A stretch of DNA of 64,000 bases from Ignavibacteriota bacterium. Lineage in GTDB: Bacteria > Bacteroidota > Ignavibacteria > UBA10030 > UBA6906. Location: positions 800,001 through 864,000 of the forward strand of contig CAWDEM010000008.1 of NCBI GenBank assembly GCA_963801355.1, written 5' to 3'. This document shows positions 1 through 64,000 of this stretch, piece after piece (position 1 is the stretch's first letter; each line of letters begins with the position of its first letter). A model generated the notes under the pieces. That model searched no databases and was not told where the DNA came from. It saw nothing but the letters and a program-made list of their open reading frames with translations. A program made the translations under genes and the position numbers.

Positions 1-77
1 GTATCCAGCAATCCGGTTGTCAACATCTTCAGCTTGAGAAGTGCTCGTTGTGTTGAGTTCGAGTCTCGTGCACCCCG

Positions 78-124
78 CGAAGGCCCAGCAACCATCAACT
101 GATTAGATGGTTGCTGGGCCTTCG
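78..124. terminator. Perfect 19-bp inverted repeat, probable terminator or processing hairpin
   Basis: CGAAGGCCCAGCAACCATC-9 nt-GATGGTTGCTGGGCCTTCG, downstream of the minus-strand gene ending at 268. A second palindrome TTATCCATAG-T-CTATGGATAA follows at 134-154. Confidence 0.6.
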
Positions 125-267
125 AATTATCAGTTATCCATAGTCTATGGATAATTGATCACGGCCTCCCGAGCAAATCCGTTAATGCAACCGCACTAGA
201 GTGCGGAATCTATTGTCCTCTATTACACCGATCCGTTTGGCGCTGAGCTATTTGACGTTACTCGCCT

Positions 268-1503
268 CTACTCTCCAAGATCGGCGCCCGGTTTTCGTTC
301 AGTAGCCTCCGATTTGAAGGAAACAATCGTCTGTTGATCGTCAAGCACAAATCGCATTAGTGCACGAATCTTTTCGAATTCAATGCGGTACCGGTTGATG
401 CGCCTATTTCCTTCAGATTTGCACTCGACGAGTGCGACCGACTGAAGCCCGCCGAACCTTTTCAGGTCTTCTTGAATCTCCTTTTGCATGGGAGAGATCG
501 ATGACCAAGTGTCAGCCTGATAGTCCCCGGCGCGCATTTTTCCGGAAATTGCATCTTCAATAACAGCACGAATATGTTTCGTGATTGTCGGCTCCGGGTC
601 ATCGATCGAAGTCAAATCATCTATGACAAACCGTCTCATATTCATAAGCAAGGGAACGGCGGGCATGGAGAATTGTCGATGGATTTGCACCATATCAAAA
701 TAGTGTCCGCCCCTGGCAAGTTCGGCGGCAAGATTCATCCGTATGCTATCTATTTTCTGGTGGAACTGGTACAGGTAAATGTCTCCCGACTTCAGATCGA
801 AAATGTTGGAATATTTCGTCGCATACTTTCCCTCCTGCAAACAAGCGTGCAAGATCGATGCACCGTTGGCTGCAGTGAGTTCAGAATCCTTTGCGAAACA
901 GTTGCGAAAAGTTTGAAATGCATACCCGAAACTCCGGCTCTGTTCAGATTTATCAATCTGCAGCTTGCCATCTTGAGCTCCTACAACAACAGACAATCCG
1001 TTTCTGTCCGCGACAAAGATTTTTGCTCGAATGAAGTCTGATTCTTTGTGCTTCTGGAAAAAAGCAATGGCATCTTCAACTGTGGCGCAGGATTCTAGCA
1101 AACGTTCTGTTGGATTACCACGAACACCAGTGGAGGGATCGGCTTGCCAGTTCTCCGCGTATCCCCCTACCCAATCGCAGGCAAGTCCTTCAGTGTTCAT
1201 TCCACCCCGCGCCCATCCGTCGTCATAGCCGACATAGACACACCCGTAGTAGCCTGCCCCCGCCGGAACGAACCAGATCCTCGTCGCAGGATTAGTCCAG
1301 TCTTCGTTATTGCAGAAGAGCACCCGACGACCCTCTGTAAGCACGAATATCGTGCAAGCTGAGCCCGGAGGTGCAAAAGAAATCATAAGTGTAATAACAA
1401 GCAGCCATCTTGCTAGGGGATGTCCCTTGTGATTACCGATGGGCCGTGGCATAATTGCATCTCTCCTTTCTGCTTCCCACGAATCGTGCAGGATGCGTAA
1501 CAC
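268..1503 (-). CDS. Secreted Ntn-hydrolase (C45/C59-like, choloylglycine hydrolase / acyltransferase family); true start probably ~1452 or later
   Basis: Signal peptide followed by the nucleophile 'A|CTIF', plus 'NNED' and 'GGMNTEGL' motifs. Confidence 0.75.
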   Translation of the reverse strand: MLRILHDSWEAERRDAIMPRPIGNHKGHPLARWLLVITLMISFAPPGSACTIFVLTEGRRVLFCNNEDWTNPATRIWFVPAGAGYYGCVYVGYDDGWARGGMNTEGLACDWVGGYAENWQADPSTGVRGNPTERLLESCATVEDAIAFFQKHKESDFIRAKIFVADRNGLSVVVGAQDGKLQIDKSEQSRSFGYAFQTFRNCFAKDSELTAANGASILHACLQEGKYATKYSNIFDLKSGDIYLYQFHQKIDSIRMNLAAELARGGHYFDMVQIHRQFSMPAVPLLMNMRRFVIDDLTSIDDPEPTITKHIRAVIEDAISGKMRAGDYQADTWSSISPMQKEIQEDLKRFGGLQSVALVECKSEGNRRINRYRIEFEKIRALMRFVLDDQQTIVSFKSEATERKPGADLGE

Positions 1504-1769
1504 ATAACCCGTAGCTAGGTGCTACGCGCCTGTGCTGGCAAGCAAGGCGGTCGGGATGGCCTACGCGTAGCGTTCGCCTTGTCTGAACGCTGTAGAACCG
1601 TTCGTCAAGGGAACGTTAGCAGAAGTCTAGTTGGATATCGTGAGAAATGCAACCAGGCATGTTAAAGCCGTGATGCAGGAGCCAGTGTTGGCCTGTTCCT
1701 CCGTCAAACTAGCATAGATGTGACCACCATCAAAGTTCGCTGAGACCCCCATTCACCCTGCGAATCATC

Positions 1770-2012
1770 TCATTCTCTCGCGAGAGCGCGTCTTACCGAG
1801 TCCAGCAATTCCTCCATGACGCATGGCTTTGCGAAAACCTCGTATGCCCCTCGTAGCCTCGCGTTCACGGCTTCGGCTCCTCCCATTCCCGAGACAATGA
1901 TCACGGGGATATGTCTCCCCTTCTTGCAGCGTCTCATCTCCGTGAGAAGTTGCATGCCGTTCATTCCAGGGCTGCCATTTCTGAGGTTGTAAGTCCCCAC
2001 TTTTGTCCCCAC
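1770..2012 (-). pseudogene. C-terminal half of a response-regulator receiver domain
   Basis: 'PGMNGMQLL...IPVIIVSG...GAYEVFAKP' are present; the N-terminal acidic pair and phospho-Asp are missing. Confidence 0.65.
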
Positions 2013-2013
2013 T
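1993..2013. repeat. Tandem 9-bp direct repeat GTCCCCACT, possible integrase arm-type sites of a second element
   Basis: Copies at 1993-2001 and 2005-2013, ~35 bp from the tRNA 3' end, close to where the receiver-domain ORF is truncated. Confidence 0.35.
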
Positions 2014-2048
2014 ATACGGGAAGGAAGCGGAAAAGGTAGGAAAACCAG

Positions 2049-2124
2049 TGCCCTCGGGCAGATTCGAACTGCCGACCTGCGGTTTAGGAAACCGTCGCTC
2101 TGTCCATTACTGAGCTACGAGGGC
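2049..2124 (-). tRNA. tRNA-Arg(CCT), CCA not encoded
   Basis: GCCCTCG-TA-GCTC AGTAATGGACA GAGC-G-ACGGT TTCCTAA ACCGC-AGGTC-GGCAG TTCGAAT CTGCC-CGAGGGC-A folds into a cloverleaf. Confidence 0.96.
2080..2124. repeat. att core, left junction
   Basis: CGGTTTAGGAAACCGTCGCTCTGTCCATTACTGAGCTACGAGGGC; identical to 36559-36603 except 2102 G versus 36581 A. Confidence 0.93.
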
Positions 2125-2140
2125 GCATTTTTTGTGACCA

Positions 2141-2183
2141 CTGGTAGCAAATAGTAGCATTTTGCTACCAGTATTTGCTACCA
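2141..2183. repeat. Integrase arm-type binding sites (TTTGCTACCA)
   Basis: Inverted copy at 2141-2151, direct copies at 2161-2170 and 2174-2183; the 14-mer TTTTGCTACCAGTA (2160-2173) recurs at 36502-36515 inside the right end. Confidence 0.7.
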
Positions 2184-2500
2184 CCTATGCTCCGACACTG
2201 CTTGAATAATATAGGAAGGAATCGTCGGAAAAAAAAACGAAATCCTTGGTCAAGGGCTGCGTTACCCAAGTGTGGGTATCGGTCGGAGTGTGAAAGATGA
2301 GGAGACGAAACCCCTATTCCAACGTCACCCAACGCACATGCTGCCCTCTGATCGCATCCTGAAGCGATTGGCGCGGGGTCTGCGGGTCTTGCGTCGTCTG
2401 ATCATCGTGAAGTGCTCGGAAAGCTGAGCATCGAAAGCCAAGCCGCACTGGAATCGTCTACGTGAACCACACGGAATGCATACCCTGTATACCATCTGTT

Positions 2501-2534
2501 CGCGGCGTCAGGTGCAGGCGGGGGTGAGGCCGCA
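2501..2534. repeat. attC-like half site (degenerate core GTGAGGC)
   Basis: CGGCGTCAGGTGCAGGCGGGGGT is identical over 23 nt to 6993-7015; GTGAGGCCGCA mirrors the core at 2994-3004. Confidence 0.6.
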
Positions 2535-2620
2535 CCCAATGCGGTGAGAACATCGAATGGGCTATCTGCTATGGATCATTCCATTCCGGATACCTGTGAA
2601 GAGTTGTCCGATGTGGAAAG

Positions 2621-2962
2621 TCACTCCTCCTCTCTCCAATACCGAACTGTCTTCTTGATATTGTCGAAGACAACAAGACGAGCCCCGTAGTACCACGTGG
2701 TACTATCGTCGTAGACACTCGATGCAATCTTGGTCGGCCTGCCAAGGTAAGACTCTACCTGCTTGAATGCCAAGCCCCTTTTCAGTTTACTCCAGTTCGC
2801 TCGAATCTTCGTTTCGTCAGGTTTGACGCTCAATGTCATCGATAAAGAATCCGGTGTGGAGATGGTCCTTTGGACATGGCTCCCCTGCTGGGCAGAGCAA
2901 GAACTCGAAGCAATCACAGTCATGATTGCGACGATAGAACTCGCAAAGTTGAGAAATCTCAT
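2621..2962 (-). CDS. Exported BamE/SmpA-like small protein (gene cassette)
   Basis: Signal peptide; 'LKRGLAFKQVESYLGRP...WYY' SmpA/OmlA-like pattern; bounded by matching cassette cores. Confidence 0.6.
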   Translation of the reverse strand: MRFLNFASSIVAIMTVIASSSCSAQQGSHVQRTISTPDSLSMTLSVKPDETKIRANWSKLKRGLAFKQVESYLGRPTKIASSVYDDSTTWYYGARLVVFDNIKKTVRYWREEE

Positions 2963-2997
2963 GAGATGTCCTCACACTTGATGCTTTGCTGGATGCG

Positions 2998-3077
2998 GCC
3001 TAACGATCGCGGCTCACCGGCGCCGCTCACGTCTTTGTTCAATTCCGCGCGGCGTCAGGTGCAGCCGCTGGTTAGGT
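2998..3077. repeat. Complete attC site (80 bp)
   Basis: GCCTAAC...GTTAGGT (RYYYAAC/GTTRRRY) with imperfect arms GCGGCTCACCGGCGCCGC / GCGGCGTCAGGTGCAGCCGC; the stop codon of the upstream gene lies in the core. Confidence 0.8.
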
Positions 3078-3689
3078 TGCCGCCTTTGCTGCCTCCTGCG
3101 GAAATCCCTTGAACCTCCCAATGACTACGATAATGGCATATATGGAAAATGCAATTGAGAGTGCTAGGAAGGTCCATGTAGCGAAACCACCTACAGTGAG
3201 CGCAATGTGAAATAGATCGCCTCTAAAGCCTGTAGCAAATCCAATGGTTTCACATACTAAGTCAAAAGTAGGTCTCAAACACAGCAACATGAAGAGAAAT
3301 CCAATGAGAAAAGCGTTACTAGAGAGTTTCCGTTGAAGAACGTAAACGCCAACTGCAATGCTCAAAAGATCGAAAAAGTAAGGCGAGATAGTCATGATCA
3401 ACTGGCTCCATTCGTTGGTGAAGCCCTCTGATTTGATCCACGCCCCACCAGTCTCTCCAGCCCAAAACCTAGGAATGAGTTTGACTTCGACAATCTGAGC
3501 ACCAACAAGGTATGCGCCAAGCAGATGGCTCAATTCATGTATAGGCGCGTAGACGAAATACCACAGTATCGGAATGGTAGACATGCACGCCACCATCGTT
3601 TGTTGTTTCCAGGTTCCCCTTAGGTAGAGCACAAGAAGGGGAGCAACGACGGTGAAGAGTATTTCGAAAGTGATCAGTAGATGGTTCAT
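3072..3689 (-). CDS. Membrane metallopeptidase-like protein (M50B-like), gene cassette
   Basis: Multi-TM protein, HELSH zinc motif, distal 'GD'; flanked by the perfect 14-bp IR GTTAGGTTGCCGCC (3071-3084) / GGCGGCAACCTAAC (3696-3709). Confidence 0.7.
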   Translation of the reverse strand: MNHLLITFEILFTVVAPLLVLYLRGTWKQQTMVACMSTIPILWYFVYAPIHELSHLLGAYLVGAQIVEVKLIPRFWAGETGGAWIKSEGFTNEWSQLIMTISPYFFDLLSIAVGVYVLQRKLSSNAFLIGFLFMLLCLRPTFDLVCETIGFATGFRGDLFHIALTVGGFATWTFLALSIAFSIYAIIVVIGRFKGFPQEAAKAAT

Positions 3690-3702
3690 GAAAATGGCGG
3701 CA

Positions 3703-3728
3703 ACCTAACGCGGCTCACCTGCGCCGCG
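3703..3728. repeat. attC-like half site
   Basis: ACCTAACGCGGCTCACCTGCGCCGCG; 18 nt identical to 5621-5638. Confidence 0.65.
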
Positions 3729-3884
3729 AAGACGGTCGTGCATATTGAAAACGGTCAACTCTGCCCTGAGGCACCTGTCGACCGAGCTGCAACTCCATTC
3801 TGTACCCACCCACTGTAGCAAGAAACCTCCCCATCCCTCTGACGAAGAAGTCTCTCTATTTGTCCCATTATCCTCTCTGTCAAA

Positions 3885-4874
3885 TCACCGTTTCTTCTTG
3901 CGGCAGACGAAAGTGGCAAAATCGCTATGAAGCTCCCCCATCCTCAGAAGACTCTCCTCAATCTCGCAACAGAACCTAATGATCGAGAGCGTGTCTCGAT
4001 CTTCCTGAAGGAAGTTGTGTGCAATGTCTTTGAAGGCAAGGTGCAAAAGGGTGCCCCCGAACGGACGTTCTTCTACGACATCAAACGTTTCGCGGAGCAG
4101 CGCGGGGATGACCGAAGATTCAGCAGCTTCCGACGGGTCGTGCAGAGAGATGCTCAGACGCCCGGGTCTGTACTCCTTGGTCTTCAATTTCCCGTCAGGC
4201 CAACGTTTGCGAAAACGCTCTGGGATAAGTGAAAGAAGAGATTTCACGAGCCGAAGTTGTTGGTCAGTCCACTGAAATCGGGCAGGACCGACGAATTCTT
4301 TTAGAACGAGTAGCCCGTCCTCGGTAAGCCACTCACCAACGTGTCTTAGGATGACCTTCACTGGCGAGAGATGGTGGAGCGAATCCTCAAAGATGACGAG
4401 GTCGTAACGTCTTGGCGGAATCTGAAGTGTGAAAGCGTCGCCGGTATAGAACCTGACATTCGTCTGCACACCGAGTTGTCGAGCCCTTTCGGACGCTATC
4501 TCAATGCGTTCTTTGGATATGTCGTAAGCATCAAGGGTCGAGATTTTGCCTGTTCTGAACCACGCAAGTTCTTTGTTGCCTGCACCACATCCGAGTGACA
4601 GTGCCACCAGATTCTGACGTTGCGTCAAATAGGTGGATGCGACGTACTCACAGAACTCTCTATTTTCGTCCCCGGTAATCAAACGGTTGATGTGGCGCTG
4701 TACGAAAGGTATGTCCCACCACTGACGTGTAGGTCCCCCCGTTTGTTGCCAAGTCTCTCGTATGCGGTCCGACTTATCACCCGTAAGCTTGTGTAATGTT
4801 GCAGCGACCCCTTTTCGCTTCACAAGGGACAAGAGTGCTACAAAGTCGTGGAAGGTAATCAGGTTGTGTAGCAT
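3885..4874 (-). CDS. Class I SAM-dependent methyltransferase
   Basis: 'LSLGCGAG', 'AYDIS' and 'YDLVIFEDSLHH' motifs. Confidence 0.85.
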   Translation of the reverse strand: MLHNLITFHDFVALLSLVKRKGVAATLHKLTGDKSDRIRETWQQTGGPTRQWWDIPFVQRHINRLITGDENREFCEYVASTYLTQRQNLVALSLGCGAGNKELAWFRTGKISTLDAYDISKERIEIASERARQLGVQTNVRFYTGDAFTLQIPPRRYDLVIFEDSLHHLSPVKVILRHVGEWLTEDGLLVLKEFVGPARFQWTDQQLRLVKSLLSLIPERFRKRWPDGKLKTKEYRPGRLSISLHDPSEAAESSVIPALLRETFDVVEERPFGGTLLHLAFKDIAHNFLQEDRDTLSIIRFCCEIEESLLRMGELHSDFATFVCRKKKR

Positions 4875-5035
4875 TGGATTGGTTGGTGCGACTCTCTAGC
4901 ACTACCTCACACTTTGGGGACGTGACAGTATTTGGGCCGAAAGGCCCGTCATCAGGCGACGATGTTGGTCCGCCACACTTCACAGGTTCGGTCGAGCGAA
5001 CATTCCGCCAAGTCCGAAGAATTTACAAAAACGCC

Positions 5036-5068
5036 CGGCGTCGGGTGCACACGCTTGATAGGCGGCAA
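5036..5068. repeat. attC-like half site (degenerate core GATAGGC)
   Basis: CGGCGTCGGGTGCACACGCTTGATAGGC directly after the stop of 5072..5575. Confidence 0.55.
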
Positions 5069-5071
5069 TTA

Positions 5072-5575
5072 TCATTCAACCAATACGCCTGAGCTTTTCA
5101 AGGAAGAATAGATTCGTGAATCATTCCTCCTGTCGATTGCGCCGTCCGCCAGTCGAATTCTGTAGGGCAGCGGTGCGACTGCCTCGATGACAGCACAGGC
5201 AGGCGGCATACTGGAAGAATATGCCCACCAAAACGTCCCGACATAGATGCGGTCATTGCCGACGGTTACTACGAATGGAACACCGCTTGTTCTTCTATGA
5301 GATATTAGGAATCGCTCGTATGTAGTTCGCGACTCGTCCGTGAGTTCAAATGCATGTGTTGACCAGACGTAAGATGTCAGGTCGTTGAGTGATAGAAAAG
5401 CTGAAGTGGTGAGGGTCAGACTGTCGATCGGTTGCAAGAAAGCACCGCCAGCAGTAATTGTCGAGTCTTTTAGAAGATAGATGCCGAATGTTTCTTGAGA
5501 GGCTTGGTCGTTTGATGTTGAGTGAGTGCATGACAAAAGAATCAGAGACGTTGACATTAATACTATGTTTCGCAT
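5072..5575 (-). CDS. Hypothetical lipoprotein (gene cassette)
   Basis: Lipobox LLSC, GGAGG RBS, flanked by degenerate complementary cores. Confidence 0.7.
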   Translation of the reverse strand: MRNIVLMSTSLILLSCTHSTSNDQASQETFGIYLLKDSTITAGGAFLQPIDSLTLTTSAFLSLNDLTSYVWSTHAFELTDESRTTYERFLISHRRTSGVPFVVTVGNDRIYVGTFWWAYSSSMPPACAVIEAVAPLPYRIRLADGAIDRRNDSRIYSSLKSSGVLVE

Positions 5576-5607
5576 GACAGTGTCCTCCCTGACTATCTGA
5601 GACTGCC

Positions 5608-5637
5608 ACCTACCGTCCGGGGCTCACCTGCGCCGCG
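5608..5637. repeat. attC-like half site (degenerate core ACCTACC)
   Basis: ACCTACCGTCCGGGGCTCACCTGCGCCGCG. Confidence 0.55.
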
Positions 5638-5674
5638 ATCTCAATTGTGCACATTGAAGGAACAACTTCAAGGT

Positions 5675-5872
5675 CTATGCTTGTTTCTGTCTTCCTCTGA
5701 GTGCAGTGATTATGCTGGTCAATCCTGCACCGAAAACCGCTCCGCATGCGAACAATCCCAGTATTTGCACAGTCCTCACATTTTCCGTGAACATTATCAA
5801 CCCCATTGCAGCAAACGCTACCATGAGGGCGACGCTCCTCCAAATCACGTTCATTTGCATTTCGTTCTCCAT
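5675..5872 (-). CDS. Small two-TM membrane protein
   Basis: Two hydrophobic helices and a basic tail. Confidence 0.6.
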   Translation of the reverse strand: MENEMQMNVIWRSVALMVAFAAMGLIMFTENVRTVQILGLFACGAVFGAGLTSIITALRGRQKQA

Positions 5873-5993
5873 CTGGTTGTGATGCTGACGCTTCAGAAGA
5901 GCGCCTGAGTTCGGTAGGACATTGCAGGTGGGATAATATACTGCCCATCGAACGCAACGTCAACACTTTGCCCGGCGATGGCGTAGCAAGGGA

Positions 5994-6019
5994 AAGGCCC
6001 GGAGTATATTCCGAGCCTT
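5994..6019 (-). terminator. Probable intrinsic terminator
   Basis: AAGGCTCGGA-ATATAC-TCCGGGCCTT hairpin just after the stop at 6045. Confidence 0.45.
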
Positions 6020-6044
6020 GTCCTCACCCTATCAACGGCAACCG

Positions 6045-6917
6045 TCATCGCAACAACAAGAGCCGCTTGGTTTCCATATGCGATCCCGCTTGCATCCTGT
6101 AGAAGTATACTCCGCTCGATAGCCCAACCCCATCGAACTTCACATCATGAAAACCTGCCTTCATCTCGCCATTGACGAGTTGCGCGACCTGCTGGCCGAG
6201 GGTGTTGAAGATTGTCAAGATCACGTGCGAACGACTGGGCAGGCCGTAGCGGATCGTAGTCGAGGGGTTGAAGGGGTTGGGGTAGTTCTGATGCAATTGA
6301 AAATCCCCCGGCTGCGTTTTGTTGTCTGACACGTGGAGCGATGTTCCGTATTCCTTGCCGTTGATTCGAGCGTAGAGGAGAGCCGACCTATAGGGCCATC
6401 CGGTTTCAACGAACTCCCTGACGAGCCCGAAGTCGTATCCATAACGCAGTGATTGCCCAGTCCAGCCCCCGCTTACAACTATAGTGGGAACACCTAACAC
6501 GGTATCAGGGCGTGTGCCAGCGTACCACCAGAGAGGGACGGTGGACTCGTGTGTTGAGTCGATGTACCTGCACACGTTGCCTGACGCAGAATCCAACCGG
6601 TATAAGCCCGATGCAATCGACGACTCACAATATAAAGGTTTATCACTTTCCTTAAGAAATAAAGAATACTTCACCCCATTTTGCATAACCGTATCCGAGA
6701 CTATTCGGAGCCACATGTAACATATGTGGAGGGGTGGATTTGCAATATAGTTTCCCCATTCAAATTGCCATTCATCACCGACATGCGTGGGGAAGAACGC
6801 GCATAGAGAATCGGGAGAGACACGCTGCGCCGGCGAAGAGGCACTGCAAAGGACGAATACGAAGCCAACTGCGACGAACCAGCGTCGTATTGCAGACCGA
6901 GAGGTTCCCCCTTTCAT
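6045..6917 (-). CDS. Secreted protein with T9SS type-A sorting domain (start placed at MKGGTS)
   Basis: C-terminal 'QNYPNPFNPSTTI...LSSGVYFYRM...KRLLLLR'; GGAGGAGG RBS before 6917; the longer ORF-track start runs through an attC half site. Confidence 0.85.
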   Translation of the reverse strand: MKGGTSRSAIRRWFVAVGFVFVLCSASSPAQRVSPDSLCAFFPTHVGDEWQFEWGNYIANPPLHICYMWLRIVSDTVMQNGVKYSLFLKESDKPLYCESSIASGLYRLDSASGNVCRYIDSTHESTVPLWWYAGTRPDTVLGVPTIVVSGGWTGQSLRYGYDFGLVREFVETGWPYRSALLYARINGKEYGTSLHVSDNKTQPGDFQLHQNYPNPFNPSTTIRYGLPSRSHVILTIFNTLGQQVAQLVNGEMKAGFHDVKFDGVGLSSGVYFYRMQAGSHMETKRLLLLR

Positions 6918-6990
6918 ATTCCCTCCTCCAGAGGACATAAGAATGTACGCTGCCATTTCGGTAGTGTCAAATAGCAGTGCGCAGTCTCCT

Positions 6991-7023
6991 GCCGGCGTCA
7001 GGTGCAGGCGGGGGTCAGGGCGC
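6991..7023. repeat. attC-like half site (degenerate core GTCAGGG)
   Basis: GCCGGCGTCAGGTGCAGGCGGGGGTCAGGGCGC. Confidence 0.55.
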
Positions 7024-7278
7024 TGATGGCTCCATAATCTGTCTGACGATGTCCGCATGACCCCACAGGGTACTGAGTTTGAACCTCTTCCCCATGACTA
7101 CTATCTCTATGCCATCAGGTGTTGACTGGCTAGCGTTTGAAGCGGCTCCGATGACAGCTAGAAGCGTACCAAAAATGAAAGTCTTCGGCAGACACCACAT
7201 TGTGTCGCTGATAGTGACAGGTTGACTCGGTTCAACAAACCTAATCGTTTTAGGAATTTCGGCCTCATGAAGCATGAC

Positions 7279-8172
7279 TCATTTGCGGTGATAAGATGTA
7301 TTCGTCTGCCTCCGTATGAGAGCGCCGCCCACGCGGCTGCCATTATCTTCCTCCTTTTCCTTTGTCATCCTGTCTAGACTCCATTTTGTTTCCAATGCTT
7401 CTATGATTCCATACCCTGCTGTGCAAAGAGCCACTCCCCTAGAGGCATCAGTAGAGTCAGTGAGAATTGCACTCACTACACCCAGAACTCTGAAAGTGGA
7501 GTCTTTTCTCATCAAGACAGGTGAACCACTGATTCCCGGAGCACCTGTGATATTGGCAAAGAAATCAACTTTGAATTTCTCCTTGGTGCGACTATCTGTG
7601 AATGTCTTAGGCGGTGCAAAGAATCCTCCGAATTTTCCAGAAGGAACCCAATAGCAATTCTTCCAACTCTTTACACTATCTGGAAACATTCCAATGAAGA
7701 AAATATCTTGACCTGATTGTAGACTGTCATACTCTGACTTCACAACTATGTCTTCTAGTTCAAATCCATGGGATACATGCTTCTGTATGTCCTGAACTCC
7801 AAAGTTGTTATCAATGACAAGAACATCCAGCAATGAATCTTGGGGTACTATATGTCTTCTCCCTCTAAAATGGGATGAAAACTGAGACCCATTAGCCATC
7901 ACATATAGCAGTCCCTTCTGATTCTTAGAATCATGTGTCCGAAGGACGTGTTTGGCGGTGACAATATAGGCATGCTTGATGTCACCAGTGTCCAGAAAGA
8001 AACCTGTAGCTGCTGGGAAGTTCCATTCCTTCTGATATCGAGCACCGGCGTCAGGTCTCTTGAAGAGAATTACCTTCTCCAAGAGAGAATCTGGTGGTGT
8101 TTGAGAAAGGCACGAAGTAGACCAGAATACTAGTCCAGTTAACAATGGAGTCAGACATCGCAGACTATTCAA
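7279..8172 (-). CDS. Exported trypsin-like serine protease
   Basis: 'VTAKHV' (His), 'DVLVI' (Asp), 'PGISGSPV' (Ser). Confidence 0.8.
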   Translation of the reverse strand: MNSLRCLTPLLTGLVFWSTSCLSQTPPDSLLEKVILFKRPDAGARYQKEWNFPAATGFFLDTGDIKHAYIVTAKHVLRTHDSKNQKGLLYVMANGSQFSSHFRGRRHIVPQDSLLDVLVIDNNFGVQDIQKHVSHGFELEDIVVKSEYDSLQSGQDIFFIGMFPDSVKSWKNCYWVPSGKFGGFFAPPKTFTDSRTKEKFKVDFFANITGAPGISGSPVLMRKDSTFRVLGVVSAILTDSTDASRGVALCTAGYGIIEALETKWSLDRMTKEKEEDNGSRVGGALIRRQTNTSYHRK

Positions 8173-8316
8173 GGTTTTCCTCCTAATCGTCTTATCAACT
8201 CCTCCCGTGGTTCAACCCAATGCTCCACGAATGATGCGGTCACCTCAAATCTCTTCAGCAGAAAATACTTCCCCGTATATCCCAAATGAACAACAATTAA
8301 CCAATGCCACCTTGAT

Positions 8317-8622
8317 TTACACCTGTGAGATTCCGGGGTCAGATGACTTATTGCGGAGGGCTTCAGCGGCCAATAAACCCACAGCGTCCTTGAAATCATA
8401 GCAGCAACAGTCATAGACGTCATAACCTGATCGGTTTTGGGAAGCTGAAAATGAAACGGGTGCTCTGCATTGATTTCCGTGCTCTTTGCATACTGCGGTT
8501 TCGGCGAATTTATTGAACGCATCTGTAGTGCGTGTTAGGAAAGTGCGGTCGCGCCAGTCTTTGATTGCAGACAAATGGGGATCGTTCCCATGTTCGGTTT
8601 GATAAGTGGTGTGGATCATCAA
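8317..8622 (-). CDS. Hypothetical Cys-rich protein
   Basis: CKEH and DCCC possible metal ligands; co-oriented with neighbours. Confidence 0.5.
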   Translation of the reverse strand: MMIHTTYQTEHGNDPHLSAIKDWRDRTFLTRTTDAFNKFAETAVCKEHGNQCRAPVSFSASQNRSGYDVYDCCCYDFKDAVGLLAAEALRNKSSDPGISQV

Positions 8623-8631
8623 AGGGATTCC

Positions 8632-9003
8632 TTATGCGGTTTTCCTCACGCGTGAGAATTTCAGCCGGTCTTTTTCAAGCTCTCTAACAGTTTCATCGTG
8701 GCCTACTTTTGCATTAGATTCGTTTGGATACTCTTTTTCATAGAGAGGATCATCATAGGACTCGGCTATGCCGTACCTATCACATCTGAAGACCTGCGTT
8801 ATGAACCTATTGGGTCCGGGCGTAACGTTCTCAAGGAGTTCGCCAGTTTCCAAACTTCGGGTGAGCCGACTCAAGGGGCTGGATGGATCAAGATAGATTG
8901 TGGAGACAATATAGTATCTGCCCGGCCACCATTTAGCAATGATGGTTTGAGCGACGAGTGGAAGCTTTGGTGACGGCATGTGAGATACCCAGCGAGCGCA
9001 CAT
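8632..9003 (-). CDS. Hypothetical protein
   Basis: ORF closely spaced with 8317..8622. Confidence 0.55.
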   Translation of the reverse strand: MCARWVSHMPSPKLPLVAQTIIAKWWPGRYYIVSTIYLDPSSPLSRLTRSLETGELLENVTPGPNRFITQVFRCDRYGIAESYDDPLYEKEYPNESNAKVGHDETVRELEKDRLKFSRVRKTA

Positions 9004-9253
9004 GATGGTAATTCTATCCGGTAAGTGAGTTGTCCTTTGGCGAACGATCTAAGAGCGCACGGTTCACATCCGTGAGGTCATAAGTTCAAGTCCTTAACCA
9101 GACTGATTCAATCGCCCTTGTTTGTTTAGGTTTTCCGTCACTTCCTTCCTCCTTTCCACCATTTTATAACCCTGTTGTAGCTCATCAAAAATCAAGTTCC
9201 ACTCTTTTTGGCTTGCGCTAACTCCTCAGTCAATTTCTTCTCTAAGGTAGCTA

Positions 9254-9940
9254 TTAAGTCAAGCAATACCTGACTTCCAGTTCCTTTATCTCCTCAGGAC
9301 TGGTAACGAGATGATACCATGAATGAACGGTATCATTCCCTCTGTCCCTTAAGTGATTTGCTTTGTCGACAATCTTTTCCACCAATTTGTTTTCAGGCCC
9401 GAAGTCATTGCTCCTCTTTTTCAAGTTTGACAAGATGACACTGAAATCATGGAATCTATGTTGTCTGGTGTTGAAATACATTTCCCTGCTCGTAAGATCA
9501 TTCTCAGGGAATTTTGTCCTGAGTATGTCAACGAGCATGTTTTCAACGACTTTGCGCAACAGGATGAAAACCGATGTGTAACAATGGAAATGGTAGGCAC
9601 GATTTATCTCGTCTATATGCCCTCTCCGAAACCGATCAGTTGTGAGATATGTTACAAGGGGCTGGATTTTGCCCTTGTTCCGGCTCGGATTGATTTGCCT
9701 GACAATCGTTGGTGCTTTCTGAACCTCAATATTAGGTAATGAAGCTCTGTCCTCCTTGCGTAGCTTGTTCCAAATACTTGTCCTGTTTGCTAATGCATAA
9801 ATTTGAGCTCTAGCGTTTGGAGTGACAGTGGCATACTTAGGGGCAAGAAGAGATAGGTCTTTTCGAACAGTCCCTTCGGTCTTAAGTAGTTTCTTTGCTA
9901 GGAACACAATAATCTTCGGGTCAAGATGATTCTTTGCCAT
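9254..9940 (-). CDS. Putative HEPN/DUF4145-like domain protein, possibly frameshifted near the C-terminus
   Basis: 'YTSVFILLRKVVE' helix and R-x5-H motif 'RGNDTVH'. Confidence 0.55.
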   Translation of the reverse strand: MAKNHLDPKIIVFLAKKLLKTEGTVRKDLSLLAPKYATVTPNARAQIYALANRTSIWNKLRKEDRASLPNIEVQKAPTIVRQINPSRNKGKIQPLVTYLTTDRFRRGHIDEINRAYHFHCYTSVFILLRKVVENMLVDILRTKFPENDLTSREMYFNTRQHRFHDFSVILSNLKKRSNDFGPENKLVEKIVDKANHLRDRGNDTVHSWYHLVTSPEEIKELEVRYCLT

Positions 9941-9953
9941 TTATGGTCATGTC

Positions 9954-10172
9954 CTATTTCTTCAAGGCAGCACTAACATTGGGAGGCTTGACTCCTAGAA
10001 GGGACGAAATGTCCCTATTTCTCAACCCATGTCTGCTGAGAACTCTAATTTGGTCTTCTTGAGTGAGTCCGCCGAAATCATTGTGCACCAATTGCACCGT
10101 AATCAATCGGGCCAATACATCCAACTTCTCATGAAGAATATCAGTGGAATGGCTCTGATTAGATTTTGCCAT
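9954..10172 (-). CDS. Small HTH DNA-binding protein
   Basis: 'GLRNRDISSLLGVKPPNVSAAL' helix-turn-helix; 13 bp upstream of the HEPN-like gene. Confidence 0.65.
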   Translation of the reverse strand: MAKSNQSHSTDILHEKLDVLARLITVQLVHNDFGGLTQEDQIRVLSRHGLRNRDISSLLGVKPPNVSAALKK

Positions 10173-10268
10173 GACAGCCCCTTTGAGGTTAGTGTTTACT
10201 CAAATTAGTTTGGAAAGTCCATCAAAACTCTCCTTCAATGGGATATTTGAATCCTTCTCATTGACGAT

Positions 10269-10520
10269 TCACTTGAGGAGTTGGTAGACCGCTAGTATCA
10301 GTACTATGATACCTACCACGAGAGTCCACGCGGCAATCTTCTTTATCCCTTCTTGAGTCTTCTGCTGTTTGGCGGTTTGGTTCTTGTTACGGCGGTGTAT
10401 CTCTTCAAATACAGCAAGGCGTTCTGATTTGTCGGCGACATTGTGAGTTCGGTCAAGAATGGCGTCCAATTCGGCATCTGAACTGCTATGTATCCGGTCT
10501 TGATCTTCAACGCTTGTCAT
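10269..10520 (-). CDS. Small protein with C-terminal TM helix
   Basis: Coiled region followed by a hydrophobic tail. Confidence 0.6.
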   Translation of the reverse strand: MTSVEDQDRIHSSSDAELDAILDRTHNVADKSERLAVFEEIHRRNKNQTAKQQKTQEGIKKIAAWTLVVGIIVLILAVYQLLK

Positions 10521-10647
10521 GTCGTTAATACTCTTTGAAAGTGAGCATTCATCATGTTATCACCCTCTAACCAGTTTCAGCCGAACTTCGTATTCCTTTG
10601 CGTGTTTTACTAACTGTTTCAGATTCATAGGAGTGTGCTCTCTCGCC

Positions 10648-10730
10648 GTCTACCGGACGCGCCTCACCCGCGCATTGTGATCCTTCTTCATCGCCCCCAC
10701 GCGGCGTCTGGGGCGAGCGGTGGGTTGGCA
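10648..10730. repeat. Degenerate complete attC-like site
   Basis: GTCTACC-GGACGCGCCTCACCCGCGC...GCGGCGTCTGGGGCGAGCGGTGG-GTTGGCA, same family as 2998-3077. Confidence 0.5.
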
Positions 10731-10769
10731 ACAACTTTACATCACTATGTCCTTGGGGCTATGGGTGCC

Positions 10770-11096
10770 TCAGTTGTGTTTCTTCAATTTTAAGTTCAAC
10801 TTGACTTTGGGCGGATTGTCCGAGTACATCCAGAAATGATCTATAGAAATAGATGGGAGTTCTGAATGGACAATACTCCAAAACTCGTACATCACATCCG
10901 ACAACCTGTGCGGGTCGATGGCAGGATGCTCGTAAGTGGCAGTCCGGCCCCGTGTCCACGTGAATCCATTTTCCGTTTTAAGTAGTTTTCGCAGTTTGTT
11001 CGTTAGTCGTCCGTTCTGCTCACGGTTGACCGAAAAACGTATGATTGCTCGCATTGAATCCTCCTGTTCATTTTGCCATGGTTGTAGGCTGTTCAA
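10770..11096 (-). CDS. Hypothetical protein (start possibly at MRAIIRF)
   Basis: ORF ending just before the attC-like site; GAGGA RBS before MRAII. Confidence 0.55.
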   Translation of the reverse strand: MNSLQPWQNEQEDSMRAIIRFSVNREQNGRLTNKLRKLLKTENGFTWTRGRTATYEHPAIDPHRLSDVMYEFWSIVHSELPSISIDHFWMYSDNPPKVKLNLKLKKHN

Positions 11097-11282
11097 TCGT
11101 CGGAGTACCCGACTTGGATTCTACCTCCCCCGGAGATATCGCCAATGATATCATAGCCTCATACTTTGTTTCTATGCTGACTAATTTCTTAAGCAGGTTC
11201 TCCATGTCCCTTTTTGCTGGCTGAGCAAACACCAGTTGACACAATACGCATATGCATATGAGTACATAGAAACGTAGGCTCT

Positions 11283-12155
11283 TCATGGGCGCAACATGAC
11301 AATGAGAATCTGCCCCACCAGTCCCATCAACATCAGTATTACTAGGAATTTTACCCATCTGGCCTGCACCAACGTAATCGGGTGTAACCCTCTTCGCTCA
11401 TTCCACCAATTCACGAATGCTGCCGATTGCAGTTTTTGAAGGAAAGCAAACAGAGACAGCAGAAGCGCCAAAGCGCCTGCCAATACTGTGCGATAGCGTT
11501 CACCATCTGACAGCACTCTGAGGGTCACTGTAGTACTACTGATGTAGGAGACACCTCTATATAAGTATGTGAAGGTCAAGGGGATTCTATGTTCGCCCGG
11601 ATTTGCAGCGGAGGGTATCTTGAAAATGAGTGTAACTGCACCAAATTGCACACCATCCCTTACAACAGGAACTTCCCCCCAAACGCTCATAGTTAGTGTG
11701 TCAGTGCAAATAAAGTATATGTGTGAAACATCAATGCCAAGATAGTTTGACAACAGAACTGACTCCTTGATCCTCGGTTCAACGTGCGATTTGTCTTTTG
11801 AAACGAGAAACCGGAAGCTTACTGCCTCTACTTGGTTGCTATCGACAAGGTTTACGGGAATGAATCCAACCACCTTGCCCTTTTCTACCATACCATATCC
11901 GTTAAAAAACATGAGAATCCTGACTGTGTCTTCGGGCGATACTGTGCTCTTGTCAAGAACTGCAACAAGAGCATATGCAGGAATAACTGGTGGAGGAACA
12001 TGATACCCCTGCTGGTCTTGGGGCAAAATGTCTGGTACACGTGAATGTCGGTCTGGATACCGTCGCACTTGTTTTGTTTGTTCTCGTTCCTGAGAAAGCG
12101 CAACGAACACCAGCAGGAATGAACAGAGCAGGAATAGGGTGAGTCTGGTTTTCAC
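11283..12155 (-). CDS. Exported, membrane-anchored hypothetical protein (beta-sandwich-like)
   Basis: Signal peptide, two C-terminal TM helices, GGGGG RBS. Confidence 0.7.
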   Translation of the reverse strand: MKTRLTLFLLCSFLLVFVALSQEREQTKQVRRYPDRHSRVPDILPQDQQGYHVPPPVIPAYALVAVLDKSTVSPEDTVRILMFFNGYGMVEKGKVVGFIPVNLVDSNQVEAVSFRFLVSKDKSHVEPRIKESVLLSNYLGIDVSHIYFICTDTLTMSVWGEVPVVRDGVQFGAVTLIFKIPSAANPGEHRIPLTFTYLYRGVSYISSTTVTLRVLSDGERYRTVLAGALALLLSLFAFLQKLQSAAFVNWWNERRGLHPITLVQARWVKFLVILMLMGLVGQILIVMLRP

Positions 12156-12335
12156 TTAATCCCCCTTGCTGTAGGTGCCACAAATCTACACCATTCCTCA
12201 ACGAATGTCCAAACGGATATCCCCGTTGGGCTTGGCGCCAACTCTATGCGGCGCAGCAAGCGTTGATGTGGGTTGTTGAGCCAGAGATCGCTGCTTCCCC
12301 ATGACAGGTGATATTAGCGGGAAACGTGCAGCCGT

Positions 12336-12623
12336 CTATGGACATTCCGGTAGGCTAAGAAGGTTGTTTGGGTGCAATCCGTCACTCTCGGTCTTCATGT
12401 ATTTGTAGCCGTACTGACTCGTGGCGACAATAACCCAAACCGATTTCCCGTTGACACTCACAAAGAACTGGTACGTGCCATCTTCGATACCTTTGATGGC
12501 TGCTTCTTGGGAGAGTTTCCAGCGTGTTCTATTGGCGTTGAACCCTCCAATATATAGGATTCGCTCGTGTGGGTTTGGTCGATCGCTTTTGTTGATACAC
12601 ATGATTGGGAGAGTCATAGCCAT
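12336..12623 (-). CDS. DUF3892 domain protein
   Basis: 'CINKSDRPNPHERI..IGG...W...QEAAI..IE.G...F.V...KY.KT..DG...NNLLSLPECP' family pattern; RBS GAGGGGG before 12623. Confidence 0.85.
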   Translation of the reverse strand: MAMTLPIMCINKSDRPNPHERILYIGGFNANRTRWKLSQEAAIKGIEDGTYQFFVSVNGKSVWVIVATSQYGYKYMKTESDGLHPNNLLSLPECP

Positions 12624-12956
12624 GACAGAGCCCCCTCTGAGATGTGCAAAATGTGGAGTTAGTGGAATGCTATCGAACTGCCATATACATATATACCGAA
12701 GGTGGGCTTGTCTTGGACACATTCAACCACAATAATTAAACTGTGACAGTACCCGACGTTGGACCCGATTGCCTCGCAGATCGCGCTGCCAATGAAATTA
12801 CCAAGGCCCATAGAGTTCTCCCCCTTTGTCATCTGTGCATAAGGATTGAACGCGACTGTTCCTGAGAATCCTCTAACCAATGGATAATGAGTATTTCCGA
12901 AGCAATGGTGCGCCGATTCACAAAACTCGAACTGCGATTGGAGCCGAAAGGCGTTA

Positions 12957-13919
12957 TCACCCTTTCATTGTTGCAGAGTCCTTGATGGCGGCTTCCATTG
13001 TCCGAGAGGCAAGGGCCTTCTCTACCCGGCGAAACGTTTGTTCGAAGAAATCCGGCTCTATCTGGCGAGCCGAAGACAGACTCCCAAGAACAGATCGTAG
13101 ATCGACCAAGTCAGCTACTTCAACATTCGGGATAGCATTGAGTTTCTTCAGGATTCTTTGGCGTATTCGATTCGGAATCCTCAGTTCGGCGGCAGGACTG
13201 ATCGCCGTTCCCGTCACAACCTTGTAGTGTCTCTTGGAGTGACGGTGACTCTTGGAGGCCTTCAAGCGGAGACCTATACGGTTCAGAAGACGATCCACGG
13301 TCAAGCAGACCGACGCCGGAATCGGATTTGGCGAGGTAAACGTCATGTCATCAACGTATAGCGAAAATGACATGCCTTGGGCGATCGCAAACTCAGAGAA
13401 TGCATCAAAAGTTCGCGAGTACGCCCAATAGGCAATCGACTGACTCAGCGCGCTCCCTGTTGGAACATGATCTTCATATGATGCGATCTTCGTCATGAGG
13501 TGGGCCACATCTACATCCATCAGCAATCTATAGCGGAAGAATCGAAAGATATGCTCGCTTCGACAGTTCGGAAAGAATTGCTCTACGTCCACTGTCAGCG
13601 AATGGACACGACCAAGATGGTGCTTCGCATTGTCAATACTGGAAATTCGCTTCCTTCCGGAGAACAGGTAGTTGGGAGGTTGGATGCGGGATAGAAGGAT
13701 ATGAATCCTCTGATGAACCCGCTTGAGAGAACCAAGTGGCTCCTCGATGCGACGAGGCTTTCTCCCCTTTTCTTTCTTTGTGAAGACCCTGTAGAGCTTG
13801 CTTGAGGAAAGCGCAGGAAAGTCTCTCTGAGAAACGCCGAGTAGTCTGGCGAGTTTTCGCTTGTTGCGCAGTCGGAAAAAGGGGCTACGATCTATTTGAT
13901 AGGTCACTTGCCCCGGCAT
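12957..13919 (-). CDS. Retron-type reverse transcriptase
   Basis: Region X 'NAKHH' (NAxxH), 'DVEQFFP', 'VPTGSALS', catalytic 'YVDD', region Y 'VTG'; 320 aa with no maturase or fused domain. Confidence 0.92.
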   Translation of the reverse strand: MPGQVTYQIDRSPFFRLRNKRKLARLLGVSQRDFPALSSSKLYRVFTKKEKGRKPRRIEEPLGSLKRVHQRIHILLSRIQPPNYLFSGRKRISSIDNAKHHLGRVHSLTVDVEQFFPNCRSEHIFRFFRYRLLMDVDVAHLMTKIASYEDHVPTGSALSQSIAYWAYSRTFDAFSEFAIAQGMSFSLYVDDMTFTSPNPIPASVCLTVDRLLNRIGLRLKASKSHRHSKRHYKVVTGTAISPAAELRIPNRIRQRILKKLNAIPNVEVADLVDLRSVLGSLSSARQIEPDFFEQTFRRVEKALASRTMEAAIKDSATMKG

Positions 13920-14196
13920 CTTCTATCCGTTGCAGGAACCGGATGGCTGTTTTCCGCGTGAAGGCCTTCACATTTCTGAATCTTCTGCCTTTGTCAAGCT
14001 CTTCGGCGAAAAAGAGAAGCGAAGCCGATGTTGTTTTGAAAACACGTGCATACCTGCGGATGATCTCAAGCGAGGGTTCCTTTTTCCCTGCTTCGATTTC
14101 GGATAGGTAGCTTGGCGAGATTCCAAGCTCAGCGGCCATATCGACCGACTTCAGGTCATGCAATACACGCAACAGACGAAGCGCCTCATGAAGCAC
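13885..14196 (-). CDS. XRE-family HTH protein (retron-associated)
   Basis: 'MAAELGISPSYLSEIEAGKKEPSL' HTH; GGAGGT RBS with GTG start; overlaps the RT start by 35 nt. Confidence 0.9.
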   Translation of the reverse strand: MLHEALRLLRVLHDLKSVDMAAELGISPSYLSEIEAGKKEPSLEIIRRYARVFKTTSASLLFFAEELDKGRRFRNVKAFTRKTAIRFLQRIEDAGASDLSNRS

Positions 14197-14240
14197 GAAG
14201 TACCTCCGGAGTAATGAACTGTAGAAGGTAGGTTAGGGAG

Positions 14241-14372
14241 TTAGTTGCCAATGAACTTGATGAGCGCTCTAACGGAAAGCAACAAGATATCCACAAGTTC
14301 CTGCCTGTGCTTCCACATCAGCCTTCTCACCCTTTTCAGGGCAACACGGTGGAGCAACGTTGCGTCCTTCAT
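14241..14372 (-). CDS. 43-aa small protein, candidate retron effector (not in ORF track)
   Basis: AAGGAGGT-6 nt-ATG; MKDATLLHRVALKRVRRLMWKHRQELVDILLLSVRALIKFIGN*. Confidence 0.8.
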   Translation of the reverse strand: MKDATLLHRVALKRVRRLMWKHRQELVDILLLSVRALIKFIGN

Positions 14373-14702
14373 GATCTTACCTCCTTCCCACCCACAAGCC
14401 CAATCCACCATGGATGAGCCGGGGCGTCACTTTGGAAGGAGAGGAGGCTCTGCCGCGTTCGCTCCCTATCCTATTGAGTGGTGCTCATTTCACTTTGAGC
14501 ACCACTCCGACGACAACTGATCCCAGTATGCGGGCGTATATGCAATGCGATCTGCACTTGCAGACATACGTACCGAGCGTCACTTGTTGCCGGAAGTGTC
14601 TGAGCTTAGAACATCACTAAGCTCCCGCGCATCAGGATACTCCCGATGCACCCTTAGGCGGGTTCGTGTTGACCCCGCGCAGTGAACGTCCTTTCGCAAC
14701 GT
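14373..14702 (-). ncRNA. Retron msr/msd-containing structured leader RNA (boundaries approximate)
   Basis: Perfect 12-bp hairpin 14476-14507 (candidate msd stem); further hairpins at 14551-14564, 14602-14624 and 14629-14649; lies directly upstream of SP-HTH-RT. Confidence 0.7.
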
Positions 14703-14708
14703 TGAGAC

Positions 14709-14759
14709 AACATACACAATGATTCTGACAATTGCAAATAATATTCGCTGTCAGCGAAT
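14709..14759 (-). promoter_or_regulatory. Candidate retron promoter and palindromic operator
   Basis: TTGCAA(14732-14737)-17 nt-TATGTT(14709-14714); perfect palindrome ATTCGCTG-T-CAGCGAAT at 14743-14759. Confidence 0.5.
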
Positions 14760-15034
14760 GCCACCTTATTCAGGTCAACAGCCGTCAGTTCATGGTGGGC
14801 GAGGAATCGATGTATGGAGCCTCCTCCGGTACGCTCTCGACCGTCACATCCGCCGAGGTCACCCCCCAAGGCTGTCAACATGCCGGTCACAACGTCGTTC
14901 TGAAATACAGTGGGGTTCACGAGCGGCGGGACGAGAATACCAATGACGACGGTGGGTTGACTGGCCGCTGTTGGCGTCCAAACCACTCGCACTGTGCATA
15001 GGCCTAAAGGCAGATGGTACGACTCCCATAAATC

Positions 15035-15403
15035 CTACGGACATGACATTCCGTGCATCGGCTCCCACGCCCCTGTAGCAGTTATCGGAAACGACATCAA
15101 ATACTCAAACTGCACTATCCCCTTCTTGTTCACAGTGAACAACCCCTTCTTTAGTCCCGCCTTGACGATCCGATAGGCCGTACTGCGAGAACAGCCGATG
15201 TTCCTGTAGACAGCTTCGACCAACTGCCGACGAGGCATCGATTCGCCATTGAAGCCGGGAGGCGTCCACCACGGGCCATCGGAGTACACAAAGTAAAAGA
15301 AATCAAAGCCGAACGGAATTCGACGGGAGCGGCTCTGGGGATCGTGAATATTGCGTGTGTGTTTCATGGGGTACCCTTTAGGTTGTTGAATGGTTGTTTC
15401 CAC
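15035..15403 (-). CDS. Hypothetical, possible winged-HTH protein
   Basis: 'RRQLVEAVYRNIGCSRSTAYRIV...GL' HTH-like segment. Confidence 0.5.
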   Translation of the reverse strand: METTIQQPKGYPMKHTRNIHDPQSRSRRIPFGFDFFYFVYSDGPWWTPPGFNGESMPRRQLVEAVYRNIGCSRSTAYRIVKAGLKKGLFTVNKKGIVQFEYLMSFPITATGAWEPMHGMSCP

Positions 15404-15491
15404 TTGTTGTCCGTGTAAGTTTATTTTGACAGGAACCGTCCGTTGACCGGTGCAGCCCGCCTGACCGCCCTCGTGTTGTCAGCGCCCGTGG

Positions 15492-18236
15492 TCAGGACTC
15501 CGGTGGTGAGTAGTCTTCAACGACTTCCACCCACTCGCCGCCCACGAGTAGGAACTCCTGAGCGTCCTCGACCCGTACTGCATGCTGGCCGTCCGCTGAG
15601 TATTCAAAATCCTCAGCCTGCGAATTTGCTTCATTTTCGCCATTTTGGGATTCTGGGGGTAAATGGGGGTCCTCCGCCAAAGGTTTTACTACTGCGCGTA
15701 CGTGTGAAGAGCTATGTTTATTGACCCCCCTTGACCCACCTGCCGTTTTTGGCACATTTTCGCCATTTTTTGGATTTTGGGGTGAACTGGGGTCAACTGC
15801 GGTAATTTTTTCTAACACACGCGTATGGGAAAAATCCTGTAAATTGACCCCAGTTGACCCCAACTTCGTTTTTTGTTCATTTTTGAGCCTTAGCCCTATC
15901 CACAACCTTCGTTTTTGTCCAGTGCTCTCCACCTCCGTCCGAAGTCCGCGGGCCGCCAGCGCGTCCGCGAGGCGCCGGAGCTTCATCGGGAGCAGCGCCT
16001 GCGAGGTACACCACTCGACGTACTGCGCCTCGACTACCGAATGGGTGAGGTGCTCCACTTCCGGCACTCCGACGACGACAAACCTATCATCTATGAACCT
16101 TGCCACTGTATCGGAGTCCACCCTGTACGCCTGCACGGCGTCCACGACTGCTTGTGGCTCGACGAGTCCATTCGTCCTGTAGTCTACAAGTCCGCGTATC
16201 ATCCAGTTCAGTATTCCACTACCCTCGGCGAGGAATTCCTGCACAACCTCCTCCAGCGGGCGCCGAGCACCTTCCGGAAACTGATAATTGAACGGCACTT
16301 CCTTAACCCTGCGCCAGATACCACCTCCAGCACTATCGGCCACTCTCGGTTTTGTGTTTCCAAACATCCAGAAAATTGCACGGCTATCAAACTCAAAAAA
16401 GTTTCCGTGCAAGTTGCGGGCACGAATAGGCTCCCCACCCGTTAACACGTTAATAAGCGGGACGTTCAGGTACTGCTTGTCCGACACTTCCGAGACGGGT
16501 ACGAACAGAATATCCTTCAACGCGGCCAATGCTGGGGTTGCGGCGTTTCCGTCCGGCGCCCTATCGGCGGAGGCCAGTAGATTCATCGGAGCGCTCATGG
16601 CGTACGATCCATAGATTCGTAGCAGTACAGTTGTGAACGTAGTCTTTCCATTCGCTCCCGTAGGCCCGTAGAGGAAGGGTTGTATCTGCGCATCATTCCG
16701 TCCGGTGAGCATCAAGCCTGCCATCTGCTGGAGAAGGCGAACGCAGCCTCGGTCGTGCTGCACAATCAAGTCCAAGAAGGCCTCCCACTTCGGGCACTCG
16801 GCCAGTGGGTCGAGTTCGACGTCCATCTGCTTGGTATGCATGTATCGTGGTTCGTGCATGAGTAACTCCAGCGTGCGAGTATCAAGTACGCCGTTCCGAA
16901 GGTTCACAAAACGGGCGTCCGGGTTGTAGTCCTTGTTCAGTGTTATAATTGATGATTCATTTTTTCCAGCCATAGCCAGTACGGACTCCACGAGGCCATG
17001 ATTTTGATACTTGTTAAACCCACGTAGGAACACTGCTCGGTCATCCTTGTCCGGTATACTGGCCAAGTACACCACTTGATGCTCTATCGTATCCAACGCC
17101 TGCTGGAAGCTCTCCCGACGTCCATCCTCCACCCACAATCCATTTACGTAGATCATCCACACCTTGTCGTCCGCGTTCCACCGTACGTGCTCTCCATACA
17201 AGCCCACAAAACGGTGTGCGAGTTCGTTGTCGTTCCAGTAGGGCGCCCTGTCCGCGGGGTTCACTTCTCCATATCGGTGAAGTATTCCTCGTACTGTACG
17301 TTCAACTTCCTTATCCTCCATGGGTGGTGAGCAGTGGGCGGAGTTCCAATACAATCCAGCAGCCACAATAGCCTCATCCGATTTACCAGTCAATCCACGT
17401 TGACGGAGTTCAAGTCCGACGAGTGAAGTGAGGACTGCATTCCGACGGCCCTCCGGTACAAGTCCTTCATACGCCTGCTGGTAGTTCCGAACTACTCTCG
17501 GTACCACCGACCCCTCGGCGTTTACTGCCGATCCACTTAACTGCTGACCCTGCCTAGTTGAGGGCGAGTAGTCCATGGATTTAAGTGGTGTGGTGAACTT
17601 ATGGAACGCATCGACCACCGTTTCGACTTGCACAACCGCCGGTGGTTCGCTTGGCACGCGTTGATACATATCTTGCTGGGGGCACAATACCGTGTAGTGG
17701 TTTCTCCACCGAAGTTCCATATGCTTAAAGCTCGTGGCGTACTTGTCGTTCGCGTCGTTGTCCCATTTTTGTTCTCCATTCGGTAGTTCCCGTGTGCACC
17801 TGAACCACACGTGCCAGCCGAGGAAGGACAACGAGCGCTCTACCCACGGATAGTCCACGGGAAGTCCGAGGGCAGCCAGCAGTTCGTCCACTACATTCGT
17901 AGGAACTTCCGTCGGTGGTTCTTTTATGGCATCAACATCGATACACCTCCACGACTGGACGCCACTTACGACTGCGACGCTTATATCGGCCTGCGACCAC
18001 GGCATGCGCTCCACGTCCTCCACGGACTGGAGTTCAACTTCCCATTTTTTCCATTCCTCGACTACTGGTTTTTTGTTATCCACTTCACAACGGCAGGGTA
18101 ATACGTTTGCACCATGGACGTGCAGCTTGTGTGCTGTTTGTCGCGTGGTTGTAACTGGATGCACAAACTGATTTGGATTGACAAATTGTGGCAGGCTGCC
18201 ACTGGCGGGTAAAGCAACAACGGAATTGATAGACAT
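15492..18236 (-). CDS. Phage/plasmid primase, P4 family (Prim-Pol + PriCT + D5 SF3 helicase)
   Basis: 'CIDVD' and 'GWHVWF' prim-pol motifs, 'EGRRNAVL' PriCT, 'NLRNGVLD' D5_N, Walker A 'GPTGANGKTT', 'IWRRV...PF'. Confidence 0.92.
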   Translation of the reverse strand: MSINSVVALPASGSLPQFVNPNQFVHPVTTTRQTAHKLHVHGANVLPCRCEVDNKKPVVEEWKKWEVELQSVEDVERMPWSQADISVAVVSGVQSWRCIDVDAIKEPPTEVPTNVVDELLAALGLPVDYPWVERSLSFLGWHVWFRCTRELPNGEQKWDNDANDKYATSFKHMELRWRNHYTVLCPQQDMYQRVPSEPPAVVQVETVVDAFHKFTTPLKSMDYSPSTRQGQQLSGSAVNAEGSVVPRVVRNYQQAYEGLVPEGRRNAVLTSLVGLELRQRGLTGKSDEAIVAAGLYWNSAHCSPPMEDKEVERTVRGILHRYGEVNPADRAPYWNDNELAHRFVGLYGEHVRWNADDKVWMIYVNGLWVEDGRRESFQQALDTIEHQVVYLASIPDKDDRAVFLRGFNKYQNHGLVESVLAMAGKNESSIITLNKDYNPDARFVNLRNGVLDTRTLELLMHEPRYMHTKQMDVELDPLAECPKWEAFLDLIVQHDRGCVRLLQQMAGLMLTGRNDAQIQPFLYGPTGANGKTTFTTVLLRIYGSYAMSAPMNLLASADRAPDGNAATPALAALKDILFVPVSEVSDKQYLNVPLINVLTGGEPIRARNLHGNFFEFDSRAIFWMFGNTKPRVADSAGGGIWRRVKEVPFNYQFPEGARRPLEEVVQEFLAEGSGILNWMIRGLVDYRTNGLVEPQAVVDAVQAYRVDSDTVARFIDDRFVVVGVPEVEHLTHSVVEAQYVEWCTSQALLPMKLRRLADALAARGLRTEVESTGQKRRLWIGLRLKNEQKTKLGSTGVNLQDFSHTRVLEKITAVDPSSPQNPKNGENVPKTAGGSRGVNKHSSSHVRAVVKPLAEDPHLPPESQNGENEANSQAEDFEYSADGQHAVRVEDAQEFLLVGGEWVEVVEDYSPPES
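15632..15861. repeat. Two ~123-bp imperfect units with converging GGGGTCAA/TTGACCCC iterons, candidate replication origin
   Basis: CATTTTCGCCATTTT at 15632 and 15755; paired iterons flank AT-rich cores. Confidence 0.55.
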
Positions 18237-18853
18237 AAAATCTCCCGAATATGTTGTTCTCGATTCCCTCCGGGGGCTGCACTATTCGGGTAATGCAACA
18301 GCCCGGAGGTGCACGAGAAGTTGTGTGAGAAAACTGTGGTGGTAGTTTGCAGCGATGGACTTCGCCGGTCGTGCGGCTACAGGGTCGGTGCCCAATTCTG
18401 AATCTTGTGTCGTGGTGCATGCTGCACCATTCTACACCCGATATGTAGCATTGAACTGAAAGTCTCCGCGCTACCCGCGCCAGTTCATGGTGAAAGCCGA
18501 GGCTTGCAAGGCAACGGCATGAGCGATGAATTATGGACCATCTGAGAGGACCAGCAGTTGCCCCTCGTTGTCGGGAGGCGGCCCTGCCAGTCGGTCTCAT
18601 ACTATAAATAGCAGATGACCGAAGGATTTTATATAGGGCCAACGCAGTTTTTCCCCCGCAGGGTGCATCCCTTGGAGGCCGACGACTTTTCCGCCGAATC
18701 GATTGTCCTGTTCGTATCTTTCTTCGTTGTTGATTGCTGCCATTTTAGCGTTTCCACTCGTGGGCGGCGTTTGCCCCTTTCACTCGATCTATTGCGGGCC
18801 TCGAATGAGATGATCTAATGCCCAGCCTGCATATGACTTTACTCCTCCCTTTT

Positions 18854-19378
18854 TCACGAAGCACTTTTCAAACCATCCCTTCTTGGATATTCACGCGCGT
18901 TGCCTGACCCGACGGAGCGTGCAATCGGGGGTGAAATCGACAATTCCTTTTGAACTAGGGATTCACTTGCATCTGCTTCCGCAATCGCGAAGATTCGCAG
19001 TGCGATCTTATCCAGCACGCCCGCGATATACTCAAGCTCTTGCGGCATATTCCACAAATGCTCTTTGATCGAGCTACTGATGCCATAGACTTGCTGGCCA
19101 ATGATCTCAATTGCGACGCTGTTGCCGTTGTCGTAATTGGGGTCTCTAATCGTTCTCTTGGACAATTGGCTTTCCGTGCCTCCGTTTTTGGCAGCTTCAC
19201 AGTATTCATCCCGCAGGTCTCCCTCTCCGAATTCGCTGCAATGGCAATAGAATTCGATGATTTCGTTGTCAGCCAATTTGCTCATAACACTCTTGGGCAC
19301 GAAATCTAGAGCATTCAGGCGTAATCTTAGCTTTGTTGCCAAGATCGACCGTTCCTCGGATGTCATTGGGTTTGACAA
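18854..19378 (-). CDS. Hypothetical protein
   Basis: GAGGAGG RBS; co-oriented in the element's replication-side cluster. Confidence 0.6.
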   Translation of the reverse strand: MSNPMTSEERSILATKLRLRLNALDFVPKSVMSKLADNEIIEFYCHCSEFGEGDLRDEYCEAAKNGGTESQLSKRTIRDPNYDNGNSVAIEIIGQQVYGISSSIKEHLWNMPQELEYIAGVLDKIALRIFAIAEADASESLVQKELSISPPIARSVGSGNAREYPRRDGLKSAS

Positions 19379-19534
19379 ATGTTCCTCCTCTTTTGATTTT
19401 GCAACTATTTGCCGGCTGGTTGCGGCTCCGTCTTGCTTGGTTTGTCGTTGATTGATATTGTCGCTTACTACGTTGCCAGTGAGTGCATTGTCGCATGAAA
19501 GCTTCTTTGTTGGGTACGCGTCGTCCCCATCCGA

Positions 19535-19876
19535 TCATGGATGGTAGAATTCTGCAAGCTGCTTTGCCCACGCTGCGACATCGACAACACATGTTTCGGC
19601 GAATGAATCACCGCGATTGGCACGCAATTGTTTCGTGCGCTCCGCATCCCGTCGCACCGCCTCCACATAGAAGTTCCACATCTCATCTGAGAGGTCAGGG
19701 AACGGGTTTGGGATTCTCGTCTGTTCGTCGACAATGGTGTATAGGGCGCGTTCGTGTTTCTGCGTTTCTCCAATTGACTTCATAGTGTTCCTTTGGGTTA
19801 TGGTTGATCTATCAAATGTCGTTCGTAGTGTGTTGGTATTGTGTGAACGGCAGAGCAGCCCTTCCGTTCCCGCCAT
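19535..19876 (-). CDS. Hypothetical protein (start probably at MKSIGE)
   Basis: AAGGAA RBS before the internal Met. Confidence 0.5.
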   Translation of the reverse strand: MAGTEGLLCRSHNTNTLRTTFDRSTITQRNTMKSIGETQKHERALYTIVDEQTRIPNPFPDLSDEMWNFYVEAVRRDAERTKQLRANRGDSFAETCVVDVAAWAKQLAEFYHP

Positions 19877-20033
19877 TACCGTGACAATTGTCGTTCGGAG
19901 TTGCCATCATCTTGACCTTTGTCATTGTGATCCCCCTATAGGTTATGAATCCCGACGGACACTCAGCGGAGTACAAGGAGGACCCGCCCGGATGCCCTTG
20001 AGATTCGGATTATGTTTGCTCTTAGCCAGCCGC

Positions 20034-20642
20034 CTACTTTTTCTTGAACACCATCCACGTACACGCATTCTGCCTCGGATGCGTCGCGGTCTTCCATTTT
20101 GTATCGATGATCACCGACCGCCGCGGAAGGATGTGCATGCCCTGCAATTCAAATCCAAACTCCACGGCAGCCGTATAGAATTCCGAGGTTGCAAAATGAA
20201 ACTTCGCCCTGTGCGTGTAATCAATGAGTTTGACGAGCAGTAACCCTCCGGGGAGTAAGACCCTCCGTGCTTGCTCCAAAAACGGCCGGTAGGTATGATA
20301 CAGGTTATCGCCTCCGACCCCTGTTCCATACTTTGCCGCGAACTCGGTCTTTGACTTTCCTTGTTCCGTGCTGTGGGGTGGATCGAAGACAAGGATGTCC
20401 CACACTTCGGGATCGTATGGAATGTCCATGAAGTCCCCAACCACATCGGGGTGCACACTAGGATCGATATCCATGCCGGTGTGGGTATACCGTGATTTAC
20501 CACGGCCCCAAATGCGACCAACGTTTACGGTCACGTCCAGAATAAATGGATCATCCTTTGGACAATAAAAGGCGATCATCTCGTCCAGAAATTCCCAAGG
20601 GGTTCGTCCGAACTCCTGCACAGCAAACAATGGTTTATACAT
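20034..20642 (-). CDS. Orphan amino-(N6A/N4C) DNA methyltransferase-like protein
   Basis: SAM motif 'LDVTVNVGRIW...GMDID', catalytic 'FDPPH', 'RVLLPGG'; GGGGGA RBS before 20642. Confidence 0.75.
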   Translation of the reverse strand: MYKPLFAVQEFGRTPWEFLDEMIAFYCPKDDPFILDVTVNVGRIWGRGKSRYTHTGMDIDPSVHPDVVGDFMDIPYDPEVWDILVFDPPHSTEQGKSKTEFAAKYGTGVGGDNLYHTYRPFLEQARRVLLPGGLLLVKLIDYTHRAKFHFATSEFYTAAVEFGFELQGMHILPRRSVIIDTKWKTATHPRQNACTWMVFKKK

Positions 20643-20917
20643 CTGTCCCCCCAATAAATTAATGGTGCCTGTAGAGCATGAGAGCCAGCCCATCCCGTCC
20701 GTATCCCAAGCGCGAGATCGGACGGAGCTCATGTGGTTGGCGCCACTGGTGGTCTGTCAGTGGTTAATACTGTTTGGAGTTCTACTGTCTGAGACGGGGC
20801 CAGTCACTGACTCGGTTGTGACCAGTTCGATTGCGGCGGGGTCTCTGCTCTTCTTCTACGCTGACAATCTAAAGCGATCATCGTCGCTCAACGCTCATCC
20901 GACAAATCAGATATTAT

Positions 20918-21328
20918 CTATTCAAGATAATTCAACTTCGCTGTTTCATCCGGAGTCAAGTCCGGTGGCAGTGCTTCCAGCATTGCCGTCAACCGTGCGT
21001 CTTCTGCTGCACGTGCACGCTCCTCTTCCGTGCTTCCAGTGTTGCCGCACTTGACCATCCGCTGGCGTTCGACCGGCATCTTCGCGATTTCGACGTCCGC
21101 CTCGCAGTGTCCGACATCACCAGCGATCTCCAACAGTTTGTCCTCTTCAATCTGGCGCTCAATATCAGCATCGGTCATTTCCCTGTAGGAATCATCGTCT
21201 CTTGCCGATCCTGCGAGGTAGCGTGGATCGTGGTAGATAGGGTCGTCATCGTGTGACTGTCTCGTTCTTACAATTGCCATGGTGTGCCTCCTGCTTATTC
21301 GTAACAGTTGGTCATAAAATTGAACCAA
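20918..21328 (-). CDS. Hypothetical protein (start probably at MAIVRT)
   Basis: GGAGG RBS before the internal Met. Confidence 0.55.
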   Translation of the reverse strand: MVQFYDQLLRISRRHTMAIVRTRQSHDDDPIYHDPRYLAGSARDDDSYREMTDADIERQIEEDKLLEIAGDVGHCEADVEIAKMPVERQRMVKCGNTGSTEEERARAAEDARLTAMLEALPPDLTPDETAKLNYLE

Positions 21329-21561
21329 AACCGAGCACCATCAGGCATGACATACTCATAGGTATACAAGTCCTGAATGCGACCTGTGCGTCGAGCACGA
21401 ACACCACGATGTGCGAGTATTGGGTATGGACTATAAATGTATTGGCGTTTCATTTTTTGTACCTCTTTCATTTGTGCGACTCTAAGTTCCTGCGTTAATT
21501 CAATCTTTGAAACCGAAACCCTAGCCGGTATTGCCATCGGTGCGGCAAGAACGTCGGACAC
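21295..21561 (-). CDS. Hypothetical protein
   Basis: Co-oriented ORF between neighbours. Confidence 0.45.
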   Translation of the reverse strand: MSDVLAAPMAIPARVSVSKIELTQELRVAQMKEVQKMKRQYIYSPYPILAHRGVRARRTGRIQDLYTYEYVMPDGARFWFNFMTNCYE

Positions 21562-21592
21562 TTCCGCCGACGAGGGTCGAGCGCTCTACCGC

Positions 21593-22210
21593 TTACGCCT
21601 TGATGAACGGACGGAGACTCTTCATGGCCGTCATCGTCTCATGTTCTTTCTGAAGGCGACGAAGCGCGTGCACAATGTGGTTCTCGGCGTTCTCTCCATT
21701 TGCCACCATGCCGATGTAGTGCGACTCCTCGTCGTCGTTCACATATTGCCCCACGACCTTGTCAATTGCATCCTCCAACGTCATCGCGACCTCCGCGTGG
21801 CCAGCAGGCAACGCAGGGAGTTCTAACCGTTCGCGAATTTCCTGTTCGGTCTGACCGATCATAGAGCCAGCCAGATCGCCCTTGCGACGATTAGCGTCCC
21901 AATCTATTGTATCGCCCTCGCCGAGCACGCGGGCGTCTCGCACTTCTCCCGCACCGAGCACACGACCGTCGGCGTCTCGGTGACAGTGGTATGCCTCATC
22001 GTCAGAGAGGCGGACAACGAACTCGAAGTCGCGGAGCAGTCCCGCGAGAATACCAACCTCGGTCTCTGTCTTGTCCAGCAGTTCACCGAACTCCGCGCTC
22101 ACGTCCTGTCCATCGACAGTCACGCTGGTTACTAGACCACTGCCGTCCGTTTGGCAGACGACCACACGCCCATCCTCCCACTGGAGGACAAAACTTTTTA
22201 GTGCTTGCAT
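21593..22210 (-). CDS. Hypothetical protein
   Basis: AAGGGAG RBS; acidic globular sequence. Confidence 0.65.
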   Translation of the reverse strand: MQALKSFVLQWEDGRVVVCQTDGSGLVTSVTVDGQDVSAEFGELLDKTETEVGILAGLLRDFEFVVRLSDDEAYHCHRDADGRVLGAGEVRDARVLGEGDTIDWDANRRKGDLAGSMIGQTEQEIRERLELPALPAGHAEVAMTLEDAIDKVVGQYVNDDEESHYIGMVANGENAENHIVHALRRLQKEHETMTAMKSLRPFIKA

Positions 22211-22600
22211 GATGTTGCTCCCTTATATTGTACCGCTCTCGCGGAGTCAGCCGCGTCTGTCTGCCGATCAGCGGGTCGGCGCCGTTACATCATTTTGTCT
22301 GTTTTGGGCAAATCGTCCGCCGCGTCGTAAATCTGGAACGATCCATAACAACCCCTTTCGGTTTATGCTACATGTGGACTTATTTGCTGTCTGCTTCACC
22401 ATTTCGCATCCGGTCTTCATTAGCTCAGCACAAAAAACAAAAACCGTTGAAGCACCCAGTATCTGAGACCTGAGTTGCTCACAACGGCTATGCTACCGTG
22501 TTTGACTCTGGCCACGGTAGTAAGATACACACGATCCACGTGGAGCAAGACAGTTGTCCACGTGGGAAAATGAATCTACAAATCTATTACCATATCCGAC

Positions 22601-23635
22601 TCAGCGCAAACGAATTTTGCGGCGGCGATACCTTCCTTCGATTGCTTTTGCACTGAGTTTGTATTTGAGAAACGATTTTGATCTCTTGGCAAGGTCGCCA
22701 TATGCTTTCTCCAGTGTCAATCCCTCTCTAATGAGTCCATCTATTTCTTCCTGAATTGTGGAATTTAGAACGTCACGCTCATACTTCCCAAGCCTTAGCT
22801 GACCGGTCACCTCATGGGTCTGTTCGGGATCGCCTCTCTCTTTAGCTGCAAAATCATGAGTGTTCATTTTATGCAGTTTCGAAGCCCAAAAATCGTTGAC
22901 GTAGGCTCTTTGTTTGCTCGGTGGGTAGTTCAGGATACGTCGAAGAGCGCGTTGGACGGCAAGTCTGACCTTCGTTCGAGATGCCTTCATTTTGGGCATC
23001 AGGTACAAATAATCGCCGTGGCAGACATCGTCAAAGACATCTTGCAAGTCACTTGGCAAGAGGTTTCGGAAGGCCTCCTGCAATCGACTGTCAATGTGAT
23101 TCACATGTTCAGCCAAGGCCTGATCCACATTCTTGGATTCAAAAGCCTTCCATTTTCCAGCCGCCTTCATTTCCTCTATCTTCTTCACCAACGTCGAGGA
23201 GTCTACATGGTCATTGGTGAGATCAATATCGAAGCGGCGTTTGAAGGCCAATCGCAGAACACTCCGCCGGACGCTCTCGTCAGTCTCATCGATACACGCG
23301 AGTTCGTTGGCGAGTGCGCTAATCCTCTTCTCAAACGGCAGAGAAAGTTCAGGTGGCGAGGCCTTCATTTTCACTTTCATTCTTGCATGCCTTCCTTTAT
23401 CATACCGATTCCTGTCGACAACTGGTTTCCGTGGTACCTGCACAGAATCAACAATCCTTCGAGAAAGGACAGGAATTTCGGCAAAAAGAGCAATGGAAGG
23501 ATGCCCCTTCAATCTGCCCAGTCTTACCCAAAAGACGATATCTAATGCGTATGGAGCGTTGAGGACTTCGCGCAGTGGGCATCTGCGGAGGGGGGGGTCG
23601 CCCATCGCAAACACAGGCTCCCCCAATCGCTCCAC
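22601..23635 (-). CDS. Hypothetical basic helical protein, possibly DNA-binding; start uncertain
   Basis: Long ORF with Lys/Arg-rich C-terminal helices. Confidence 0.55.
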   Translation of the reverse strand: MERLGEPVFAMGDPPLRRCPLREVLNAPYALDIVFWVRLGRLKGHPSIALFAEIPVLSRRIVDSVQVPRKPVVDRNRYDKGRHARMKVKMKASPPELSLPFEKRISALANELACIDETDESVRRSVLRLAFKRRFDIDLTNDHVDSSTLVKKIEEMKAAGKWKAFESKNVDQALAEHVNHIDSRLQEAFRNLLPSDLQDVFDDVCHGDYLYLMPKMKASRTKVRLAVQRALRRILNYPPSKQRAYVNDFWASKLHKMNTHDFAAKERGDPEQTHEVTGQLRLGKYERDVLNSTIQEEIDGLIREGLTLEKAYGDLAKRSKSFLKYKLSAKAIEGRYRRRKIRLR

Positions 23636-24273
23636 GGGCGTCTACAGCGCACGATAGACGGCACCCCGCCATCGCGAAGTACCTCCGGCAAGACGGCGGG
23701 CGGATGATTAAGACATCTTGAAGTAGACACCTGTGGCGGGCCGAAAATACAGAAGGCGGCGATTTCAAATCGTGTCAGTTTTGCAGCGGTCTATGGGTAG
23801 TGGAGCCGTCCATATTGCTCAATTCAGGCAGTCATGGCACTTCTGTGGAACTGAACCGCTCACGGACACTTCGTCGCAAGTGCTGGTGACAGCTTTTCCG
23901 AGCGCTTTGCTGACCGCTTGGGGGCAGCTTCTTCCCGACGGAAAAAGCTGTCAAAAAGCTGTTACTTTACGCGCTTTGTGAGGCGAGTGCGAAGAGTGCA
24001 TTTTTGCGCTATTTGACGGTTCAGCGGGAACTGTCACGCACACCCATAGCACGGCACCCCCAACCCTCCTGTCGCGCCCCGTGGGTAAGAACACGCAGCA
24101 CAAACATTTCCGACCACATGGGCAAACAAGCACACCAATTGTGCGTGCAATTGCCCAAAATCCGCTCGAAATCAAGCCTTGTGATTTGGCTCGACAATTG
24201 CGCGTACTACCCTCGGATGGTTCCGTTCTTTCTGCTATTTCAATACTCTTTGCACGGTAATAGGGGGAATTCC

Positions 24274-25606
24274 ATGACGAGAAGAATGATTTGTGCCGCC
24301 ACGTACTCTCTGTATTTGGTCATGCTGTCTGGTTGCACCAAATCAGACGATCCTGTATCCACCGCAGACACCGCTGCGCCCGTAGTATCGATCCTCTACC
24401 CAATGAACAATGCGATGATACCTGACACAGTCATCGTCCAAGTGAATGCCACCGACAATGTGGGGGTGAGCAAAGTAGAATTCTACATAGATGGCTCCCT
24501 GCAAAGTACACGTGCCACTGCACCTTGGGAGTATAAATGGCTCACTAATGGGCTGGCACCTAACAGTAGCCACATATTTCTTGCGAAAGGCTATGATGCT
24601 GCGAACAACGTAGGTTCCTCACCAACGATAACCGTCACCAAATCCCCTGACACGATTCCACCAAGCATTTCCATCACTACGCCAGCGAACAACTCCATAG
24701 TAATAGATTCGGTGCTGATCCAAGTGAATGCCACCGACAACGTGGGAGTCCAGAAAGTGGGGTTCTTATGTTGATGGGATTCTTTCATCAACCCGGTGGA
24801 GTGCACCTTGGACATTCATGTGGGTTGTTACGGGTCTTCCGATCAACAGTAGCCATTCAATCCAAGCCAAGGCGTACGATGCTTCAACTAATGTGGGGAC
24901 ATCCCAATCCATAAACGTTACAGCCCGACCGAGAACCTCTGAATATTCAGTGGATGCGAACACCGTAGGTTTATGGCATTTGAATGAGACCAGTGGCAAC
25001 ACTGCACTTGACGTGACTGGCAACAACAATGGATGGATTTCTGGGACGACTACGGTGACGGGTCATTTTGGAAATGCTCGGAATTTCGATGGTGTCAGCC
25101 ACAATATCCGAATCAGCTTCTTGCCCGCCTACAGAGTCCAGAACTTCACGGTAGAGGCTTGGGTAATGAATACTTGTTCAAACATCTCAGCGTGTGGGGG
25201 GGACATACCGTGTATCTTTGGAATGACTGACGGCGGTTCACTCAGCGACGGCGGTGGAGCCTTGGTGATTTATTCAGACCTACAATTCGGTTTCGGTGCC
25301 CGTGGCACTACGAGCAACATGGTAATCAAGTCAACATCAATCGCAGCCGCGGGTCAGTGGTTTCACGTTGCAGGAGTAAGGACGAGCGATGGTACGAACA
25401 CGATGCTCAAACTTTATGTCAATGGAGTCTTAGAAGCATCACAGACATTTCAGAACAACTTAGCCCAGTTCACAAACACATCATACATCTACTTTGGTGA
25501 CCAAGGTGATAGACTCGGTGTGGGTTATCGCCGTTGGTTTGGCTCAATTGATGAAGTTCGATTCTCCAACAAGGAGCGGACACCGAACGAATTCAATATC
25601 CCATAA
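24274..25606 (+). pseudogene. Lipoprotein with two bacterial Ig-like domains and a LamG domain, split by a +1 frameshift at ~24766
   Basis: Lipobox LSGC; repeat 1 reads 'KVEFYIDG', repeat 2 reads AAA GTG GGG TTC [T] TAT GTT GAT GGG; LamG motifs 'FTVEAWV', 'WFHVAG', 'LYVNG', 'GSIDEVRF'. Confidence 0.8.
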
Positions 25607-25763
25607 TTAGAGGCGTTGTTCTGCCTCTCTGAAGGACCTGTCCCTGTCGACTGGAGGCGTGCGGGGGCAGGATCGGTGACGGGAGGTCGAAACTTGGGCA
25701 GTGCAACACTGATATGCTTGACAGCAGTCTGTATGTCCGAGGTTTTGCAGGAGAATCCTATCA

Positions 25764-26183
25764 TCATTTTCTCTCGGCTCGTTCATCGAGCAATAGGACA
25801 TCAATCCCCTTGGCAATAACTTCATGTAGGAGCTTGATTCGTGCACCAATCTTATCTCGACTCGCAGTCTTTGTTTCCTCGGATAGCCCCCTAAGTCTCA
25901 CCAGCCGAGAAAACTTATCGATATCATCAGGAAGGAAGATCGGGTTGTGAAGCAGTTCTTCATGGCACTCGTAACAGAAGACATCTGATTTGCCTTCCAC
26001 ATTCCACGGACATACGTCGAATATTGGGTCGCGCTGTGTACCCGGTCGATTGCCAGAACGACCAAAGAATCGCTCAGGGACATAATGATGCTCCGTTGCA
26101 TGGGAACGACCTCTAACTGTTGGGGTTGCATAGTTGCCCGTGCGGTGCACAGTGCATCCGCAGATCGAACAAGATTCAGGCAT
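25764..26183 (-). CDS. HNH-like zinc-binding protein downstream of Res
   Basis: CxxC...HH(Y)VP...CxxCH pattern; GGAGAAGAG RBS before 26183. Confidence 0.6.
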   Translation of the reverse strand: MPESCSICGCTVHRTGNYATPTVRGRSHATEHHYVPERFFGRSGNRPGTQRDPIFDVCPWNVEGKSDVFCYECHEELLHNPIFLPDDIDKFSRLVRLRGLSEETKTASRDKIGARIKLLHEVIAKGIDVLLLDERAERK

Positions 26184-26265
26184 ATAGAACTCTTCTCCAT
26201 TGGGCCGTCCGACCTTTATCGGTATGCCCCAGTCCCTCGGTGCTGTCGTTTGTCCGCATGCAGCA

Positions 26266-29103
26266 CTAATCCCCCCCATCATCGAAGTGTAAGTCTGCAT
26301 CCTGCAACTTCATCTCAAGGTCATTCGGGTCAAAAGATACATCCCAGTTCCATTTGCCAAAACCACCGTGTTGATTGACAGCCTTGCACCACTCATTCAA
26401 GAAGACTCGCTTCGTTTTGTCTTGCTGCTTGTCCTGTCCCTTGGTTTCAAGAATGAGATAATCACCTGTTTTGCGCCTAATTATGAAGTCAGGATAGTAC
26501 TTCCGAACTACACCGTCATGGCTATAGTGGATGGCAAAACCGATGTGGTCGTTCTTCACAAATGAGTCAACTACCACGCTATCATTGATGGTTTTTGCTT
26601 CGAGATACTCCCAATCACTGTCCACTACAACAAAATTGATATGCGTCTTTGGAAGTGGAGCATTGCGCTTGCTCGTCCACCACGGTCGCAGGTCGTTGGT
26701 CGAGCGAATGGGATGCTCCTTGTCAAACACTGGAGTAAGTTCGGCCGTATTCTCGGCACGAATTTCATTCCAGATATGTTGAATCACTTTGTTCATGTTC
26801 AGCATAATCAGTATGCGCCTGCGGGCATCATCTTCATTGAATAGAGGGTTCTTTATCCTAATCCTGTCGGAGTAGATGAACTGCTCTATCACACCTATAA
26901 GTTGAATTAGAAATGCTTCTTTGCTCCCCTTCCAATCAGGTTTCCTTTCAGAATTGTAGATCGTTGACGCAATCCTAAACACGATAGACTGCAAACGGAA
27001 CTTGGTGCCAATCTCTTTCAAGTCAATTTCAGTGAGTGCGGCGGGGTTCGGTTTTCCCGCAATGATGGCAGCAAGCTCTGCCTCTGTTATGGCGTCGTAC
27101 GGGTCGAGTTCAAGCTGTCTGACTTTGCCCATATCCAGCGAGAGCTTTGGCTTATAGACATGGTCAATACGCAGGATATTCGGGAAAGAAATCTCATGCG
27201 CAACCTTTTCGCTTACAGGTTCAATCTTTGTTTTCGGTGGTGGCGGTGGTGGTGGAGGCCCACCTTCACCCCCCTCATGAGGAAGGAATGTGAACGGCAC
27301 TCCAAATATGTTTACATATTCTGCCTCAAATAAGCCGTCCTTTCCGACATCATAAGAAGTTCTCCGCAATCCACGGCCAACGACCTGTTCACACAGAAGC
27401 TGACTACTGAACGCCCGTAAACCCATGATGTGCGTAACGGTCTTGGCATCCCACCCCTCACTAAGCATCCCAACTGAGATTATGTTGTGCAGTTGTTCTC
27501 CGAGTTCTCCAATCCTGCCAACGGTATTGACTGTCAAACGAACAATCTCTGCCTGTTGCTTCTTCGTCAACTTCTTTGCCTTAGGAGTCTCAACCTCGTC
27601 TTCGTCGTCGTTTTCTTCCACGGTACTCAGTTCGATTTCCTCTGTTTGAGCTTCCGCCTTTTCCAAGACGCTGCTGTCAATCTGCAATGTTCTTTTCGGG
27701 TCGCACAAGTCTCCTAACCCAGCAACTGCCAGCAGGAAGGCATCTTTGTCGAACGAGTACTTCAATCGTCCTGACGTGGACGTTGTGTTTGCCACCGTAA
27801 TCATCACAGGTGGCACTTCATGACCTACCCTTTCCCACTCATCCTTTGTTGCCTTCCAGTCCTTGCCAAGAAGCAGGTAAGCATTCCTGATTAGGTCGGG
27901 CAGCGGGTCGGTTTCCTCCGCCTTGCGGTTGATGTCGTCCTTGACTGTTTCATCCATGTAGATGTGATAAAGCCGAGAGCGCAAATCCTCGTCTACTCTT
28001 CCATCATCACGAATAACAACACGGGGTGTTTTGACAAGTCCTGATTCTATTGCGTCATTCAGTCCAAAATCGCTCACTATCCACGAGTAGAGGGCTTCCT
28101 CAGAGGCTTTCTTGCCTGATGGCGCAAATGGCGTTGCTGAGAAATCGAAGCATCGGAGAATTCCCCGTGTCCGGTGAATTCTATCCAACCCACCGACCCA
28201 GACGGTGCTCTCTTCGATGTCCTCTTTCTTCACACCTGCAATCTTACTCTCTGCTGGAACTCTCCACGCATGGTGTGCTTCATCGTTTATCACAAGTAGA
28301 TTCGATGCCGAAGACATATCTTCCAATACCTCTCGAACATAGGCCTCGTCGCTTTTGGCACCTCGTTTATCAACACCTTTCTTCTTGGCAATTCTTTCTT
28401 CGCTATCCCAAGCCAAGGCATGCCAGTTAGTGATCCTGATTCTCCCTTGTCGCAGAGTTTCCATCAAACTTGAAGGGACGACGTTGAATGCCTCGTAGAA
28501 GTTTCCCTTGTCATACGGATTCAGTACACACAGACGATTACGAACCGTCAACCCCGGTGCAATCACGAACACATTCTTCGAAAAGCGCTTGTCCCTTGCA
28601 TTGGCGACCTTATTGAGCACCTGCCATGCAATGAGCATACTCATCACAATGGTCTTTCCAGACCCAGTTGCCATTTTGTTACACCAGCGGGAAAAACCTC
28701 CGCCGTCACTTGGGATTACTATTCCCGTCTTTTCGGACTCTGGTGCCTCGGTCAGCCAAATCAGGGTTTCGATTGCTTCCAACTGACAGAAGAAAAACTT
28801 CGTGTCCTTCCGCTGTTCAGGGTCTTGCCAGTGTTGCAGCAACCGTTTGGTTACCCCTGTCACCCCTGCGTAGCCCTCCTCGCGCCAATGCTTGACTCGC
28901 GGACGGATATCATTCACAAGTGGTATCGGAATGAAGACGCCGGGGTCGTCAAATCCTCTGGAATTCTCAGTCGCAATAATGTAACCCGCGGGTCTTCGTT
29001 CTCCTTCGTGAAGGATGAATTCACGAGTCTCCCGAACATACTCCCAATATCTCTGTGGTTCTTCGTACGGCGAATTGATTATGAGCTTGTTTATTGTTTT
29101 CAT
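26266..29103 (-). CDS. res: Type III restriction enzyme Res subunit (BPTD_3080-like)
   Basis: 'MATGSGKT', 'NDEAHH', 'FSATP', 'MLSEGWD', 'QVVGRGLR' and C-terminal 'PDF...ILETKG' nuclease motif. Confidence 0.92.
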   Translation of the reverse strand: MKTINKLIINSPYEEPQRYWEYVRETREFILHEGERRPAGYIIATENSRGFDDPGVFIPIPLVNDIRPRVKHWREEGYAGVTGVTKRLLQHWQDPEQRKDTKFFFCQLEAIETLIWLTEAPESEKTGIVIPSDGGGFSRWCNKMATGSGKTIVMSMLIAWQVLNKVANARDKRFSKNVFVIAPGLTVRNRLCVLNPYDKGNFYEAFNVVPSSLMETLRQGRIRITNWHALAWDSEERIAKKKGVDKRGAKSDEAYVREVLEDMSSASNLLVINDEAHHAWRVPAESKIAGVKKEDIEESTVWVGGLDRIHRTRGILRCFDFSATPFAPSGKKASEEALYSWIVSDFGLNDAIESGLVKTPRVVIRDDGRVDEDLRSRLYHIYMDETVKDDINRKAEETDPLPDLIRNAYLLLGKDWKATKDEWERVGHEVPPVMITVANTTSTSGRLKYSFDKDAFLLAVAGLGDLCDPKRTLQIDSSVLEKAEAQTEEIELSTVEENDDEDEVETPKAKKLTKKQQAEIVRLTVNTVGRIGELGEQLHNIISVGMLSEGWDAKTVTHIMGLRAFSSQLLCEQVVGRGLRRTSYDVGKDGLFEAEYVNIFGVPFTFLPHEGGEGGPPPPPPPPKTKIEPVSEKVAHEISFPNILRIDHVYKPKLSLDMGKVRQLELDPYDAITEAELAAIIAGKPNPAALTEIDLKEIGTKFRLQSIVFRIASTIYNSERKPDWKGSKEAFLIQLIGVIEQFIYSDRIRIKNPLFNEDDARRRILIMLNMNKVIQHIWNEIRAENTAELTPVFDKEHPIRSTNDLRPWWTSKRNAPLPKTHINFVVVDSDWEYLEAKTINDSVVVDSFVKNDHIGFAIHYSHDGVVRKYYPDFIIRRKTGDYLILETKGQDKQQDKTKRVFLNEWCKAVNQHGGFGKWNWDVSFDPNDLEMKLQDADLHFDDGGD

Positions 29104-29107
29104 GGGG

Positions 29108-31687
29108 TCACATGCGGATGATTTTCAGGCTTTCAATCCCGCGGGCATCAATAATCTTTACGGCGACACGTTTGCCCGGCGTGAACAGCAGCGATTCAGT
29201 GCCGCTGAACGCTTCAATCTTGTCTTCGTCAATTTCCGCTCTTAGGTTCTTTGCAAGTGTAGCCCACCCCTCCTTTACCCCTGCCATCGGGAAGAACACC
29301 TGTGATGGCAATAAACTTCTTCCATCATAATCAGAGTCCAGCATCCACATAGCGATATCGCCCTGCCCACCACTCTCTACCGTACCATTAGTCGGATTGT
29401 AGTAGTCGAAGCCGAGTACCTTTACCCTGTATTTGCCTTTGTCTTCTCCCCGTTTGACTTCTTCCATTCGTACATCGGGCTGGCCGATGAGCCAGAAGCT
29501 TTCGTTGCTGCTTCGCTTCTTTTTCAAGTCATCGGTCTGTAGGTCGGCATTCATCTGTGCCTTTAGAAGTGTTACCCCATGCCAATTCATTTCGTCAATA
29601 TCCTTGGCAGCCTCTTCATCGAATTGGAAGGCACAGAACAACACCATCTGTGGCTTTGGCTTTAGGTGTTCTGCTTCGTCTAAAGCCAACTCGACAGTCC
29701 TTTGTTCCAAAGGCGCATGTTCGGGGCCGAAACAGATTACCACGTGCTGCGGTTGTTGAAATACAGTTGGGTCTGTCTTCTCAAAGAGATTCTTGGAGTC
29801 AAGTTCGACTATAGTCTCTGCCTCTGCCTGCAAGTAGCGTGTGCCCACCATCGGCTCGACTCTGGAAAACCTAATGAGCTTACCACCTTTAGCTCTGACG
29901 CCTGCACGAAACAATTCATCACGCCATTCATTTTGACGTAGGGTCTCTCCGCTTCTCGCAACGGTATTATCGGCTCTACCAGCCGTGCTGCTTTCAACGT
30001 CGTCAAATGACCGCGCGACGGGAGCGGGCACTGCTTCAACTGTGAATGGGCCTGTCACCCTTATTCTCTTGCTGTCTATCAATGGTTTGTCATACAGGAT
30101 TTCTTGAGACGCTGGTTCATTGTTGGCGATGCATTTCATCGTCACGTGAGTTACACTTCTGTACGAGAAACCACTGCTTACTCCTTCGTTCGGGTGCGCC
30201 AATTCAAAATAGTCAAAGTTGTCAGTTATTAGGCTTTGCTTCGCAAGGGCTACGGCTACTCGTGAAGTGTCGCATGTAATCCATCTCCTGCCCCATTTTT
30301 CTGCAACAGATGCCGTTGTGCCGCTTCCACAAGTGATATCTAAGACTAAGTCTCCCGGGTCAGAAGTCATAAGAAGACACCGTTGCACTATCTCCTTGTT
30401 TGTTTGAACGACGTAAACTGGGTTCGCTGCCCCGCCGAAACCTGACCATAAGTTTGTCAGCGCTCGATAGGGAAAATCATCGAAATAGGATATGAACCGA
30501 ATGCTGTTGTCGGTCGCCACAACTCTGTTCGCCTTTAAAACGTTCTGTATTCCGTCTGGAGTTGTTCCCCACCACCTATTTCCAGAGTCGTATTTTCTCC
30601 CCCTATACTCTATCGTGAATTTGGAGCCGGGGCCGGGCTTAGTCATCAAGACCGTCATGAAAGGCTTTGCACCTTTCGGCAAGGGTACAGCTTTGGTGGA
30701 TTCTTGCTCCGTCATTGGCCTCCGTTTCCCGCCACTTTCTTCAATCAAAGTGTAACCAGAGTCATAGGCATCGCTCTTCTTTTCAAATAGTGGTCTGTAC
30801 TTGACGTGTGCCGAATCCTTTGCATACCAAAGAATGTAGTCCAACACACTGCCTACGCGGTTTACAGCCCGTAACCCACCAGCGGCTTTCGAGAAACAAA
30901 CAAGGGACAGGAAATTGTCAGAGCCAAAAACCTCATCCAAGATGTTCTTCACCAGATGAACATTCTCATCACTAATCTGGACGAAAACGCATCCACTTTC
31001 ATGAAGAAGGTCTCTTGCCAATAGTAATCGGTCACGCAGATAACTGAGGTAACTGTGAATGCCCAACTCCCACGTATCCCTGAATGCTTTTATCATTTCA
31101 GGCTCCGCCGTCAAATCCTCATCTTTACCATCCTTCACATCACGCCTGTTTACGAATGGTTGGAAGTTGCTGCCATATTTGATGCCATAAGGTGGATCAC
31201 AATACACCATCTGCACCTTGCCACCCATGGCTTCCTTTTCCAAAAGAGAGTTCATTACCAATAGACTGTCGCCCGCAATTAGGCGATTGCTCCAATTTTC
31301 TTTGTGCCTATAGAACTCAATTGCCTCACGCATAGGCATCCGGTGCGCCTCAAATAGAGAAATCTGTCCTTTGTCGTCTGGTTTTTTGCAGACGGATTCA
31401 ATAATCCGCTTCGGGTCAATCCGCTCGTGAACGTGCAGACTCACCGTGGGCACCTCAAAACTCGTGTGTTCGGCTTTGCCAGCCCATTCCAGTCGCGGGT
31501 CAAGGTGGGGATCATACTGGTATTTCTTCTTTTTCAATCCAACGTTGTCACTATGGGCGTCCACCAATCCGACAGGTGGGTTGTTCAGCCGCTGTTTGTC
31601 CTTATGCTCATAAGCCACGATAGGTTTATGAGAACTCGGTACTTTGGTGCGCGGCATTTTCACTCTGGGAGATTTCTTCTTTGCCAT
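29108..31687 (-). CDS. mod: Type III Mod subunit, adenine DNA methyltransferase
   Basis: 'DPPYG' precedes 'VLDITCGSGTT' (beta class); 4 bp from res. Confidence 0.92.
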   Translation of the reverse strand: MAKKKSPRVKMPRTKVPSSHKPIVAYEHKDKQRLNNPPVGLVDAHSDNVGLKKKKYQYDPHLDPRLEWAGKAEHTSFEVPTVSLHVHERIDPKRIIESVCKKPDDKGQISLFEAHRMPMREAIEFYRHKENWSNRLIAGDSLLVMNSLLEKEAMGGKVQMVYCDPPYGIKYGSNFQPFVNRRDVKDGKDEDLTAEPEMIKAFRDTWELGIHSYLSYLRDRLLLARDLLHESGCVFVQISDENVHLVKNILDEVFGSDNFLSLVCFSKAAGGLRAVNRVGSVLDYILWYAKDSAHVKYRPLFEKKSDAYDSGYTLIEESGGKRRPMTEQESTKAVPLPKGAKPFMTVLMTKPGPGSKFTIEYRGRKYDSGNRWWGTTPDGIQNVLKANRVVATDNSIRFISYFDDFPYRALTNLWSGFGGAANPVYVVQTNKEIVQRCLLMTSDPGDLVLDITCGSGTTASVAEKWGRRWITCDTSRVAVALAKQSLITDNFDYFELAHPNEGVSSGFSYRSVTHVTMKCIANNEPASQEILYDKPLIDSKRIRVTGPFTVEAVPAPVARSFDDVESSTAGRADNTVARSGETLRQNEWRDELFRAGVRAKGGKLIRFSRVEPMVGTRYLQAEAETIVELDSKNLFEKTDPTVFQQPQHVVICFGPEHAPLEQRTVELALDEAEHLKPKPQMVLFCAFQFDEEAAKDIDEMNWHGVTLLKAQMNADLQTDDLKKKRSSNESFWLIGQPDVRMEEVKRGEDKGKYRVKVLGFDYYNPTNGTVESGGQGDIAMWMLDSDYDGRSLLPSQVFFPMAGVKEGWATLAKNLRAEIDEDKIEAFSGTESLLFTPGKRVAVKIIDARGIESLKIIRM

Positions 31688-31902
31688 AGCGGTTCACCCG
31701 TAACAAGTGAGAAGGCGTGTGTGGAGAGGTGAGCAAGACGACAGCGCACGGGTAAGCTTCTGCGAATCCCTCCCCCTGAGTCAAGAAGGACTGTACTGAA
31801 TGAGGATGTACCCCTCAGTCAGATGTTTCGGTCGACTGCTTCACGGAATTCACAGCCAGCCGTGGTGCTAAGTTAGCAGAATCTTGAGGAAAATCAAACC
31901 AG

Positions 31903-32724
31903 TCACGGATGTTCCTTTTTGCGGCCCATGTACTCCATAGCCTCCTGCACTCTACCCGATTCATTCATCTTGGTTGCCATTTCGAAGAGCATCGCCATGT
32001 CTTCAAATCGCATGAGGGAAACGAGGAGTCTGCCATCTCTTTTGAGGAACAAGTGGGAAAAGCGTAAGGTCTCGGAATGACTTGAAACGAAAAACGCCCA
32101 CGAGCAACCGCCAAGGACAAACCTGTAGACTCTGTGTCCCTCTACCCGCGCCGCGTCTGGTGATACAATGAGGTCTTTCAAAAAGCCCCCTTCTTGGAGC
32201 ATCGGTACCGCAACAAACACGCCATATTCGCAGTACTCACCGGGCCTCTTCGTCAGGAGCATTGATCGAATGCGCTCCTCGTGAGGCCCCAACTTTACAG
32301 CCTTGAAAGCTGGCAACGATGAAACGCTGGCACGCCACAAAAGCGAGAGTTGGAACAGGCGAAATTTGTCGTAGTCGATATTGCTGATTAGCCAGTAGCC
32401 CTTCCCTCTTTCTATCCCGATTTCCACTCCGCCATAGAAAACCTCGCTTACATATTTTTCCCATGGGCTGATTAGCTCTTCACACCTGTCGCACAGGAGG
32501 GTCTCACGTAGCCCCTTCTGCACGATTCGATTCTTTTCGTCCTCGTCGATTGAGAGTGCATAGAATCGGTGTAGCTCGTCATACAACGGTTTATAGAAGA
32601 ACTCTGGGATAATGTGGGATTCCACGAGTCCAGCTTCACGAAGGCAAAGTTTACAGACCATATGGATATCCTTCTCCGACTTACATCCTCTATCACGCAG
32701 GCTTTCCACCCATCCGCGCCACAT
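31903..32724 (-). CDS. HNH endonuclease-like protein (start probably at MVCKLC)
   Basis: 'CKLC...ESHIIP...LLCDRCE' pattern. Confidence 0.7.
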   Translation of the reverse strand: MWRGWVESLRDRGCKSEKDIHMVCKLCLREAGLVESHIIPEFFYKPLYDELHRFYALSIDEDEKNRIVQKGLRETLLCDRCEELISPWEKYVSEVFYGGVEIGIERGKGYWLISNIDYDKFRLFQLSLLWRASVSSLPAFKAVKLGPHEERIRSMLLTKRPGEYCEYGVFVAVPMLQEGGFLKDLIVSPDAARVEGHRVYRFVLGGCSWAFFVSSHSETLRFSHLFLKRDGRLLVSLMRFEDMAMLFEMATKMNESGRVQEAMEYMGRKKEHP

Positions 32725-33388
32725 ACTCTACCGCTTTTCGACACTTGGCAATCTGATACTCAAGGTCGGGAATCGCGGCATAGACCTCCGTGTGTCGATC
32801 TGCCAATTCCATCAGATGGCGGAGTGCGCGGGGGTCTGACGCGTCGGCTCTGACAGCCGCAATGAAGCTCCGTGCCGCCTCCGCATAGCGGCCCTGTCCT
32901 TCGAGTGACAGGCCAAGATTCTTGAACGCGTTTGCCCGTGTGTTCTCTATGGCAATTGCCTCATGCAAGTACTTTTCAGCGTCGGTAAATCGGCCCTGTT
33001 GATTTAACGAGAAGCCAATGTTGTTGTGGATCATGTACCAGTAGAGTCTGCTTCGCGGTCGCAACTCCATGGCCCGTGTGTACCACCGGATCGCGGATTC
33101 CCAGTCCGAAATGCGTTCCATCGTCTGTCCAAGGTGATAATAACATTCTGCGCGGGCCTCCGTATCCGCCGTCTCAACCAGATAGTCCCTCGCGACAGCA
33201 AGTGCATCCACGGCGCGTGCCATTGACCGATAAAGCCGAATCAACTCCAGCCGGACTCGTTGGTGATCCTCGGTAGGGTCATTCAATCGCGCAAGGAGGT
33301 GCTTTTCCACTTCTTCGGCGAAGATAGTCTCAGCCTTGACGGGGTGATGCCGACGGAAGCTGAAACGCCATTTATCGTCAACTGTCAT
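32693..33388 (-). CDS. Tetratricopeptide-repeat protein
   Basis: Three to four TPR motifs ('YYHLG', 'HNNIG', 'FKNLG'). Confidence 0.88.
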   Translation of the reverse strand: MTVDDKWRFSFRRHHPVKAETIFAEEVEKHLLARLNDPTEDHQRVRLELIRLYRSMARAVDALAVARDYLVETADTEARAECYYHLGQTMERISDWESAIRWYTRAMELRPRSRLYWYMIHNNIGFSLNQQGRFTDAEKYLHEAIAIENTRANAFKNLGLSLEGQGRYAEAARSFIAAVRADASDPRALRHLMELADRHTEVYAAIPDLEYQIAKCRKAVEYVARMGGKPA

Positions 33389-33712
33389 CTACAACTGTCC
33401 TTTCTTTTGGTTGTTCATTGCCGCAAGTCGCTCGATGCTCTCAATTGCTTGCCGCATGCGAGCCAGAGCCGGGCCATTATCAGTATGAGCATTGATATAG
33501 GCTGGCGGAACGAACCCGTGGAGGGCCACTTGTTCTTCCAACCAAGCGAGGATACCCATGCCTGTTCCAATCGTCTCGTCCCCACCAAGATCGTGATCAA
33601 GACTAAGCTTCACCACTTGACCAGTCTTCAAATGTGTGATGACCTCTTCGGGGGTGTACGCTCTCACCCACCCTTTGGGTGCCGGTCGTTTGTCGTCAAG
33701 CCAGACTTTCAT
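33389..33712 (-). CDS. Cyclic-phosphate-processing receiver domain protein (cREC)
   Basis: 'VWLDDKRPAP.GW...LSLDHDLG...G...HT.N' pattern. Confidence 0.8.
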   Translation of the reverse strand: MKVWLDDKRPAPKGWVRAYTPEEVITHLKTGQVVKLSLDHDLGGDETIGTGMGILAWLEEQVALHGFVPPAYINAHTDNGPALARMRQAIESIERLAAMNNQKKGQL

Positions 33713-33808
33713 TGCACGTCCCTCCTCGTTCTTTCTTTTCTGAAATCCTGTGTGTGCTAAGACTGAAGTCCACGGCCTACAACGGGTCGTTGAGTCTCCA
33801 ACTGGACT

Positions 33809-34093
33809 TCACGCACCCTCTTCCCTCTTCTGGGGCACGTACGTGTAAGTGAATGCTGGTCGCCCTTGCTCTGTCTTCCGCTTTGACTTGCGAGCCGACC
33901 TCATGATGAAAGAGATGAGCAATCCCCAAAAAACCAACACGAACACCGTCGCCATGACCCGGTCTTCGGTCGTTGAACTGATATTGTTCGAACCGGTCAC
34001 CAAATCCCACGCCATTGCGTGAACGAAGAGGAAGGCCGGAATGATGAGATATGATAGTGCTACCAACGTGAGAAAAGTCTCAAAGCTTCGCAT
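33809..34093 (-). CDS. Two-TM membrane protein
   Basis: Two hydrophobic helices; abuts the upstream gene. Confidence 0.6.
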   Translation of the reverse strand: MRSFETFLTLVALSYLIIPAFLFVHAMAWDLVTGSNNISSTTEDRVMATVFVLVFWGLLISFIMRSARKSKRKTEQGRPAFTYTYVPQKREEGA

Positions 34094-34339
34094 TCAGGCC
34101 TCATCCTTTTCTATCTGCTCGCGAATCGCTTGTAGCCACCGCACGTTGTCCGCCCTCTCCTTTTCAAGAAATTCCTGATAAGCTCGCGAAAGTTCGTTTA
34201 CTCGACCGCATCTTGGGCAAACCCTCACTTCATCGGAACGAACGAACCGGAGAGTGTAATCACACGCATCACAGTCGTAGAAGAAATTGCCGAATACAAT
34301 TGGCTTACGAATTGGCGCTGCTATCTCAAGCCAGAGCAT
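34094..34339 (-). CDS. Zinc-ribbon protein
   Basis: CDAC and CPRC; GGGGGA RBS. Confidence 0.65.
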   Translation of the reverse strand: MLWLEIAAPIRKPIVFGNFFYDCDACDYTLRFVRSDEVRVCPRCGRVNELSRAYQEFLEKERADNVRWLQAIREQIEKDEA

Positions 34340-34398
34340 GGTTGGTCCCCCTGTGCACTTTCTTTACCTCTCAGATTCCTCAGCGAAAGACATGGATT

Positions 34399-34743
34399 CT
34401 ATTTCAGAAATACGTATCGATTTCGTTTTTGGTCGCGTTTGACTTCGATATAGCCTGCGCGCTGCAAGAGCCGGACACATCTCGGCAAGTTCGAAACTGC
34501 GATCCCAGACCTCTCGGCGATTTGGATCAATGACGGACTGCATTCCCCCTTCGAAACGGCGAATGTTGCGAGTACGGCGTAGACCAACTTTGGCACCGCC
34601 TGCACATTCCGGTCTTGCACGAGTCCGATTGGAATCCTTATCTCCGAAGGCTCCAACGGTTGGCGCGAATGTGAATTTGAACTGGACGTCTGGGCGCCTG
34701 ACCTTGGGGGTGAGGATGTTGAAGTGGCGGAACATCGTTCCAT
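34399..34743 (-). CDS. Winged HTH protein (HTH_36-like); start uncertain
   Basis: 'KLVYAVL...CSPSLIQIAERSG...LQRAGYI...RNRY'. Confidence 0.65.
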   Translation of the reverse strand: MERCSATSTSSPPRSGAQTSSSNSHSRQPLEPSEIRIPIGLVQDRNVQAVPKLVYAVLATFAVSKGECSPSLIQIAERSGIAVSNLPRCVRLLQRAGYIEVKRDQKRNRYVFLK

Positions 34744-35159
34744 CGGCGTGACTTTGTGTAAGTATTATAATGAGAGTTATCACCGTGATAATGTAATACA
34801 TGGAGGATCAAAATCCAAGCCTTTTTTAGAGGCATCTTTCCCCCAGCCTTGCCAAGTACATTCTGTCGGATAGTGGCAGAGGCACAGTCTATTATATCGA
34901 CGGACGGGTGTTTGCTTAGCACTTCTGCCTGATGACCGAGACTGTATCGTACCAATTCCGAAACCTACCGTAACCAACCCAGTCAGAATCGAGGACTGGC
35001 TAACGGCATTAGCGATTCTGGCCAGAACGCGCATAGAAAGATCAGGCGATAGGGGGACGCAGGAGACAGATCAAAGACGTGATGCCGCGAGTTGACCAAC
35101 CGCACAACCCTGCCGCTTTGAGCGATTGGACGGAAGCCAGTCAGAAACAGGCAGCGAAA

Positions 35160-36446
35160 TCAAGCTGATGTGCGCGAGCGCTCCATCTGCAACAACTCTT
35201 CGACGAGAACTGTCAGCTTGGCGATAGACGGACGACCCTTCTTCCCCTTCTTTGGGAGTTTTGCGTTTGCACGCGTTTGTGCGGGGCCAGTAATCATCGC
35301 CGCGATTTGGGGATGGTTCAGCGTATCCAATATCCCCCACAAATTGCTTGGTGCAAGATGAGCATATATCTCGGTCGTCTTCGTGTCAGAATGCCCCATC
35401 ATTTTGCCCACTGAGAACAATGGCACACCATTCGTTGCGAGATTGCTCGCGAATGAATGCCTTAGATCGTGAAACCGTAGCTGAGGATTCAGACCTGCTT
35501 TGCGTACCCATCGTTTGAAGCATCTTCCCAGATAGCTTTCATCCATAACCTTCAACTGTCCGTTGCGTAATTGCGGGAACATCAAGCTGTTCTTGTCTCT
35601 GACATTCTTAGCTCTGACTTTCAAGACTTCGTACGCAGTGTCATTTAACGGAACAATCCGCTCACGGCTCGACTTCGTCGTAAAACCAGAATTATTTTCA
35701 TCTTTGAGTGTGTTGCGCACCTTGAGTACTCGACGCTCCAAATCCACGGCATTGGCACGTAAGTTTCGAAGTTCACCACTTCGAAGGCCTGTGTTGAAGG
35801 CGGTGATTATAAGCCGATGCATCGTTTTCCGGTTAACCACAGCATCACGTTCGTGTTGCTTGAGCGACTTGTCAACGTTTAGCCTGATGGAATCCCTTTG
35901 GGATTCCGCCGCCATCGTATCCATCAACTTGGCAAACTCGTTTACAGTCAGCCAGTTCGGTGTACGCTCAACGAGCTTAGGTTTCTTGATTGACCGCCAG
36001 ACATTGGTCTCAACATATCCCCACTTGCGAGCAGATTCGAATGCAGACGCCATTGCGGTGTAGATTCGCCGTGCGGTAGCTGCACTGGTCTTGCTCTGCT
36101 TTTCGTCCATGAAATCCTGAATGTCTTTGACCTTGATGTCGCGAATGCGCCGATCACCAATGCACCGGATGAAAACGTTGAAGCACGTTTGACAGTTCTT
36201 GTATGTCTTTAGCTTGTGTTGCTGGCGACTATGGTTGAGATACTCAGCACTGAATTCCTTGATGGATAAGTTCTTCCTCTTCGATCTTGCTTGAACTTGA
36301 CCACCGAGGAATTTCATTACCCAAGTCTTTGCATCAGCCTTCTGTTTGGAACCTGTGCTTACTTTTCTTCGCTTGCCATTTTCGTCGACGTACCAGAGGT
36401 AGAGTACTCCGCTTGCATGGCGGGACAACGAATGAGATGGTTTCAT
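35160..36446 (-). CDS. int: Tyrosine recombinase / phage integrase
   Basis: N-terminal arm-binding segment, 'TGLRSGE', 'TKS', 'FHDLRHSF', 'MGHSD...TEIY'. Confidence 0.95.
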   Translation of the reverse strand: MKPSHSLSRHASGVLYLWYVDENGKRRKVSTGSKQKADAKTWVMKFLGGQVQARSKRKNLSIKEFSAEYLNHSRQQHKLKTYKNCQTCFNVFIRCIGDRRIRDIKVKDIQDFMDEKQSKTSAATARRIYTAMASAFESARKWGYVETNVWRSIKKPKLVERTPNWLTVNEFAKLMDTMAAESQRDSIRLNVDKSLKQHERDAVVNRKTMHRLIITAFNTGLRSGELRNLRANAVDLERRVLKVRNTLKDENNSGFTTKSSRERIVPLNDTAYEVLKVRAKNVRDKNSLMFPQLRNGQLKVMDESYLGRCFKRWVRKAGLNPQLRFHDLRHSFASNLATNGVPLFSVGKMMGHSDTKTTEIYAHLAPSNLWGILDTLNHPQIAAMITGPAQTRANAKLPKKGKKGRPSIAKLTVLVEELLQMERSRTSA

Positions 36447-36558
36447 GAGACACTCCTCCCTAATAGGATTATCGGCAGGAAGGAGCGAATTTTTAGGAGT
36501 GTTTTGCTACCAGTAGTTCCAAAAGCGCGGAAAACAGAATGGATTCCCCAGATTCAGA

Positions 36559-36603
36559 CGGTTTAGGAAACCGTCGCTCTATCCATTACTGAGCTACGAG
36601 GGC
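36559..36603 (-). repeat. att core, right junction: displaced 5' half of tRNA-Arg
   Basis: tRNA 5' end through the anticodon arm, followed by non-tRNA sequence. Confidence 0.93.
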
Positions 36604-36697
36604 AAACACATGAAAATGTACAATGGACCGAGCTCTAACGCTGAGGTTTCAATATAGGAAGCATTGCCTCGATATGAAAGCCTCTCTCGATCCCCCA

Positions 36698-36925
36698 CTA
36701 CGGTCGCATCGTCATCAAGATCGACACCGCAAGATCCCTGGCCTCGGGACCAGATATCTCCACCAGCACCACCACTGGATCTCCATCAGGCCGGAAATAT
36801 GCTTTCATCCCGACCATCCTGCTGAAATGGGAATCGTACACATGGAACATCCCGAGGCCCTCAAACAACACTGCTGTGCGTCCGTGCAGCGTTGTGGATT
36901 GTTCCTGATAGTCGATGGAAGACAT
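36698..36925 (-). CDS. Hypothetical protein
   Basis: Short ORF with GAGGA upstream. Confidence 0.4.
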   Translation of the reverse strand: MSSIDYQEQSTTLHGRTAVLFEGLGMFHVYDSHFSRMVGMKAYFRPDGDPVVVLVEISGPEARDLAVSILMTMRP

Positions 36926-37152
36926 GGAGGATTCTTCCTCATTTCGCTACACTAGCAGAATATGCTAAGAGGAGTGGAGTTAGCATGCCCAGGTCTATCC
37001 ACGAAACGCCGACGCAATTTAAGAAAATCAGAGGCGGGAGACAAGCGCGGAACAACCTGACTTCTGAAGACCGCTTGGAAAGACTCGAAACCACGAAGAG
37101 GCGTGCACTAGAGTACACGCCGAGAACACCAGTCTGCACTTTCGCGGTGGGA

Positions 37153-38532
37153 TCAAAATTGCACAGATCGGCCCGCGCTGGTGATATAGTAGTTCGCCGG
37201 CGTGGATGCCGATGTCGGACCGTTCACGGTCTGAGCCGCATAGCGGCCGTTAGCAGCTGCTCCCTGAACATTCGGTGTCCAGGTGTTGCCAACCGCTTGA
37301 ACAGCGGGGCCTGTCCCTGTGACGTCCGATTGGAGGCCGTACTTCGTGTTGTTCTGAAATGTGTTGCCGCCAGGATCCGATGCCGTTCCTATGTCGGCGA
37401 GACTCGTTGATGCCACCAGATGAACGGCAGTGCCCGTGTAGCTCACATTGGTATTCCGGAGAACGAGCGAGACGCCCCCGTTGACGATGATTCCCCGGTC
37501 CGACGCCCCGGAAATCAGACTGTTTCGAATGGTAAAATTTCCCTGAGAAAGTACTATCCCGCGCTCTCCGCTATTCGTGATCGTGGTGCTGTCGATCGAG
37601 GCGGAACCGTAAAGGTATAGTGAAGCCCCATTGATGCTAGCGCCGTTCCTGTCGAAGTACACCCTCTTCAGTGTGAGCGAAGCCGTCGGGCTTTCCATGC
37701 TTATTGCCTGGCCATACGTCTGCGAGATTGTCGATCCAACTATGGTGACCTTCGCGGTGCCGCGAAGGGAGATGGCGGTGCTGGAACCCGCTCCATGAAG
37801 CCCGGTGTTTGTAAACGTACTCGTGTTGATCTCCGCCACCGACGCGTCCAACATTTCCAGAACTGTCGTTGGCGCGTCCTTGATCGTTGTGCCGGTTATC
37901 GATGCCCTGGCGGCATTGCTGAGCTGGATGATGGAGTAGGTGGTAGTGCCCGAAAGCAGGCAATTCTTGACAGTAATCCTACTGAAGTCTTTTCCTGAGC
38001 CGATAATTGCGGCTGTTCCTGTGCCGGATTCCCAGGTTCCCTCTGCTGCGCCGTAAAGGTCGAATGTCTTGTATATCGATGTGAGAGTGACTCCCAGAAG
38101 AACGTGCGATCCCGCGCCTGCCTTGATGCAAGTGTTGAAACCCTGGAGTTCAAGGTATTTTAAAGTGTCCGTGCCGGAAGCGTAGAAGGCGATATCTCCC
38201 GGCGTCCCAAGCAGGACGGCTTGCCCTGCTGAAACCGATTCCATGACCACACCGGAAGGGAGAGAGTCGGGGAAGACCTGCCCATTGGCTACGCTGTAAG
38301 TACCCGCCTGAAGTTCGATCTTCTTTCCGGAACGGAAAAGTGAGAATGCCTTGTGAATCGTTTTGAGCGGTGAGCTCTGGGTACCAGTGCCTGCATCGCT
38401 GCCTGTCAGCGGATTCACGAAGATGAACTGCTGTTCGGCGACAGAGGCCGAAGGGCCGGCAGGGTTATCGGTCTTACTGCAACCGGCGACAAGAGCGGCA
38501 GACACGAGGAGTACAGCAAGTAATCGGTACAT
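37153..38532 (-). CDS. DUF1565 / right-handed beta-helix lipoprotein
   Basis: Lipobox VAGC, 'FVNP..GSD...GT...PLKTI..A', 'ADIGT...PGGNTF..N'. Confidence 0.85.
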   Translation of the reverse strand: MYRLLAVLLVSAALVAGCSKTDNPAGPSASVAEQQFIFVNPLTGSDAGTGTQSSPLKTIHKAFSLFRSGKKIELQAGTYSVANGQVFPDSLPSGVVMESVSAGQAVLLGTPGDIAFYASGTDTLKYLELQGFNTCIKAGAGSHVLLGVTLTSIYKTFDLYGAAEGTWESGTGTAAIIGSGKDFSRITVKNCLLSGTTTYSIIQLSNAARASITGTTIKDAPTTVLEMLDASVAEINTSTFTNTGLHGAGSSTAISLRGTAKVTIVGSTISQTYGQAISMESPTASLTLKRVYFDRNGASINGASLYLYGSASIDSTTITNSGERGIVLSQGNFTIRNSLISGASDRGIIVNGGVSLVLRNTNVSYTGTAVHLVASTSLADIGTASDPGGNTFQNNTKYGLQSDVTGTGPAVQAVGNTWTPNVQGAAANGRYAAQTVNGPTSASTPANYYITSAGRSVQF

Positions 38533-38662
38533 CTGCGGCCTCGTATGAGAGTGTTGGCGGGCCTATGGCCAGCCTGATGGATGAACACCCTCCGGGTGAA
38601 GATTGTTCCCCACAAAAACAGAGAGAGCCGTGAAACCTTAACGGCATCACGGCTCCGCAGGC

Positions 38663-38690
38663 AAAGGGCCGGAGTTAATTCCGGCCCTTT
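38663..38690. terminator. Intrinsic terminator
   Basis: AAAGGGCCGGA-GTTAAT-TCCGGCCCTTT after the stop at 38738. Confidence 0.7.
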
Positions 38691-38737
38691 CCAAGTTCGT
38701 CTACTTGTTTCAAGAAACAACACTGATCGCCTGTTCA

Positions 38738-40798
38738 TTACCTCAGAAGCAACGACTTGCGCGTCTCCACAAAACCCAGTCCTGAACTGCGTAAAAGATC
38801 CGTTGCTCCGCTCCTGGAGTCATGCCCGACAGCTGCATTGGAGGGACGAACTTGTATCCTGTAGAAGTACACTCCACTCGGGAGACCATTCCCTTCAAAC
38901 TTCACATCATGGTACCCTGCCTCCCTTTCTCCATCCTGGAGAACTGCGAACTGCTGACCGAGGGCGTTGAACACGGTCAGGGTCACATGCGAACGATTCG
39001 TCAAGCTGTAGCTGAGCGTCGTTGACGGGTTGAAAGGGTTCGGGTAGTTCTGGTACAATATAGCCTGGACGGCCACTGTAGGCGGATCGTCATTCACCGA
39101 TGAAGTCTGATTACCCTTTAAGAGTTCAATTCCATTGCCCGTTCCCATGTTTCTGGAATATTGCATATGGAGACTATCGTTCCAGTGTTCATGCGTTCCA
39201 AGACTTGCGAGCACTGTGCCGTCGTTCTCCGGATCATATCTGATGCCGGCGGGCCAATTGGTGGTGTCGGCGGCCTGGTGAAGATAGTCATCGGTGGCAT
39301 TCATCTGGGGATACGTGCCTGCGCCCCGGGCCGCGGTCCACTCCGCCCGCAGAAAATCATACCCCACCGACTCAATCGCCAGCGGATCAAAAGACGCAAA
39401 TACCGAAGACATCCAATCGTTATTGAACGGTGCCATCATCCATTTCAATGGGAAGTGCAGCTCATAGTCGGTCGCCCACAACGCATCCATCAGATAGAAG
39501 AGGTTTTTCTTCCCCAGCAATTGATGCCCCATCAGATCCACCTGGACACGGTACATCCCGTAGTCCATACGATACGGAGTGTTTGGATACTCCTCCGGCG
39601 CCACCAACCCTCCGTGGAGGTGTGAGGCACTGGACCGTGTGTGCGATCCGAAGTGATTCTTGGCAAACATGGTCACGCCTCCCCGCTTATGCCCTTTCAG
39701 CATCGGGATATTGAGCAGGTATTCGGCTTTGTCGAAGACATCATAGAGCAGATCCTCGGTGATGGCTGTCCCCGTCGACCCACTCGATTTCAGAACGGTT
39801 CCTCTGTCAGAATACTTGATCTTTGCAGTGGTGCTCTTAACGGCCTTCTCTCTTCCCAGGTTCGTGTAGCCATCCGTGTCCAGGTAGTGGACATCAGGGA
39901 ACTCGGCGTGCCAGAGATCGTAGCAGTGTTTGTAGATATGCTTCATGGGATCGCCGACATAGATGTCCGCCTGAGCTACACCGACAACGTTCACCAATTG
40001 ACGCAACACCGAAAGAACAATGGCAGGAGATGTCTCAGAGACGGCATAGTACATGACGCCCGTGCGTGCACTGAGATCGGCGGTATTGAACTGGCCGCTC
40101 CAACTGCTCGTCGCATTCGTTTTGATGAAAACCTTCTCTCCTGATGTATATCCCACTGCTCCCTTTCCGCGGGTGGAGTTATGAAACCGGAAAATGGCAA
40201 CCCAGGCCGCGGAATCCGACGATGTGCCGGTCAACCTGCTGATGGCTGTCGACACCATCGTATCAATGACAGGCTGATTGTTGTTTTCGGGGCGATACCA
40301 TTCGTGGCTGACAACGGCCGGGGTGCAGTTTTCGTTTGTCGCCTCCGGACGGTGTATCCAAACGACTCTTCCCGGAAATATCCCGACGGCGGTCCCGATC
40401 GGTTGATTCCCCACCAGATGGAAGGTGGGTAGCTTGACATCATAGGCGTTTGCAGGATCATTGACGAGCGTATACGAGACGAACAGCCCCATCAATGCGA
40501 GCACAGACATAAACACTAGAGCCGGGATCGTCTGCTGCTTCTTCGCTTTTGCCCACAGCAAGAGCGACACACCCACGAAGAGGAGATATCCAATGAAGCT
40601 CGAGGCAAATGGCATTGCGGCACGTACACAAGGATAGGCAATACGGCTTGGCTTTGTGGCAACCCGAAAGATTATCCATGCGAGGGCCACCAAGCCGACA
40701 ATCGGTGCCAGGACCATTGCGAGACCGTGTGGCCTCTTCAGACCGACGAACTTGCCAGACTTAGGGCAAAAACGGAGATACTCTCTGAAGAATTTCAT
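38738..40798 (-). CDS. DUF362 domain protein with T9SS type-A sorting domain
   Basis: 'KPSRIAYPC', 'GIFPGRVVW', 'NIPMLKGH...GVT..AKNHFG' and C-terminal 'QNYPNPFNPST'. Confidence 0.85.
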   Translation of the reverse strand: MKFFREYLRFCPKSGKFVGLKRPHGLAMVLAPIVGLVALAWIIFRVATKPSRIAYPCVRAAMPFASSFIGYLLFVGVSLLLWAKAKKQQTIPALVFMSVLALMGLFVSYTLVNDPANAYDVKLPTFHLVGNQPIGTAVGIFPGRVVWIHRPEATNENCTPAVVSHEWYRPENNNQPVIDTMVSTAISRLTGTSSDSAAWVAIFRFHNSTRGKGAVGYTSGEKVFIKTNATSSWSGQFNTADLSARTGVMYYAVSETSPAIVLSVLRQLVNVVGVAQADIYVGDPMKHIYKHCYDLWHAEFPDVHYLDTDGYTNLGREKAVKSTTAKIKYSDRGTVLKSSGSTGTAITEDLLYDVFDKAEYLLNIPMLKGHKRGGVTMFAKNHFGSHTRSSASHLHGGLVAPEEYPNTPYRMDYGMYRVQVDLMGHQLLGKKNLFYLMDALWATDYELHFPLKWMMAPFNNDWMSSVFASFDPLAIESVGYDFLRAEWTAARGAGTYPQMNATDDYLHQAADTTNWPAGIRYDPENDGTVLASLGTHEHWNDSLHMQYSRNMGTGNGIELLKGNQTSSVNDDPPTVAVQAILYQNYPNPFNPSTTLSYSLTNRSHVTLTVFNALGQQFAVLQDGEREAGYHDVKFEGNGLPSGVYFYRIQVRPSNAAVGHDSRSGATDLLRSSGLGFVETRKSLLLR

Positions 40799-40956
40799 GC
40801 TCACTACCCTTCTCTTATGCAGATCATTTCGGTCGAACGGAACCCTGATCTGTTGCACACGTTCCCGCCGACCGCGACTCCTCCACAACGCACCGCAGGC
40901 AGGCATTAGATAATATTGGCCTAAAAAGAGGGAAAGTCAAGAAGAGCAAGTGCGCC

Positions 40957-42627
40957 TCAATCCCAGTCGAACTCCACCACTTCCCCATTCAGTTTCCATT
41001 TCCCGGGGAAGGCGTTCTGCATCCAATCAAGAGGTTCTCCGATGGGTAGCTCCTGGGCTGCCAAACGAAAGCACTCCTTTGTCATCTCCCTCTGTGCAGT
41101 TCCCATTGCTTCCGGTTGAGCCGAGATGAAGAGCGGAGTACCACTTCTGGCAACCAGTTCCATCCACTGTTTGTTCTTCTCCCAGGGAATTTTCGTGGTC
41201 AACCCCACGCAGTCCGGGTCGGCAGCGTAAAAAACCCCGTGCTGCAACCCCCTGAATGCCAGAGTGTTCACACCCATCTTGCGAGTCCGTTGCCACTCAT
41301 TGCCTGAGGTATCGTCGCCAATGCGATTCAATTCGAACAACCCCGCTGATAGATGACTGATTGTATTGCAGGCGATAACATAAGTTTCCCCTGCGGCTTC
41401 TCGAATGGTTCTGTAAAGATCGAGAATGATCTCTGCATTGGTTCTGGAGTTGTCGTGCATACGCCAATCGGGGCTGCTCATGGCGCGATCCCGCAGCATT
41501 TCAAAGCCCCATTTTCCGAAGATATCAAAAGTCGTGAAGTCGAATTTTACTATTTCATAACTCCAGTTTCTGTAGAGTGCAAAATAGCCTCGTATGCGTT
41601 CGAGGTTTTCAGGAATGGTCGGATCAAGCACAGGTCTCTTTTCCTCCCTGCCCTTCACGAGCGGGAGCATCAACGACTGCGGGTCTTTGTAGCTCCCACA
41701 AAGCGGACGGGTCCAAATGCCAGGTCGCATTCCGACTGCTCGTATTTTGCCCGCAAGCCTGGCCATGTCGCCAAACCGCGAATTGGAAAGATCCATTCGA
41801 TCTCCCCAGCAACAGTCATTCGGCGATGACGGCGGTCCGATAAACCACCCCGCATCAATCACAGAAAAGGGACGGTTGTCCAGACCATCTGCCATGGGAG
41901 CCATCATTTCGGTGTGTTTAAGAATCAGTTCTTCCGAGTTGTTGCCATAGGTAAAGTACCAGTCGTTGATGCCGTACACAGGCTGCTTTGGCATGCGCGC
42001 CTTGTCACACATCATCCGGGCGAACCTCCGGGTGGTCTGAAACGGGGATTCTCCTGAAAGGCTCTTCGTTGCCACAATCTCTGCAGCCTGTATTCTTCTT
42101 CCTCCACATTGAACTCCCTTGCCGCCGGACCGTGTATCCATTGATAAACTCAGACGTCCGTCGCCCGCCTGCCAGAAGCAGAAGGCAGCAGCTCCTGTTT
42201 TCACGCCGAATCCATTCGTGTTGGTACCGTCGTTTTCCATGAAATACCAGGGGAGGATCTCTGATTCTGCCGGCGCATGCCAGGATACATCACCATACGT
42301 CCGTTCCCAGTGGTCGTTCATGATGCTGGACGCAACGTTTCCCGGCTTCTTCCAATGCAGCGTCACCGCACTCACACTTGATTGAGGAGCTTCAATTTCT
42401 ACGACAAGGCTATCATTGTCGTATTTCAGAACGACTTTCAGATCGTTATATGTCCAGGAGGATGTGCTCTTGCCGCCCAGTGTGACTGGCTGATCGTTCA
42501 AGATTGCAGTTACTTCATCGGGGAAGCTGATGAAGTGCCCCTTCTGCCCACCGGCGAAGAGGGATTCGCTCATCAGAATGGATGCCAATGAGATGCCTGT
42601 CGTTCGTATGAAATGTCTGCGATTCAT
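40957..42627 (-). CDS. Tat-exported glycoside hydrolase, GH36 alpha-galactosidase-like
   Basis: 'MNRRHFIRTT' twin-arginine signal, 'INDWY', 'IDAGW', 'VKFDF', 'RIGDD'. Confidence 0.85.
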   Translation of the reverse strand: MNRRHFIRTTGISLASILMSESLFAGGQKGHFISFPDEVTAILNDQPVTLGGKSTSSWTYNDLKVVLKYDNDSLVVEIEAPQSSVSAVTLHWKKPGNVASSIMNDHWERTYGDVSWHAPAESEILPWYFMENDGTNTNGFGVKTGAAAFCFWQAGDGRLSLSMDTRSGGKGVQCGGRRIQAAEIVATKSLSGESPFQTTRRFARMMCDKARMPKQPVYGINDWYFTYGNNSEELILKHTEMMAPMADGLDNRPFSVIDAGWFIGPPSSPNDCCWGDRMDLSNSRFGDMARLAGKIRAVGMRPGIWTRPLCGSYKDPQSLMLPLVKGREEKRPVLDPTIPENLERIRGYFALYRNWSYEIVKFDFTTFDIFGKWGFEMLRDRAMSSPDWRMHDNSRTNAEIILDLYRTIREAAGETYVIACNTISHLSAGLFELNRIGDDTSGNEWQRTRKMGVNTLAFRGLQHGVFYAADPDCVGLTTKIPWEKNKQWMELVARSGTPLFISAQPEAMGTAQREMTKECFRLAAQELPIGEPLDWMQNAFPGKWKLNGEVVEFDWD

Positions 42628-42695
42628 GGTAATAGGTGAAATCCATCCACAGAAGGTACGCCGCGATTTCGGCATTATCAAACAAGAGTCACAAA

Positions 42696-42733
42696 ATGAA
42701 TCCGCCGAAAGCATCAAAGAGTAGTTAATCCCC
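42696..42733 (-). promoter_or_regulatory. 38-bp regulon motif, copy 1
   Basis: ATGAATCCGCCGAAAGCATCAAAGAGTAGTTAATCCCC (+ strand). Confidence 0.65.
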
Positions 42734-42758
42734 GTTATCTGTGCTGCTGGAAGGTTTG

Positions 42759-45700
42759 TCAATTGCCCATGCGCACGACGATCCGATGCTTGATGAAATC
42801 GCGACCGAGAGGAATCACCCCGCCTTTCATTCGCTGCCCGTCCATTTCCACCCAGGAGATTCCCCGCTCGTAGTGTTCCGGATTCTCGACCTGTATTGCA
42901 TACACCGATTCACCGTGACGGTAGCTCATCTGGAAGCCATCCCACCATCCCGGAATGACCGGGGTGAAGCTCATGGTCTCTCCACGCACCTGAAGCCCCA
43001 GTATCTCTTCAACCCAAGTACGATACATCAACGCTGCCGAGCCTGTGTACCAGGACCAGCCACCCTTGCCTATCCTTCCGGGCAAGCGGTACACGTCAGC
43101 CGCGACCACATAAGGCTCAATACCGTAACGCCACACCGTTTCCGGATCGCGTGCATGCTCAATCGGGTTCAGTATGCGCATCATGTTCGCCGCACGGGTG
43201 CCATCCCCGCTCCGCGCGATGGCAATGGCGAGCCACAAGGCAGCATGGGTATACTGGCCTCCGTTCTCGCGTACACCCGGAGGGTATCCCTTGATATATC
43301 CTGGCGATAGCTCCGTCTTGTCAAAGGGAGGCTCAAAGAGAAGCACAAGCTTGTCTTCTTCGCGAACGAGATTCTTCCAGGCCGATTCCAGTGCTTTTTT
43401 CGCCCGGTCGCTGTCGGCAGCACCGCTGATCCAGGCCCAGGATTGCGGAATCGAATCGATGCGTGCTTCCTGATTTACCGAAGAACCGAGCGGGGTCCCG
43501 TCGTCGAAGGTCCCACGGAGATACCACTCCCCATCCCACGCAAAGCCTTCGACATGCTCAATCAAGATCTTCCGGTCTTGAAGATATGCCAGACTTAGAT
43601 CCGGCCTGCCCATCTCTGTAGACATCTCGGCCATGCCCTTCAGCACATCAACCAGGAACCACGCAAGCCAGACGCTCTCGCCCTTACCTGCGGCCCCTAC
43701 AAGATTCATCCCGTCATTCCAGTCGCCCGTTCCGATCAGGGGCAATCCGTGGGACCCTGACGTGTGGCCGCGCGTGACGGCACGCCGGCAATGTTCAAAG
43801 AGCGAGGCGTGTTCCGATGAGTTCCCCGGAGATTTCAGGCTCTCGTTCTGGTTTTTCTCCAGCGGTGGCGCATCGAGGAACCCGACCATCTCGTGGAGAA
43901 TTGAGACATCCCCCGTAATTCTGACGTAGTGCGCGGCGACGTATGGAAGCCAGAGGAGATCATCGGAGATCCGCGAGCGGATTCCCGCGCCACCCGGGAC
44001 ATGCCACCAGTGCTGGACATCGCCCTCCGTGAACTGGCGGCCTGCCGCGAGCAGAATGTGCGCTCGCGCCAGCCCGGGTTGCGCGTACAGCAAAGCCATC
44101 ACATCCTGCAATTGATCGCGGAAACCAAACGCACCACCTGACTGGTAGAAGCCCGAGCGTCCCCAGAGCCTGCAGGCGAGCGTCTGGTAGAGCAGCCAGC
44201 GGTTGATTAAAAAGTCAACGGCAAGTTCGGGAGTATGCACCTGAACCACGTCGAGCCGCTCGTTCCACCAGGCTTTCGTTTGCACGAGCGCGGCCTTAAC
44301 CACTGTATTCTCACGGTACGCAAGCACGAGCGCCCGGGCCTTGTTCAACGACGGGGCCTGACCGAGCACACACGTGATTTCCACATTCTCGCCAGGCGCC
44401 AAACGCACGGTGGTCTGCAATGCAGCGCAAGGGTCCAGGCCCGCTCCTGTCCTCCGGGAAAGCCCGGTGCGCTCCATCGCCGCCGGGTTTACCATCGAGC
44501 GGTTACGACCAAGAAACGCTGTGCGATCACCGGTGTAGGATTCCGCCGGCAGGCTCAGGGCCGCGAACGCCACACTGTCCGAAAAATCAGGATGGTAGTA
44601 GTTGTGCGCGATCATTGCCTCGACTTCGTCATCCCAGTCGGTCACGACGTGGTTCTGGGACGACTCCCGGAACTCGCCCAATGTCCATTCCACGTAGTAC
44701 GTCAGAGACAGCTTGCGTGGCCTGGCCGAGTCGTTTTTCAACAACAGGCGCTGGAGCTTCACCGGCTCGCCCCCCCCATCATCAACGGGCACGAAGACCG
44801 TCAGTTCGTGTTCGATACCGTGGCTGTTATGTTCGAATACCGAGTACCCCGCTCCATGTCTTGCGCGGTAGTCCGTTCCCTCGCGGATAGGTGAAGCGCA
44901 CGGCGTCCAGTAGGCTCCTGTTTCCTCATCGCGAATGTACAGTGCTTCGGAAGGTGGATCCGTCACCGGGTCGTTTGACCATTGTGTCAGGCGATTTCGC
45001 TGACTGTTGCCCTGCCAGGTAAACCCGGCACCTGTCTCGCTGATGAGTGTACCGAAGCCCGGGTTGGCAATGATGTTGACCCAAGGCATGGGCGTGTTCA
45101 TTCCCGGACCAAGATAGACAGCGTACTCATTCCCATCGGGAGTAAAACCGCCGATGCTGTTGAAGTAAGGAAGTTCCATGAAAGGGAGCGCAGCCGCGGG
45201 ATCACGGGAATCCCGTTTTGAAGCGATGGGCCCCGGTGTCTCGGGGATTTCAATCGAGACGCCCAATTGCTGCTGTAGAGTTCCACGAGCCGCCACCATC
45301 ACTGTACTTGCCACAGCCTGCAGCAGTGTGAGGTCTTCCTCCGGAATCATATCCGCGCTGCGCAAGAAGATTCCCCCAGGCCGGTCCACCCCGGTAGTGG
45401 CCGAATGCGATTGGATCAGTCGCTGGAGTTGTTCATGCAACGGGCGCTCGTAGCCACGGCTCTCTTCGTTCAGAATTACCAGATCGGTTGTGAACCCGTG
45501 CATGCGCCAATAGGTATGTGCCTGGAGCATCTGACGGACCAGGCTCATGTCCTCCACTTCGCCGATGGCGACAAGTGCAATCGGGACGTCGCCCGAAATC
45601 CCGTAGGTCCATAGGCCGGCCTGTCCCTTGCGGTTTTCTGCGATGCGTTCCGCCGCCGCGCGCAGGAGGAGATTCGGAAACAGCAGATGGCTCGCCAGCT

Positions 45701-48700
45701 GCTGAAAGCGTCGCGCGTCGTCGGGTTGAATGTGCAGGAGCCGCAATTCAAGCTGGGCTGAGGCCCACGCAAAGTCCATTGCGCGATCAATCGCACGTGG
45801 ATCTCCATACTTGCTCATCAAGCTCAGGACCTGTTCGCGCGTTGACGCGCCGGCCAATACCATGGAGACTTGTGCGCGCTGACCGGGGCCCACGGTCAGG
45901 CTCTGGCGCAGGCTGAGAATCGGGTCAATGGCGAAACCCTGGCTCTGCCCGGGTTCTTGAACGGCTCCCATGGGAGCACTGAGCGTTCGCCCCCGGCCGA
46001 TGAACCGGGCCCGATCCGTCTCGAAGCGCAACGCATCAACGTCATCGTGTTCGAGTGTGAAGCGGTGCCCGACATACACGGGCGGGTCACCGTCCTGCCT
46101 GGGCCGACGGAAGGCCAGGAGGGCGTGCTGACCGGGAACTGCCTCAGTCTGGATGAACAGCTTGTTGAAAGCCGGATGCTGGCGGTCCGCATCGTGAGGC
46201 GCGAGCGAGAGTTCGATGTAGCTCGTCAGATCGAGCTGGCGTGTACGGAGAGAACGATTGATCAGGGTTATGCGGCGAATCTCGACGTCCTCTTCCGGGG
46301 CGACGACAATCTCGGTTTCACTCTGTATCCCGTTGTCGATGCGCCGGAAGACCGCCCGGTCCAGGGAAAAGTCGGCGGAATAGTCCTCCACTTTCCCCCG
46401 AGTCGGCTGGTACGTGTTGCACCACAACCGATCGGAGTCTGTGTCGTGGATGTAACAGAAAGTCCCCCATGGGTCGCTCGTTCGATCCGACCTCCATCGT
46501 GTGATCTCAACATCACCCCAGCGGCTGTAGCCGCCGCCCGCATTCGTCAGCATCACTCCGTACCGGCCGTTGCAGAGCAGTTGCGTCTTTGGCGTAGAGG
46601 TGTGGGGCGTATCAAACTGACTCACCGAGGGTGCGACTTCGCCGACGGCCGCTATCGAAGAGATCCGCGCACGCGTTGAAATCTGGTTCAATGGTGGGAC
46701 GATGGGAATGCGTTCATGAAGCAATGGCTCGACCGTGCGTACGCGTGGGTCGCGGTGGAAATAGTTCTGGATGGAATTCCCATGGAGGAGATTGGTCAGC
46801 GCCAGGAAGCCCATTCCTTGATGATGTGCCATATAGGCCCGTACGATGACTCCGCGCTCCCCTTCCCGGGTTTGCTGTTGGCTGAAGTCGAGTGCTTCGT
46901 AGTAGCCATACTCGTCGAGCAGTCCCAACTTGGCAAGGCGTTTCAGATTTCGCAGACTTTCCCGCGGCTGGATGTTGATAGCCAGGAGCGTGGCATAGGG
47001 CGCAATGACGATCTTCTCCTCCAGCCCGCGCTTGAGTCCGAGCGCCGGCACGCCGAAAGCATGATATTGATAGGTCTTATTGATGTCCAGATCCCCGGAA
47101 GCAGACTCCGAGATTCCCCACGGAACGTCGTGCCTGGGGCCGTAATCGATCTGAATCGCGACGGCTTCCTGCGTCGCCTTGTCGAGCAGCGAGTTTCCAT
47201 AGGAGCGCTGGAAGAGAAGAGGCATCAGATATTCGAACATTGTTCCGGTCCAGCTCAGCAATACCTGGCGCCGGCCGACGGCACCGTACGGCCGGCTCAT
47301 AGCAAACCAATGCTCGATCGGAACGTCCCCCCGGGCAATTGCGACGAAGCTTCCGAGTCGTGCCTCACTCGCCAGGAGGTCGTAGTAGGCGTGATCCAAT
47401 CGTCCTTCAGTGACATTGTAGCCGATCGAGAACAATCTGCGGTCGGCGTTATAGAGGAAGCGCATGTTCATGGATGCAGAGAGTTCACGTGCTGCCTGTG
47501 CAAGCTGCTCGCCCGAGGCAAGCATTTCACCGGCAAGCCATTTCGACGTATCGAGGGCCCCGAATACGCGGTCAATCCAGGATGCGACCGCAGACGTGTC
47601 CGACGGCTCCCGTTTCCGGAGTGCCCGGAGAAGCGGGATCCACGGGAGATTCCCATTGGCGAGATCATGAAGGGATGGGGCATGATGAAGAGCCTGCTGG
47701 AGTTCCGGCGCACCGTTTTGATCCAGCATGGCGATTTCATCCGCGGTCTTCTCACCCAGGATTTCAATCCAGCCAAGGTAACGGTCCACGACATTCAGCC
47801 AGGCATCCGTCTGGCTCTGCATCTGCTTTACCCAGTGGGACACGCTCCCTCCAGGGAGAGCAGATACATTGGTCATTGTGGCGAATTCGCTGACGCTTTG
47901 TTTGGCCCGGCGAAGAAGGCCGACAGCGTCCGGGATGCGGTCCGGTGGAGATTCCCAGGTGAGCAATAGTGCACGAAGGGCGTCACCATCCAGACTGGTG
48001 GACTTCTCTGTGACAATGGCCTGACGCAGGGATTCTCCGGCATCCCGCAACCCCGCAAAGGCTCTCGCGTCGAGCAATTCTTCATGCATCAACGCATCGA
48101 GTCCGTGATCGATGGACCACAGGGCGGCAAGCAGATTTCCGCTGTCAACCGTGGAGACGTAGTGCGGCTTCAGAGGAGCCAGGGTTTGAATATCGTACCA
48201 ATTGAGAAGATGGCCCTCATGGCGATCCAGTTTGCCGATCGTCTCCATCGTCCCCGTCAGTTTGCGAGTAACTTCATCCAGAGTGAGGTATCCAAAATCA
48301 TGCGCCCCAAGGACGCTGACCATCCAGAGACCGATATTTGTCGGACTGGTCCGCATGGCCAGTTGATTCTGATACGCGACCTGGTAATTATCGGGTGGCA
48401 ACCACGAAGTTTCTTGATTGACAAAGTCCGAGAAATACCGCCAGGTTCGACATGCGATGTTCCTGAGGAATTGTCGATCGTTCTCCCGGAGCATTGCTTG
48501 AGGCTGTTTCCGTTCCGGACGCCGGTTGAGGACCCAACCGACCACCGGTGATAGAAACCAGAGAACTAACCAGGGGATGGCGATCAAGACAGTCGATAGT
48601 CCCATAGATTGCACTCCCCACCCAACGATCACGCTGAACAGGCTCGCGAGGCACATAGAAAGGAGGAACATTGGGACCCGGGCCCGGGCTTCATCCTGCA

Positions 48701-51700
48701 TCACCTGAGCCGAAGTCCACTCCAGCAATCCCCGATGTGAAATGTGGCGCCGGTACAGGACTCGCACGATCGCATCAAGAGCCAGCCAGGACTGGTATGG
48801 AAGCAAAGCGGCTTCGGCAACCACTCGCAATAGATCGTGCGCGAACTTCGAAACGGAGGTGCCCCTGCCTCCGGTGGATGTCGTCGCCCAGGTAAACGGC
48901 TGCACCAGGGAATGAAATAGGAGTTGCGTAGCGACCACTGCTGAGGCGATCCACCCGGCCTGAGAGGATATCAGCCAGGAGGCCAACAGCAAGCTCAGGC
49001 TGGCAACGGGAAGCATGCTGCGTCTCAAGTTGTCGAAAATCTTCCCGCGGTCGAACCAGGAAAGCGGGTTCGGGCCTATTCCATTCCCCGGGAGGGGGAC
49101 GCTTGGCATGATCCAATTCGCAATTTGCCAATCGCCACGGATCCAGCGATGTTGCCGCTTAATGAAACTCACATAGTCCTGAGGGAACTCGTCATAGAGC
49201 TCGATGTCGCTGGCCAGACCCACGCGGACGTGTGCACCTTCGATCAAGTCATGGCTGAGGAGCCAGGCTTCGGGGAACCGGCCGGCAAGCACCCGGCTGA
49301 AGGCCCGGACATCGTAGATACCTTTGCCATGGTAGGAGCCCTCTCCTGCCAGGTCCTGATTGACGTCGGAAACGGCGTTGGTGTAGGGATCGATGCCGAT
49401 GGGGTCCGAAAAGAGGCGGCTGAACGGTGAGCCGCTCATGCTCGGCAGCGAAGGGCTCACGCGCGGCTGGATTATCGTATAGCCTGAGAGGATCCGGCCC
49501 CTCTCATCGACCCGCGCGTGGTTCAGCGGATGAGACAGGGTCTCAATCAACCGGCGGGCGGTGCCGCTTGGCAGTTGTGTATCGCTATCCAGAGTAATGA
49601 CATAGCGTATGCCGGAGAGTTGATCCGGGTTGCCCACGTGAAGCAGACGGCCCGCCTCCTGCGGTCGCGTGCCGTTGATCAAGCCGTTAAGTTCTTCAAG
49701 CTTTCCGCGCTTGCGTTCCCAACCGATGAATTTTTGTTCGGAATCACTCCATCGCCGCTCACGATGAAACAGGAAGAAGCGGTTGCCGCCATAGCGCTGA
49801 TTGAGGGTTTCAATGCATACCTTCGCGGCTTGAAGCAGCGATTCGTCCGCTTCGCACCGGGCCTGCGTTGCATCTACGTAATCCGAGAAAAGGCTGAAAA
49901 GAAGATTGTCCTCCTTGTTGGCGAGATAACGTATTTCGAGCTTCTCCGCCTCAGCGAGAACGGTCTCCAGGTCCATCAGCATAACGGGCACGACGACGAG
50001 AGTCCGGCACGTGTCGGGAATTCCGGAGAGCCTGTAGTCCATCTTAGGGAGTGTGCGGGGGGGCAATACCCGCATGATCAGGTAATTCATCACCTCAAGC
50101 GCAAGCTGACTTGCCGGTATGAGCAACAAGAGGGCAACCAAAAACTGAACGGCACGTGCCTCGCTTTGCAGTCCGATCAGCACGAACAGAGCGACAAATG
50201 CAAGGGCAAGGGAAATGACGCCGGTGAAGTAGACCGAGGAATGATGACGATACGTCCAGCGCAGTCCGAGGAAACGCAGCGTCTCGCGGCAGCCGATTAA
50301 TCGCGCGAGATTGTTTCTTCGATCGCCGATCAGGTATGTTCCAACATGACGCAACCGTTCGTTCCCGGGTGAATCATGGGCTGCCTGGGCGGCCAGCTCA
50401 AGTACGCGCCGGGCCACCAGGTCTTCTGCCACGTCCGAGCCCCGGTGAAGGTCCTCAATTGCTCGGCGGCATCGATCGCGCGTGTCGAAATCCATGTGTG
50501 GATAGATGCCGGCAGGATCCTGGCGCAGCAGGGCCTCAACATCGCTCAGCTGTTCGAAGCAGACTTTCCAATCGAGAAGGTCGAGGAAGCGCAAACTGGT
50601 AAACGCATTCCCGATCGAAATCTGATCCTTCGTCTGGCGGTTTTTTTCCCGCAGACTGAGATCGGCCAGGGACTTCTGAAATTTGCGTTCAAGCCAGCTG
50701 AGAACCGGCGCCAGCGCGGTTATTTCGTCATAGAGGTAATCGATCAGTTCAGTTGCGAAATGCGGGCTCGGGGCCTGTTGGGATTCCGTGAGTTCCGCCA
50801 GAACCGAGAAGATCTTCTGGGGATCCCGCCGGTTGACTGCGATCAGCCTGTTGGCCCAGAAGTTGGCAAGCTCACGTTCACGCAGGTCGGTCTGCGTCCT
50901 TCCGGCAATTTCCTGGATGCCTTCCATGAGGGTCGCGCGCAACATCTGAGGAACGGCCCAGAGCTCCCCGATAGACAGTCGCGACTCGCTTTGATAGGCT
51001 GCAATGAACGCCAGGATGCTCTCCCGGTCGAGTCGCAGATCCGAATGGGACACGAGCTCCCGCGCCAGACAGTAGATGCGTGCAGAGCCCCGGTCGGGTT
51101 CGGTCGTGAGTGCCGGTAGTTGCCGGTAATACCGCCGGGGCAGGTTGAGGAGGACCCTTCGAGCGTTGCCCTCGATGACATACTCGTTGTCGAGGAGCCA
51201 CTCGGCCGCCGGTGACACAATTTGCTCAAGGCGATTCGCTACGGCGAGATCAAGGCAGGCTTCGTGAACCCACCGGCGGCCCCGCTCAATTCGCTTGAGG
51301 AGTTCGGTGTTCTGCGGCGGACCAAGGGCCTCCCGGTGGGTGGTGGCCAGACGCCGGGCATGCTCCTCGAGTTGAGCCGGCATGAGGAGTGTCCCGGGAC
51401 CTCCATTTTCTCCGTTAGGGCTTTCTCGTTTCGGATAGAGGATGAAGACCGCGGGCTGGATTTCCCCGCTCTCCAGTACGGCGGCCATCGGAACCTGCAA
51501 GGTCTCGATAGGCGACTGGAGAATCAGGACGCTTTCGCCGGAGACAAGCCACCGTGCGTGATCCTCAACAAATCCCCGTTCCAGGCCGAACGTTGACCGC
51601 CGCACCCAGGCGACACACACAAGGGCGCCAAGCAGTCCTCCTACCAGGAATGGGACCGAGACAGAACCCCACAGCGCCGGACCGGACCATGCAAGGCCAA

Positions 51701-51914
51701 AGGAAACAACGGAGGCAAGAGCCCCGAAGAGAACGAAAGCCAGGACGGCGCTGAAGGCCCGAAGCCTGTCGAAAGGGTCCGAGATACGGACATCTCCAGC
51801 GGTACTCTTGCTCGCCCATGCGGCGCGCCGATACCCCTTCCCGCGCAATTGCCTGGCCGCTTTGCGTGCTTCATCCTGCTTCCCAAAGTATCCAATGAGC
51901 CTACCCGTGTACAT
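42759..51914 (-). CDS. cgs: Cyclic beta-1,2-glucan synthase (Cgs/NdvB; GT84 plus C-terminal GH94 phosphorylase)
   Basis: 'GWERKRGKL', 'TLDSDT', 'LSHDLIEG', 'RWIRGDWQ', 'TSPTNIG', 'LLASEARL', 'GAFGFRDQLQD', 'GDWNDG', 'ENGGQYTH'. Confidence 0.95.
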   Translation of the reverse strand: MYTGRLIGYFGKQDEARKAARQLRGKGYRRAAWASKSTAGDVRISDPFDRLRAFSAVLAFVLFGALASVVSFGLAWSGPALWGSVSVPFLVGGLLGALVCVAWVRRSTFGLERGFVEDHARWLVSGESVLILQSPIETLQVPMAAVLESGEIQPAVFILYPKRESPNGENGGPGTLLMPAQLEEHARRLATTHREALGPPQNTELLKRIERGRRWVHEACLDLAVANRLEQIVSPAAEWLLDNEYVIEGNARRVLLNLPRRYYRQLPALTTEPDRGSARIYCLARELVSHSDLRLDRESILAFIAAYQSESRLSIGELWAVPQMLRATLMEGIQEIAGRTQTDLRERELANFWANRLIAVNRRDPQKIFSVLAELTESQQAPSPHFATELIDYLYDEITALAPVLSWLERKFQKSLADLSLREKNRQTKDQISIGNAFTSLRFLDLLDWKVCFEQLSDVEALLRQDPAGIYPHMDFDTRDRCRRAIEDLHRGSDVAEDLVARRVLELAAQAAHDSPGNERLRHVGTYLIGDRRNNLARLIGCRETLRFLGLRWTYRHHSSVYFTGVISLALAFVALFVLIGLQSEARAVQFLVALLLLIPASQLALEVMNYLIMRVLPPRTLPKMDYRLSGIPDTCRTLVVVPVMLMDLETVLAEAEKLEIRYLANKEDNLLFSLFSDYVDATQARCEADESLLQAAKVCIETLNQRYGGNRFFLFHRERRWSDSEQKFIGWERKRGKLEELNGLINGTRPQEAGRLLHVGNPDQLSGIRYVITLDSDTQLPSGTARRLIETLSHPLNHARVDERGRILSGYTIIQPRVSPSLPSMSGSPFSRLFSDPIGIDPYTNAVSDVNQDLAGEGSYHGKGIYDVRAFSRVLAGRFPEAWLLSHDLIEGAHVRVGLASDIELYDEFPQDYVSFIKRQHRWIRGDWQIANWIMPSVPLPGNGIGPNPLSWFDRGKIFDNLRRSMLPVASLSLLLASWLISSQAGWIASAVVATQLLFHSLVQPFTWATTSTGGRGTSVSKFAHDLLRVVAEAALLPYQSWLALDAIVRVLYRRHISHRGLLEWTSAQVMQDEARARVPMFLLSMCLASLFSVIVGWGVQSMGLSTVLIAIPWLVLWFLSPVVGWVLNRRPERKQPQAMLRENDRQFLRNIACRTWRYFSDFVNQETSWLPPDNYQVAYQNQLAMRTSPTNIGLWMVSVLGAHDFGYLTLDEVTRKLTGTMETIGKLDRHEGHLLNWYDIQTLAPLKPHYVSTVDSGNLLAALWSIDHGLDALMHEELLDARAFAGLRDAGESLRQAIVTEKSTSLDGDALRALLLTWESPPDRIPDAVGLLRRAKQSVSEFATMTNVSALPGGSVSHWVKQMQSQTDAWLNVVDRYLGWIEILGEKTADEIAMLDQNGAPELQQALHHAPSLHDLANGNLPWIPLLRALRKREPSDTSAVASWIDRVFGALDTSKWLAGEMLASGEQLAQAARELSASMNMRFLYNADRRLFSIGYNVTEGRLDHAYYDLLASEARLGSFVAIARGDVPIEHWFAMSRPYGAVGRRQVLLSWTGTMFEYLMPLLFQRSYGNSLLDKATQEAVAIQIDYGPRHDVPWGISESASGDLDINKTYQYHAFGVPALGLKRGLEEKIVIAPYATLLAINIQPRESLRNLKRLAKLGLLDEYGYYEALDFSQQQTREGERGVIVRAYMAHHQGMGFLALTNLLHGNSIQNYFHRDPRVRTVEPLLHERIPIVPPLNQISTRARISSIAAVGEVAPSVSQFDTPHTSTPKTQLLCNGRYGVMLTNAGGGYSRWGDVEITRWRSDRTSDPWGTFCYIHDTDSDRLWCNTYQPTRGKVEDYSADFSLDRAVFRRIDNGIQSETEIVVAPEEDVEIRRITLINRSLRTRQLDLTSYIELSLAPHDADRQHPAFNKLFIQTEAVPGQHALLAFRRPRQDGDPPVYVGHRFTLEHDDVDALRFETDRARFIGRGRTLSAPMGAVQEPGQSQGFAIDPILSLRQSLTVGPGQRAQVSMVLAGASTREQVLSLMSKYGDPRAIDRAMDFAWASAQLELRLLHIQPDDARRFQQLASHLLFPNLLLRAAAERIAENRKGQAGLWTYGISGDVPIALVAIGEVEDMSLVRQMLQAHTYWRMHGFTTDLVILNEESRGYERPLHEQLQRLIQSHSATTGVDRPGGIFLRSADMIPEEDLTLLQAVASTVMVAARGTLQQQLGVSIEIPETPGPIASKRDSRDPAAALPFMELPYFNSIGGFTPDGNEYAVYLGPGMNTPMPWVNIIANPGFGTLISETGAGFTWQGNSQRNRLTQWSNDPVTDPPSEALYIRDEETGAYWTPCASPIREGTDYRARHGAGYSVFEHNSHGIEHELTVFVPVDDGGGEPVKLQRLLLKNDSARPRKLSLTYYVEWTLGEFRESSQNHVVTDWDDEVEAMIAHNYYHPDFSDSVAFAALSLPAESYTGDRTAFLGRNRSMVNPAAMERTGLSRRTGAGLDPCAALQTTVRLAPGENVEITCVLGQAPSLNKARALVLAYRENTVVKAALVQTKAWWNERLDVVQVHTPELAVDFLINRWLLYQTLACRLWGRSGFYQSGGAFGFRDQLQDVMALLYAQPGLARAHILLAAGRQFTEGDVQHWWHVPGGAGIRSRISDDLLWLPYVAAHYVRITGDVSILHEMVGFLDAPPLEKNQNESLKSPGNSSEHASLFEHCRRAVTRGHTSGSHGLPLIGTGDWNDGMNLVGAAGKGESVWLAWFLVDVLKGMAEMSTEMGRPDLSLAYLQDRKILIEHVEGFAWDGEWYLRGTFDDGTPLGSSVNQEARIDSIPQSWAWISGAADSDRAKKALESAWKNLVREEDKLVLLFEPPFDKTELSPGYIKGYPPGVRENGGQYTHAALWLAIAIARSGDGTRAANMMRILNPIEHARDPETVWRYGIEPYVVAADVYRLPGRIGKGGWSWYTGSAALMYRTWVEEILGLQVRGETMSFTPVIPGWWDGFQMSYRHGESVYAIQVENPEHYERGISWVEMDGQRMKGGVIPLGRDFIKHRIVVRMGN

Positions 51915-52069
51915 CCCTGGTCCTCATGGACGTGGAGAGAAAGAGTGTGCTGAAGACCGGGGACCCCTTCAGGTTCAAGAATCTGCACCACGTGATGGTC
52001 CTTGCATACAGTGCATGGAATTACTCCATCCTACGACGGAGCCTTGCATTTCCGGTCCGGGGGCAACGG

Positions 52070-52327
52070 TTACTTGGACTTGACGAGCCGGACGATGTAC
52101 AGCAGGATGAGTGCACCCACGACGGCCGCAATCAACAAGCCGATGATACCTGCGCTGGAAATTCCGAGCAGACCAAATACCCAGACTCCGATGAAAGCGC
52201 CTATGACCCCGATGATCAAATCGCCGACCAGGCCGAACCCGGAGCCCTTAAATATCTTTCCTGCGAGGAATCCCGCAACGATCCCGATCGCGAGGAAAAT
52301 AAGCAGGTGTTCTGTACTCGTATCCAT
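52070..52327 (-). CDS. GlsB/YeaQ/YmgE family stress membrane protein
   Basis: 'IGIVAGFLAGKI...G.GLVGDLIIGVIGAFIG'. Confidence 0.9.
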   Translation of the reverse strand: MDTSTEHLLIFLAIGIVAGFLAGKIFKGSGFGLVGDLIIGVIGAFIGVWVFGLLGISSAGIIGLLIAAVVGALILLYIVRLVKSK

Positions 52328-52388
52328 GTTGCTCTCTCCTTTGTTGGTTGGGCATATTGCCCGTTCAGTGAGGCAGTGTGGTTGTTAT

Positions 52389-53315
52389 TCATCCCCTAAG
52401 TGCGGCCAATTGTTTGAACAGCTCGAATTCCTTTTCAGTGAGATGCTCCGGCACCTTGATATCTACTTTCACGAATAGATTTCCGAACTCATTCTTCCTG
52501 CCATAGACCGGCATCCCGAGCCCCAGGAGCCTGAGTTCCGTACCGTTCTGTGTTTCTTTCGGAATATTCATTTTTACCCAGCCCTTCAGCGTTTCGACCT
52601 GCGTCTTCCCTCCCAAGAGAGCCGTATACAGATCGACTGAGATCGTGCGGTGGAGATCGTCTCCCCTGCGGAGAAACACAGGATGAAGTGCAATCCTGAT
52701 GGTCAGATAGAGGTCGCCGTTTGGACCGCCGTTTCTTCCGGCGCCCCCTTTGCCTGCGATCCTCAAGACCTGCGTGTCCACAACCCCCGGTTTGATGGTC
52801 ACTTTGATAGTCTGACCATGCAGCTGGATAAGCCGGGTCGTGCCATGATAGGCTTCTTCCAGCGACAGGGTCGTTTCAGCTTCGAGATTCTCTCCTGTAA
52901 CCGCGGCGCGTCCGCCCCCCCGTCCCCTGCCACCACGTTGTCCAAACAACAATTCAAACAAATCTCCCACACCCCCGTCACCGAAGGTTTCATCGAATTC
53001 TTCGCGACTCACCCGGCGCCCTTGCCCACCCTGACCTGCCGCATATTTCGACCAGTCAAATCCTCCCGGCTTCCCGCCGGTTTGTTCGTACTGCTTCCAC
53101 TCCGCGCCAAACTGATCGTACTTTTTCCTTTTCTCAGGGTCGCTGAGAACTTCGTTCGCTTCGTTGATTTCTTTGAACTTCTCTTCAGCTGCTTTGTTTC
53201 CCTTGGTCTTGTCGGGATGGTGTTTCAATGCAAGCTTGCGATATGCTCTTTTGATGTCTTCCGGCGTAGCGGTCTTTTCGACGCCAAGCACTTTATAATA
53301 GTCTTTGTAGGTCAC
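52389..53315 (-). CDS. cbpA: DnaJ-class chaperone, CbpA-like
   Basis: J-domain with HPD, no zinc finger, DnaJ C-terminal domain. Confidence 0.88.
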
Positions 53316-53416
53316 TTTCTCTCGGCTTGCCCATCATTATTGTGCCACTTGCACCTGCGCCGGGCGCAACAATTCGTCATTCCAGAGATACCCTTGACGC
53401 AGGACCGCGGCCGGCG

Positions 53417-53830
53417 TTAGTCGAACCGCAACGTCGAGGCCATGGCTTCAACCTTGTCCCGTTCCAGTTTCCACGCGTCCTCGCGATTCTCAAGAGCCGT
53501 CGCTTCCTTCTGTGCGTATTCTTTGTATGCTTTATTCGTCGTTGCGAGTGCTTGCTTCAATGCCGGCAGCTGCGTGGCCGGGACTTCTTCAAGCTCACAA
53601 TGCACCACAAGAAAGCCGCCGTCGATGTCCGCTTCTGCCGTCTGATTCAGCGTTTTCCATTCGCGGTCAAAGATCTCGCACCATTCCGGTGGCGGATGTC
53701 CTGACAGCTCAAAATACACGTGATACACCGTATCCGACCCGACGTCTTTGCGGGTTTTCTCGGTGTTCATTCTCTTGATGAACATATCAGGTGCGGATGG
53801 AACCTGAGTGTCTTTTGGCTTGTCGGTCAT
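53417..53830 (-). CDS. Hypothetical protein
   Basis: GGAGGT RBS; C-terminal coiled coil. Confidence 0.75.
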   Translation of the reverse strand: MTDKPKDTQVPSAPDMFIKRMNTEKTRKDVGSDTVYHVYFELSGHPPPEWCEIFDREWKTLNQTAEADIDGGFLVVHCELEEVPATQLPALKQALATTNKAYKEYAQKEATALENREDAWKLERDKVEAMASTLRFD

Positions 53831-53918
53831 GTGGTACCTCCTGTGGCCCGAAAGGAGCGATTCTTGATAAAGAAAGCACCAAAGTGAGCACTGTAAGCAT
53901 ACCGGATATTGCTGCGGA

Positions 53919-53956
53919 ATGAATCACCTGAAAGGATGAAAGAGGAGCTAGTCCCC
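53919..53956 (-). promoter_or_regulatory. 38-bp regulon motif, copy 2
   Basis: ATGAATCACCTGAAAGGATGAAAGAGGAGCTAGTCCCC; TATGCT 17 nt downstream on the minus strand. Confidence 0.7.
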
Positions 53957-53992
53957 GGAATTCCACCAAATGGCCCGGTATGCGCCGGGAGG

Positions 53993-54682
53993 TTATCCTT
54001 CAAGCACTTTCTGGATGGATTTCTTGTGACCGAACAGCACCAGAACATCTCCTCGTTCAACGATCGTTGTTGGTGCCGGCACGCCTATGATCGACTCAAT
54101 CTCCCGCTTTCTGAGACCGAGGAACTGTGGCTTTGTTTCCATCCGTTTGATCGTGATAAGACTGATCTCGAAACGTTGTCTGAGGTCCAGTTCCTGAATG
54201 GTGCATCCGATGAAAGATTCAGGGGCAATTGCTTCGGCAATCGTGAAATCGGACGTGAAAGCAAACGAATTGACCACCTTTTCGAAGATCAGGCTATTTG
54301 CAAGCCGTTCTGCTGCCTCGGCTCCAGGAAGCACGACTTCCTTGATCCCGAGATGATTCAAGATCTGTTCGTGCACTGCCGTTGTCGCTCGCACGATGAT
54401 CCGCTTAACACCAATCTTCTGCAAAAAAGTCACAGTGAGGAGCGAGGCCTCGAAATCTTCACCGATACCCACAACGACAGCATCGTATTCATCCAGGCCC
54501 TGACTGCGTAGCGCCTTTTCATCCGTCGCATCCAGCTGCACAGTGTGCGTCACGAGTTCTTTTATGTCGTCGAGCTTCGGGAGATTCTCGTCGATGGCGA
54601 GAACTTCCGCACCCTGCTGTGCCAACCGCGCAGCAAGACGGTCTCCAAAATACCCCAGGCCGATGATTGCGAATTTCTTCAT
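53993..54682 (-). CDS. ktrA: KtrA/TrkA potassium uptake RCK subunit
   Basis: 'IIGLGYFG' Rossmann motif and TrkA-C domain. Confidence 0.9.
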   Translation of the reverse strand: MKKFAIIGLGYFGDRLAARLAQQGAEVLAIDENLPKLDDIKELVTHTVQLDATDEKALRSQGLDEYDAVVVGIGEDFEASLLTVTFLQKIGVKRIIVRATTAVHEQILNHLGIKEVVLPGAEAAERLANSLIFEKVVNSFAFTSDFTIAEAIAPESFIGCTIQELDLRQRFEISLITIKRMETKPQFLGLRKREIESIIGVPAPTTIVERGDVLVLFGHKKSIQKVLEG

Positions 54683-54697
54683 GGGATGGTCCGTATT

Positions 54698-56518
54698 TTA
54701 TGTAATGAGAATATTCTCCTCTGTGTAGCCATATCGTCCTTCCGTGCGCCGGGGGGTCACGGCAATCACAATCGCAAGAAGGCCGACGCGTCCTGCAATC
54801 ATGCAACCCGTGATGATCAGTTTCCCCGGCAGCGTGAGTTGTGGCGTGATGCCTGTCGAAAGGCCGACCGTGCTCAGTGCAGAGACAACTTCGAACAGGA
54901 GCTGTTCGAAGGAACTCTTTTCAGTCAGGAGTAGGCAAAACACCGCTCCGGTCACAAAACAAAATGAGAGCAACACAGTGGTAAATGCCTTTGTGATGGC
55001 AATTTCGGGCACACGCTTCCGGAAGATCTCAACATTCTTCCTTCCTGACGCAATAGCGTGAATCTTGAGGATCGTAAGAGCTGCAGTCGTTGTCTTGATG
55101 CCGCCACCTGTTGATCCTGGAGATGCGCCAATCCACATGAGCACAATCAGTACGAAAAGCGTCGGCACGGTACATGAGCCGATGTCGAGGATGTTGAAAC
55201 CGGCTGTCCGGGCTGTTACCGAATTGAAGAGAGATGCAAACATCTTGTCGGTGAAGGAGAGATCGCGCAGAGTGCCGTTCCCTTCAAGAAGAAGAAAACC
55301 CAGTGCACCACCGGCCAGCAGAACAGCGGTTGTGAGAAGCACAACCTTTGAGTGAAGGGACAGCCTGCAGCGAGCGCGGGCGTTGACGGCACCCACCATC
55401 TTTGTGCCGCTGTTCGCGAGAACGGGAAAGCCAAGCCCGCCGAGAACAACCAGTATCATGATGGTGGACAAGAAGCCTGTGTTGGCATGAAGAACGCTAT
55501 CCGCGAGATTGTCAGTTGTGAGAGTGAAGCCGGCATTACAGAACGCTGAGATTGAGTGAAACACGGAAAACAGCAGCGGATCTCCTTCACCAACAGACCA
55601 GGCATTACCGATGAATTCATACAAGGCAAAAGCTCCCATGCCCTCGATCGCGAACGTGACGAACGCAATCTGCAGAATTGTCTTCTTAATCGCCCCCAGA
55701 CTGTCTTCACCAAGGAGCGTTTGCATGTTTGAATACTCCTTCAGGCGAGCTCCTCCGCCGAGAACAAAGGCGAAGAATGTTGTCAGCGTCATGATGCCCA
55801 ATCCACCGACCTGGATTAATACCATCAGCACCACATGCCCGAACGGCGTGAAGTTGGTCGCTGTGTCAACAACAATGAGTCCGGTAACACACACAGCGCT
55901 GGTCGCAGTGAATAGCGCGTCAACAAATGAGATGGAGTGAGAGACGGTTGCCCGAGGTAGAAGCAGCGCAACTGTCCCTACGGTGACCAGGATGAGAAAG
56001 CTGAGAAGGATAAGCATAGATGGTTGAACATTGCTCGTCATCGCGCGCTTGCCGTAACGCAAGAGTGCCGGCACAAAGGAAAACGCAACGAATACTTGAG
56101 TGATGGCGAGGTATATTCGTGCAAGGGCGCCGGGAGACAATTGAGAGTCAAAGGAAAGCAATAGTGCTTCAATCTGAGTGGAGAGCAGAAGGTACAGCAG
56201 AATTGACATCAGCAACGCGTGCTCAAACCATCGTGAGCGGATATACTCAAGATGCTTTCGGGCCAATCCGAGTTTCAAGGCGCCTTGCAGCACAAATCCG
56301 TAGAGTATGGCTATGTTAAGACATTGAGCTCGCTCCTCCCATTCGGCGGAAAGGTAGAAGCCGTGCTGTGCAAGCAATACGCCAAGTGCAGCCAGTGCAA
56401 GAAAGAAGACTCCAACATTGATGATGCATACAAACTGTTCCCGGTGCCGGGCAATAAATGAAACGTCTTCCCTGCGTTCAATGTGCCGCCTGAGAAATCG
56501 AATAAGGAGTTTCGACAT
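54698..56518 (-). CDS. ktrB: KtrB/TrkH potassium uptake membrane subunit
   Basis: 'SAVCVTGL', 'SAFCNAGF', 'TARTAGF', 'GASPGSTGGGIKTTT', 'SALSTVGLS'. Confidence 0.92.
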   Translation of the reverse strand: MSKLLIRFLRRHIERREDVSFIARHREQFVCIINVGVFFLALAALGVLLAQHGFYLSAEWEERAQCLNIAILYGFVLQGALKLGLARKHLEYIRSRWFEHALLMSILLYLLLSTQIEALLLSFDSQLSPGALARIYLAITQVFVAFSFVPALLRYGKRAMTSNVQPSMLILLSFLILVTVGTVALLLPRATVSHSISFVDALFTATSAVCVTGLIVVDTATNFTPFGHVVLMVLIQVGGLGIMTLTTFFAFVLGGGARLKEYSNMQTLLGEDSLGAIKKTILQIAFVTFAIEGMGAFALYEFIGNAWSVGEGDPLLFSVFHSISAFCNAGFTLTTDNLADSVLHANTGFLSTIMILVVLGGLGFPVLANSGTKMVGAVNARARCRLSLHSKVVLLTTAVLLAGGALGFLLLEGNGTLRDLSFTDKMFASLFNSVTARTAGFNILDIGSCTVPTLFVLIVLMWIGASPGSTGGGIKTTTAALTILKIHAIASGRKNVEIFRKRVPEIAITKAFTTVLLSFCFVTGAVFCLLLTEKSSFEQLLFEVVSALSTVGLSTGITPQLTLPGKLIITGCMIAGRVGLLAIVIAVTPRRTEGRYGYTEENILIT

Positions 56519-56602
56519 GTCGGTCTCGCCGTGAGAGGGAGCACACGCCGTGCGATCCTTGCGGGCGATCCTTGCATGAGTGTATCGATTCGCGCTTCGA
56601 AA

Positions 56603-56690
56603 TCATATCCCCTAGAAGGATGAAATAGTAGCTAACCCCATCGATGTCATAGAGGGATTAGCTACTATTTCGATCTATTGGCCGATTACA
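56603..56690. promoter_or_regulatory. Back-to-back regulon motifs (copies 3 and 4) for divergent promoters
   Basis: 56603-56640 (minus; TACACT 18 nt downstream) and 56653-56690 (plus; TATACT 18 nt downstream). Confidence 0.7.
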
Positions 56691-56840
56691 ATTGCAGGGG
56701 GCCCTCCGTATACTTCGTCCTGGCGATTTACGCAATGATGTGTTTTGGAACTACCCACGAACACTGTTGTTCCGAACGATCCCGGAGGCCAAAGTGGAAG
56801 CACCGCGCAACAGCGAGACCTACGACACACACCAATGTGA

Positions 56841-57221
56841 TTGCCGGCGGGGCCACATGCAATGCATACGCTCAATTCAACTACGCGCCTCATGATTCTT
56901 GCTGTACTGGGGGTTGTGGCAGGAGCAATCATGACGTCGTCTCTCCATGAAAAGGTGGCGGGGAACGAAAAGAGAACACCAGGAGTCCAGGCAGAATACT
57001 CCAGCGCGTGGCAGACGCTCAAGAGCAAATCCGAGGCCCAGATCAGGGAAAATGGAAGGAAGATCAGCAAGTTCAAAACGCAGAGGGAAAAAGGGAGTAG
57101 AGCGTTTCGTCCGACCTACGACAGGCGGGTGGCGGAGCTTGAGCGAAGGAACATCGCCCTCCAGGTCTCGCTCAATGACTTTAAGGGCGACAGGAGTGAT
57201 GCACGGGCGGAGTTCAAATAG
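56841..57221 (+). CDS. Membrane-anchored coiled-coil hypothetical protein, possibly truncated
   Basis: N-terminal TM helix, coiled coil; motif-containing promoter upstream. Confidence 0.55.
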   Translation: MPAGPHAMHTLNSTTRLMILAVLGVVAGAIMTSSLHEKVAGNEKRTPGVQAEYSSAWQTLKSKSEAQIRENGRKISKFKTQREKGSRAFRPTYDRRVAELERRNIALQVSLNDFKGDRSDARAEFK

Positions 57222-57248
57222 TCTGAAAAGGCCTTCGCCATCTCTGTA

Positions 57249-58397
57249 TCATTGCAGTTCCCTCCTCATGAGTGGTTCTCTCTCCCTCCAGCATTCCCAT
57301 CCCGAATGGTGCTGTTTCTCCTTTGAACGACCAAAGCGGGGCGGGCGGTAGAATACATCCACCCCATCGCTCGTCGTCGCCGGCATGACCGAGGGAAGAT
57401 CCGCACAATCACAGTGTTCCATCGCAGCCATGGGCACCTGCCCCGCCGACTTCACTGAGTTCATCGTTTGCTCGTACACACCCTGGTACGCGCGTAAGAA
57501 CTTCTGCACGCGGTCTACATCATACACTGCGACGCTCACTGTTGTCTGGATATGCTCTTTCAGTGTGTCAAATGCCAGGCCGGCATATCTCTTTGCAAAA
57601 CCGGGCACATCGACATCCCGAAAGCCGGCGTCCAATCGTTCCAGCGGTCGCATGTCGAAGTAAGACAAGTGAAGATTTTCGGGAGATGCGACGATATACC
57701 GCGCAGCTGTTCCGAGTGCACCGACGGTGTAGGGTGTACCGCCAAAACAGGTGGAAAGTAAAAGGATATCAAATCTTGAGGAATCGGCCCTGAAGCTCCT
57801 CACCCCTCGCGCGAACCCCGGGACGGTGAGTGGTCGATCGGGATAGGATGCATCATAGCCTGCACCGTCAAACTCCGGGACTTCATGACCAAAGTAGAGA
57901 AACAGGGAGACCATCCCGGGCTGATTGCCCGCGCTCAAGCGGCGATACAGCCCCATTTCAGTCTTGAGAGGCGATTCTTCCTGATCGCGCCAATACACAT
58001 CATTGGCGATGAGCCGCCCGTTCCGGTAACAATAAAAGGTCCCATCGCGAAGTGGAAAGAAGAACAGGAAGTGTCTTCTGGGTCGTTGGTGAAAAATTAA
58101 CACCTCAGCATGTGGGTTGCGCAGCGCGACCCTCTGTGCCTCAGCGAGTGCCACCTCGTCTGCCCGGTATTCGTTTCCGCCAGTATCATGGTAAAGATAA
58201 TCACCGTCACCGTGGATCACACACACGATCGAGTACGCCGTCGCCTGCACCCCCACGTCATTCTCTTGAGCTGCACGCTGAACGGGAAGCTCGGCGCCGC
58301 ACGAGGACAGCAGCACGGCGAGCGTGGCGCAAGCAACGCTCACCCACAGCATCTGGAACGGATTGGTCCTCGCCGATCTGTTCTGCGGATTCGACAT
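57249..58397 (-). CDS. Lipoprotein with clostripain/caspase-fold-like motifs
   Basis: Lipobox LSSC; 'YFGHE', 'FDILLLSTCFGG', 'YIVASPE'. Confidence 0.6.
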   Translation of the reverse strand: MSNPQNRSARTNPFQMLWVSVACATLAVLLSSCGAELPVQRAAQENDVGVQATAYSIVCVIHGDGDYLYHDTGGNEYRADEVALAEAQRVALRNPHAEVLIFHQRPRRHFLFFFPLRDGTFYCYRNGRLIANDVYWRDQEESPLKTEMGLYRRLSAGNQPGMVSLFLYFGHEVPEFDGAGYDASYPDRPLTVPGFARGVRSFRADSSRFDILLLSTCFGGTPYTVGALGTAARYIVASPENLHLSYFDMRPLERLDAGFRDVDVPGFAKRYAGLAFDTLKEHIQTTVSVAVYDVDRVQKFLRAYQGVYEQTMNSVKSAGQVPMAAMEHCDCADLPSVMPATTSDGVDVFYRPPRFGRSKEKQHHSGWECWREREPLMRRELQ

Positions 58398-58433
58398 ATC
58401 GAACGCCTGAAATGTCCTCTCAGGGTAATGTTG

Positions 58434-58898
58434 TTACAATATGAGGATGAGGATGATGACAATCAGCAGCAGTGTGACGACACTGATAGTAATCATCTGG
58501 TCAGCCTGCTCCATATCCTGGACGACATATTGAGAAAACGCATTGAGCTGCGTATCCGGTACGCGCGGGAAGCCGTTCACGCCTGCAAGCTCATCCTGTT
58601 TCTCTTGCAGCGAGGCTCTGATAAGTTCAATCCCGGCGGCATCGGCGTCGGAGACTTGCGTCGACGTTTCGACTATGTCCAGGGCTTTGCACATGCTTTG
58701 GAGTGATTCGTTAAGGATCGCACGTTTCGCGGATGGATCTTCAGTTGCTTGCACTTTGACTGCTGCATTGTTGAAGTACTGCTGCAGTTCCGCTTTGCCG
58801 CCGGCCAGTGCCGGGAGTGCCAGAACGGACATCATGATGATTAAACCGGATGCTCGTCGAGTTGTCATCGCTGTACCTTTCATGGTGTTGGGTGACAT
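58434..58898 (-). CDS. Exported protein with C-terminal TM anchor
   Basis: Signal peptide and poly-Ile/Leu tail. Confidence 0.7.
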   Translation of the reverse strand: MSPNTMKGTAMTTRRASGLIIMMSVLALPALAGGKAELQQYFNNAAVKVQATEDPSAKRAILNESLQSMCKALDIVETSTQVSDADAAGIELIRASLQEKQDELAGVNGFPRVPDTQLNAFSQYVVQDMEQADQMITISVVTLLLIVIILILIL

Positions 58899-58942
58899 TG
58901 ATCACTGTTCACAGTATGAATCTAGAGGAACACCTGTCATAA

Positions 58943-58980
58943 TGAAATCGGCCAAAGGAACGAATGGGTAGTTAATCCTT
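58943..58980 (-). promoter_or_regulatory. 38-bp regulon motif, copy 5
   Basis: TGAAATCGGCCAAAGGAACGAATGGGTAGTTAATCCTT; TAGATT 18 nt downstream. Confidence 0.65.
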
Positions 58981-59100
58981 TCGCATAGCACGGGGAACGT
59001 GGTTCCGGCTTGCCCGGGCTTATGATTTTGCTCTTCGCTTGCCCTGAACCTCTACCGACTCCGAAGGATCGCCGGAACCACGTAGGGATTTGCCCGACAG

Positions 59101-59250
59101 TCATGCGGCCCTTCGCCCACTAATCAAGTTAAACACCACAGCGATGACGGCGAGGACCAGAAGCACGTGAACGAAACCTCCCATGGTGGTGGAGGTGACC
59201 AGTCCTAAGAGCCACAGGACCAAGAGAATGATTGCGATTGTGTACAGCAT
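59101..59250 (-). CDS. lmo0937-family small membrane protein (49 aa, not in ORF track)
   Basis: MLYTIAIILLVLWLLGLVTSTTMGGFVHVLLVLAVIAVVFNLISGRRAA*; AAGGA RBS. Confidence 0.9.
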   Translation of the reverse strand: MLYTIAIILLVLWLLGLVTSTTMGGFVHVLLVLAVIAVVFNLISGRRAA

Positions 59251-59350
59251 GGTAAGTATCCTTTCTGTGTTAGACAGCTCCCGGATGTCGCTCTTGTGAA
59301 GAGCGCCGTTCGTATGAGAACTAATGAAGTATACAGGAATGAACTTCAGG

Positions 59351-59388
59351 ATGAATCGGCTGAAAGGATGAAAGGGTAGTTAATCCCC
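59351..59388 (-). promoter_or_regulatory. 38-bp regulon motif, copy 6
   Basis: ATGAATCGGCTGAAAGGATGAAAGGGTAGTTAATCCCC; TATACT 17 nt downstream. Confidence 0.72.
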
Positions 59389-59418
59389 TCCGTTTACGGC
59401 GACTACGTTGCGGTGTTG

Positions 59419-59658
59419 TCATGCCACTTTCTTGAAGTCGATATATCCGCGTTCCACATCCGTGCTGACCAGTTGCACGCGTAGCTCGTGACCGACATCC
59501 ATGCCTTCATAGCCACTCTCCAGTCTTCCTTCAATGGGTGAAGGCAGAAGACGCACCCAGGTGCCTTTGTCAGAGGCGCCGGTGACGATGGCATCGAACT
59601 TCTCTCCGATTCTGTTCTCCAGCAGTATCGCGCGGTGCTCTCCCACGTTTGTTTTCAT
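59419..59658 (-). pseudogene. C-terminal S1-like remnant of an RNB/RNase II-family ribonuclease
   Basis: 'LLENRIGEKFDAIVTGASDKGTWVRL...IEGRL...GYIDF' with no RNB catalytic domain. Confidence 0.65.
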
Positions 59659-59900
59659 TTTGATTTCTTTTTGCCAAGGAAGAGAATGCCGGCACCAACT
59701 ACTGCCATTCCGACACCCACGTACGGTTGCCAGTTCACCGTATGCTGCTTATCAGCCGTTATCTCGAGTTCCCCCAGGTCCACAACCTTCTCTTTGGTGA
59801 CATAGGTAAAGCCTGTGTACAGGGTCATTACCAGACCCGCGATGAGGAGAATGATACCGAGTGTTTTCATGCCGATTTCCTTCCTTCTGTAAGTGTTCAT
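59655..59900 (-). CDS. Small two-TM membrane protein
   Basis: 'MKTLGIILLIAG...KEKVVDLG.LEIT...P.VG'. Confidence 0.75.
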   Translation of the reverse strand: MNTYRRKEIGMKTLGIILLIAGLVMTLYTGFTYVTKEKVVDLGELEITADKQHTVNWQPYVGVGMAVVGAGILFLGKKKSK

Positions 59901-60967
59901 GTTTTTGCCTTATTCGACAACCCCGGAGAGCCCATACGGGAGATCTCAGGTCCGAGCAAAACTGCTATCCATTGTGTTTCTTCATTCTCCTCACAGGCGA
60001 GCTTCAGGGTCATGGTGAGAGGGACGCAGAGGAGTGCACCGACCACACCGAGAAGGCTCCCCCAAACAATCAACGACACGAAGACGACCAGGGTGGACAG
60101 GCCGAGTCTGCTCCCCATGATCTTTGGTTCAAGGATGTTGCCGATTACCAACCCGATCACGAGATATCCCCCCGCCGTAAGGACGGCATGCCCTGGTCCA
60201 AGTTGGAGAAGCGCCACCAGGACTGCAGGGATCGCAGCGACAACAGAGCCCAGACTCGGCACAAAGTGGAGGAGAAACGCGAGAAATCCCCACAGGACAG
60301 GGTAGTCGACGCCCAGAATGACCAGCCATAACGTTGTCAGAACGCCTGCAGCCAGGTTTATCAACGTCTTGATGACCATATAGCGTTTGATGTCGTTGAC
60401 GAACCTCGTATACTGTGGAAACACGGCTTTAGGGTTATCGAGAATAGTGCGGAGCTTGGCCGGAAAGCTTGCGGCTTCGAGCAGGATAAACATCACCGTA
60501 AAGAGAATGACCACGACATTGGAGAGCGCGGAGCTCAGTGCGGTGAACAGGGCGGCGGTGTAGTTCATCAACGCAGCAGGGTTGAGATATCCGAGCAGAA
60601 CTTTGTCGGTGACGGCAATCCCCTTTTGGGCCAGCACCGGCTTGAGCGAAAGGAGCATATCATGTAATCGGGCCTGGTAGACCGGCACTGCATTCGAGAA
60701 ATCGTTGAGCGACGCACCTATGACGGCACCAATACTCATCAGAAGAGCCACGAAAGTTGCCATCACAATTACCACCGCGGCAACTGAAGGGACACCTTTC
60801 CGTTCCATCCAGAGGACCGGCACCGTGCCGATGACAGCGAGAAAACCGGAGACAAGGAACAACACGACCACTGCTTGTGCCTGATAGATTCCCCAGATGA
60901 TAATCACGCATGTTGCCGCGATGATGAGAAGCGGCGTTCCTCGATGAGCCTCGCCCTGATCACTCAT
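59897..60967 (-). CDS. AI-2E family transporter
   Basis: 'LLHFVPSLGS', 'GNILEPKIMG', 'WGSLLGVVGALLCVPLT'. Confidence 0.92.
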   Translation of the reverse strand: MSDQGEAHRGTPLLIIAATCVIIIWGIYQAQAVVVLFLVSGFLAVIGTVPVLWMERKGVPSVAAVVIVMATFVALLMSIGAVIGASLNDFSNAVPVYQARLHDMLLSLKPVLAQKGIAVTDKVLLGYLNPAALMNYTAALFTALSSALSNVVVILFTVMFILLEAASFPAKLRTILDNPKAVFPQYTRFVNDIKRYMVIKTLINLAAGVLTTLWLVILGVDYPVLWGFLAFLLHFVPSLGSVVAAIPAVLVALLQLGPGHAVLTAGGYLVIGLVIGNILEPKIMGSRLGLSTLVVFVSLIVWGSLLGVVGALLCVPLTMTLKLACEENEETQWIAVLLGPEISRMGSPGLSNKAKT

Positions 60968-60985
60968 ACTCCCATCCTTCGTCGT

Positions 60986-62374
60986 TTAGAAGCCCACCAC
61001 ATCTCCCACTCCACTGCGAAGTGCGAACCATACAAAGCGTAAGAACGGATCGTTCCGCTGACGCATGTACTTCACTGTGCCGATCTTCACCACACCCGAG
61101 TCATCCGGCACATTCGTCCCGCGGATCTTGAAGGTGTTGGCAATGAATGAAGCGAAGAGGTCGGCGGCACCGTTCTGGCTACCCGTCTTTCTGTCGATGG
61201 CCGCAAGAATCAGATCTCTGTAGACAGCCCGCACGTTACCCCTGGCGTGCCCCGAAGAGACGGTGATATCGAATTGTGCCGACTGAAGGACCCCCGTCAC
61301 GATGCGCATCTGTTCGGCTGTTTCCAGGAACGGATTGAGTGCTCTGATGTCCATCCTGCCCATCGATCCGGAGTATTGGAACGAGAAGGCCGGCGATCCG
61401 ACCGGAATCACCATGTGCACATTCATCGCCCCCTCCTGCATGAACATTCCCTGGGCGTGCACGACAACGGTTGCACCACTGTCTCCCTGATTGGCAATCC
61501 GTTCTGCCAACACCTGCATGCTGTCAAACGAGATGAGGCCCGGTTTCGCACCGACCGCGAACCTTTCTCCGTAGCGCACACGTCCGTTCATGATGCGCAG
61601 GCTATCGACATGAAGAAGTGCCTGCATCGAAGCAAGAATCTCAGTGGGCATAACGGGATATGAAGTGTCATGGGCGGACGGCTTGTCCTTGTTGATCAGC
61701 ACATCGAGGACCGGATCGCGGATGAGGATGGAGCGGGCATCGTAAGACTCCCCTTGCAGGAGTGCGAGGCACGCCACACCTGCCACGCTGCACTGCTGAG
61801 ACGCGAGGCTGAATCGCGTAGCTCTGAACTTACTCCCTCTGAAGAACTCCTCATCGTCTGTCAGCAGATGAAGCTCCAGGACATCAGCCACGATCTCAGA
61901 ATCGGGCGCCGACAAATGCAGACGCTGACAATTGACTCTATAGTTCGACTGCAAGAAGTTTAACGCGATATCGTCTGCATCGATGACGACACCGGCAAAG
62001 TCCTCCGGCTCCAGTTTTCCTCCCCAGAGGAGATGCATCCAGCTGATCGCGCTCACGGAGTACCGCCCGATATTGCCTGAGAAAATGCCATCGACTGTGC
62101 TCAAGGCAACGGAGTCAAGTTCAAAGCGGTTCTGTGCGACGCTGTACTTCATTTCTCCGATGCGTAGCGAGTATGCGGGATACGTTTCAGCAAACGCCCC
62201 GGCAATCCTTGGTTTGATGAATCGATTCACAAAGGGATCAGGGAAGAGCAGCAGAACCAGCAGGCAGACGAGGAGCAGTGCTCCTGCGGCGGCACCTGCA
62301 TACGATGCTCTCTTCAGTAGAGACGGCTTCTGTCGCTCAGCCGTTGAATGCCCGTTCTGCATGAGGTCTATCAC
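60986..62374 (-). CDS. Membrane-anchored AsmA/DUF748-like beta-rich protein
   Basis: N-terminal TM helix, beta-rich body, C-terminal 'R...PFLRFVW.AL.SG'. Confidence 0.6.
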   Translation of the reverse strand: MIDLMQNGHSTAERQKPSLLKRASYAGAAAGALLLVCLLVLLLFPDPFVNRFIKPRIAGAFAETYPAYSLRIGEMKYSVAQNRFELDSVALSTVDGIFSGNIGRYSVSAISWMHLLWGGKLEPEDFAGVVIDADDIALNFLQSNYRVNCQRLHLSAPDSEIVADVLELHLLTDDEEFFRGSKFRATRFSLASQQCSVAGVACLALLQGESYDARSILIRDPVLDVLINKDKPSAHDTSYPVMPTEILASMQALLHVDSLRIMNGRVRYGERFAVGAKPGLISFDSMQVLAERIANQGDSGATVVVHAQGMFMQEGAMNVHMVIPVGSPAFSFQYSGSMGRMDIRALNPFLETAEQMRIVTGVLQSAQFDITVSSGHARGNVRAVYRDLILAAIDRKTGSQNGAADLFASFIANTFKIRGTNVPDDSGVVKIGTVKYMRQRNDPFLRFVWFALRSGVGDVVGF

Positions 62375-62405
62375 ACTGCTTTCTTTCTCCCGAGACCTGG
62401 ACAGG

Positions 62406-63017
62406 TCAAAGCACGCTCACGAGGGCAGCCAGCCCCGACGCCATGATCAAGACGCCGGCGATTCTGTTGACCCATCGGAGTCCACCCGAGTTCAGCTTCT
62501 TTCTGAAGAATGTGGCAATGGCACCAAGGACCACGAACCAGAGAGATGCTCCCGCAAACACTCCCAGGACAAGAATAGACGCTGAAACGATCTTCATCGT
62601 ATGTCCCAGTCCAAACGCAGCGAAAACAGCAATAAAGGCAAAGATGGTCACCGGATTGGTGAGTGCGAGGAGAAATGCGGAGACATACGACCCCAATTTC
62701 CCCTTGTTGTCGAAGGGGATGATAGGATCCTTACGCTTGGCGCGGAATGTCCTCAGGCCAAGGAACAGAAGCAATACTCCTCCACCAAGACGCAGCCACA
62801 ACTCCTGGCTGGTGATCGCATCCGAGACAAACGTGAGACCGAACGCAGCAATGCTGCCGAAGAGTGCATCGGCGGTGGCAGCCCCAAAACCGACGATGAG
62901 TCCGCGGATGCGCCCTTCTGCGAGCGTTTTGCGTATGCACAGAATGCCGAGCGGTCCGACGGGCACCGCCATCGCAAAACCAATTATCAGTCCTTTGAAG
63001 AAGAAAATCGGCTCCAT
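62406..63017 (-). CDS. LysE family translocator
   Basis: 'AVPVGP...G...G.GAATAD', 'LTNP.TI'. Confidence 0.92.
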   Translation of the reverse strand: MEPIFFFKGLIIGFAMAVPVGPLGILCIRKTLAEGRIRGLIVGFGAATADALFGSIAAFGLTFVSDAITSQELWLRLGGGVLLLFLGLRTFRAKRKDPIIPFDNKGKLGSYVSAFLLALTNPVTIFAFIAVFAAFGLGHTMKIVSASILVLGVFAGASLWFVVLGAIATFFRKKLNSGGLRWVNRIAGVLIMASGLAALVSVL

Positions 63018-63180
63018 ACTCTCGGTTGCCTGGCGACTGAAGGATCTGCGCTAATTCTGAAGAGACATTCCGCCCACCAACGTCCACATCGCCTTATCGG
63101 TGGCCGAACCGGTAACACTACAAGGGACCCGGAATATTCCCAGGTCCCGTGTATCCCACCAAGTGCTTCATGCCTGACGA

Positions 63181-63990
63181 CTATTTGGCGACGATGATCT
63201 CAACCCGCCGATTGTTCGCCCGGCCTTCGGCGCTGGTATTTGCTGCAACCGGTCTGTCTTCACCAATCCCGTGCGCTTCAATCATATCACCCGGGTAGCC
63301 ACGAGAGATGATATACGAGCGGACTGCATCCGCACGCCGCTGCGACAGCTCCTGGTTGGAGCTGGAAGAACCCTGGGAATCCGTGTGACCTTCAACGATA
63401 AGCTTCCGGTCTTTTGTCATCAAGAGCGCATCGGCAACCTGGTTCAGCCGTGTCTGCGCCGCGGACGAGAGCTCTGACTTGTTCGAAGTAAACAGGACGC
63501 TTCCCGAGAGCGTAATGACAAGACCGCGAGCTTCTTCTTTCACTGCTGCGAGTTTCGCGAGATCTGCTTGTGCAGTAGCCAACCTTGCGTCTGCCTCGGC
63601 CCGTGCTTTTTGCTCAATCGCAAGGTCCGCTTTCGCCTTCGCTGCAATATCCGCCTGTGTTTTCTCGAGCTCCTTAGCTGCTTTAGCAGCGACTGCATTT
63701 TCAGCGACGGTGGTGGCTAGCGCTTCGGCCATCTTGGCTTTGCGATTCGCGACATAGGCGAGATCCTTCGTACGGAATGACTTAGGCTCGTCCAGGAACG
63801 ACTTCTCGGCGAGTGCAAGAGCCTCTTGTGCCTTATGCAGTTCTGCCGGCACCAATTGTGCCGCCTGCCCCGCACTTGCGTGCTGGTACGCTTGACGTGC
63901 CTCGATGAGCTCTGTCGGGGGAAGGGTAGTGCCGCAGCCAACCAGAAGTCCGGCGCATGCGACGATGATAAGCGATGTGATGGGTTTCAT
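63181..63990 (-). CDS. OmpA-family lipoprotein with DUF4398-like N-terminus
   Basis: Lipobox LVGC, 'VEGHTDSQG...LSQRRA...NRRVEI'. Confidence 0.92.
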   Translation of the reverse strand: MKPITSLIIVACAGLLVGCGTTLPPTELIEARQAYQHASAGQAAQLVPAELHKAQEALALAEKSFLDEPKSFRTKDLAYVANRKAKMAEALATTVAENAVAAKAAKELEKTQADIAAKAKADLAIEQKARAEADARLATAQADLAKLAAVKEEARGLVITLSGSVLFTSNKSELSSAAQTRLNQVADALLMTKDRKLIVEGHTDSQGSSSSNQELSQRRADAVRSYIISRGYPGDMIEAHGIGEDRPVAANTSAEGRANNRRVEIIVAK

Positions 63991-64000
63991 GGCTAATTCC

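Follow-up and report, generated by a model that had tools for sequence, protein, structure and literature searches.

The minus-strand locus at positions 12957-14759 of the window, i.e. of the whole 64,000-nucleotide stretch of Ignavibacteriota contig CAWDEM010000008.1 that was analysed, is almost certainly a type VI retron, in which a structured RNA, a small protein (SP), a Cro/C1-type helix-turn-helix (HTH) protein and a reverse transcriptase (RT) follow one another in an order that related loci keep, just as an earlier note made from the sequence alone had laid it out. The explanation that accounts best for the locus as a whole, and which we consider very probable, is an intact retron serving phage defence of the abortive-infection type and equipped with the switch proposed below; that translational control as in Retron-Vpa2 is the main switch seems, on balance, probable. 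This is a known kind of system: type VI retrons were set up as a class in 2020 (Mestre et al. 2020, PMC7736814), are detectable with PADLOC, occur in Bacteroidota and have had their mechanism dissected in two preprints of 2025-26, one on Retron-Vpa2 of Vibrio parahaemolyticus (Zhang et al., bioRxiv 10.1101/2025.10.22.683967) and one on Retron-Sen3 and the cl2075 lineage (Garcia-Rodriguez et al., bioRxiv 10.64898/2026.04.27.721009). What the window contributes is a clean and complete example with an unusually short SP, in a lineage distant from the models that are compatible with E. coli.

Both larger proteins belong to type VI families. The RT matches the PADLOC model RT_VI over nearly its full length (256.9 bits, E 5e-77, model positions 1-277 of 279; next-best model RT_III-A with 115.4 bits), and so does the HTH protein with HTH_VI (96.5 bits, E 2e-28, positions 1-91 of 92), which also matches Pfam HTH_3 (E 4.4e-13). 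The wording ‘type VI-like’ chosen earlier is therefore right as to the type but too weak, since these matches denote type VI proper. Retron RTs are marked by NAxxH in region X, VTG in RT7 and a YxDD active site (PMC7736814), and the motifs already spotted in the 320-aa ORF are conserved in an alignment of 23 homologues, with N97, A98 (at least 90%) and H101 standing for NAxxH, and with Y188-V-D-D191 and T236-G237 (of VTG) invariant. The PTG in place of the usual PQG had been pointed out before, but P153-T154-G155-S156 are invariant or nearly so in 23/23 aligned sequences, so PTG is typical of the family and no peculiarity of the present copy. The RTs of the nearest relatives are at most 55% identical to that in the window. 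Against Pfam RVT_1 the RT scores 28.4 bits, slightly under the 29.6-bit cutoff, and every NCBIfam retron model stays below its own cutoff at the locus. The overlap between the HTH and RT genes, likewise seen before, measures 35 nt, and in the related-loci search, run from 10 sequences, the gene directly upstream of the RT encodes an HTH homologue in 148 of 160 other loci. The possibility of a fourth component, a DUF3892 gene at 12336-12722 that lies 234 nt downstream of the RT, was dropped, as this gene is present in none of the other fetched loci.

The 43-aa reading frame upstream of the HTH gene has proved to be a real conserved gene, its ATG at 14372 preceded by an AGGAGG-type ribosome-binding site. 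With a pI of 11.7, 10 K/R, a basic N-terminal half and a hydrophobic C-terminal helix, its product resembles the SP toxins described so far, which have a basic head and a hydrophobic tail. SP is the toxin in both Retron-Vpa2 (10.1101/2025.10.22.683967) and Retron-Sen3 (10.64898/2026.04.27.721009), and by analogy it would be the expected effector here; thus the earlier description of an intact retron holds with the type-specific PADLOC models, but its phrase ‘no enzymatic effector’ needs the correction that SP is expected to fill this role. SP belongs to no family in Pfam, PADLOC or NCBIfam, and among 5.8 billion proteins searched, the one from the window itself was the sole match, which says little because small ORFs are seldom called; a predicted complex of HTH and SP scored 0.00 and was counted neither way.

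Like the type VI retrons of Mestre et al., the locus combines a clade-3 retron RT and a Cro/C1 HTH protein of 91-110 aa (here 103 aa) with a small helical protein encoded at the expected place upstream of the HTH gene, from which it differs in that the SPs of the named clusters have 75-79 aa. Accessory small proteins of this type fall into clusters 2075, 2760, 3272 and 3897 or are unclustered (PMC7736814), and the 2026 preprint names a Bacteroidetes-restricted 2760 lineage and a mixed ‘Large’ lineage (10.64898/2026.04.27.721009). The length of its SP makes the ‘Large’ lineage, with its unclustered SPs, the likelier assignment for the present locus. Canonical retrons such as Retron-Eco1/Ec86 and Sen2 also combine an RT bearing NAxxH and VTG with an upstream template RNA that is structured; in contrast to these, there is no separate enzymatic effector here, the predicted toxin being encoded inside the RNA, and the type VI model has the DNA product switching the toxin on rather than keeping it off.

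Features of the type VI retron locus (positions in the window)
Feature	Positions	Strand	Basis or remark
RT, 320 aa, type VI	12957-13919	minus	PADLOC RT_VI; conserved motifs; single copy in genome
HTH protein, Cro/C1 type, 103 aa	13885-14196	minus	GTG start; PADLOC HTH_VI; HTH_3
IR2, 3' arm of long-range pairing, directly after SP stop codon	14230-14240	minus	duplex with IR1
SP, 43 aa, predicted toxin	14241-14372	minus	conserved ORF and ribosome-binding site, 18 unique loci
SP ribosome-binding site (SD)	14380-14388	minus	paired with upstream pyrimidine tract; fold; covariance helix 2
Hairpin F, inside SD:anti-SD helix	14389-14426	minus	fold; covariance helices 3-5
Direct repeat copy B, 8 nt	14427-14434	minus	unpaired, between anti-SD and hairpin F
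Anti-SD arm	14434-14441	minus	part of pyrimidine tract 14433-14446; fold; covariance helix 2
IR1, 5' arm of long-range pairing enclosing SP gene	14462-14472	minus	duplex with IR2
Hairpin E, perfect 12-bp stem, 8-nt loop	14476-14507	minus	fold; covariance helix 1
Direct repeat copy A, 8 nt	14490-14497	minus	in loop of hairpin E
Hairpin D, long, imperfect	14508-14592	minus	variable in sequence and length; candidate template with hairpin E
Hairpin C	14602-14624	minus	fold and RNAalifold
Hairpin B	14627-14651	minus	fold and RNAalifold
Hairpin A	14658-14678	minus	single-sequence fold; weaker support, not recovered by RNAalifold
Predicted promoter	14709-14737	minus	-35 14732-14737; 17-nt spacer; -10 14709-14714; start near 14702
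Palindrome, 17 bp, core TTCGC-N5-GCGAA	14743-14759	minus	6 nt upstream of -35

The leader of about 330 nt upstream of SP, rich in hairpins as the earlier note had it, folds better than 100/100 shuffled sequences (MFE -208.5 kcal/mol, z -4.0), and folding also confirms the perfect 12-bp stem that had been picked out earlier. Six homologous segments, each folded independently, gave the same architecture; hairpins B and C comprise 16 pairs with compensatory change in 12, and the region of hairpin D forms a single long hairpin in 9/9 loci folded (z -0.09 to -3.68). Together with hairpin E, hairpin D is a candidate template for reverse transcription by analogy with Vpa2. On plain MAFFT alignments of the block from hairpin E to the start codon and of hairpin D, RNAalifold returned 0 pairs, which we attribute to misalignment of stems that differ in length; a covariance model and single-sequence folds were therefore used. 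A model built from the window locus and one related locus (L085) found a syntenic element in 16/16 other loci, 12 at E < 0.05; with default filters only 8 matches in 98 sources were obtained, and with filters off spurious weak matches appeared as well. Rfam has no family at the locus, neither at gathering thresholds nor at E up to 10. Related loci conserve both the SP gene and the leader, so that the refuting outcome named in the earlier note, homologues without a conserved leader, did not come about.

Pairing was counted over 14 rows, i.e. the matches at E ≤0.25 in a filters-off covariance search that covered the 16 other loci and from which the window locus was left out, and in this alignment, which excludes the window and had been fitted to the structure, 88.5% of cells are paired versus 55.2% after shuffling and 41-48.5% in slid controls, 35/36 pairs have changed on both sides and 0/500 shuffles reached any of these measures. 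The helix of hairpin E contributes 12 pairs, all 12 changed on both sides (91.7% of cells paired), and the SD:anti-SD helix, in which the ribosome-binding site of SP is sequestered, 8 pairs, again all changed on both sides (89.2%). The a1/a2 candidate proposed earlier (14575-14579 / 14460-14464) did not survive comparison, since in the three nearest homologues its 5' and 3' partners are not complementary to each other; the 3' partner adjoins another long-range pairing, which is conserved. A further candidate, pairing of the conserved 5' motif with the bases after IR1, was a 4-6-bp match, too short and variable to claim.

The conserved long-range pairing is that of IR1 with IR2 (-18.3 kcal/mol in the window). 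Its arms change together between loci, such that pairs of arms from the same locus average -15.2 kcal/mol versus -10.2 kcal/mol for cross pairs, and it is missing in 3/17 loci. The short direct repeat occupies matched positions in 13/17 loci, against a mean of 3.5 and a maximum of 11 in 20,000 derangements, is missing in the other 4/17, and its copies A and B change in step between loci. Such co-variation supports the proposed DNA-triggered, riboswitch-like step and constitutes evolutionary evidence for a DNA-to-RNA pairing that the Vpa2 authors only proposed (10.1101/2025.10.22.683967).

The switch that we envisage would operate as follows. Transcription from the predicted promoter would run roughly from 14702 to 14197 and yield about 500 nt of hybrid RNA, whose 5' 330 nt form the non-coding hairpins A to F and whose 3' part is the mRNA of SP; that SP and template share a single transcript is what we infer from the position of the promoter. 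In the resting state, the ribosome-binding site of SP would be locked in the 8-bp helix with the upstream pyrimidine tract and the whole SP module closed by IR1-IR2, while the HTH protein, in analogy with Vpa2, would bind RT and hybrid RNA and restrain reverse transcription. During infection, phage recombination proteins or inhibition of RecBCD may let single-stranded DNA accumulate that the RT has copied from hairpins E and D. The copy of the hairpin E loop, which would be complementary to repeat copy B beside the anti-SD, could pair there and free the ribosome-binding site, upon which translation of SP would bring growth of the cell to a halt. This scheme borrows from the Vpa2 and Sen3 preprints in what concerns the toxicity of SP, what the HTH protein does, the synthesis of DNA and the triggers.

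With Vpa2 as described in its preprint, the locus shares the order RNA-SP-HTH-RT, a single transcript of about 470-500 nt with template and SP mRNA (predicted here), an SP ribosome-binding site inside a helix, a short direct repeat (about 7 nt there, 8 nt here) of which a template loop holds one copy and the riboregulator the other, inverted repeats closing the SP arm and a conserved HTH Arg7, which is invariant in 15 sequences here and whose change to Asp (R7D) is toxic in Vpa2 (10.1101/2025.10.22.683967). It differs in host phylum, in the length of SP (the basis on which the two were compared; 55 aa in Vpa2) and in the repeat, which the preprint calls highly conserved whereas its sequence varies between loci here. 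In earlier tests in E. coli, six out of six type VI retrons, including one of Bacteroides fragilis, are reported to have given no detectable DNA product.

The predicted promoter matches the sigma-70 consensus at 8/12 positions and lies under the threshold of our sigma-70 scan, which lists no minus-strand promoter here; the case for it rests on conservation, i.e. on identical geometry in 11/11 nearest loci. The palindrome next to it is the sole match in the window (0.08 expected), and its exact core recurs in 48 of 126 unique related loci, adjoining a promoter-like site in 42 of the 48; in loci of Bacteroidota and relatives, of Bacillota and of Pseudomonadota, the invariant palindrome lies 2-10 nt upstream of the -35 element. 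From this arrangement, the palindrome may serve the type VI HTH protein as DNA operator, a possibility to which we give slightly less than even chances. If so, the HTH protein would autoregulate the hybrid RNA at the level of transcription, as a third control layer in type VI retrons, adding to the published translational and post-translational ones, and the conserved 5' stem-loop described as essential for defence in the Sen3 lineage could be a promoter-proximal DNA site rather than an RNA element. A promoter-adjacent palindrome goes unmentioned in the main text of both preprints.

The locus lies on an integrative island of roughly 34.5 kb at a tRNA-Arg gene, bounded by 45-nt direct repeats and carrying an integrase gene. 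A type III restriction-modification system is found on the same island.

The most serious competitor of Vpa2-like control is that a type VI retron is run here in the manner of Sen3, with DNA and SP made constitutively, the HTH protein neutralizing SP as an antitoxin by direct binding, loss of RecBCD activity in infection releasing the toxin and the RNA structure acting as a scaffold rather than a switch. The two loci have the same SP-HTH-RT organization, the Sen3 lineage too is described as having IR1-IR2 enclosing SP, with IR2 right after its stop codon, and a ribosome-binding site that is sequestered, a short conserved stem-loop-like element marks the 5' edge of the RNA region in both, and the HTH protein is the best-conserved protein of our locus (mean column identity 60%). 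As Retron-Sen3 makes its SP constitutively despite the same layout and a sequestered ribosome-binding site (10.64898/2026.04.27.721009), RNA features alone cannot tell the mode of control. However, the co-varying direct repeat is a feature proposed for a Vpa2-type DNA-to-RNA switch, SP with its 43 aa lacks the long amphipathic C-terminal extension that is modelled as the HTH interface in the 79-aa SP of Sen3, the Sen3 lineage is described as mainly Beta- and Gammaproteobacterial, and its control as post-translational; moreover, its 5' stem-loop is read as RNA, whereas the equivalent palindrome here lies upstream of the predicted promoter. We therefore regard Sen3-style control as rather unlikely, at about one chance in four.

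Two further readings question defence or function itself. The island with its direct repeats and integrase gene, together with the toxin-antitoxin pair formed by SP and HTH in Sen3 (10.64898/2026.04.27.721009), would suit an addiction cassette that mainly keeps the island in place, with phage defence absent or secondary; but every type VI retron tested for defence is reported to protect against phage, an RT with intact active site and a template-like RNA are under selection across phyla, and a neighbouring restriction-modification system is as expected for defence cargo, which makes such a cassette improbable. Still less credible is a decaying or silent copy, non-functional in its present host in spite of intact-looking genes: the weak promoter, absent from the scan list, would agree with it, but the genes are free of frameshifts and stops, no catalytic or family-invariant residue is missing, each ribosome-binding site is intact and contigs from an RNA library cover part of the RNA.

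The latter contigs, from a wetland library, cover 14253-14523 at 98-99% identity and are a weak hint of expression, with the parts of the locus outside their cover carrying no meaning. With a Bacteroidetes-restricted sublineage on record (10.64898/2026.04.27.721009) and 28/93 type VI candidates of one survey assigned to Bacteroidota, the FCB setting of the locus is not new. In a search of sequencing runs, only small shares of the stretch were found, in peat, wetland and sediment metagenomes, and it is from metagenomes of peat, wetland and sediment that the nearest relatives of the locus come as well.

The retron locus is a further example of an already known system, the type VI retron, since this type was defined in 2020 as a combination of a reverse transcriptase (RT), a Cro/C1-type DNA-binding (HTH) protein and a small protein (SP) (Mestre 2020, PMC7736814), has been dissected in Retron-Vpa2 (Zhang et al., bioRxiv 10.1101/2025.10.22.683967) and Retron-Sen3 (Garcia-Rodriguez et al., bioRxiv 10.64898/2026.04.27.721009), and is on record in Bacteroidota, which hold 28 of the 93 type VI candidates in a 2026 survey. 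The Vpa2 preprint established that there is a hybrid RNA, that the SP acts as a toxin, that the HTH protein restrains reverse transcription and that SP translation is de-repressed in a DNA-dependent way; the Sen3 preprint describes a second, post-translational mode of control and divides the RTs into named sublineages, of which one is largely confined to Bacteroidetes. Here, a leader of about 330 nt is followed by three genes, all encoded on the window's minus strand (see table). The PADLOC model RT_VI aligns with the RT over nearly its full length (positions 1-277 of 279, 256.9 bits, E 5e-77), the second-best PADLOC model being RT_III-A with 115.4 bits, and the 103-aa protein matches HTH_VI (E 2e-28, positions 1-91 of 92) and Pfam HTH_3 (E 4.4e-13). 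With the RT, Pfam RVT_1 reached 28.4 bits where its cutoff asks for 29.6, and none of the NCBIfam retron models came near its own cutoff. In this genome the RT is the only one of its kind. An alignment of 23 homologues keeps the hallmarks NAxxH, YVDD and VTG (as defined by Mestre 2020), and P-T-G-S is likewise conserved across it; PTG in place of PQG, which the earlier note had pointed out in this RT, is therefore a family trait.

A short ORF is present in every close locus, ends 29-63 nt before the HTH start and is preceded each time by an AGGAG-type ribosome-binding site. Seeded with ten of these ORFs, a profile HMM found 22 sequences at E < 0.01, i.e. those ten, which match by construction, and twelve others, together from 18 unique loci. 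The SP homologues (39-56 aa) combine a basic N-terminal half with a hydrophobic C-terminal helix and share one invariant Trp; the SP of the window has a pI of 11.7 and 10 Lys/Arg, and no family match in Pfam, PADLOC or NCBIfam. These properties fit the type VI SP toxins as both preprints describe them, making the SP a predicted toxin by analogy. With 43 aa, it is shorter than the SPs of Vpa2 (55 aa) and Sen3 (79 aa) and than the named type VI SP clusters of Mestre 2020 (75-79 aa).

A search of 5.8 billion proteins with the RT gave 46 matches at E <= 0.001 from 2884 candidates, the best non-self ones at 53-55% identity. The nearest named genomes are MAGs of Chitinispirillaceae (47%), Fibrobacteria (44%), Bacteroidota (43%) and Terriglobia (39%), and the remaining relatives are mostly gut Clostridia (about 35%). 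Related loci were fetched from species-representative genomes (80) and metagenomes (80), and 148 of the 160 other loci carry an HTH homologue immediately upstream of the RT. Within the phylum, 20 of 200 other sampled genomes have an RT_VI match at E <= 1e-20, a score that other retron types can also reach; the four same-family genomes in this sample have none.

The predicted fold of the leader beats 100 of 100 shuffles (z -4.0); Rfam has no match anywhere in the retron locus. Hairpins B and C are supported by 16 pairs in an RNAalifold consensus of ten sequences, 12 of them with compensatory changes. The block from hairpin E to the SP start codon adopts the same architecture in all six homologous segments folded separately, which bears out the 12-bp hairpin flagged in the earlier note, i.e. 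hairpin E, as part of a conserved structure. A covariance model of this block, built from the window and one related locus (L085) and run with filters off, found the syntenic element in 16 of 16 other loci searched, in 12 of them at E < 0.05. In its 14 best rows, window excluded, 88.5% of cells are paired, compared with 55.2% in shuffles and 41.1-48.5% with slid partners, although the alignment was fitted to the covariance model and pairing is thus somewhat inflated, a bias that the slid controls share only partly. Both-side changes occur in 35 of 36 pairs of these rows, with a covariation score of 0.651 versus 0.179, and none of 500 shuffles reaches any of these measures. The arms IR1 and IR2 pair with a mean of -15.2 kcal/mol within their own locus versus -10.2 across loci; ranked against the others, an arm's own partner comes out best in 7 of 17 loci and among the top three in 11, and the pairing is absent from three more distant loci of the 17. 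Hairpin D is one long hairpin of 58-89 nt in all nine loci folded (z below -1.4 in seven), and its sequences cannot be aligned between loci, as expected for a template stem, for which it is a candidate together with hairpin E.

A direct repeat of at least 6 nt occurs at matched positions in 13 of 17 unique loci (at least 7 nt in nine), while its word varies between loci. Under random locus pairing the count averaged 3.5 and never exceeded 11 in 20,000 derangements, a comparison that yields no true probability because related loci are not independent. A 7-nt direct repeat of this kind is described in Retron-Vpa2 by Zhang et al., who propose that the reverse-transcribed first copy pairs with the second and thereby frees the ribosome-binding site. 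The paired change of the two copies is what this model would predict.

Upstream of the leader lies a palindrome whose core occurs once in the whole window (0.08 expected). In each of the 11 nearest loci, a TTG-type -35 begins 4-8 nt after the palindrome and is separated by a 17-nt spacer from a TA...T -10. This places the predicted transcription start near 14702, some 450-520 nt upstream of the start of the HTH gene, as compared with a Vpa2 RNA of about 470 nt (Zhang et al.). Of the 126 unique fetched loci whose upstream DNA reaches far enough, 48 have the exact core ahead of the HTH gene, at a distance of 492-616 nt, including Clostridia and Gammaproteobacteria with RTs only about 32-35% identical to that of the window; in 42 of these 48, a promoter-like site begins 2-10 nt further on, versus 4.9% at random positions. 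Since this invariance sits beside a promoter and the recognition region of the HTH protein is highly conserved, the palindrome points to a putative operator. The main text of both preprints mentions neither palindrome, operator nor autoregulation, and none of the 14 papers from a literature search concerns such a palindrome, judged by title and abstract. The Sen3 preprint does describe, at the RNA's 5' edge, an 18-nt "5'-conserved stem-loop" that defence requires; this may be the palindrome, taken there for an RNA element. The palindrome also resembles a weak terminator. A sigma-70 scan of the window did not list the predicted promoter; promoters of the host lineage may follow another consensus.

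As to expression, 14253-14438 and 14399-14523 are each covered by a short contig (98-99% identity) from a wetland RNA library, a hint that is weak because contigs show neither ends nor levels and such libraries may contain DNA. One contig leaves the window sequence at 14523, inside hairpin D, and continues with 49 letters unlike it; it seems to stem from a near-identical relative with a different template stem.

Features of the retron and its island, with window positions
Feature	Position	Strand	Remarks
Palindrome	14743-14759	minus	17 bp, core TTCGC-N5-GCGAA
Hairpin A	14658-14678	minus	predicted; 5'-most RNA element
Hairpin B	14627-14651	minus	predicted
Hairpin C	14602-14624	minus	predicted
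Hairpin D	14508-14592	minus	predicted; long, variable
Hairpin E	14476-14507	minus	predicted; 12 bp
Direct repeat, first copy	14490-14497	minus	8 nt, in hairpin E loop
IR1	14462-14472	minus	predicted to pair with IR2
Anti-SD	14434-14441	minus	3' part of pyrimidine tract; predicted to pair with SP ribosome-binding site
Direct repeat, second copy	14427-14434	minus	unpaired 8-nt word between anti-SD and hairpin F
Hairpin F	14389-14426	minus	predicted; before SP gene
SP ribosome-binding site	14380-14388	minus	predicted paired with anti-SD
SP ORF	14241-14372	minus	43 aa
IR2	14230-14240	minus	immediately after SP stop codon
HTH ORF	13885-14196	minus	103 aa; overlaps RT start by 35 nt
RT ORF	12957-13919	minus	320 aa
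DUF3892 gene	12336-12722	minus	234 nt downstream of RT
Left direct repeat	2080-2124		45 nt; 5' part of tRNA-Arg(CCT) at 2048-2124
Right direct repeat	36559-36603		45 nt; 98% identical to left copy
Tyrosine integrase gene	35160-36446		just inside right repeat
Primase-helicase gene	15492-18236	minus	914 aa; D5_N, PriCT_1, DUF5906; in island
Type III restriction-modification pair	26266-31687	minus	in island
Repeat family 1	2501-2542, 3048-3089, 6991-7032
Repeat family 2	3689-3749, 5598-5658

The retron is carried by an integrative island of about 34.5 kb, delimited by the 45-nt repeats and with the integrase gene just inside the right copy; the repeat duplicates the 5' part of the tRNA gene, whereas such duplications usually involve the 3' part. 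Next to the retron promoter region, on its upstream side, lie a 122-aa ORF without family match and then the primase-helicase gene, with a domain combination that typifies integrated mobile elements and satellites. Downstream, the DUF3892 gene was rejected as a retron component because none of the other fetched loci has it. In the type III pair, the methyltransferase is recognised by PADLOC MTase_III (E 4e-143), and REase_III gives a weaker match to its partner, a helicase/endonuclease with a ResIII domain. Genes whose products have type IX secretion sorting domains lie both inside (6045-7058) and outside (38738-40906) the island, which fits a host of the FCB group. Near the 3' ends of these two genes lies a 209-nt repeat, 77% identical between its copy inside (6089-6297) and its copy outside the island (38851-39059). 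G+C-rich direct repeats of two families (42-61 nt, 71-76% identical) lie at the ends of genes on the left side of the island. A 3051-aa ORF on the minus strand (42759-51914) is located where G+C is raised to 0.57-0.60, compared with about 0.50 elsewhere.

Follow-up and report, generated by a model that had tools for sequence, protein, structure and literature searches.

A divergent type VI retron with a small-peptide gene behind a conserved, predicted lock on its ribosome-binding site

In this study, we describe a locus on the minus strand of a 64-kb stretch of DNA (the window, that is, all 64,000 nucleotides analyzed), which its sequence identifies as a type VI retron, one of the bacterial defenses against phages. 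Upstream of its helix-turn-helix (HTH) and reverse transcriptase (RT) genes it carries a gene for a small peptide (SP), whose Shine-Dalgarno sequence (SD) is, according to sequence comparison and modeled folding, sequestered by an upstream anti-SD in a lock that is conserved and covarying among related loci. SP is probably the effector of a retron resembling Retron-Vpa2, whose own cDNA would lift the SD lock. The arrangement of an SP gene on the hybrid RNA is described in bioRxiv preprints on Retron-Vpa2 (Zhang et al., 10.1101/2025.10.22.683967) and Retron-Sen3 (Garcia-Rodriguez et al., 10.64898/2026.04.27.721009); a small toxic-peptide gene on a retron template RNA is thus a design known since 2025-26, and the present locus is a divergent new example of it. 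The recent work on a Vibrio type VI retron to which the first-pass annotation referred exists and corresponds to the preprint of Zhang et al.

Type VI is used here in the sense of the classification of Mestre et al. as applied by PADLOC. The RT (12957-13919, 320 aa) matches the PADLOC model RT_VI at 5e-77 over residues 12-293, the runner-up being RT_III-A at 5.8e-34, and its active-site YVDD is invariant in the RT alignment (A1). The HTH product (103 aa) matches HTH_VI in PADLOC (2e-28) and HTH_3 in Pfam (4.4e-13); its gene, which together with its SD (GGAGGU, 14207-14202) covers 13885-14207 and starts at a GTG at 14196, is of the Cro/C1 type and overlaps the 5' side of the RT gene by 35 nt, a type VI feature. 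This HTH product has Arg7, the residue at which mutation caused toxicity in Vpa2, and the recognition-helix residues S27, S29, L31, S32, and E33 are nearly invariant among relatives. Both genes lie directly 3' of the SP open reading frame (ORF) on the minus strand, and the operon, from 14758 to 12957 on that strand, reads promoter, structured leader, SP, HTH, and RT; all features below are on the same strand. Some of the related loci come from a viral-contig collection. Rfam, searched at E <= 1 on 12500-15500, gave no match.

The SP gene (14241-14372) extends from an ATG at 14372 to a TAA at 14243-14241 and encodes 43 aa, presumably a toxic effector; the first-pass annotation had given this ORF with exact coordinates, and the strong SD that it claimed, GGGAAGGAGGT (given also as GGGAAGGAGGU), is found at 14389-14379, 6 nt 5' of the ATG. 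In the open-reading-frame listing, the same frame is also open from an earlier ATG at 14411. This 56-aa reading was rejected, as that ATG falls in the loop of the inner hairpin described below and has no SD, and the extension is absent in relatives. The basic N-terminal half and hydrophobic C-terminal helix attributed to the peptide are borne out by its charge (net +7 over residues 1-24, net 0 in the C-terminal half), by hydropathy (mean Kyte-Doolittle +1.34 in the C-terminal half), and by an AlphaFold2 prediction on a 13-sequence alignment, which gives a single helix over residues 2-42 with a pLDDT of 77.8. Toxicity is presumed from Vpa2 and Sen3, and the membrane activity suggested in the first-pass annotation is a conjecture. 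A missing ORF upstream of homologous HTH-RT pairs would have counted against the first-pass reading; a small ORF ending 29-54 nt before the HTH start was found in 12 of the 12 related loci with upstream DNA, and the reading therefore survives this check.

The SPs of the relatives are 40-64 aa long, compared with 43 aa here, and a W(K/R)HR core is present in 9 of 13 sequences, its conserved Arg being written with five different codons across relatives. Only 13 called SP relatives were found among 1.84 billion representative proteins; a search of 5.8 billion clusters matched SP itself and nothing else, the ESM Atlas gave no usable match to SP, and Pfam and PADLOC returned nothing consistent on all 13 SPs, a family without a model in either. 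Four sequencing runs were available as contigs of depth 2-4, with HTH and RT uncovered in two RNA-labelled runs and SP in two DNA runs, and these uncovered parts are uninformative.

The lock is formed by a CU tract at 14434-14450. Its 3' part, UCUCCUUCC (14442-14434), is the anti-SD, and here the exact 8-nt complement of the SD claimed previously, CTCCTTCC, is located at 14441-14434. This CU box lies 46 nt 5' of the SD and forms with it a 9-bp helix, which encloses an inner hairpin (14389-14426, seen in folds and by covariation) whose stem and loop, ATCCA/TGG/TGGAT at 14415-14403, are as had been proposed. The helix is present in 4/4 fold windows with an ensemble pair probability of 0.95-0.97, and the SP SD has a probability of being unpaired, P(unpaired), of 0.00-0.03 in the ensemble for this window. 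The word GGAAGGAG occurs three times on both strands of the 64 kb (2.5 expected), two of the occurrences being the inverted pair 46 nt apart. The duplex energy of anti-SD and SD stands out modestly from dinucleotide shuffles, of which 4 to 50 of 200 are as good, depending on the locus, and 12 of 200 here.

Comparison among loci supports the sequestration of the SD by the upstream anti-SD, proposed initially from the single sequence, as conserved, covarying, and more than chance. In RNAalifold on 11 sequences, the 5' lock is the only consensus helix. In a covariance-model-fitted alignment of eight sequences, which was itself fitted to the structure on which pairs were counted, 7/7 pairs of the lock show changes on both sides, with 91% of cells paired, as do 5/6 pairs of the inner hairpin (helix 3), and the whole structure is 75% paired, as opposed to 62.5% in shuffles (0/500 reach 75%) and 42-59% when slid. 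When the entire stretch from IR1 to HTH was aligned with MAFFT (A2), the result was inconsistent with the structure and was excluded from the pair counts. The covariance model (R1) retrieved at E <= 0.01 only its seven seeds and one further locus, L017; among distant loci, it reached E values of 0.18 (L019), 2 (L021), and 7.6 (L002), and gave no match at the expected place in L006 and L013. As R1 fell short of these distant loci, per-locus folding was used for them. In 11/13 loci, the P(unpaired) of the SD core does not exceed 0.17, and its partner box lies 50-75 nt 5' of it in 12/13; four further loci show values of 0.01-0.31 and the same partner box in every case. When the box is masked, SD accessibility rises to at least 0.39 in 13 of the 15 relatives with a maskable box. 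The 5' part of the CU tract can also pair with the 5' leader of the RNA. Among the folds, only that of 14373-14702 shows this pairing, which inspection by eye also brings out in L015 and L014; duplexfold of the leader against the tract returned extended duplexes rich in loops that did not surpass shuffles, so that a leader pairing of the a1/a2 kind is based on one fold and on reading by eye.

A second long-range helix encloses the SP arm. Its 5' arm, IR1 (UAGGAUAGGGAG, 14462-14473), pairs in folds with 14240-14229, termed IR2, which forms part of a pyrimidine box (14223-14240) immediately following the SP stop codon. The first-pass annotation had read an overlapping segment (14236-14223) as a 3' anti-SD acting together with the 5' one. 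On sequence comparison and folding, the post-stop box is instead the 3' arm of the IR1 helix, which joins the template domain and the SP arm: the helix spans 11 bp in this locus and no fewer than 10 bp in 13/13 loci, in differing sequences, and the box keeps IR1 as its conserved partner through compensatory changes.

The whole RNA folds better than its shuffles (z = -4.6, 0/100 as good). In its non-coding domain, folds show three 5' hairpins of msr-like appearance (14602-14678; 14678-14658, 14651-14627, and 14624-14602), and visual inspection of alignment A8 shows the same hairpins, with changed stems, in L015 and L014. They are followed by a long stem-loop (14508-14592), the candidate main template (msd), whose helices are present in 4/4 fold windows; in A8 it is poorly conserved between loci, and a close relative's RNA-library contig departs from the sequence past 14523. 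From position and structure, and by likeness to Retron-Vpa2, we infer that 14592-14476 is a candidate for the template role, and the claim that one structured RNA carries both the SP ORF and the presumed template of reverse transcription is supported.

The putative promoter of the hybrid RNA (14709-14737) consists of a -35 element, TTGCAA (14737-14732), a 17-nt spacer, and a -10 element, TATGTT (14714-14709), from which transcription would start near 14702. Its blocks, TTGC/TTGAC ... TGTATATT, are aligned and conserved in 6/6 loci of A8. A 15-bp palindrome, TTCGCT-N3-AGCGAA (14744-14758), is located 6 nt 5' of the -35 element and is a candidate HTH operator. It is the sole match in the window, where 0.01 would be expected, and nine related loci have one match each, always promoter-proximal, with one-mismatch variants in L021 and L024. 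A hairpin at 14759-14743 might also be read as the terminator of the upstream gene; the operator is preferred, given the constant spacing at which the palindrome is conserved relative to the -35 element. The palindrome suggests that HTH represses transcription at this site, and the main text of neither preprint mentions transcriptional autorepression by HTH.

The first-pass annotation also reported a 9-mer repeat, and its two copies are indeed found at 14432-14424 and 14585-14577, the latter within the long stem-loop. As support for a strand switch, the 9-mer did not hold up: the distal copy is found in this window alone, with a counterpart in 0/11 other loci, and the conserved repeat involves another copy, in a hairpin loop. 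This copy is the word CAAAGUGA (14497-14490) in the loop of SL-D (14476-14507), a perfect 12-bp hairpin, and the same word recurs at 14434-14427 (feature 14424-14434), in an internal loop that adjoins the anti-SD, where it overlaps the 9-mer. A hairpin is folded at the position of SL-D in most of the 13 loci, and its loop word recurs beside the anti-SD. Within loci, the longest shared word has a mean length of 6.9 nt and reaches 7 nt or more in 9/13 of them, compared with a mean of 4.87 nt between loci, where 6 of 156 comparisons reach 7 nt; in four further loci the repeat word measures 7-9 nt in every case, bringing those with at least 7 nt to 13/17 overall. These 17 loci hold 13 different words, the two copies changing together from locus to locus, and on this ground each retron's cDNA may be suggested to unlock its own toxin mRNA only. 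Such a private address, combined with a back-up lock confined to this window and with HTH as a transcriptional autorepressor, is a tentative proposal. Zhang et al. describe the same repeat layout in Vpa2 and propose hybridization, and the conserved repeat fits their cDNA-to-RNA hybridization better than template switching. The step from hybridization to unlocking gained no support from computation: with the repeat site masked in a nearest-neighbor model, the SD stays closed, with a P(unpaired) of 0.02-0.03. The 8-nt word does not run into the anti-SD, so that simple strand displacement is not predicted.

All together, these observations allow us to propose a mechanism modeled on Retron-Vpa2. 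The RNA of about 500 nt would double as template for reverse transcription and as toxin mRNA, and SP would stay untranslated in uninfected cells. Upon infection, phage recombination or anti-RecBCD proteins would lead to the accumulation of cDNA (msDNA); through its complement of the loop word, this cDNA would hybridize to the second copy of the word, next to the anti-SD, and disturb the lock, so that SP would be made and growth of the infected cell would stop. HTH would keep the system off, with the promoter palindrome hinting at transcriptional repression too. We infer the cDNA, the toxicity of SP, and its repression at this locus by analogy.

A predicted lock is no proof of repression, since the ribosome-binding site (RBS) of Sen3 is also predicted to be sequestered and yet its SP is reported to be made constitutively. 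It is accordingly conceivable, and in our estimate rather unlikely, that SP is constitutively translated here as well and neutralized post-translationally by HTH, the RNA serving as a scaffold for RT and HTH, and RecBCD interference freeing the toxin with cDNA and translation unchanged. Garcia-Rodriguez et al. report control of this type despite predicted RBS sequestration, the conserved HTH and SP genes adjoin each other in our locus, and the modeled P(unpaired) of the SP start codon is 0.61, which leaves it fairly open. What speaks against this reading is that the 43-aa SP, judged by its length, appears to lack both the N-terminal extension of about 25 residues and the long amphipathic C-terminal extension that, in the preprint of Garcia-Rodriguez et al., constitute the HTH interface of Sen3, and that constitutive translation leaves the co-varying direct repeat with no role. 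The hosts differ too: those named for our relatives are Ignavibacteriota, Bdellovibrionota, and Bacillota, whereas the preprint places cl2075 in Beta- and Gammaproteobacteria.

Two further readings concern the boxes and the repeats themselves, and we give little credence to either. According to the first-pass annotation, the SD would be held by the CU box and, as an alternate or back-up partner, by the post-stop segment, with the 9-mer aiding a template switch of the RT. The segment is where it was said to be (14236-14223), and its complementarity to the SD, 9 bp with one bulge, is real; this complementarity does not exceed what composition gives, as 152/200 shuffles of the box pair as well, and 38/100 by duplex energy. 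With the 5' anti-SD masked, the SD of this window does pair with 14233-14223 at about 0.64-0.69 (0.12 in a shorter construct), for which reason the box may be a back-up SD partner in this window only; in the unconstrained ensemble, the pairing does not exceed 0.03, and 0/16 relatives show it, whether the 5' anti-SD is masked or not. The box can also pair in folds with the HTH SD (14230-14224 with 14207-14201), and its covarying partner is IR1. As for the 9-mer, it occurs only at its two places in the 64 kb and 6/300 shuffles score as well as the pair, yet at least two matches are found in 16/100 shuffles. It is similarly improbable that the direct repeats are two RNA sites for one protein, RT or HTH, co-varying as its specificity drifts. 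Both copies stand in loops, masking the repeat site leaves the SD closed in silico, and RT, HTH, and hybrid RNA co-purify in Vpa2; the HTH recognition helix is nearly invariant while the repeat words vary by locus, and in Vpa2, as Zhang et al. report, cDNA supplied in trans by another retron sufficed to induce SP, with the 5' stem-loop of that cDNA needed. The Vpa2-like mechanism, with the lock formed by the CU box, is the one we retain.

Some type I toxin mRNAs are kept silent by long-range SD sequestration. The present RNA resembles them in encoding a small basic and hydrophobic peptide with its SD paired in its own mRNA, and differs in that a 5'-3' double lock is not conserved here and that the proposed unlocking agent is reverse-transcribed DNA. 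An antisense RNA antitoxin overlapping the toxin mRNA, as type I systems have, did not come into view, and a promoter scan found sites no more numerous than in shuffles. In trans-activated riboregulators and toehold switches, an SD hairpin is flanked by a single-stranded word complementary to a trans-acting nucleic acid. A single-stranded word beside the SD hairpin is found here too; in contrast, the activator would be cDNA from the same RNA, and the 8-nt word does not reach into the anti-SD.

The closest parallels are found among retrons. The Sen3 locus (cl2075), as described in its preprint (10.64898/2026.04.27.721009), shares the SP-HTH-RT module, a predicted paired RBS, an inverted-repeat 3' arm (IR2) just past the SP stop, and a structured SP coding region. 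There, however, IR1 is the 3' segment of a long internal stem-loop, whereas here it comes after a separate hairpin; SP is 79 aa long and has additional parts at both termini, against 43 aa here (a comparison of lengths only); and control is reported to be post-translational, with constitutive cDNA. Retron-Vpa2 of V. parahaemolyticus, as presented by Zhang et al. (10.1101/2025.10.22.683967), has in common with our locus the order leader, SP, HTH, and RT, a single structured RNA of about 470-500 nt with template and SP gene, an SD within a stem-loop of that RNA, a short direct repeat shared by loops of the template domain and of the riboregulator, an RNA 3' end annealing back via inverted repeats, a small helical SP that is hydrophobic at its C-terminus, and Arg7 of HTH. 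It differs in its SP of 55 aa as opposed to 43 aa (compared by length only), in that the hosts of our nearest relatives lie outside Proteobacteria, and in its repeat word, called highly conserved in the main text of the preprint and variable between loci here. The comparative data provide independent sequence support for features of Vpa2 and Sen3, namely the 5' lock, the IR1:IR2 helix, and the repeat pair, and contribute two testable additions, the co-varying repeat words and the conserved palindrome at the promoter. The locus is thus another case, not a new kind of system, and extends the recent design of a toxin mRNA fused to a retron template to a divergent clade.

The locus read on the minus strand of the window is a type VI retron operon, with the order ncRNA, small protein (SP), HTH and reverse transcriptase (RT) that Zhang et al. 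describe in their main text (bioRxiv 10.1101/2025.10.22.683967). The HTH gene (14196-13885, minus strand, 103 aa) matches PADLOC HTH_VI at 2e-28 and Pfam HTH_3 at 4.4e-13, and the RT (13919-12957, minus strand, 320 aa) matches PADLOC RT_VI at 5e-77, the next best family scoring 5.8e-34; YVDD is invariant across the RT alignment. A DUF3892 gene (12336-12722) lies immediately after the RT, and the whole locus sits within an island-like stretch (2048-36446) containing a tRNA-Arg (2048-2124), a PriCT_1/D5_N primase (15492-18236), a BPTD_3080-family restriction endonuclease (26266-29103), an adenine methyltransferase-like gene beside it (29108-31687) and a tyrosine recombinase (35160-36446). Two T9SS sorting-domain proteins (6045-7058 and 38738-40906) hint at a host in the Bacteroidota-Ignavibacteriota group.

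Among 5.8 billion protein clusters, the closest RTs are 53-55% identical and almost all metagenomic. Related loci were fetched using an 18-sequence RT alignment (13 from genomes, 15 from metagenomes and 7 from viral contigs), and tblastn with the window's HTH as query placed an HTH gene before the RT in 13 of the first 28, with DNA available upstream of the HTH in 12 of the 13. All 12 carry an SP-like reading of 40-56 aa, taken from the shortest start having a Shine-Dalgarno (SD), that ends 29-54 nt 5' of the HTH start, so the ORF singled out by the first-pass annotation is indeed conserved before HTH-RT pairs; the same layout recurs in 4 further non-redundant viral-contig loci. In the RT tree (21 rows, the loci L013 and L024 omitted as fragments), the window groups with loci L014 and L015 (support 97/92), followed by an Ignavibacteriales locus, and every row with a WKHR-type SP falls on the same side of a branch supported at 100/99. 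Relatives with a Pseudoalteromonas-type RT (L003, L004, L007, L011 and L022) may have a different accessory layout: tblastn for the HTH gene found none in them, and an 88-aa basic and hydrophobic ORF abuts the RT (about 2763-3029 in L003).

The SP gene itself (14372-14241, minus strand) has an ATG start, 43 codons and a TAA at 14243-14241, and is preceded by the SD GGGAAGGAGGT (14389-14379, minus strand), 6 nt 5' of the ATG. A longer frame from an ATG at 14411, offered by the ORF listing, was rejected, its start being without an SD and inside a hairpin loop. The peptide has the basic N-half and hydrophobic C-half proposed in the first-pass annotation, with net charges of +7 and 0 and mean hydropathies of -0.76 and +1.34 for residues 1-24 and 25-43, respectively, and is modeled as one helix spanning residues 2-42 (AlphaFold2, 13-sequence alignment, mean pLDDT 77.8, pTM 0.34). 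Pfam and PADLOC hold no model for this family, and out of 1.84 billion representative proteins its profile retrieves only 13 (E <= 0.001). In tblastn against a very small database, the window SP matches ORFs of the related loci L015, L016, L001 and L014 at E values of 9e-10 to 1e-3. A W(K/R)HR core is found in 9 of the 13 aligned SPs, and its conserved Arg is encoded by five different codons, pointing to selection at the protein level.

The 5' lock on the SP SD is real. Besides the ORF and its SD, the 8-nt upstream anti-SD, inner hairpin, post-stop box and repeated 9-mer reported from the sequence alone are all present as described, and the proposed sequestration of the SD by the upstream element is borne out. 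The anti-SD CTCCTTCC (14441-14434, minus strand) belongs to a lock helix, UCUCCUUCC (14442-14434) with GGAAGGAGG (14388-14380), closing around a hairpin (14426-14389) in 4/4 fold windows with an ensemble pair probability of 0.95-0.97 and enclosing, downstream of CTCCTTCC, the inner hairpin ATCCA/TGG/TGGAT (14415-14403, minus strand). The entire 521-nt stretch folds with z = -4.6, and two of the three occurrences of GGAAGGAG on both strands of the window form the anti-SD:SD pair. This helix is the sole consensus structure from RNAalifold (11 sequences), and in an 8-sequence alignment it shows two-sided changes at 7/7 pairs, with 91% of cells paired. For the complete structure of 21 pairs the paired share is 75%, compared with 62.5% for column shuffles (0/500 reach the observed value) and 42-59% for slid partners; that alignment was fitted by a covariance model and is biased towards the structure. 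In per-locus ensembles the SD core has P(unpaired) <= 0.17 in 11/13 loci, and it pairs with a CU box lying 50-75 nt upstream in 12/13 loci and in 4/4 further ones. The duplex energies per locus show a modest gain over dinucleotide shuffles, 4 to 50 of 200 being as good.

The pyrimidine box after the stop codon, CTAACCTACCTTCT (14236-14223, minus strand), had been read as a second, 3' anti-SD, but is mainly IR2, the 3' arm of a long-range helix. Searching the upstream 325 nt, its best partner ends 74-95 nt 5' of the ATG in 11/13 loci and is the purine box immediately 5' of the riboregulator, the region holding the lock. In the window, IR1 UAGGAUAGGGAG (14473-14462) pairs with IR2 CUCCCUAACCUA (14240-14229, both minus strand), and 13/13 loci have such a helix, 10 bp or longer with no more than 1 mismatch, although the sequences differ; in 5/13 loci and 2/4 further loci only 5% or fewer of composition shuffles are as good. 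Complementarity of the box to the SD does exist, and with the 5' anti-SD masked the window SD is predicted to pair with 14233-14223 at about 0.64-0.69. However, this pairing is never above shuffles in any locus (25/200 as good at best, 152/200 in the window), stays at <= 0.03 in the unconstrained window ensemble, and in shorter constructs under the same masking reaches 0.12 in the window versus <= 0.01 in 16/16 relatives. The complementarity is thus real; it is window-specific and explained by the SD-like sequence of IR1. By folding, the box can pair with the HTH SD too. A run of at least 5 T after IR2 was seen by eye in 9/13 loci (L015, L014, L016, L001, L018, L006, L024, L013 and L002) and is absent from the window (14200-14228), L017, L021 and L019; where present, it suggests that the hybrid RNA has a terminator-like 3' end ahead of the HTH gene.

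With regard to the direct repeats, the 9-mer AAGTGACGC (14432-14424 and 14585-14577, minus strand), invoked earlier for a strand switch, does have just two sites in 64 kb, but 16/100 shuffles also give two matches, and the distal copy, equalled or outscored in the window by only 6/300 shuffles, has a counterpart in 0/11 other loci. The conserved copy is a distinct one, the loop word CAAAGUGA (14497-14490) of a perfect 12-bp hairpin (14507-14476), which recurs at 14434-14427 beside the anti-SD. The longest common word of the two regions averages 6.9 nt within a locus (at least 7 nt in 9/13), against 4.87 nt between loci (at least 7 nt in 6/156), and 4/4 further loci share a word of 7-9 nt. Since the words vary between loci, both copies must be changing in step. 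Repeats in the same orientation on a single RNA are unable to pair mutually, but the cDNA of one copy is complementary to the other. In the main text on Retron-Vpa2, cDNA:RNA hybridisation is proposed for 7-nt repeats in the msd loop and riboregulator loop (Zhang et al.), and the window's long stem-loop (14592-14508) followed by the short hairpin (14507-14476) would correspond to the truncated and full-length msDNA layout presented there. Masking the repeat word in a nearest-neighbour model leaves the SD closed (P(unpaired) 0.02-0.03). Beyond 14523, inside this stem-loop of 14592-14508, one library contig no longer follows the window, which would fit a close relative with another variable template stem.

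A putative promoter (-35 TTGCAA, 17-nt spacer, -10 TATGTT; 14737-14709, minus strand) lies in aligned blocks conserved in 6/6 loci. The palindrome TTCGCT-N3-AGCGAA, 6 nt upstream of the -35 (14758-14744, minus strand), has this single match in the window (0.01 expected), has one copy per locus, each time in this position, in 9 related loci, and has one-mismatch variants in 2 more; it is a candidate operator of the retron HTH. The terms "operator", "palindrom" and "autoregulat" are absent from the main texts of Zhang et al. and Garcia-Rodriguez et al. (bioRxiv 10.64898/2026.04.27.721009). In one fold, base pairs can form between the 5' leader AGGACGUUC (14684-14692) and the CU tract's 5' half (14442-14450), adjoining the anti-SD, and similar pairs were seen by eye in L015 and L014; such an a1/a2-like leader closure would compete with the SD lock or stack on it. 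Duplex folding of the leader against the CU tract yielded long duplexes, rich in loops, that shuffles matched. Between IR1 and the CU tract, a GCGAA(U)ACG-like motif (14451-14461) is kept in 7/7 loci of one alignment of relatives (A4). Contigs 93-99% alike over 14253-14566, that is, the SP gene, riboregulator and hairpin, were found at depth 2-4 in two runs, one a metatranscriptome and one labelled metatranscriptomic but probably DNA; they show presence in those libraries, not expression.

Literature searches on type VI retrons, their toxin and Retron-Vpa2 brought up only these two preprints and one paper on a different retron type. The Vibrio system mentioned in the first-pass annotation, a repressed toxin on the template RNA, is Retron-Vpa2, whose SP, according to the main text of Zhang et al., is toxic, shares a "hybrid RNA" of ~470 nt with the template, is held under translational repression, its RBS and start codon both lying in stem-loops, and is derepressed by msDNA. 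Riboregulation of this kind is probably at work on the SP of the window, given the presence there of a lock, an IR1:IR2 helix and a co-varying repeat. In the case of Retron-Sen3, the main text of Garcia-Rodriguez et al. describes constitutive SP and cDNA, the HTH being a post-translational antitoxin, and an IR1-IR2 pairing whose 3' arm directly follows the SP stop codon. Because a predicted lock there coexists with constitutive SP, we retain post-translational control as a possible, clearly less probable, reading. Silencing by a double 5' and 3' lock, together with a strand switch, shares the 5' lock with the Vpa2-like reading; in view of how the 3' box and the distal 9-mer behave in relatives, we consider it improbable. 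That the repeats are protein sites, which concerns the repeats alone and is compatible with the other readings, seems equally doubtful to us. The window locus is a new, divergent example of an already known kind of type VI retron.
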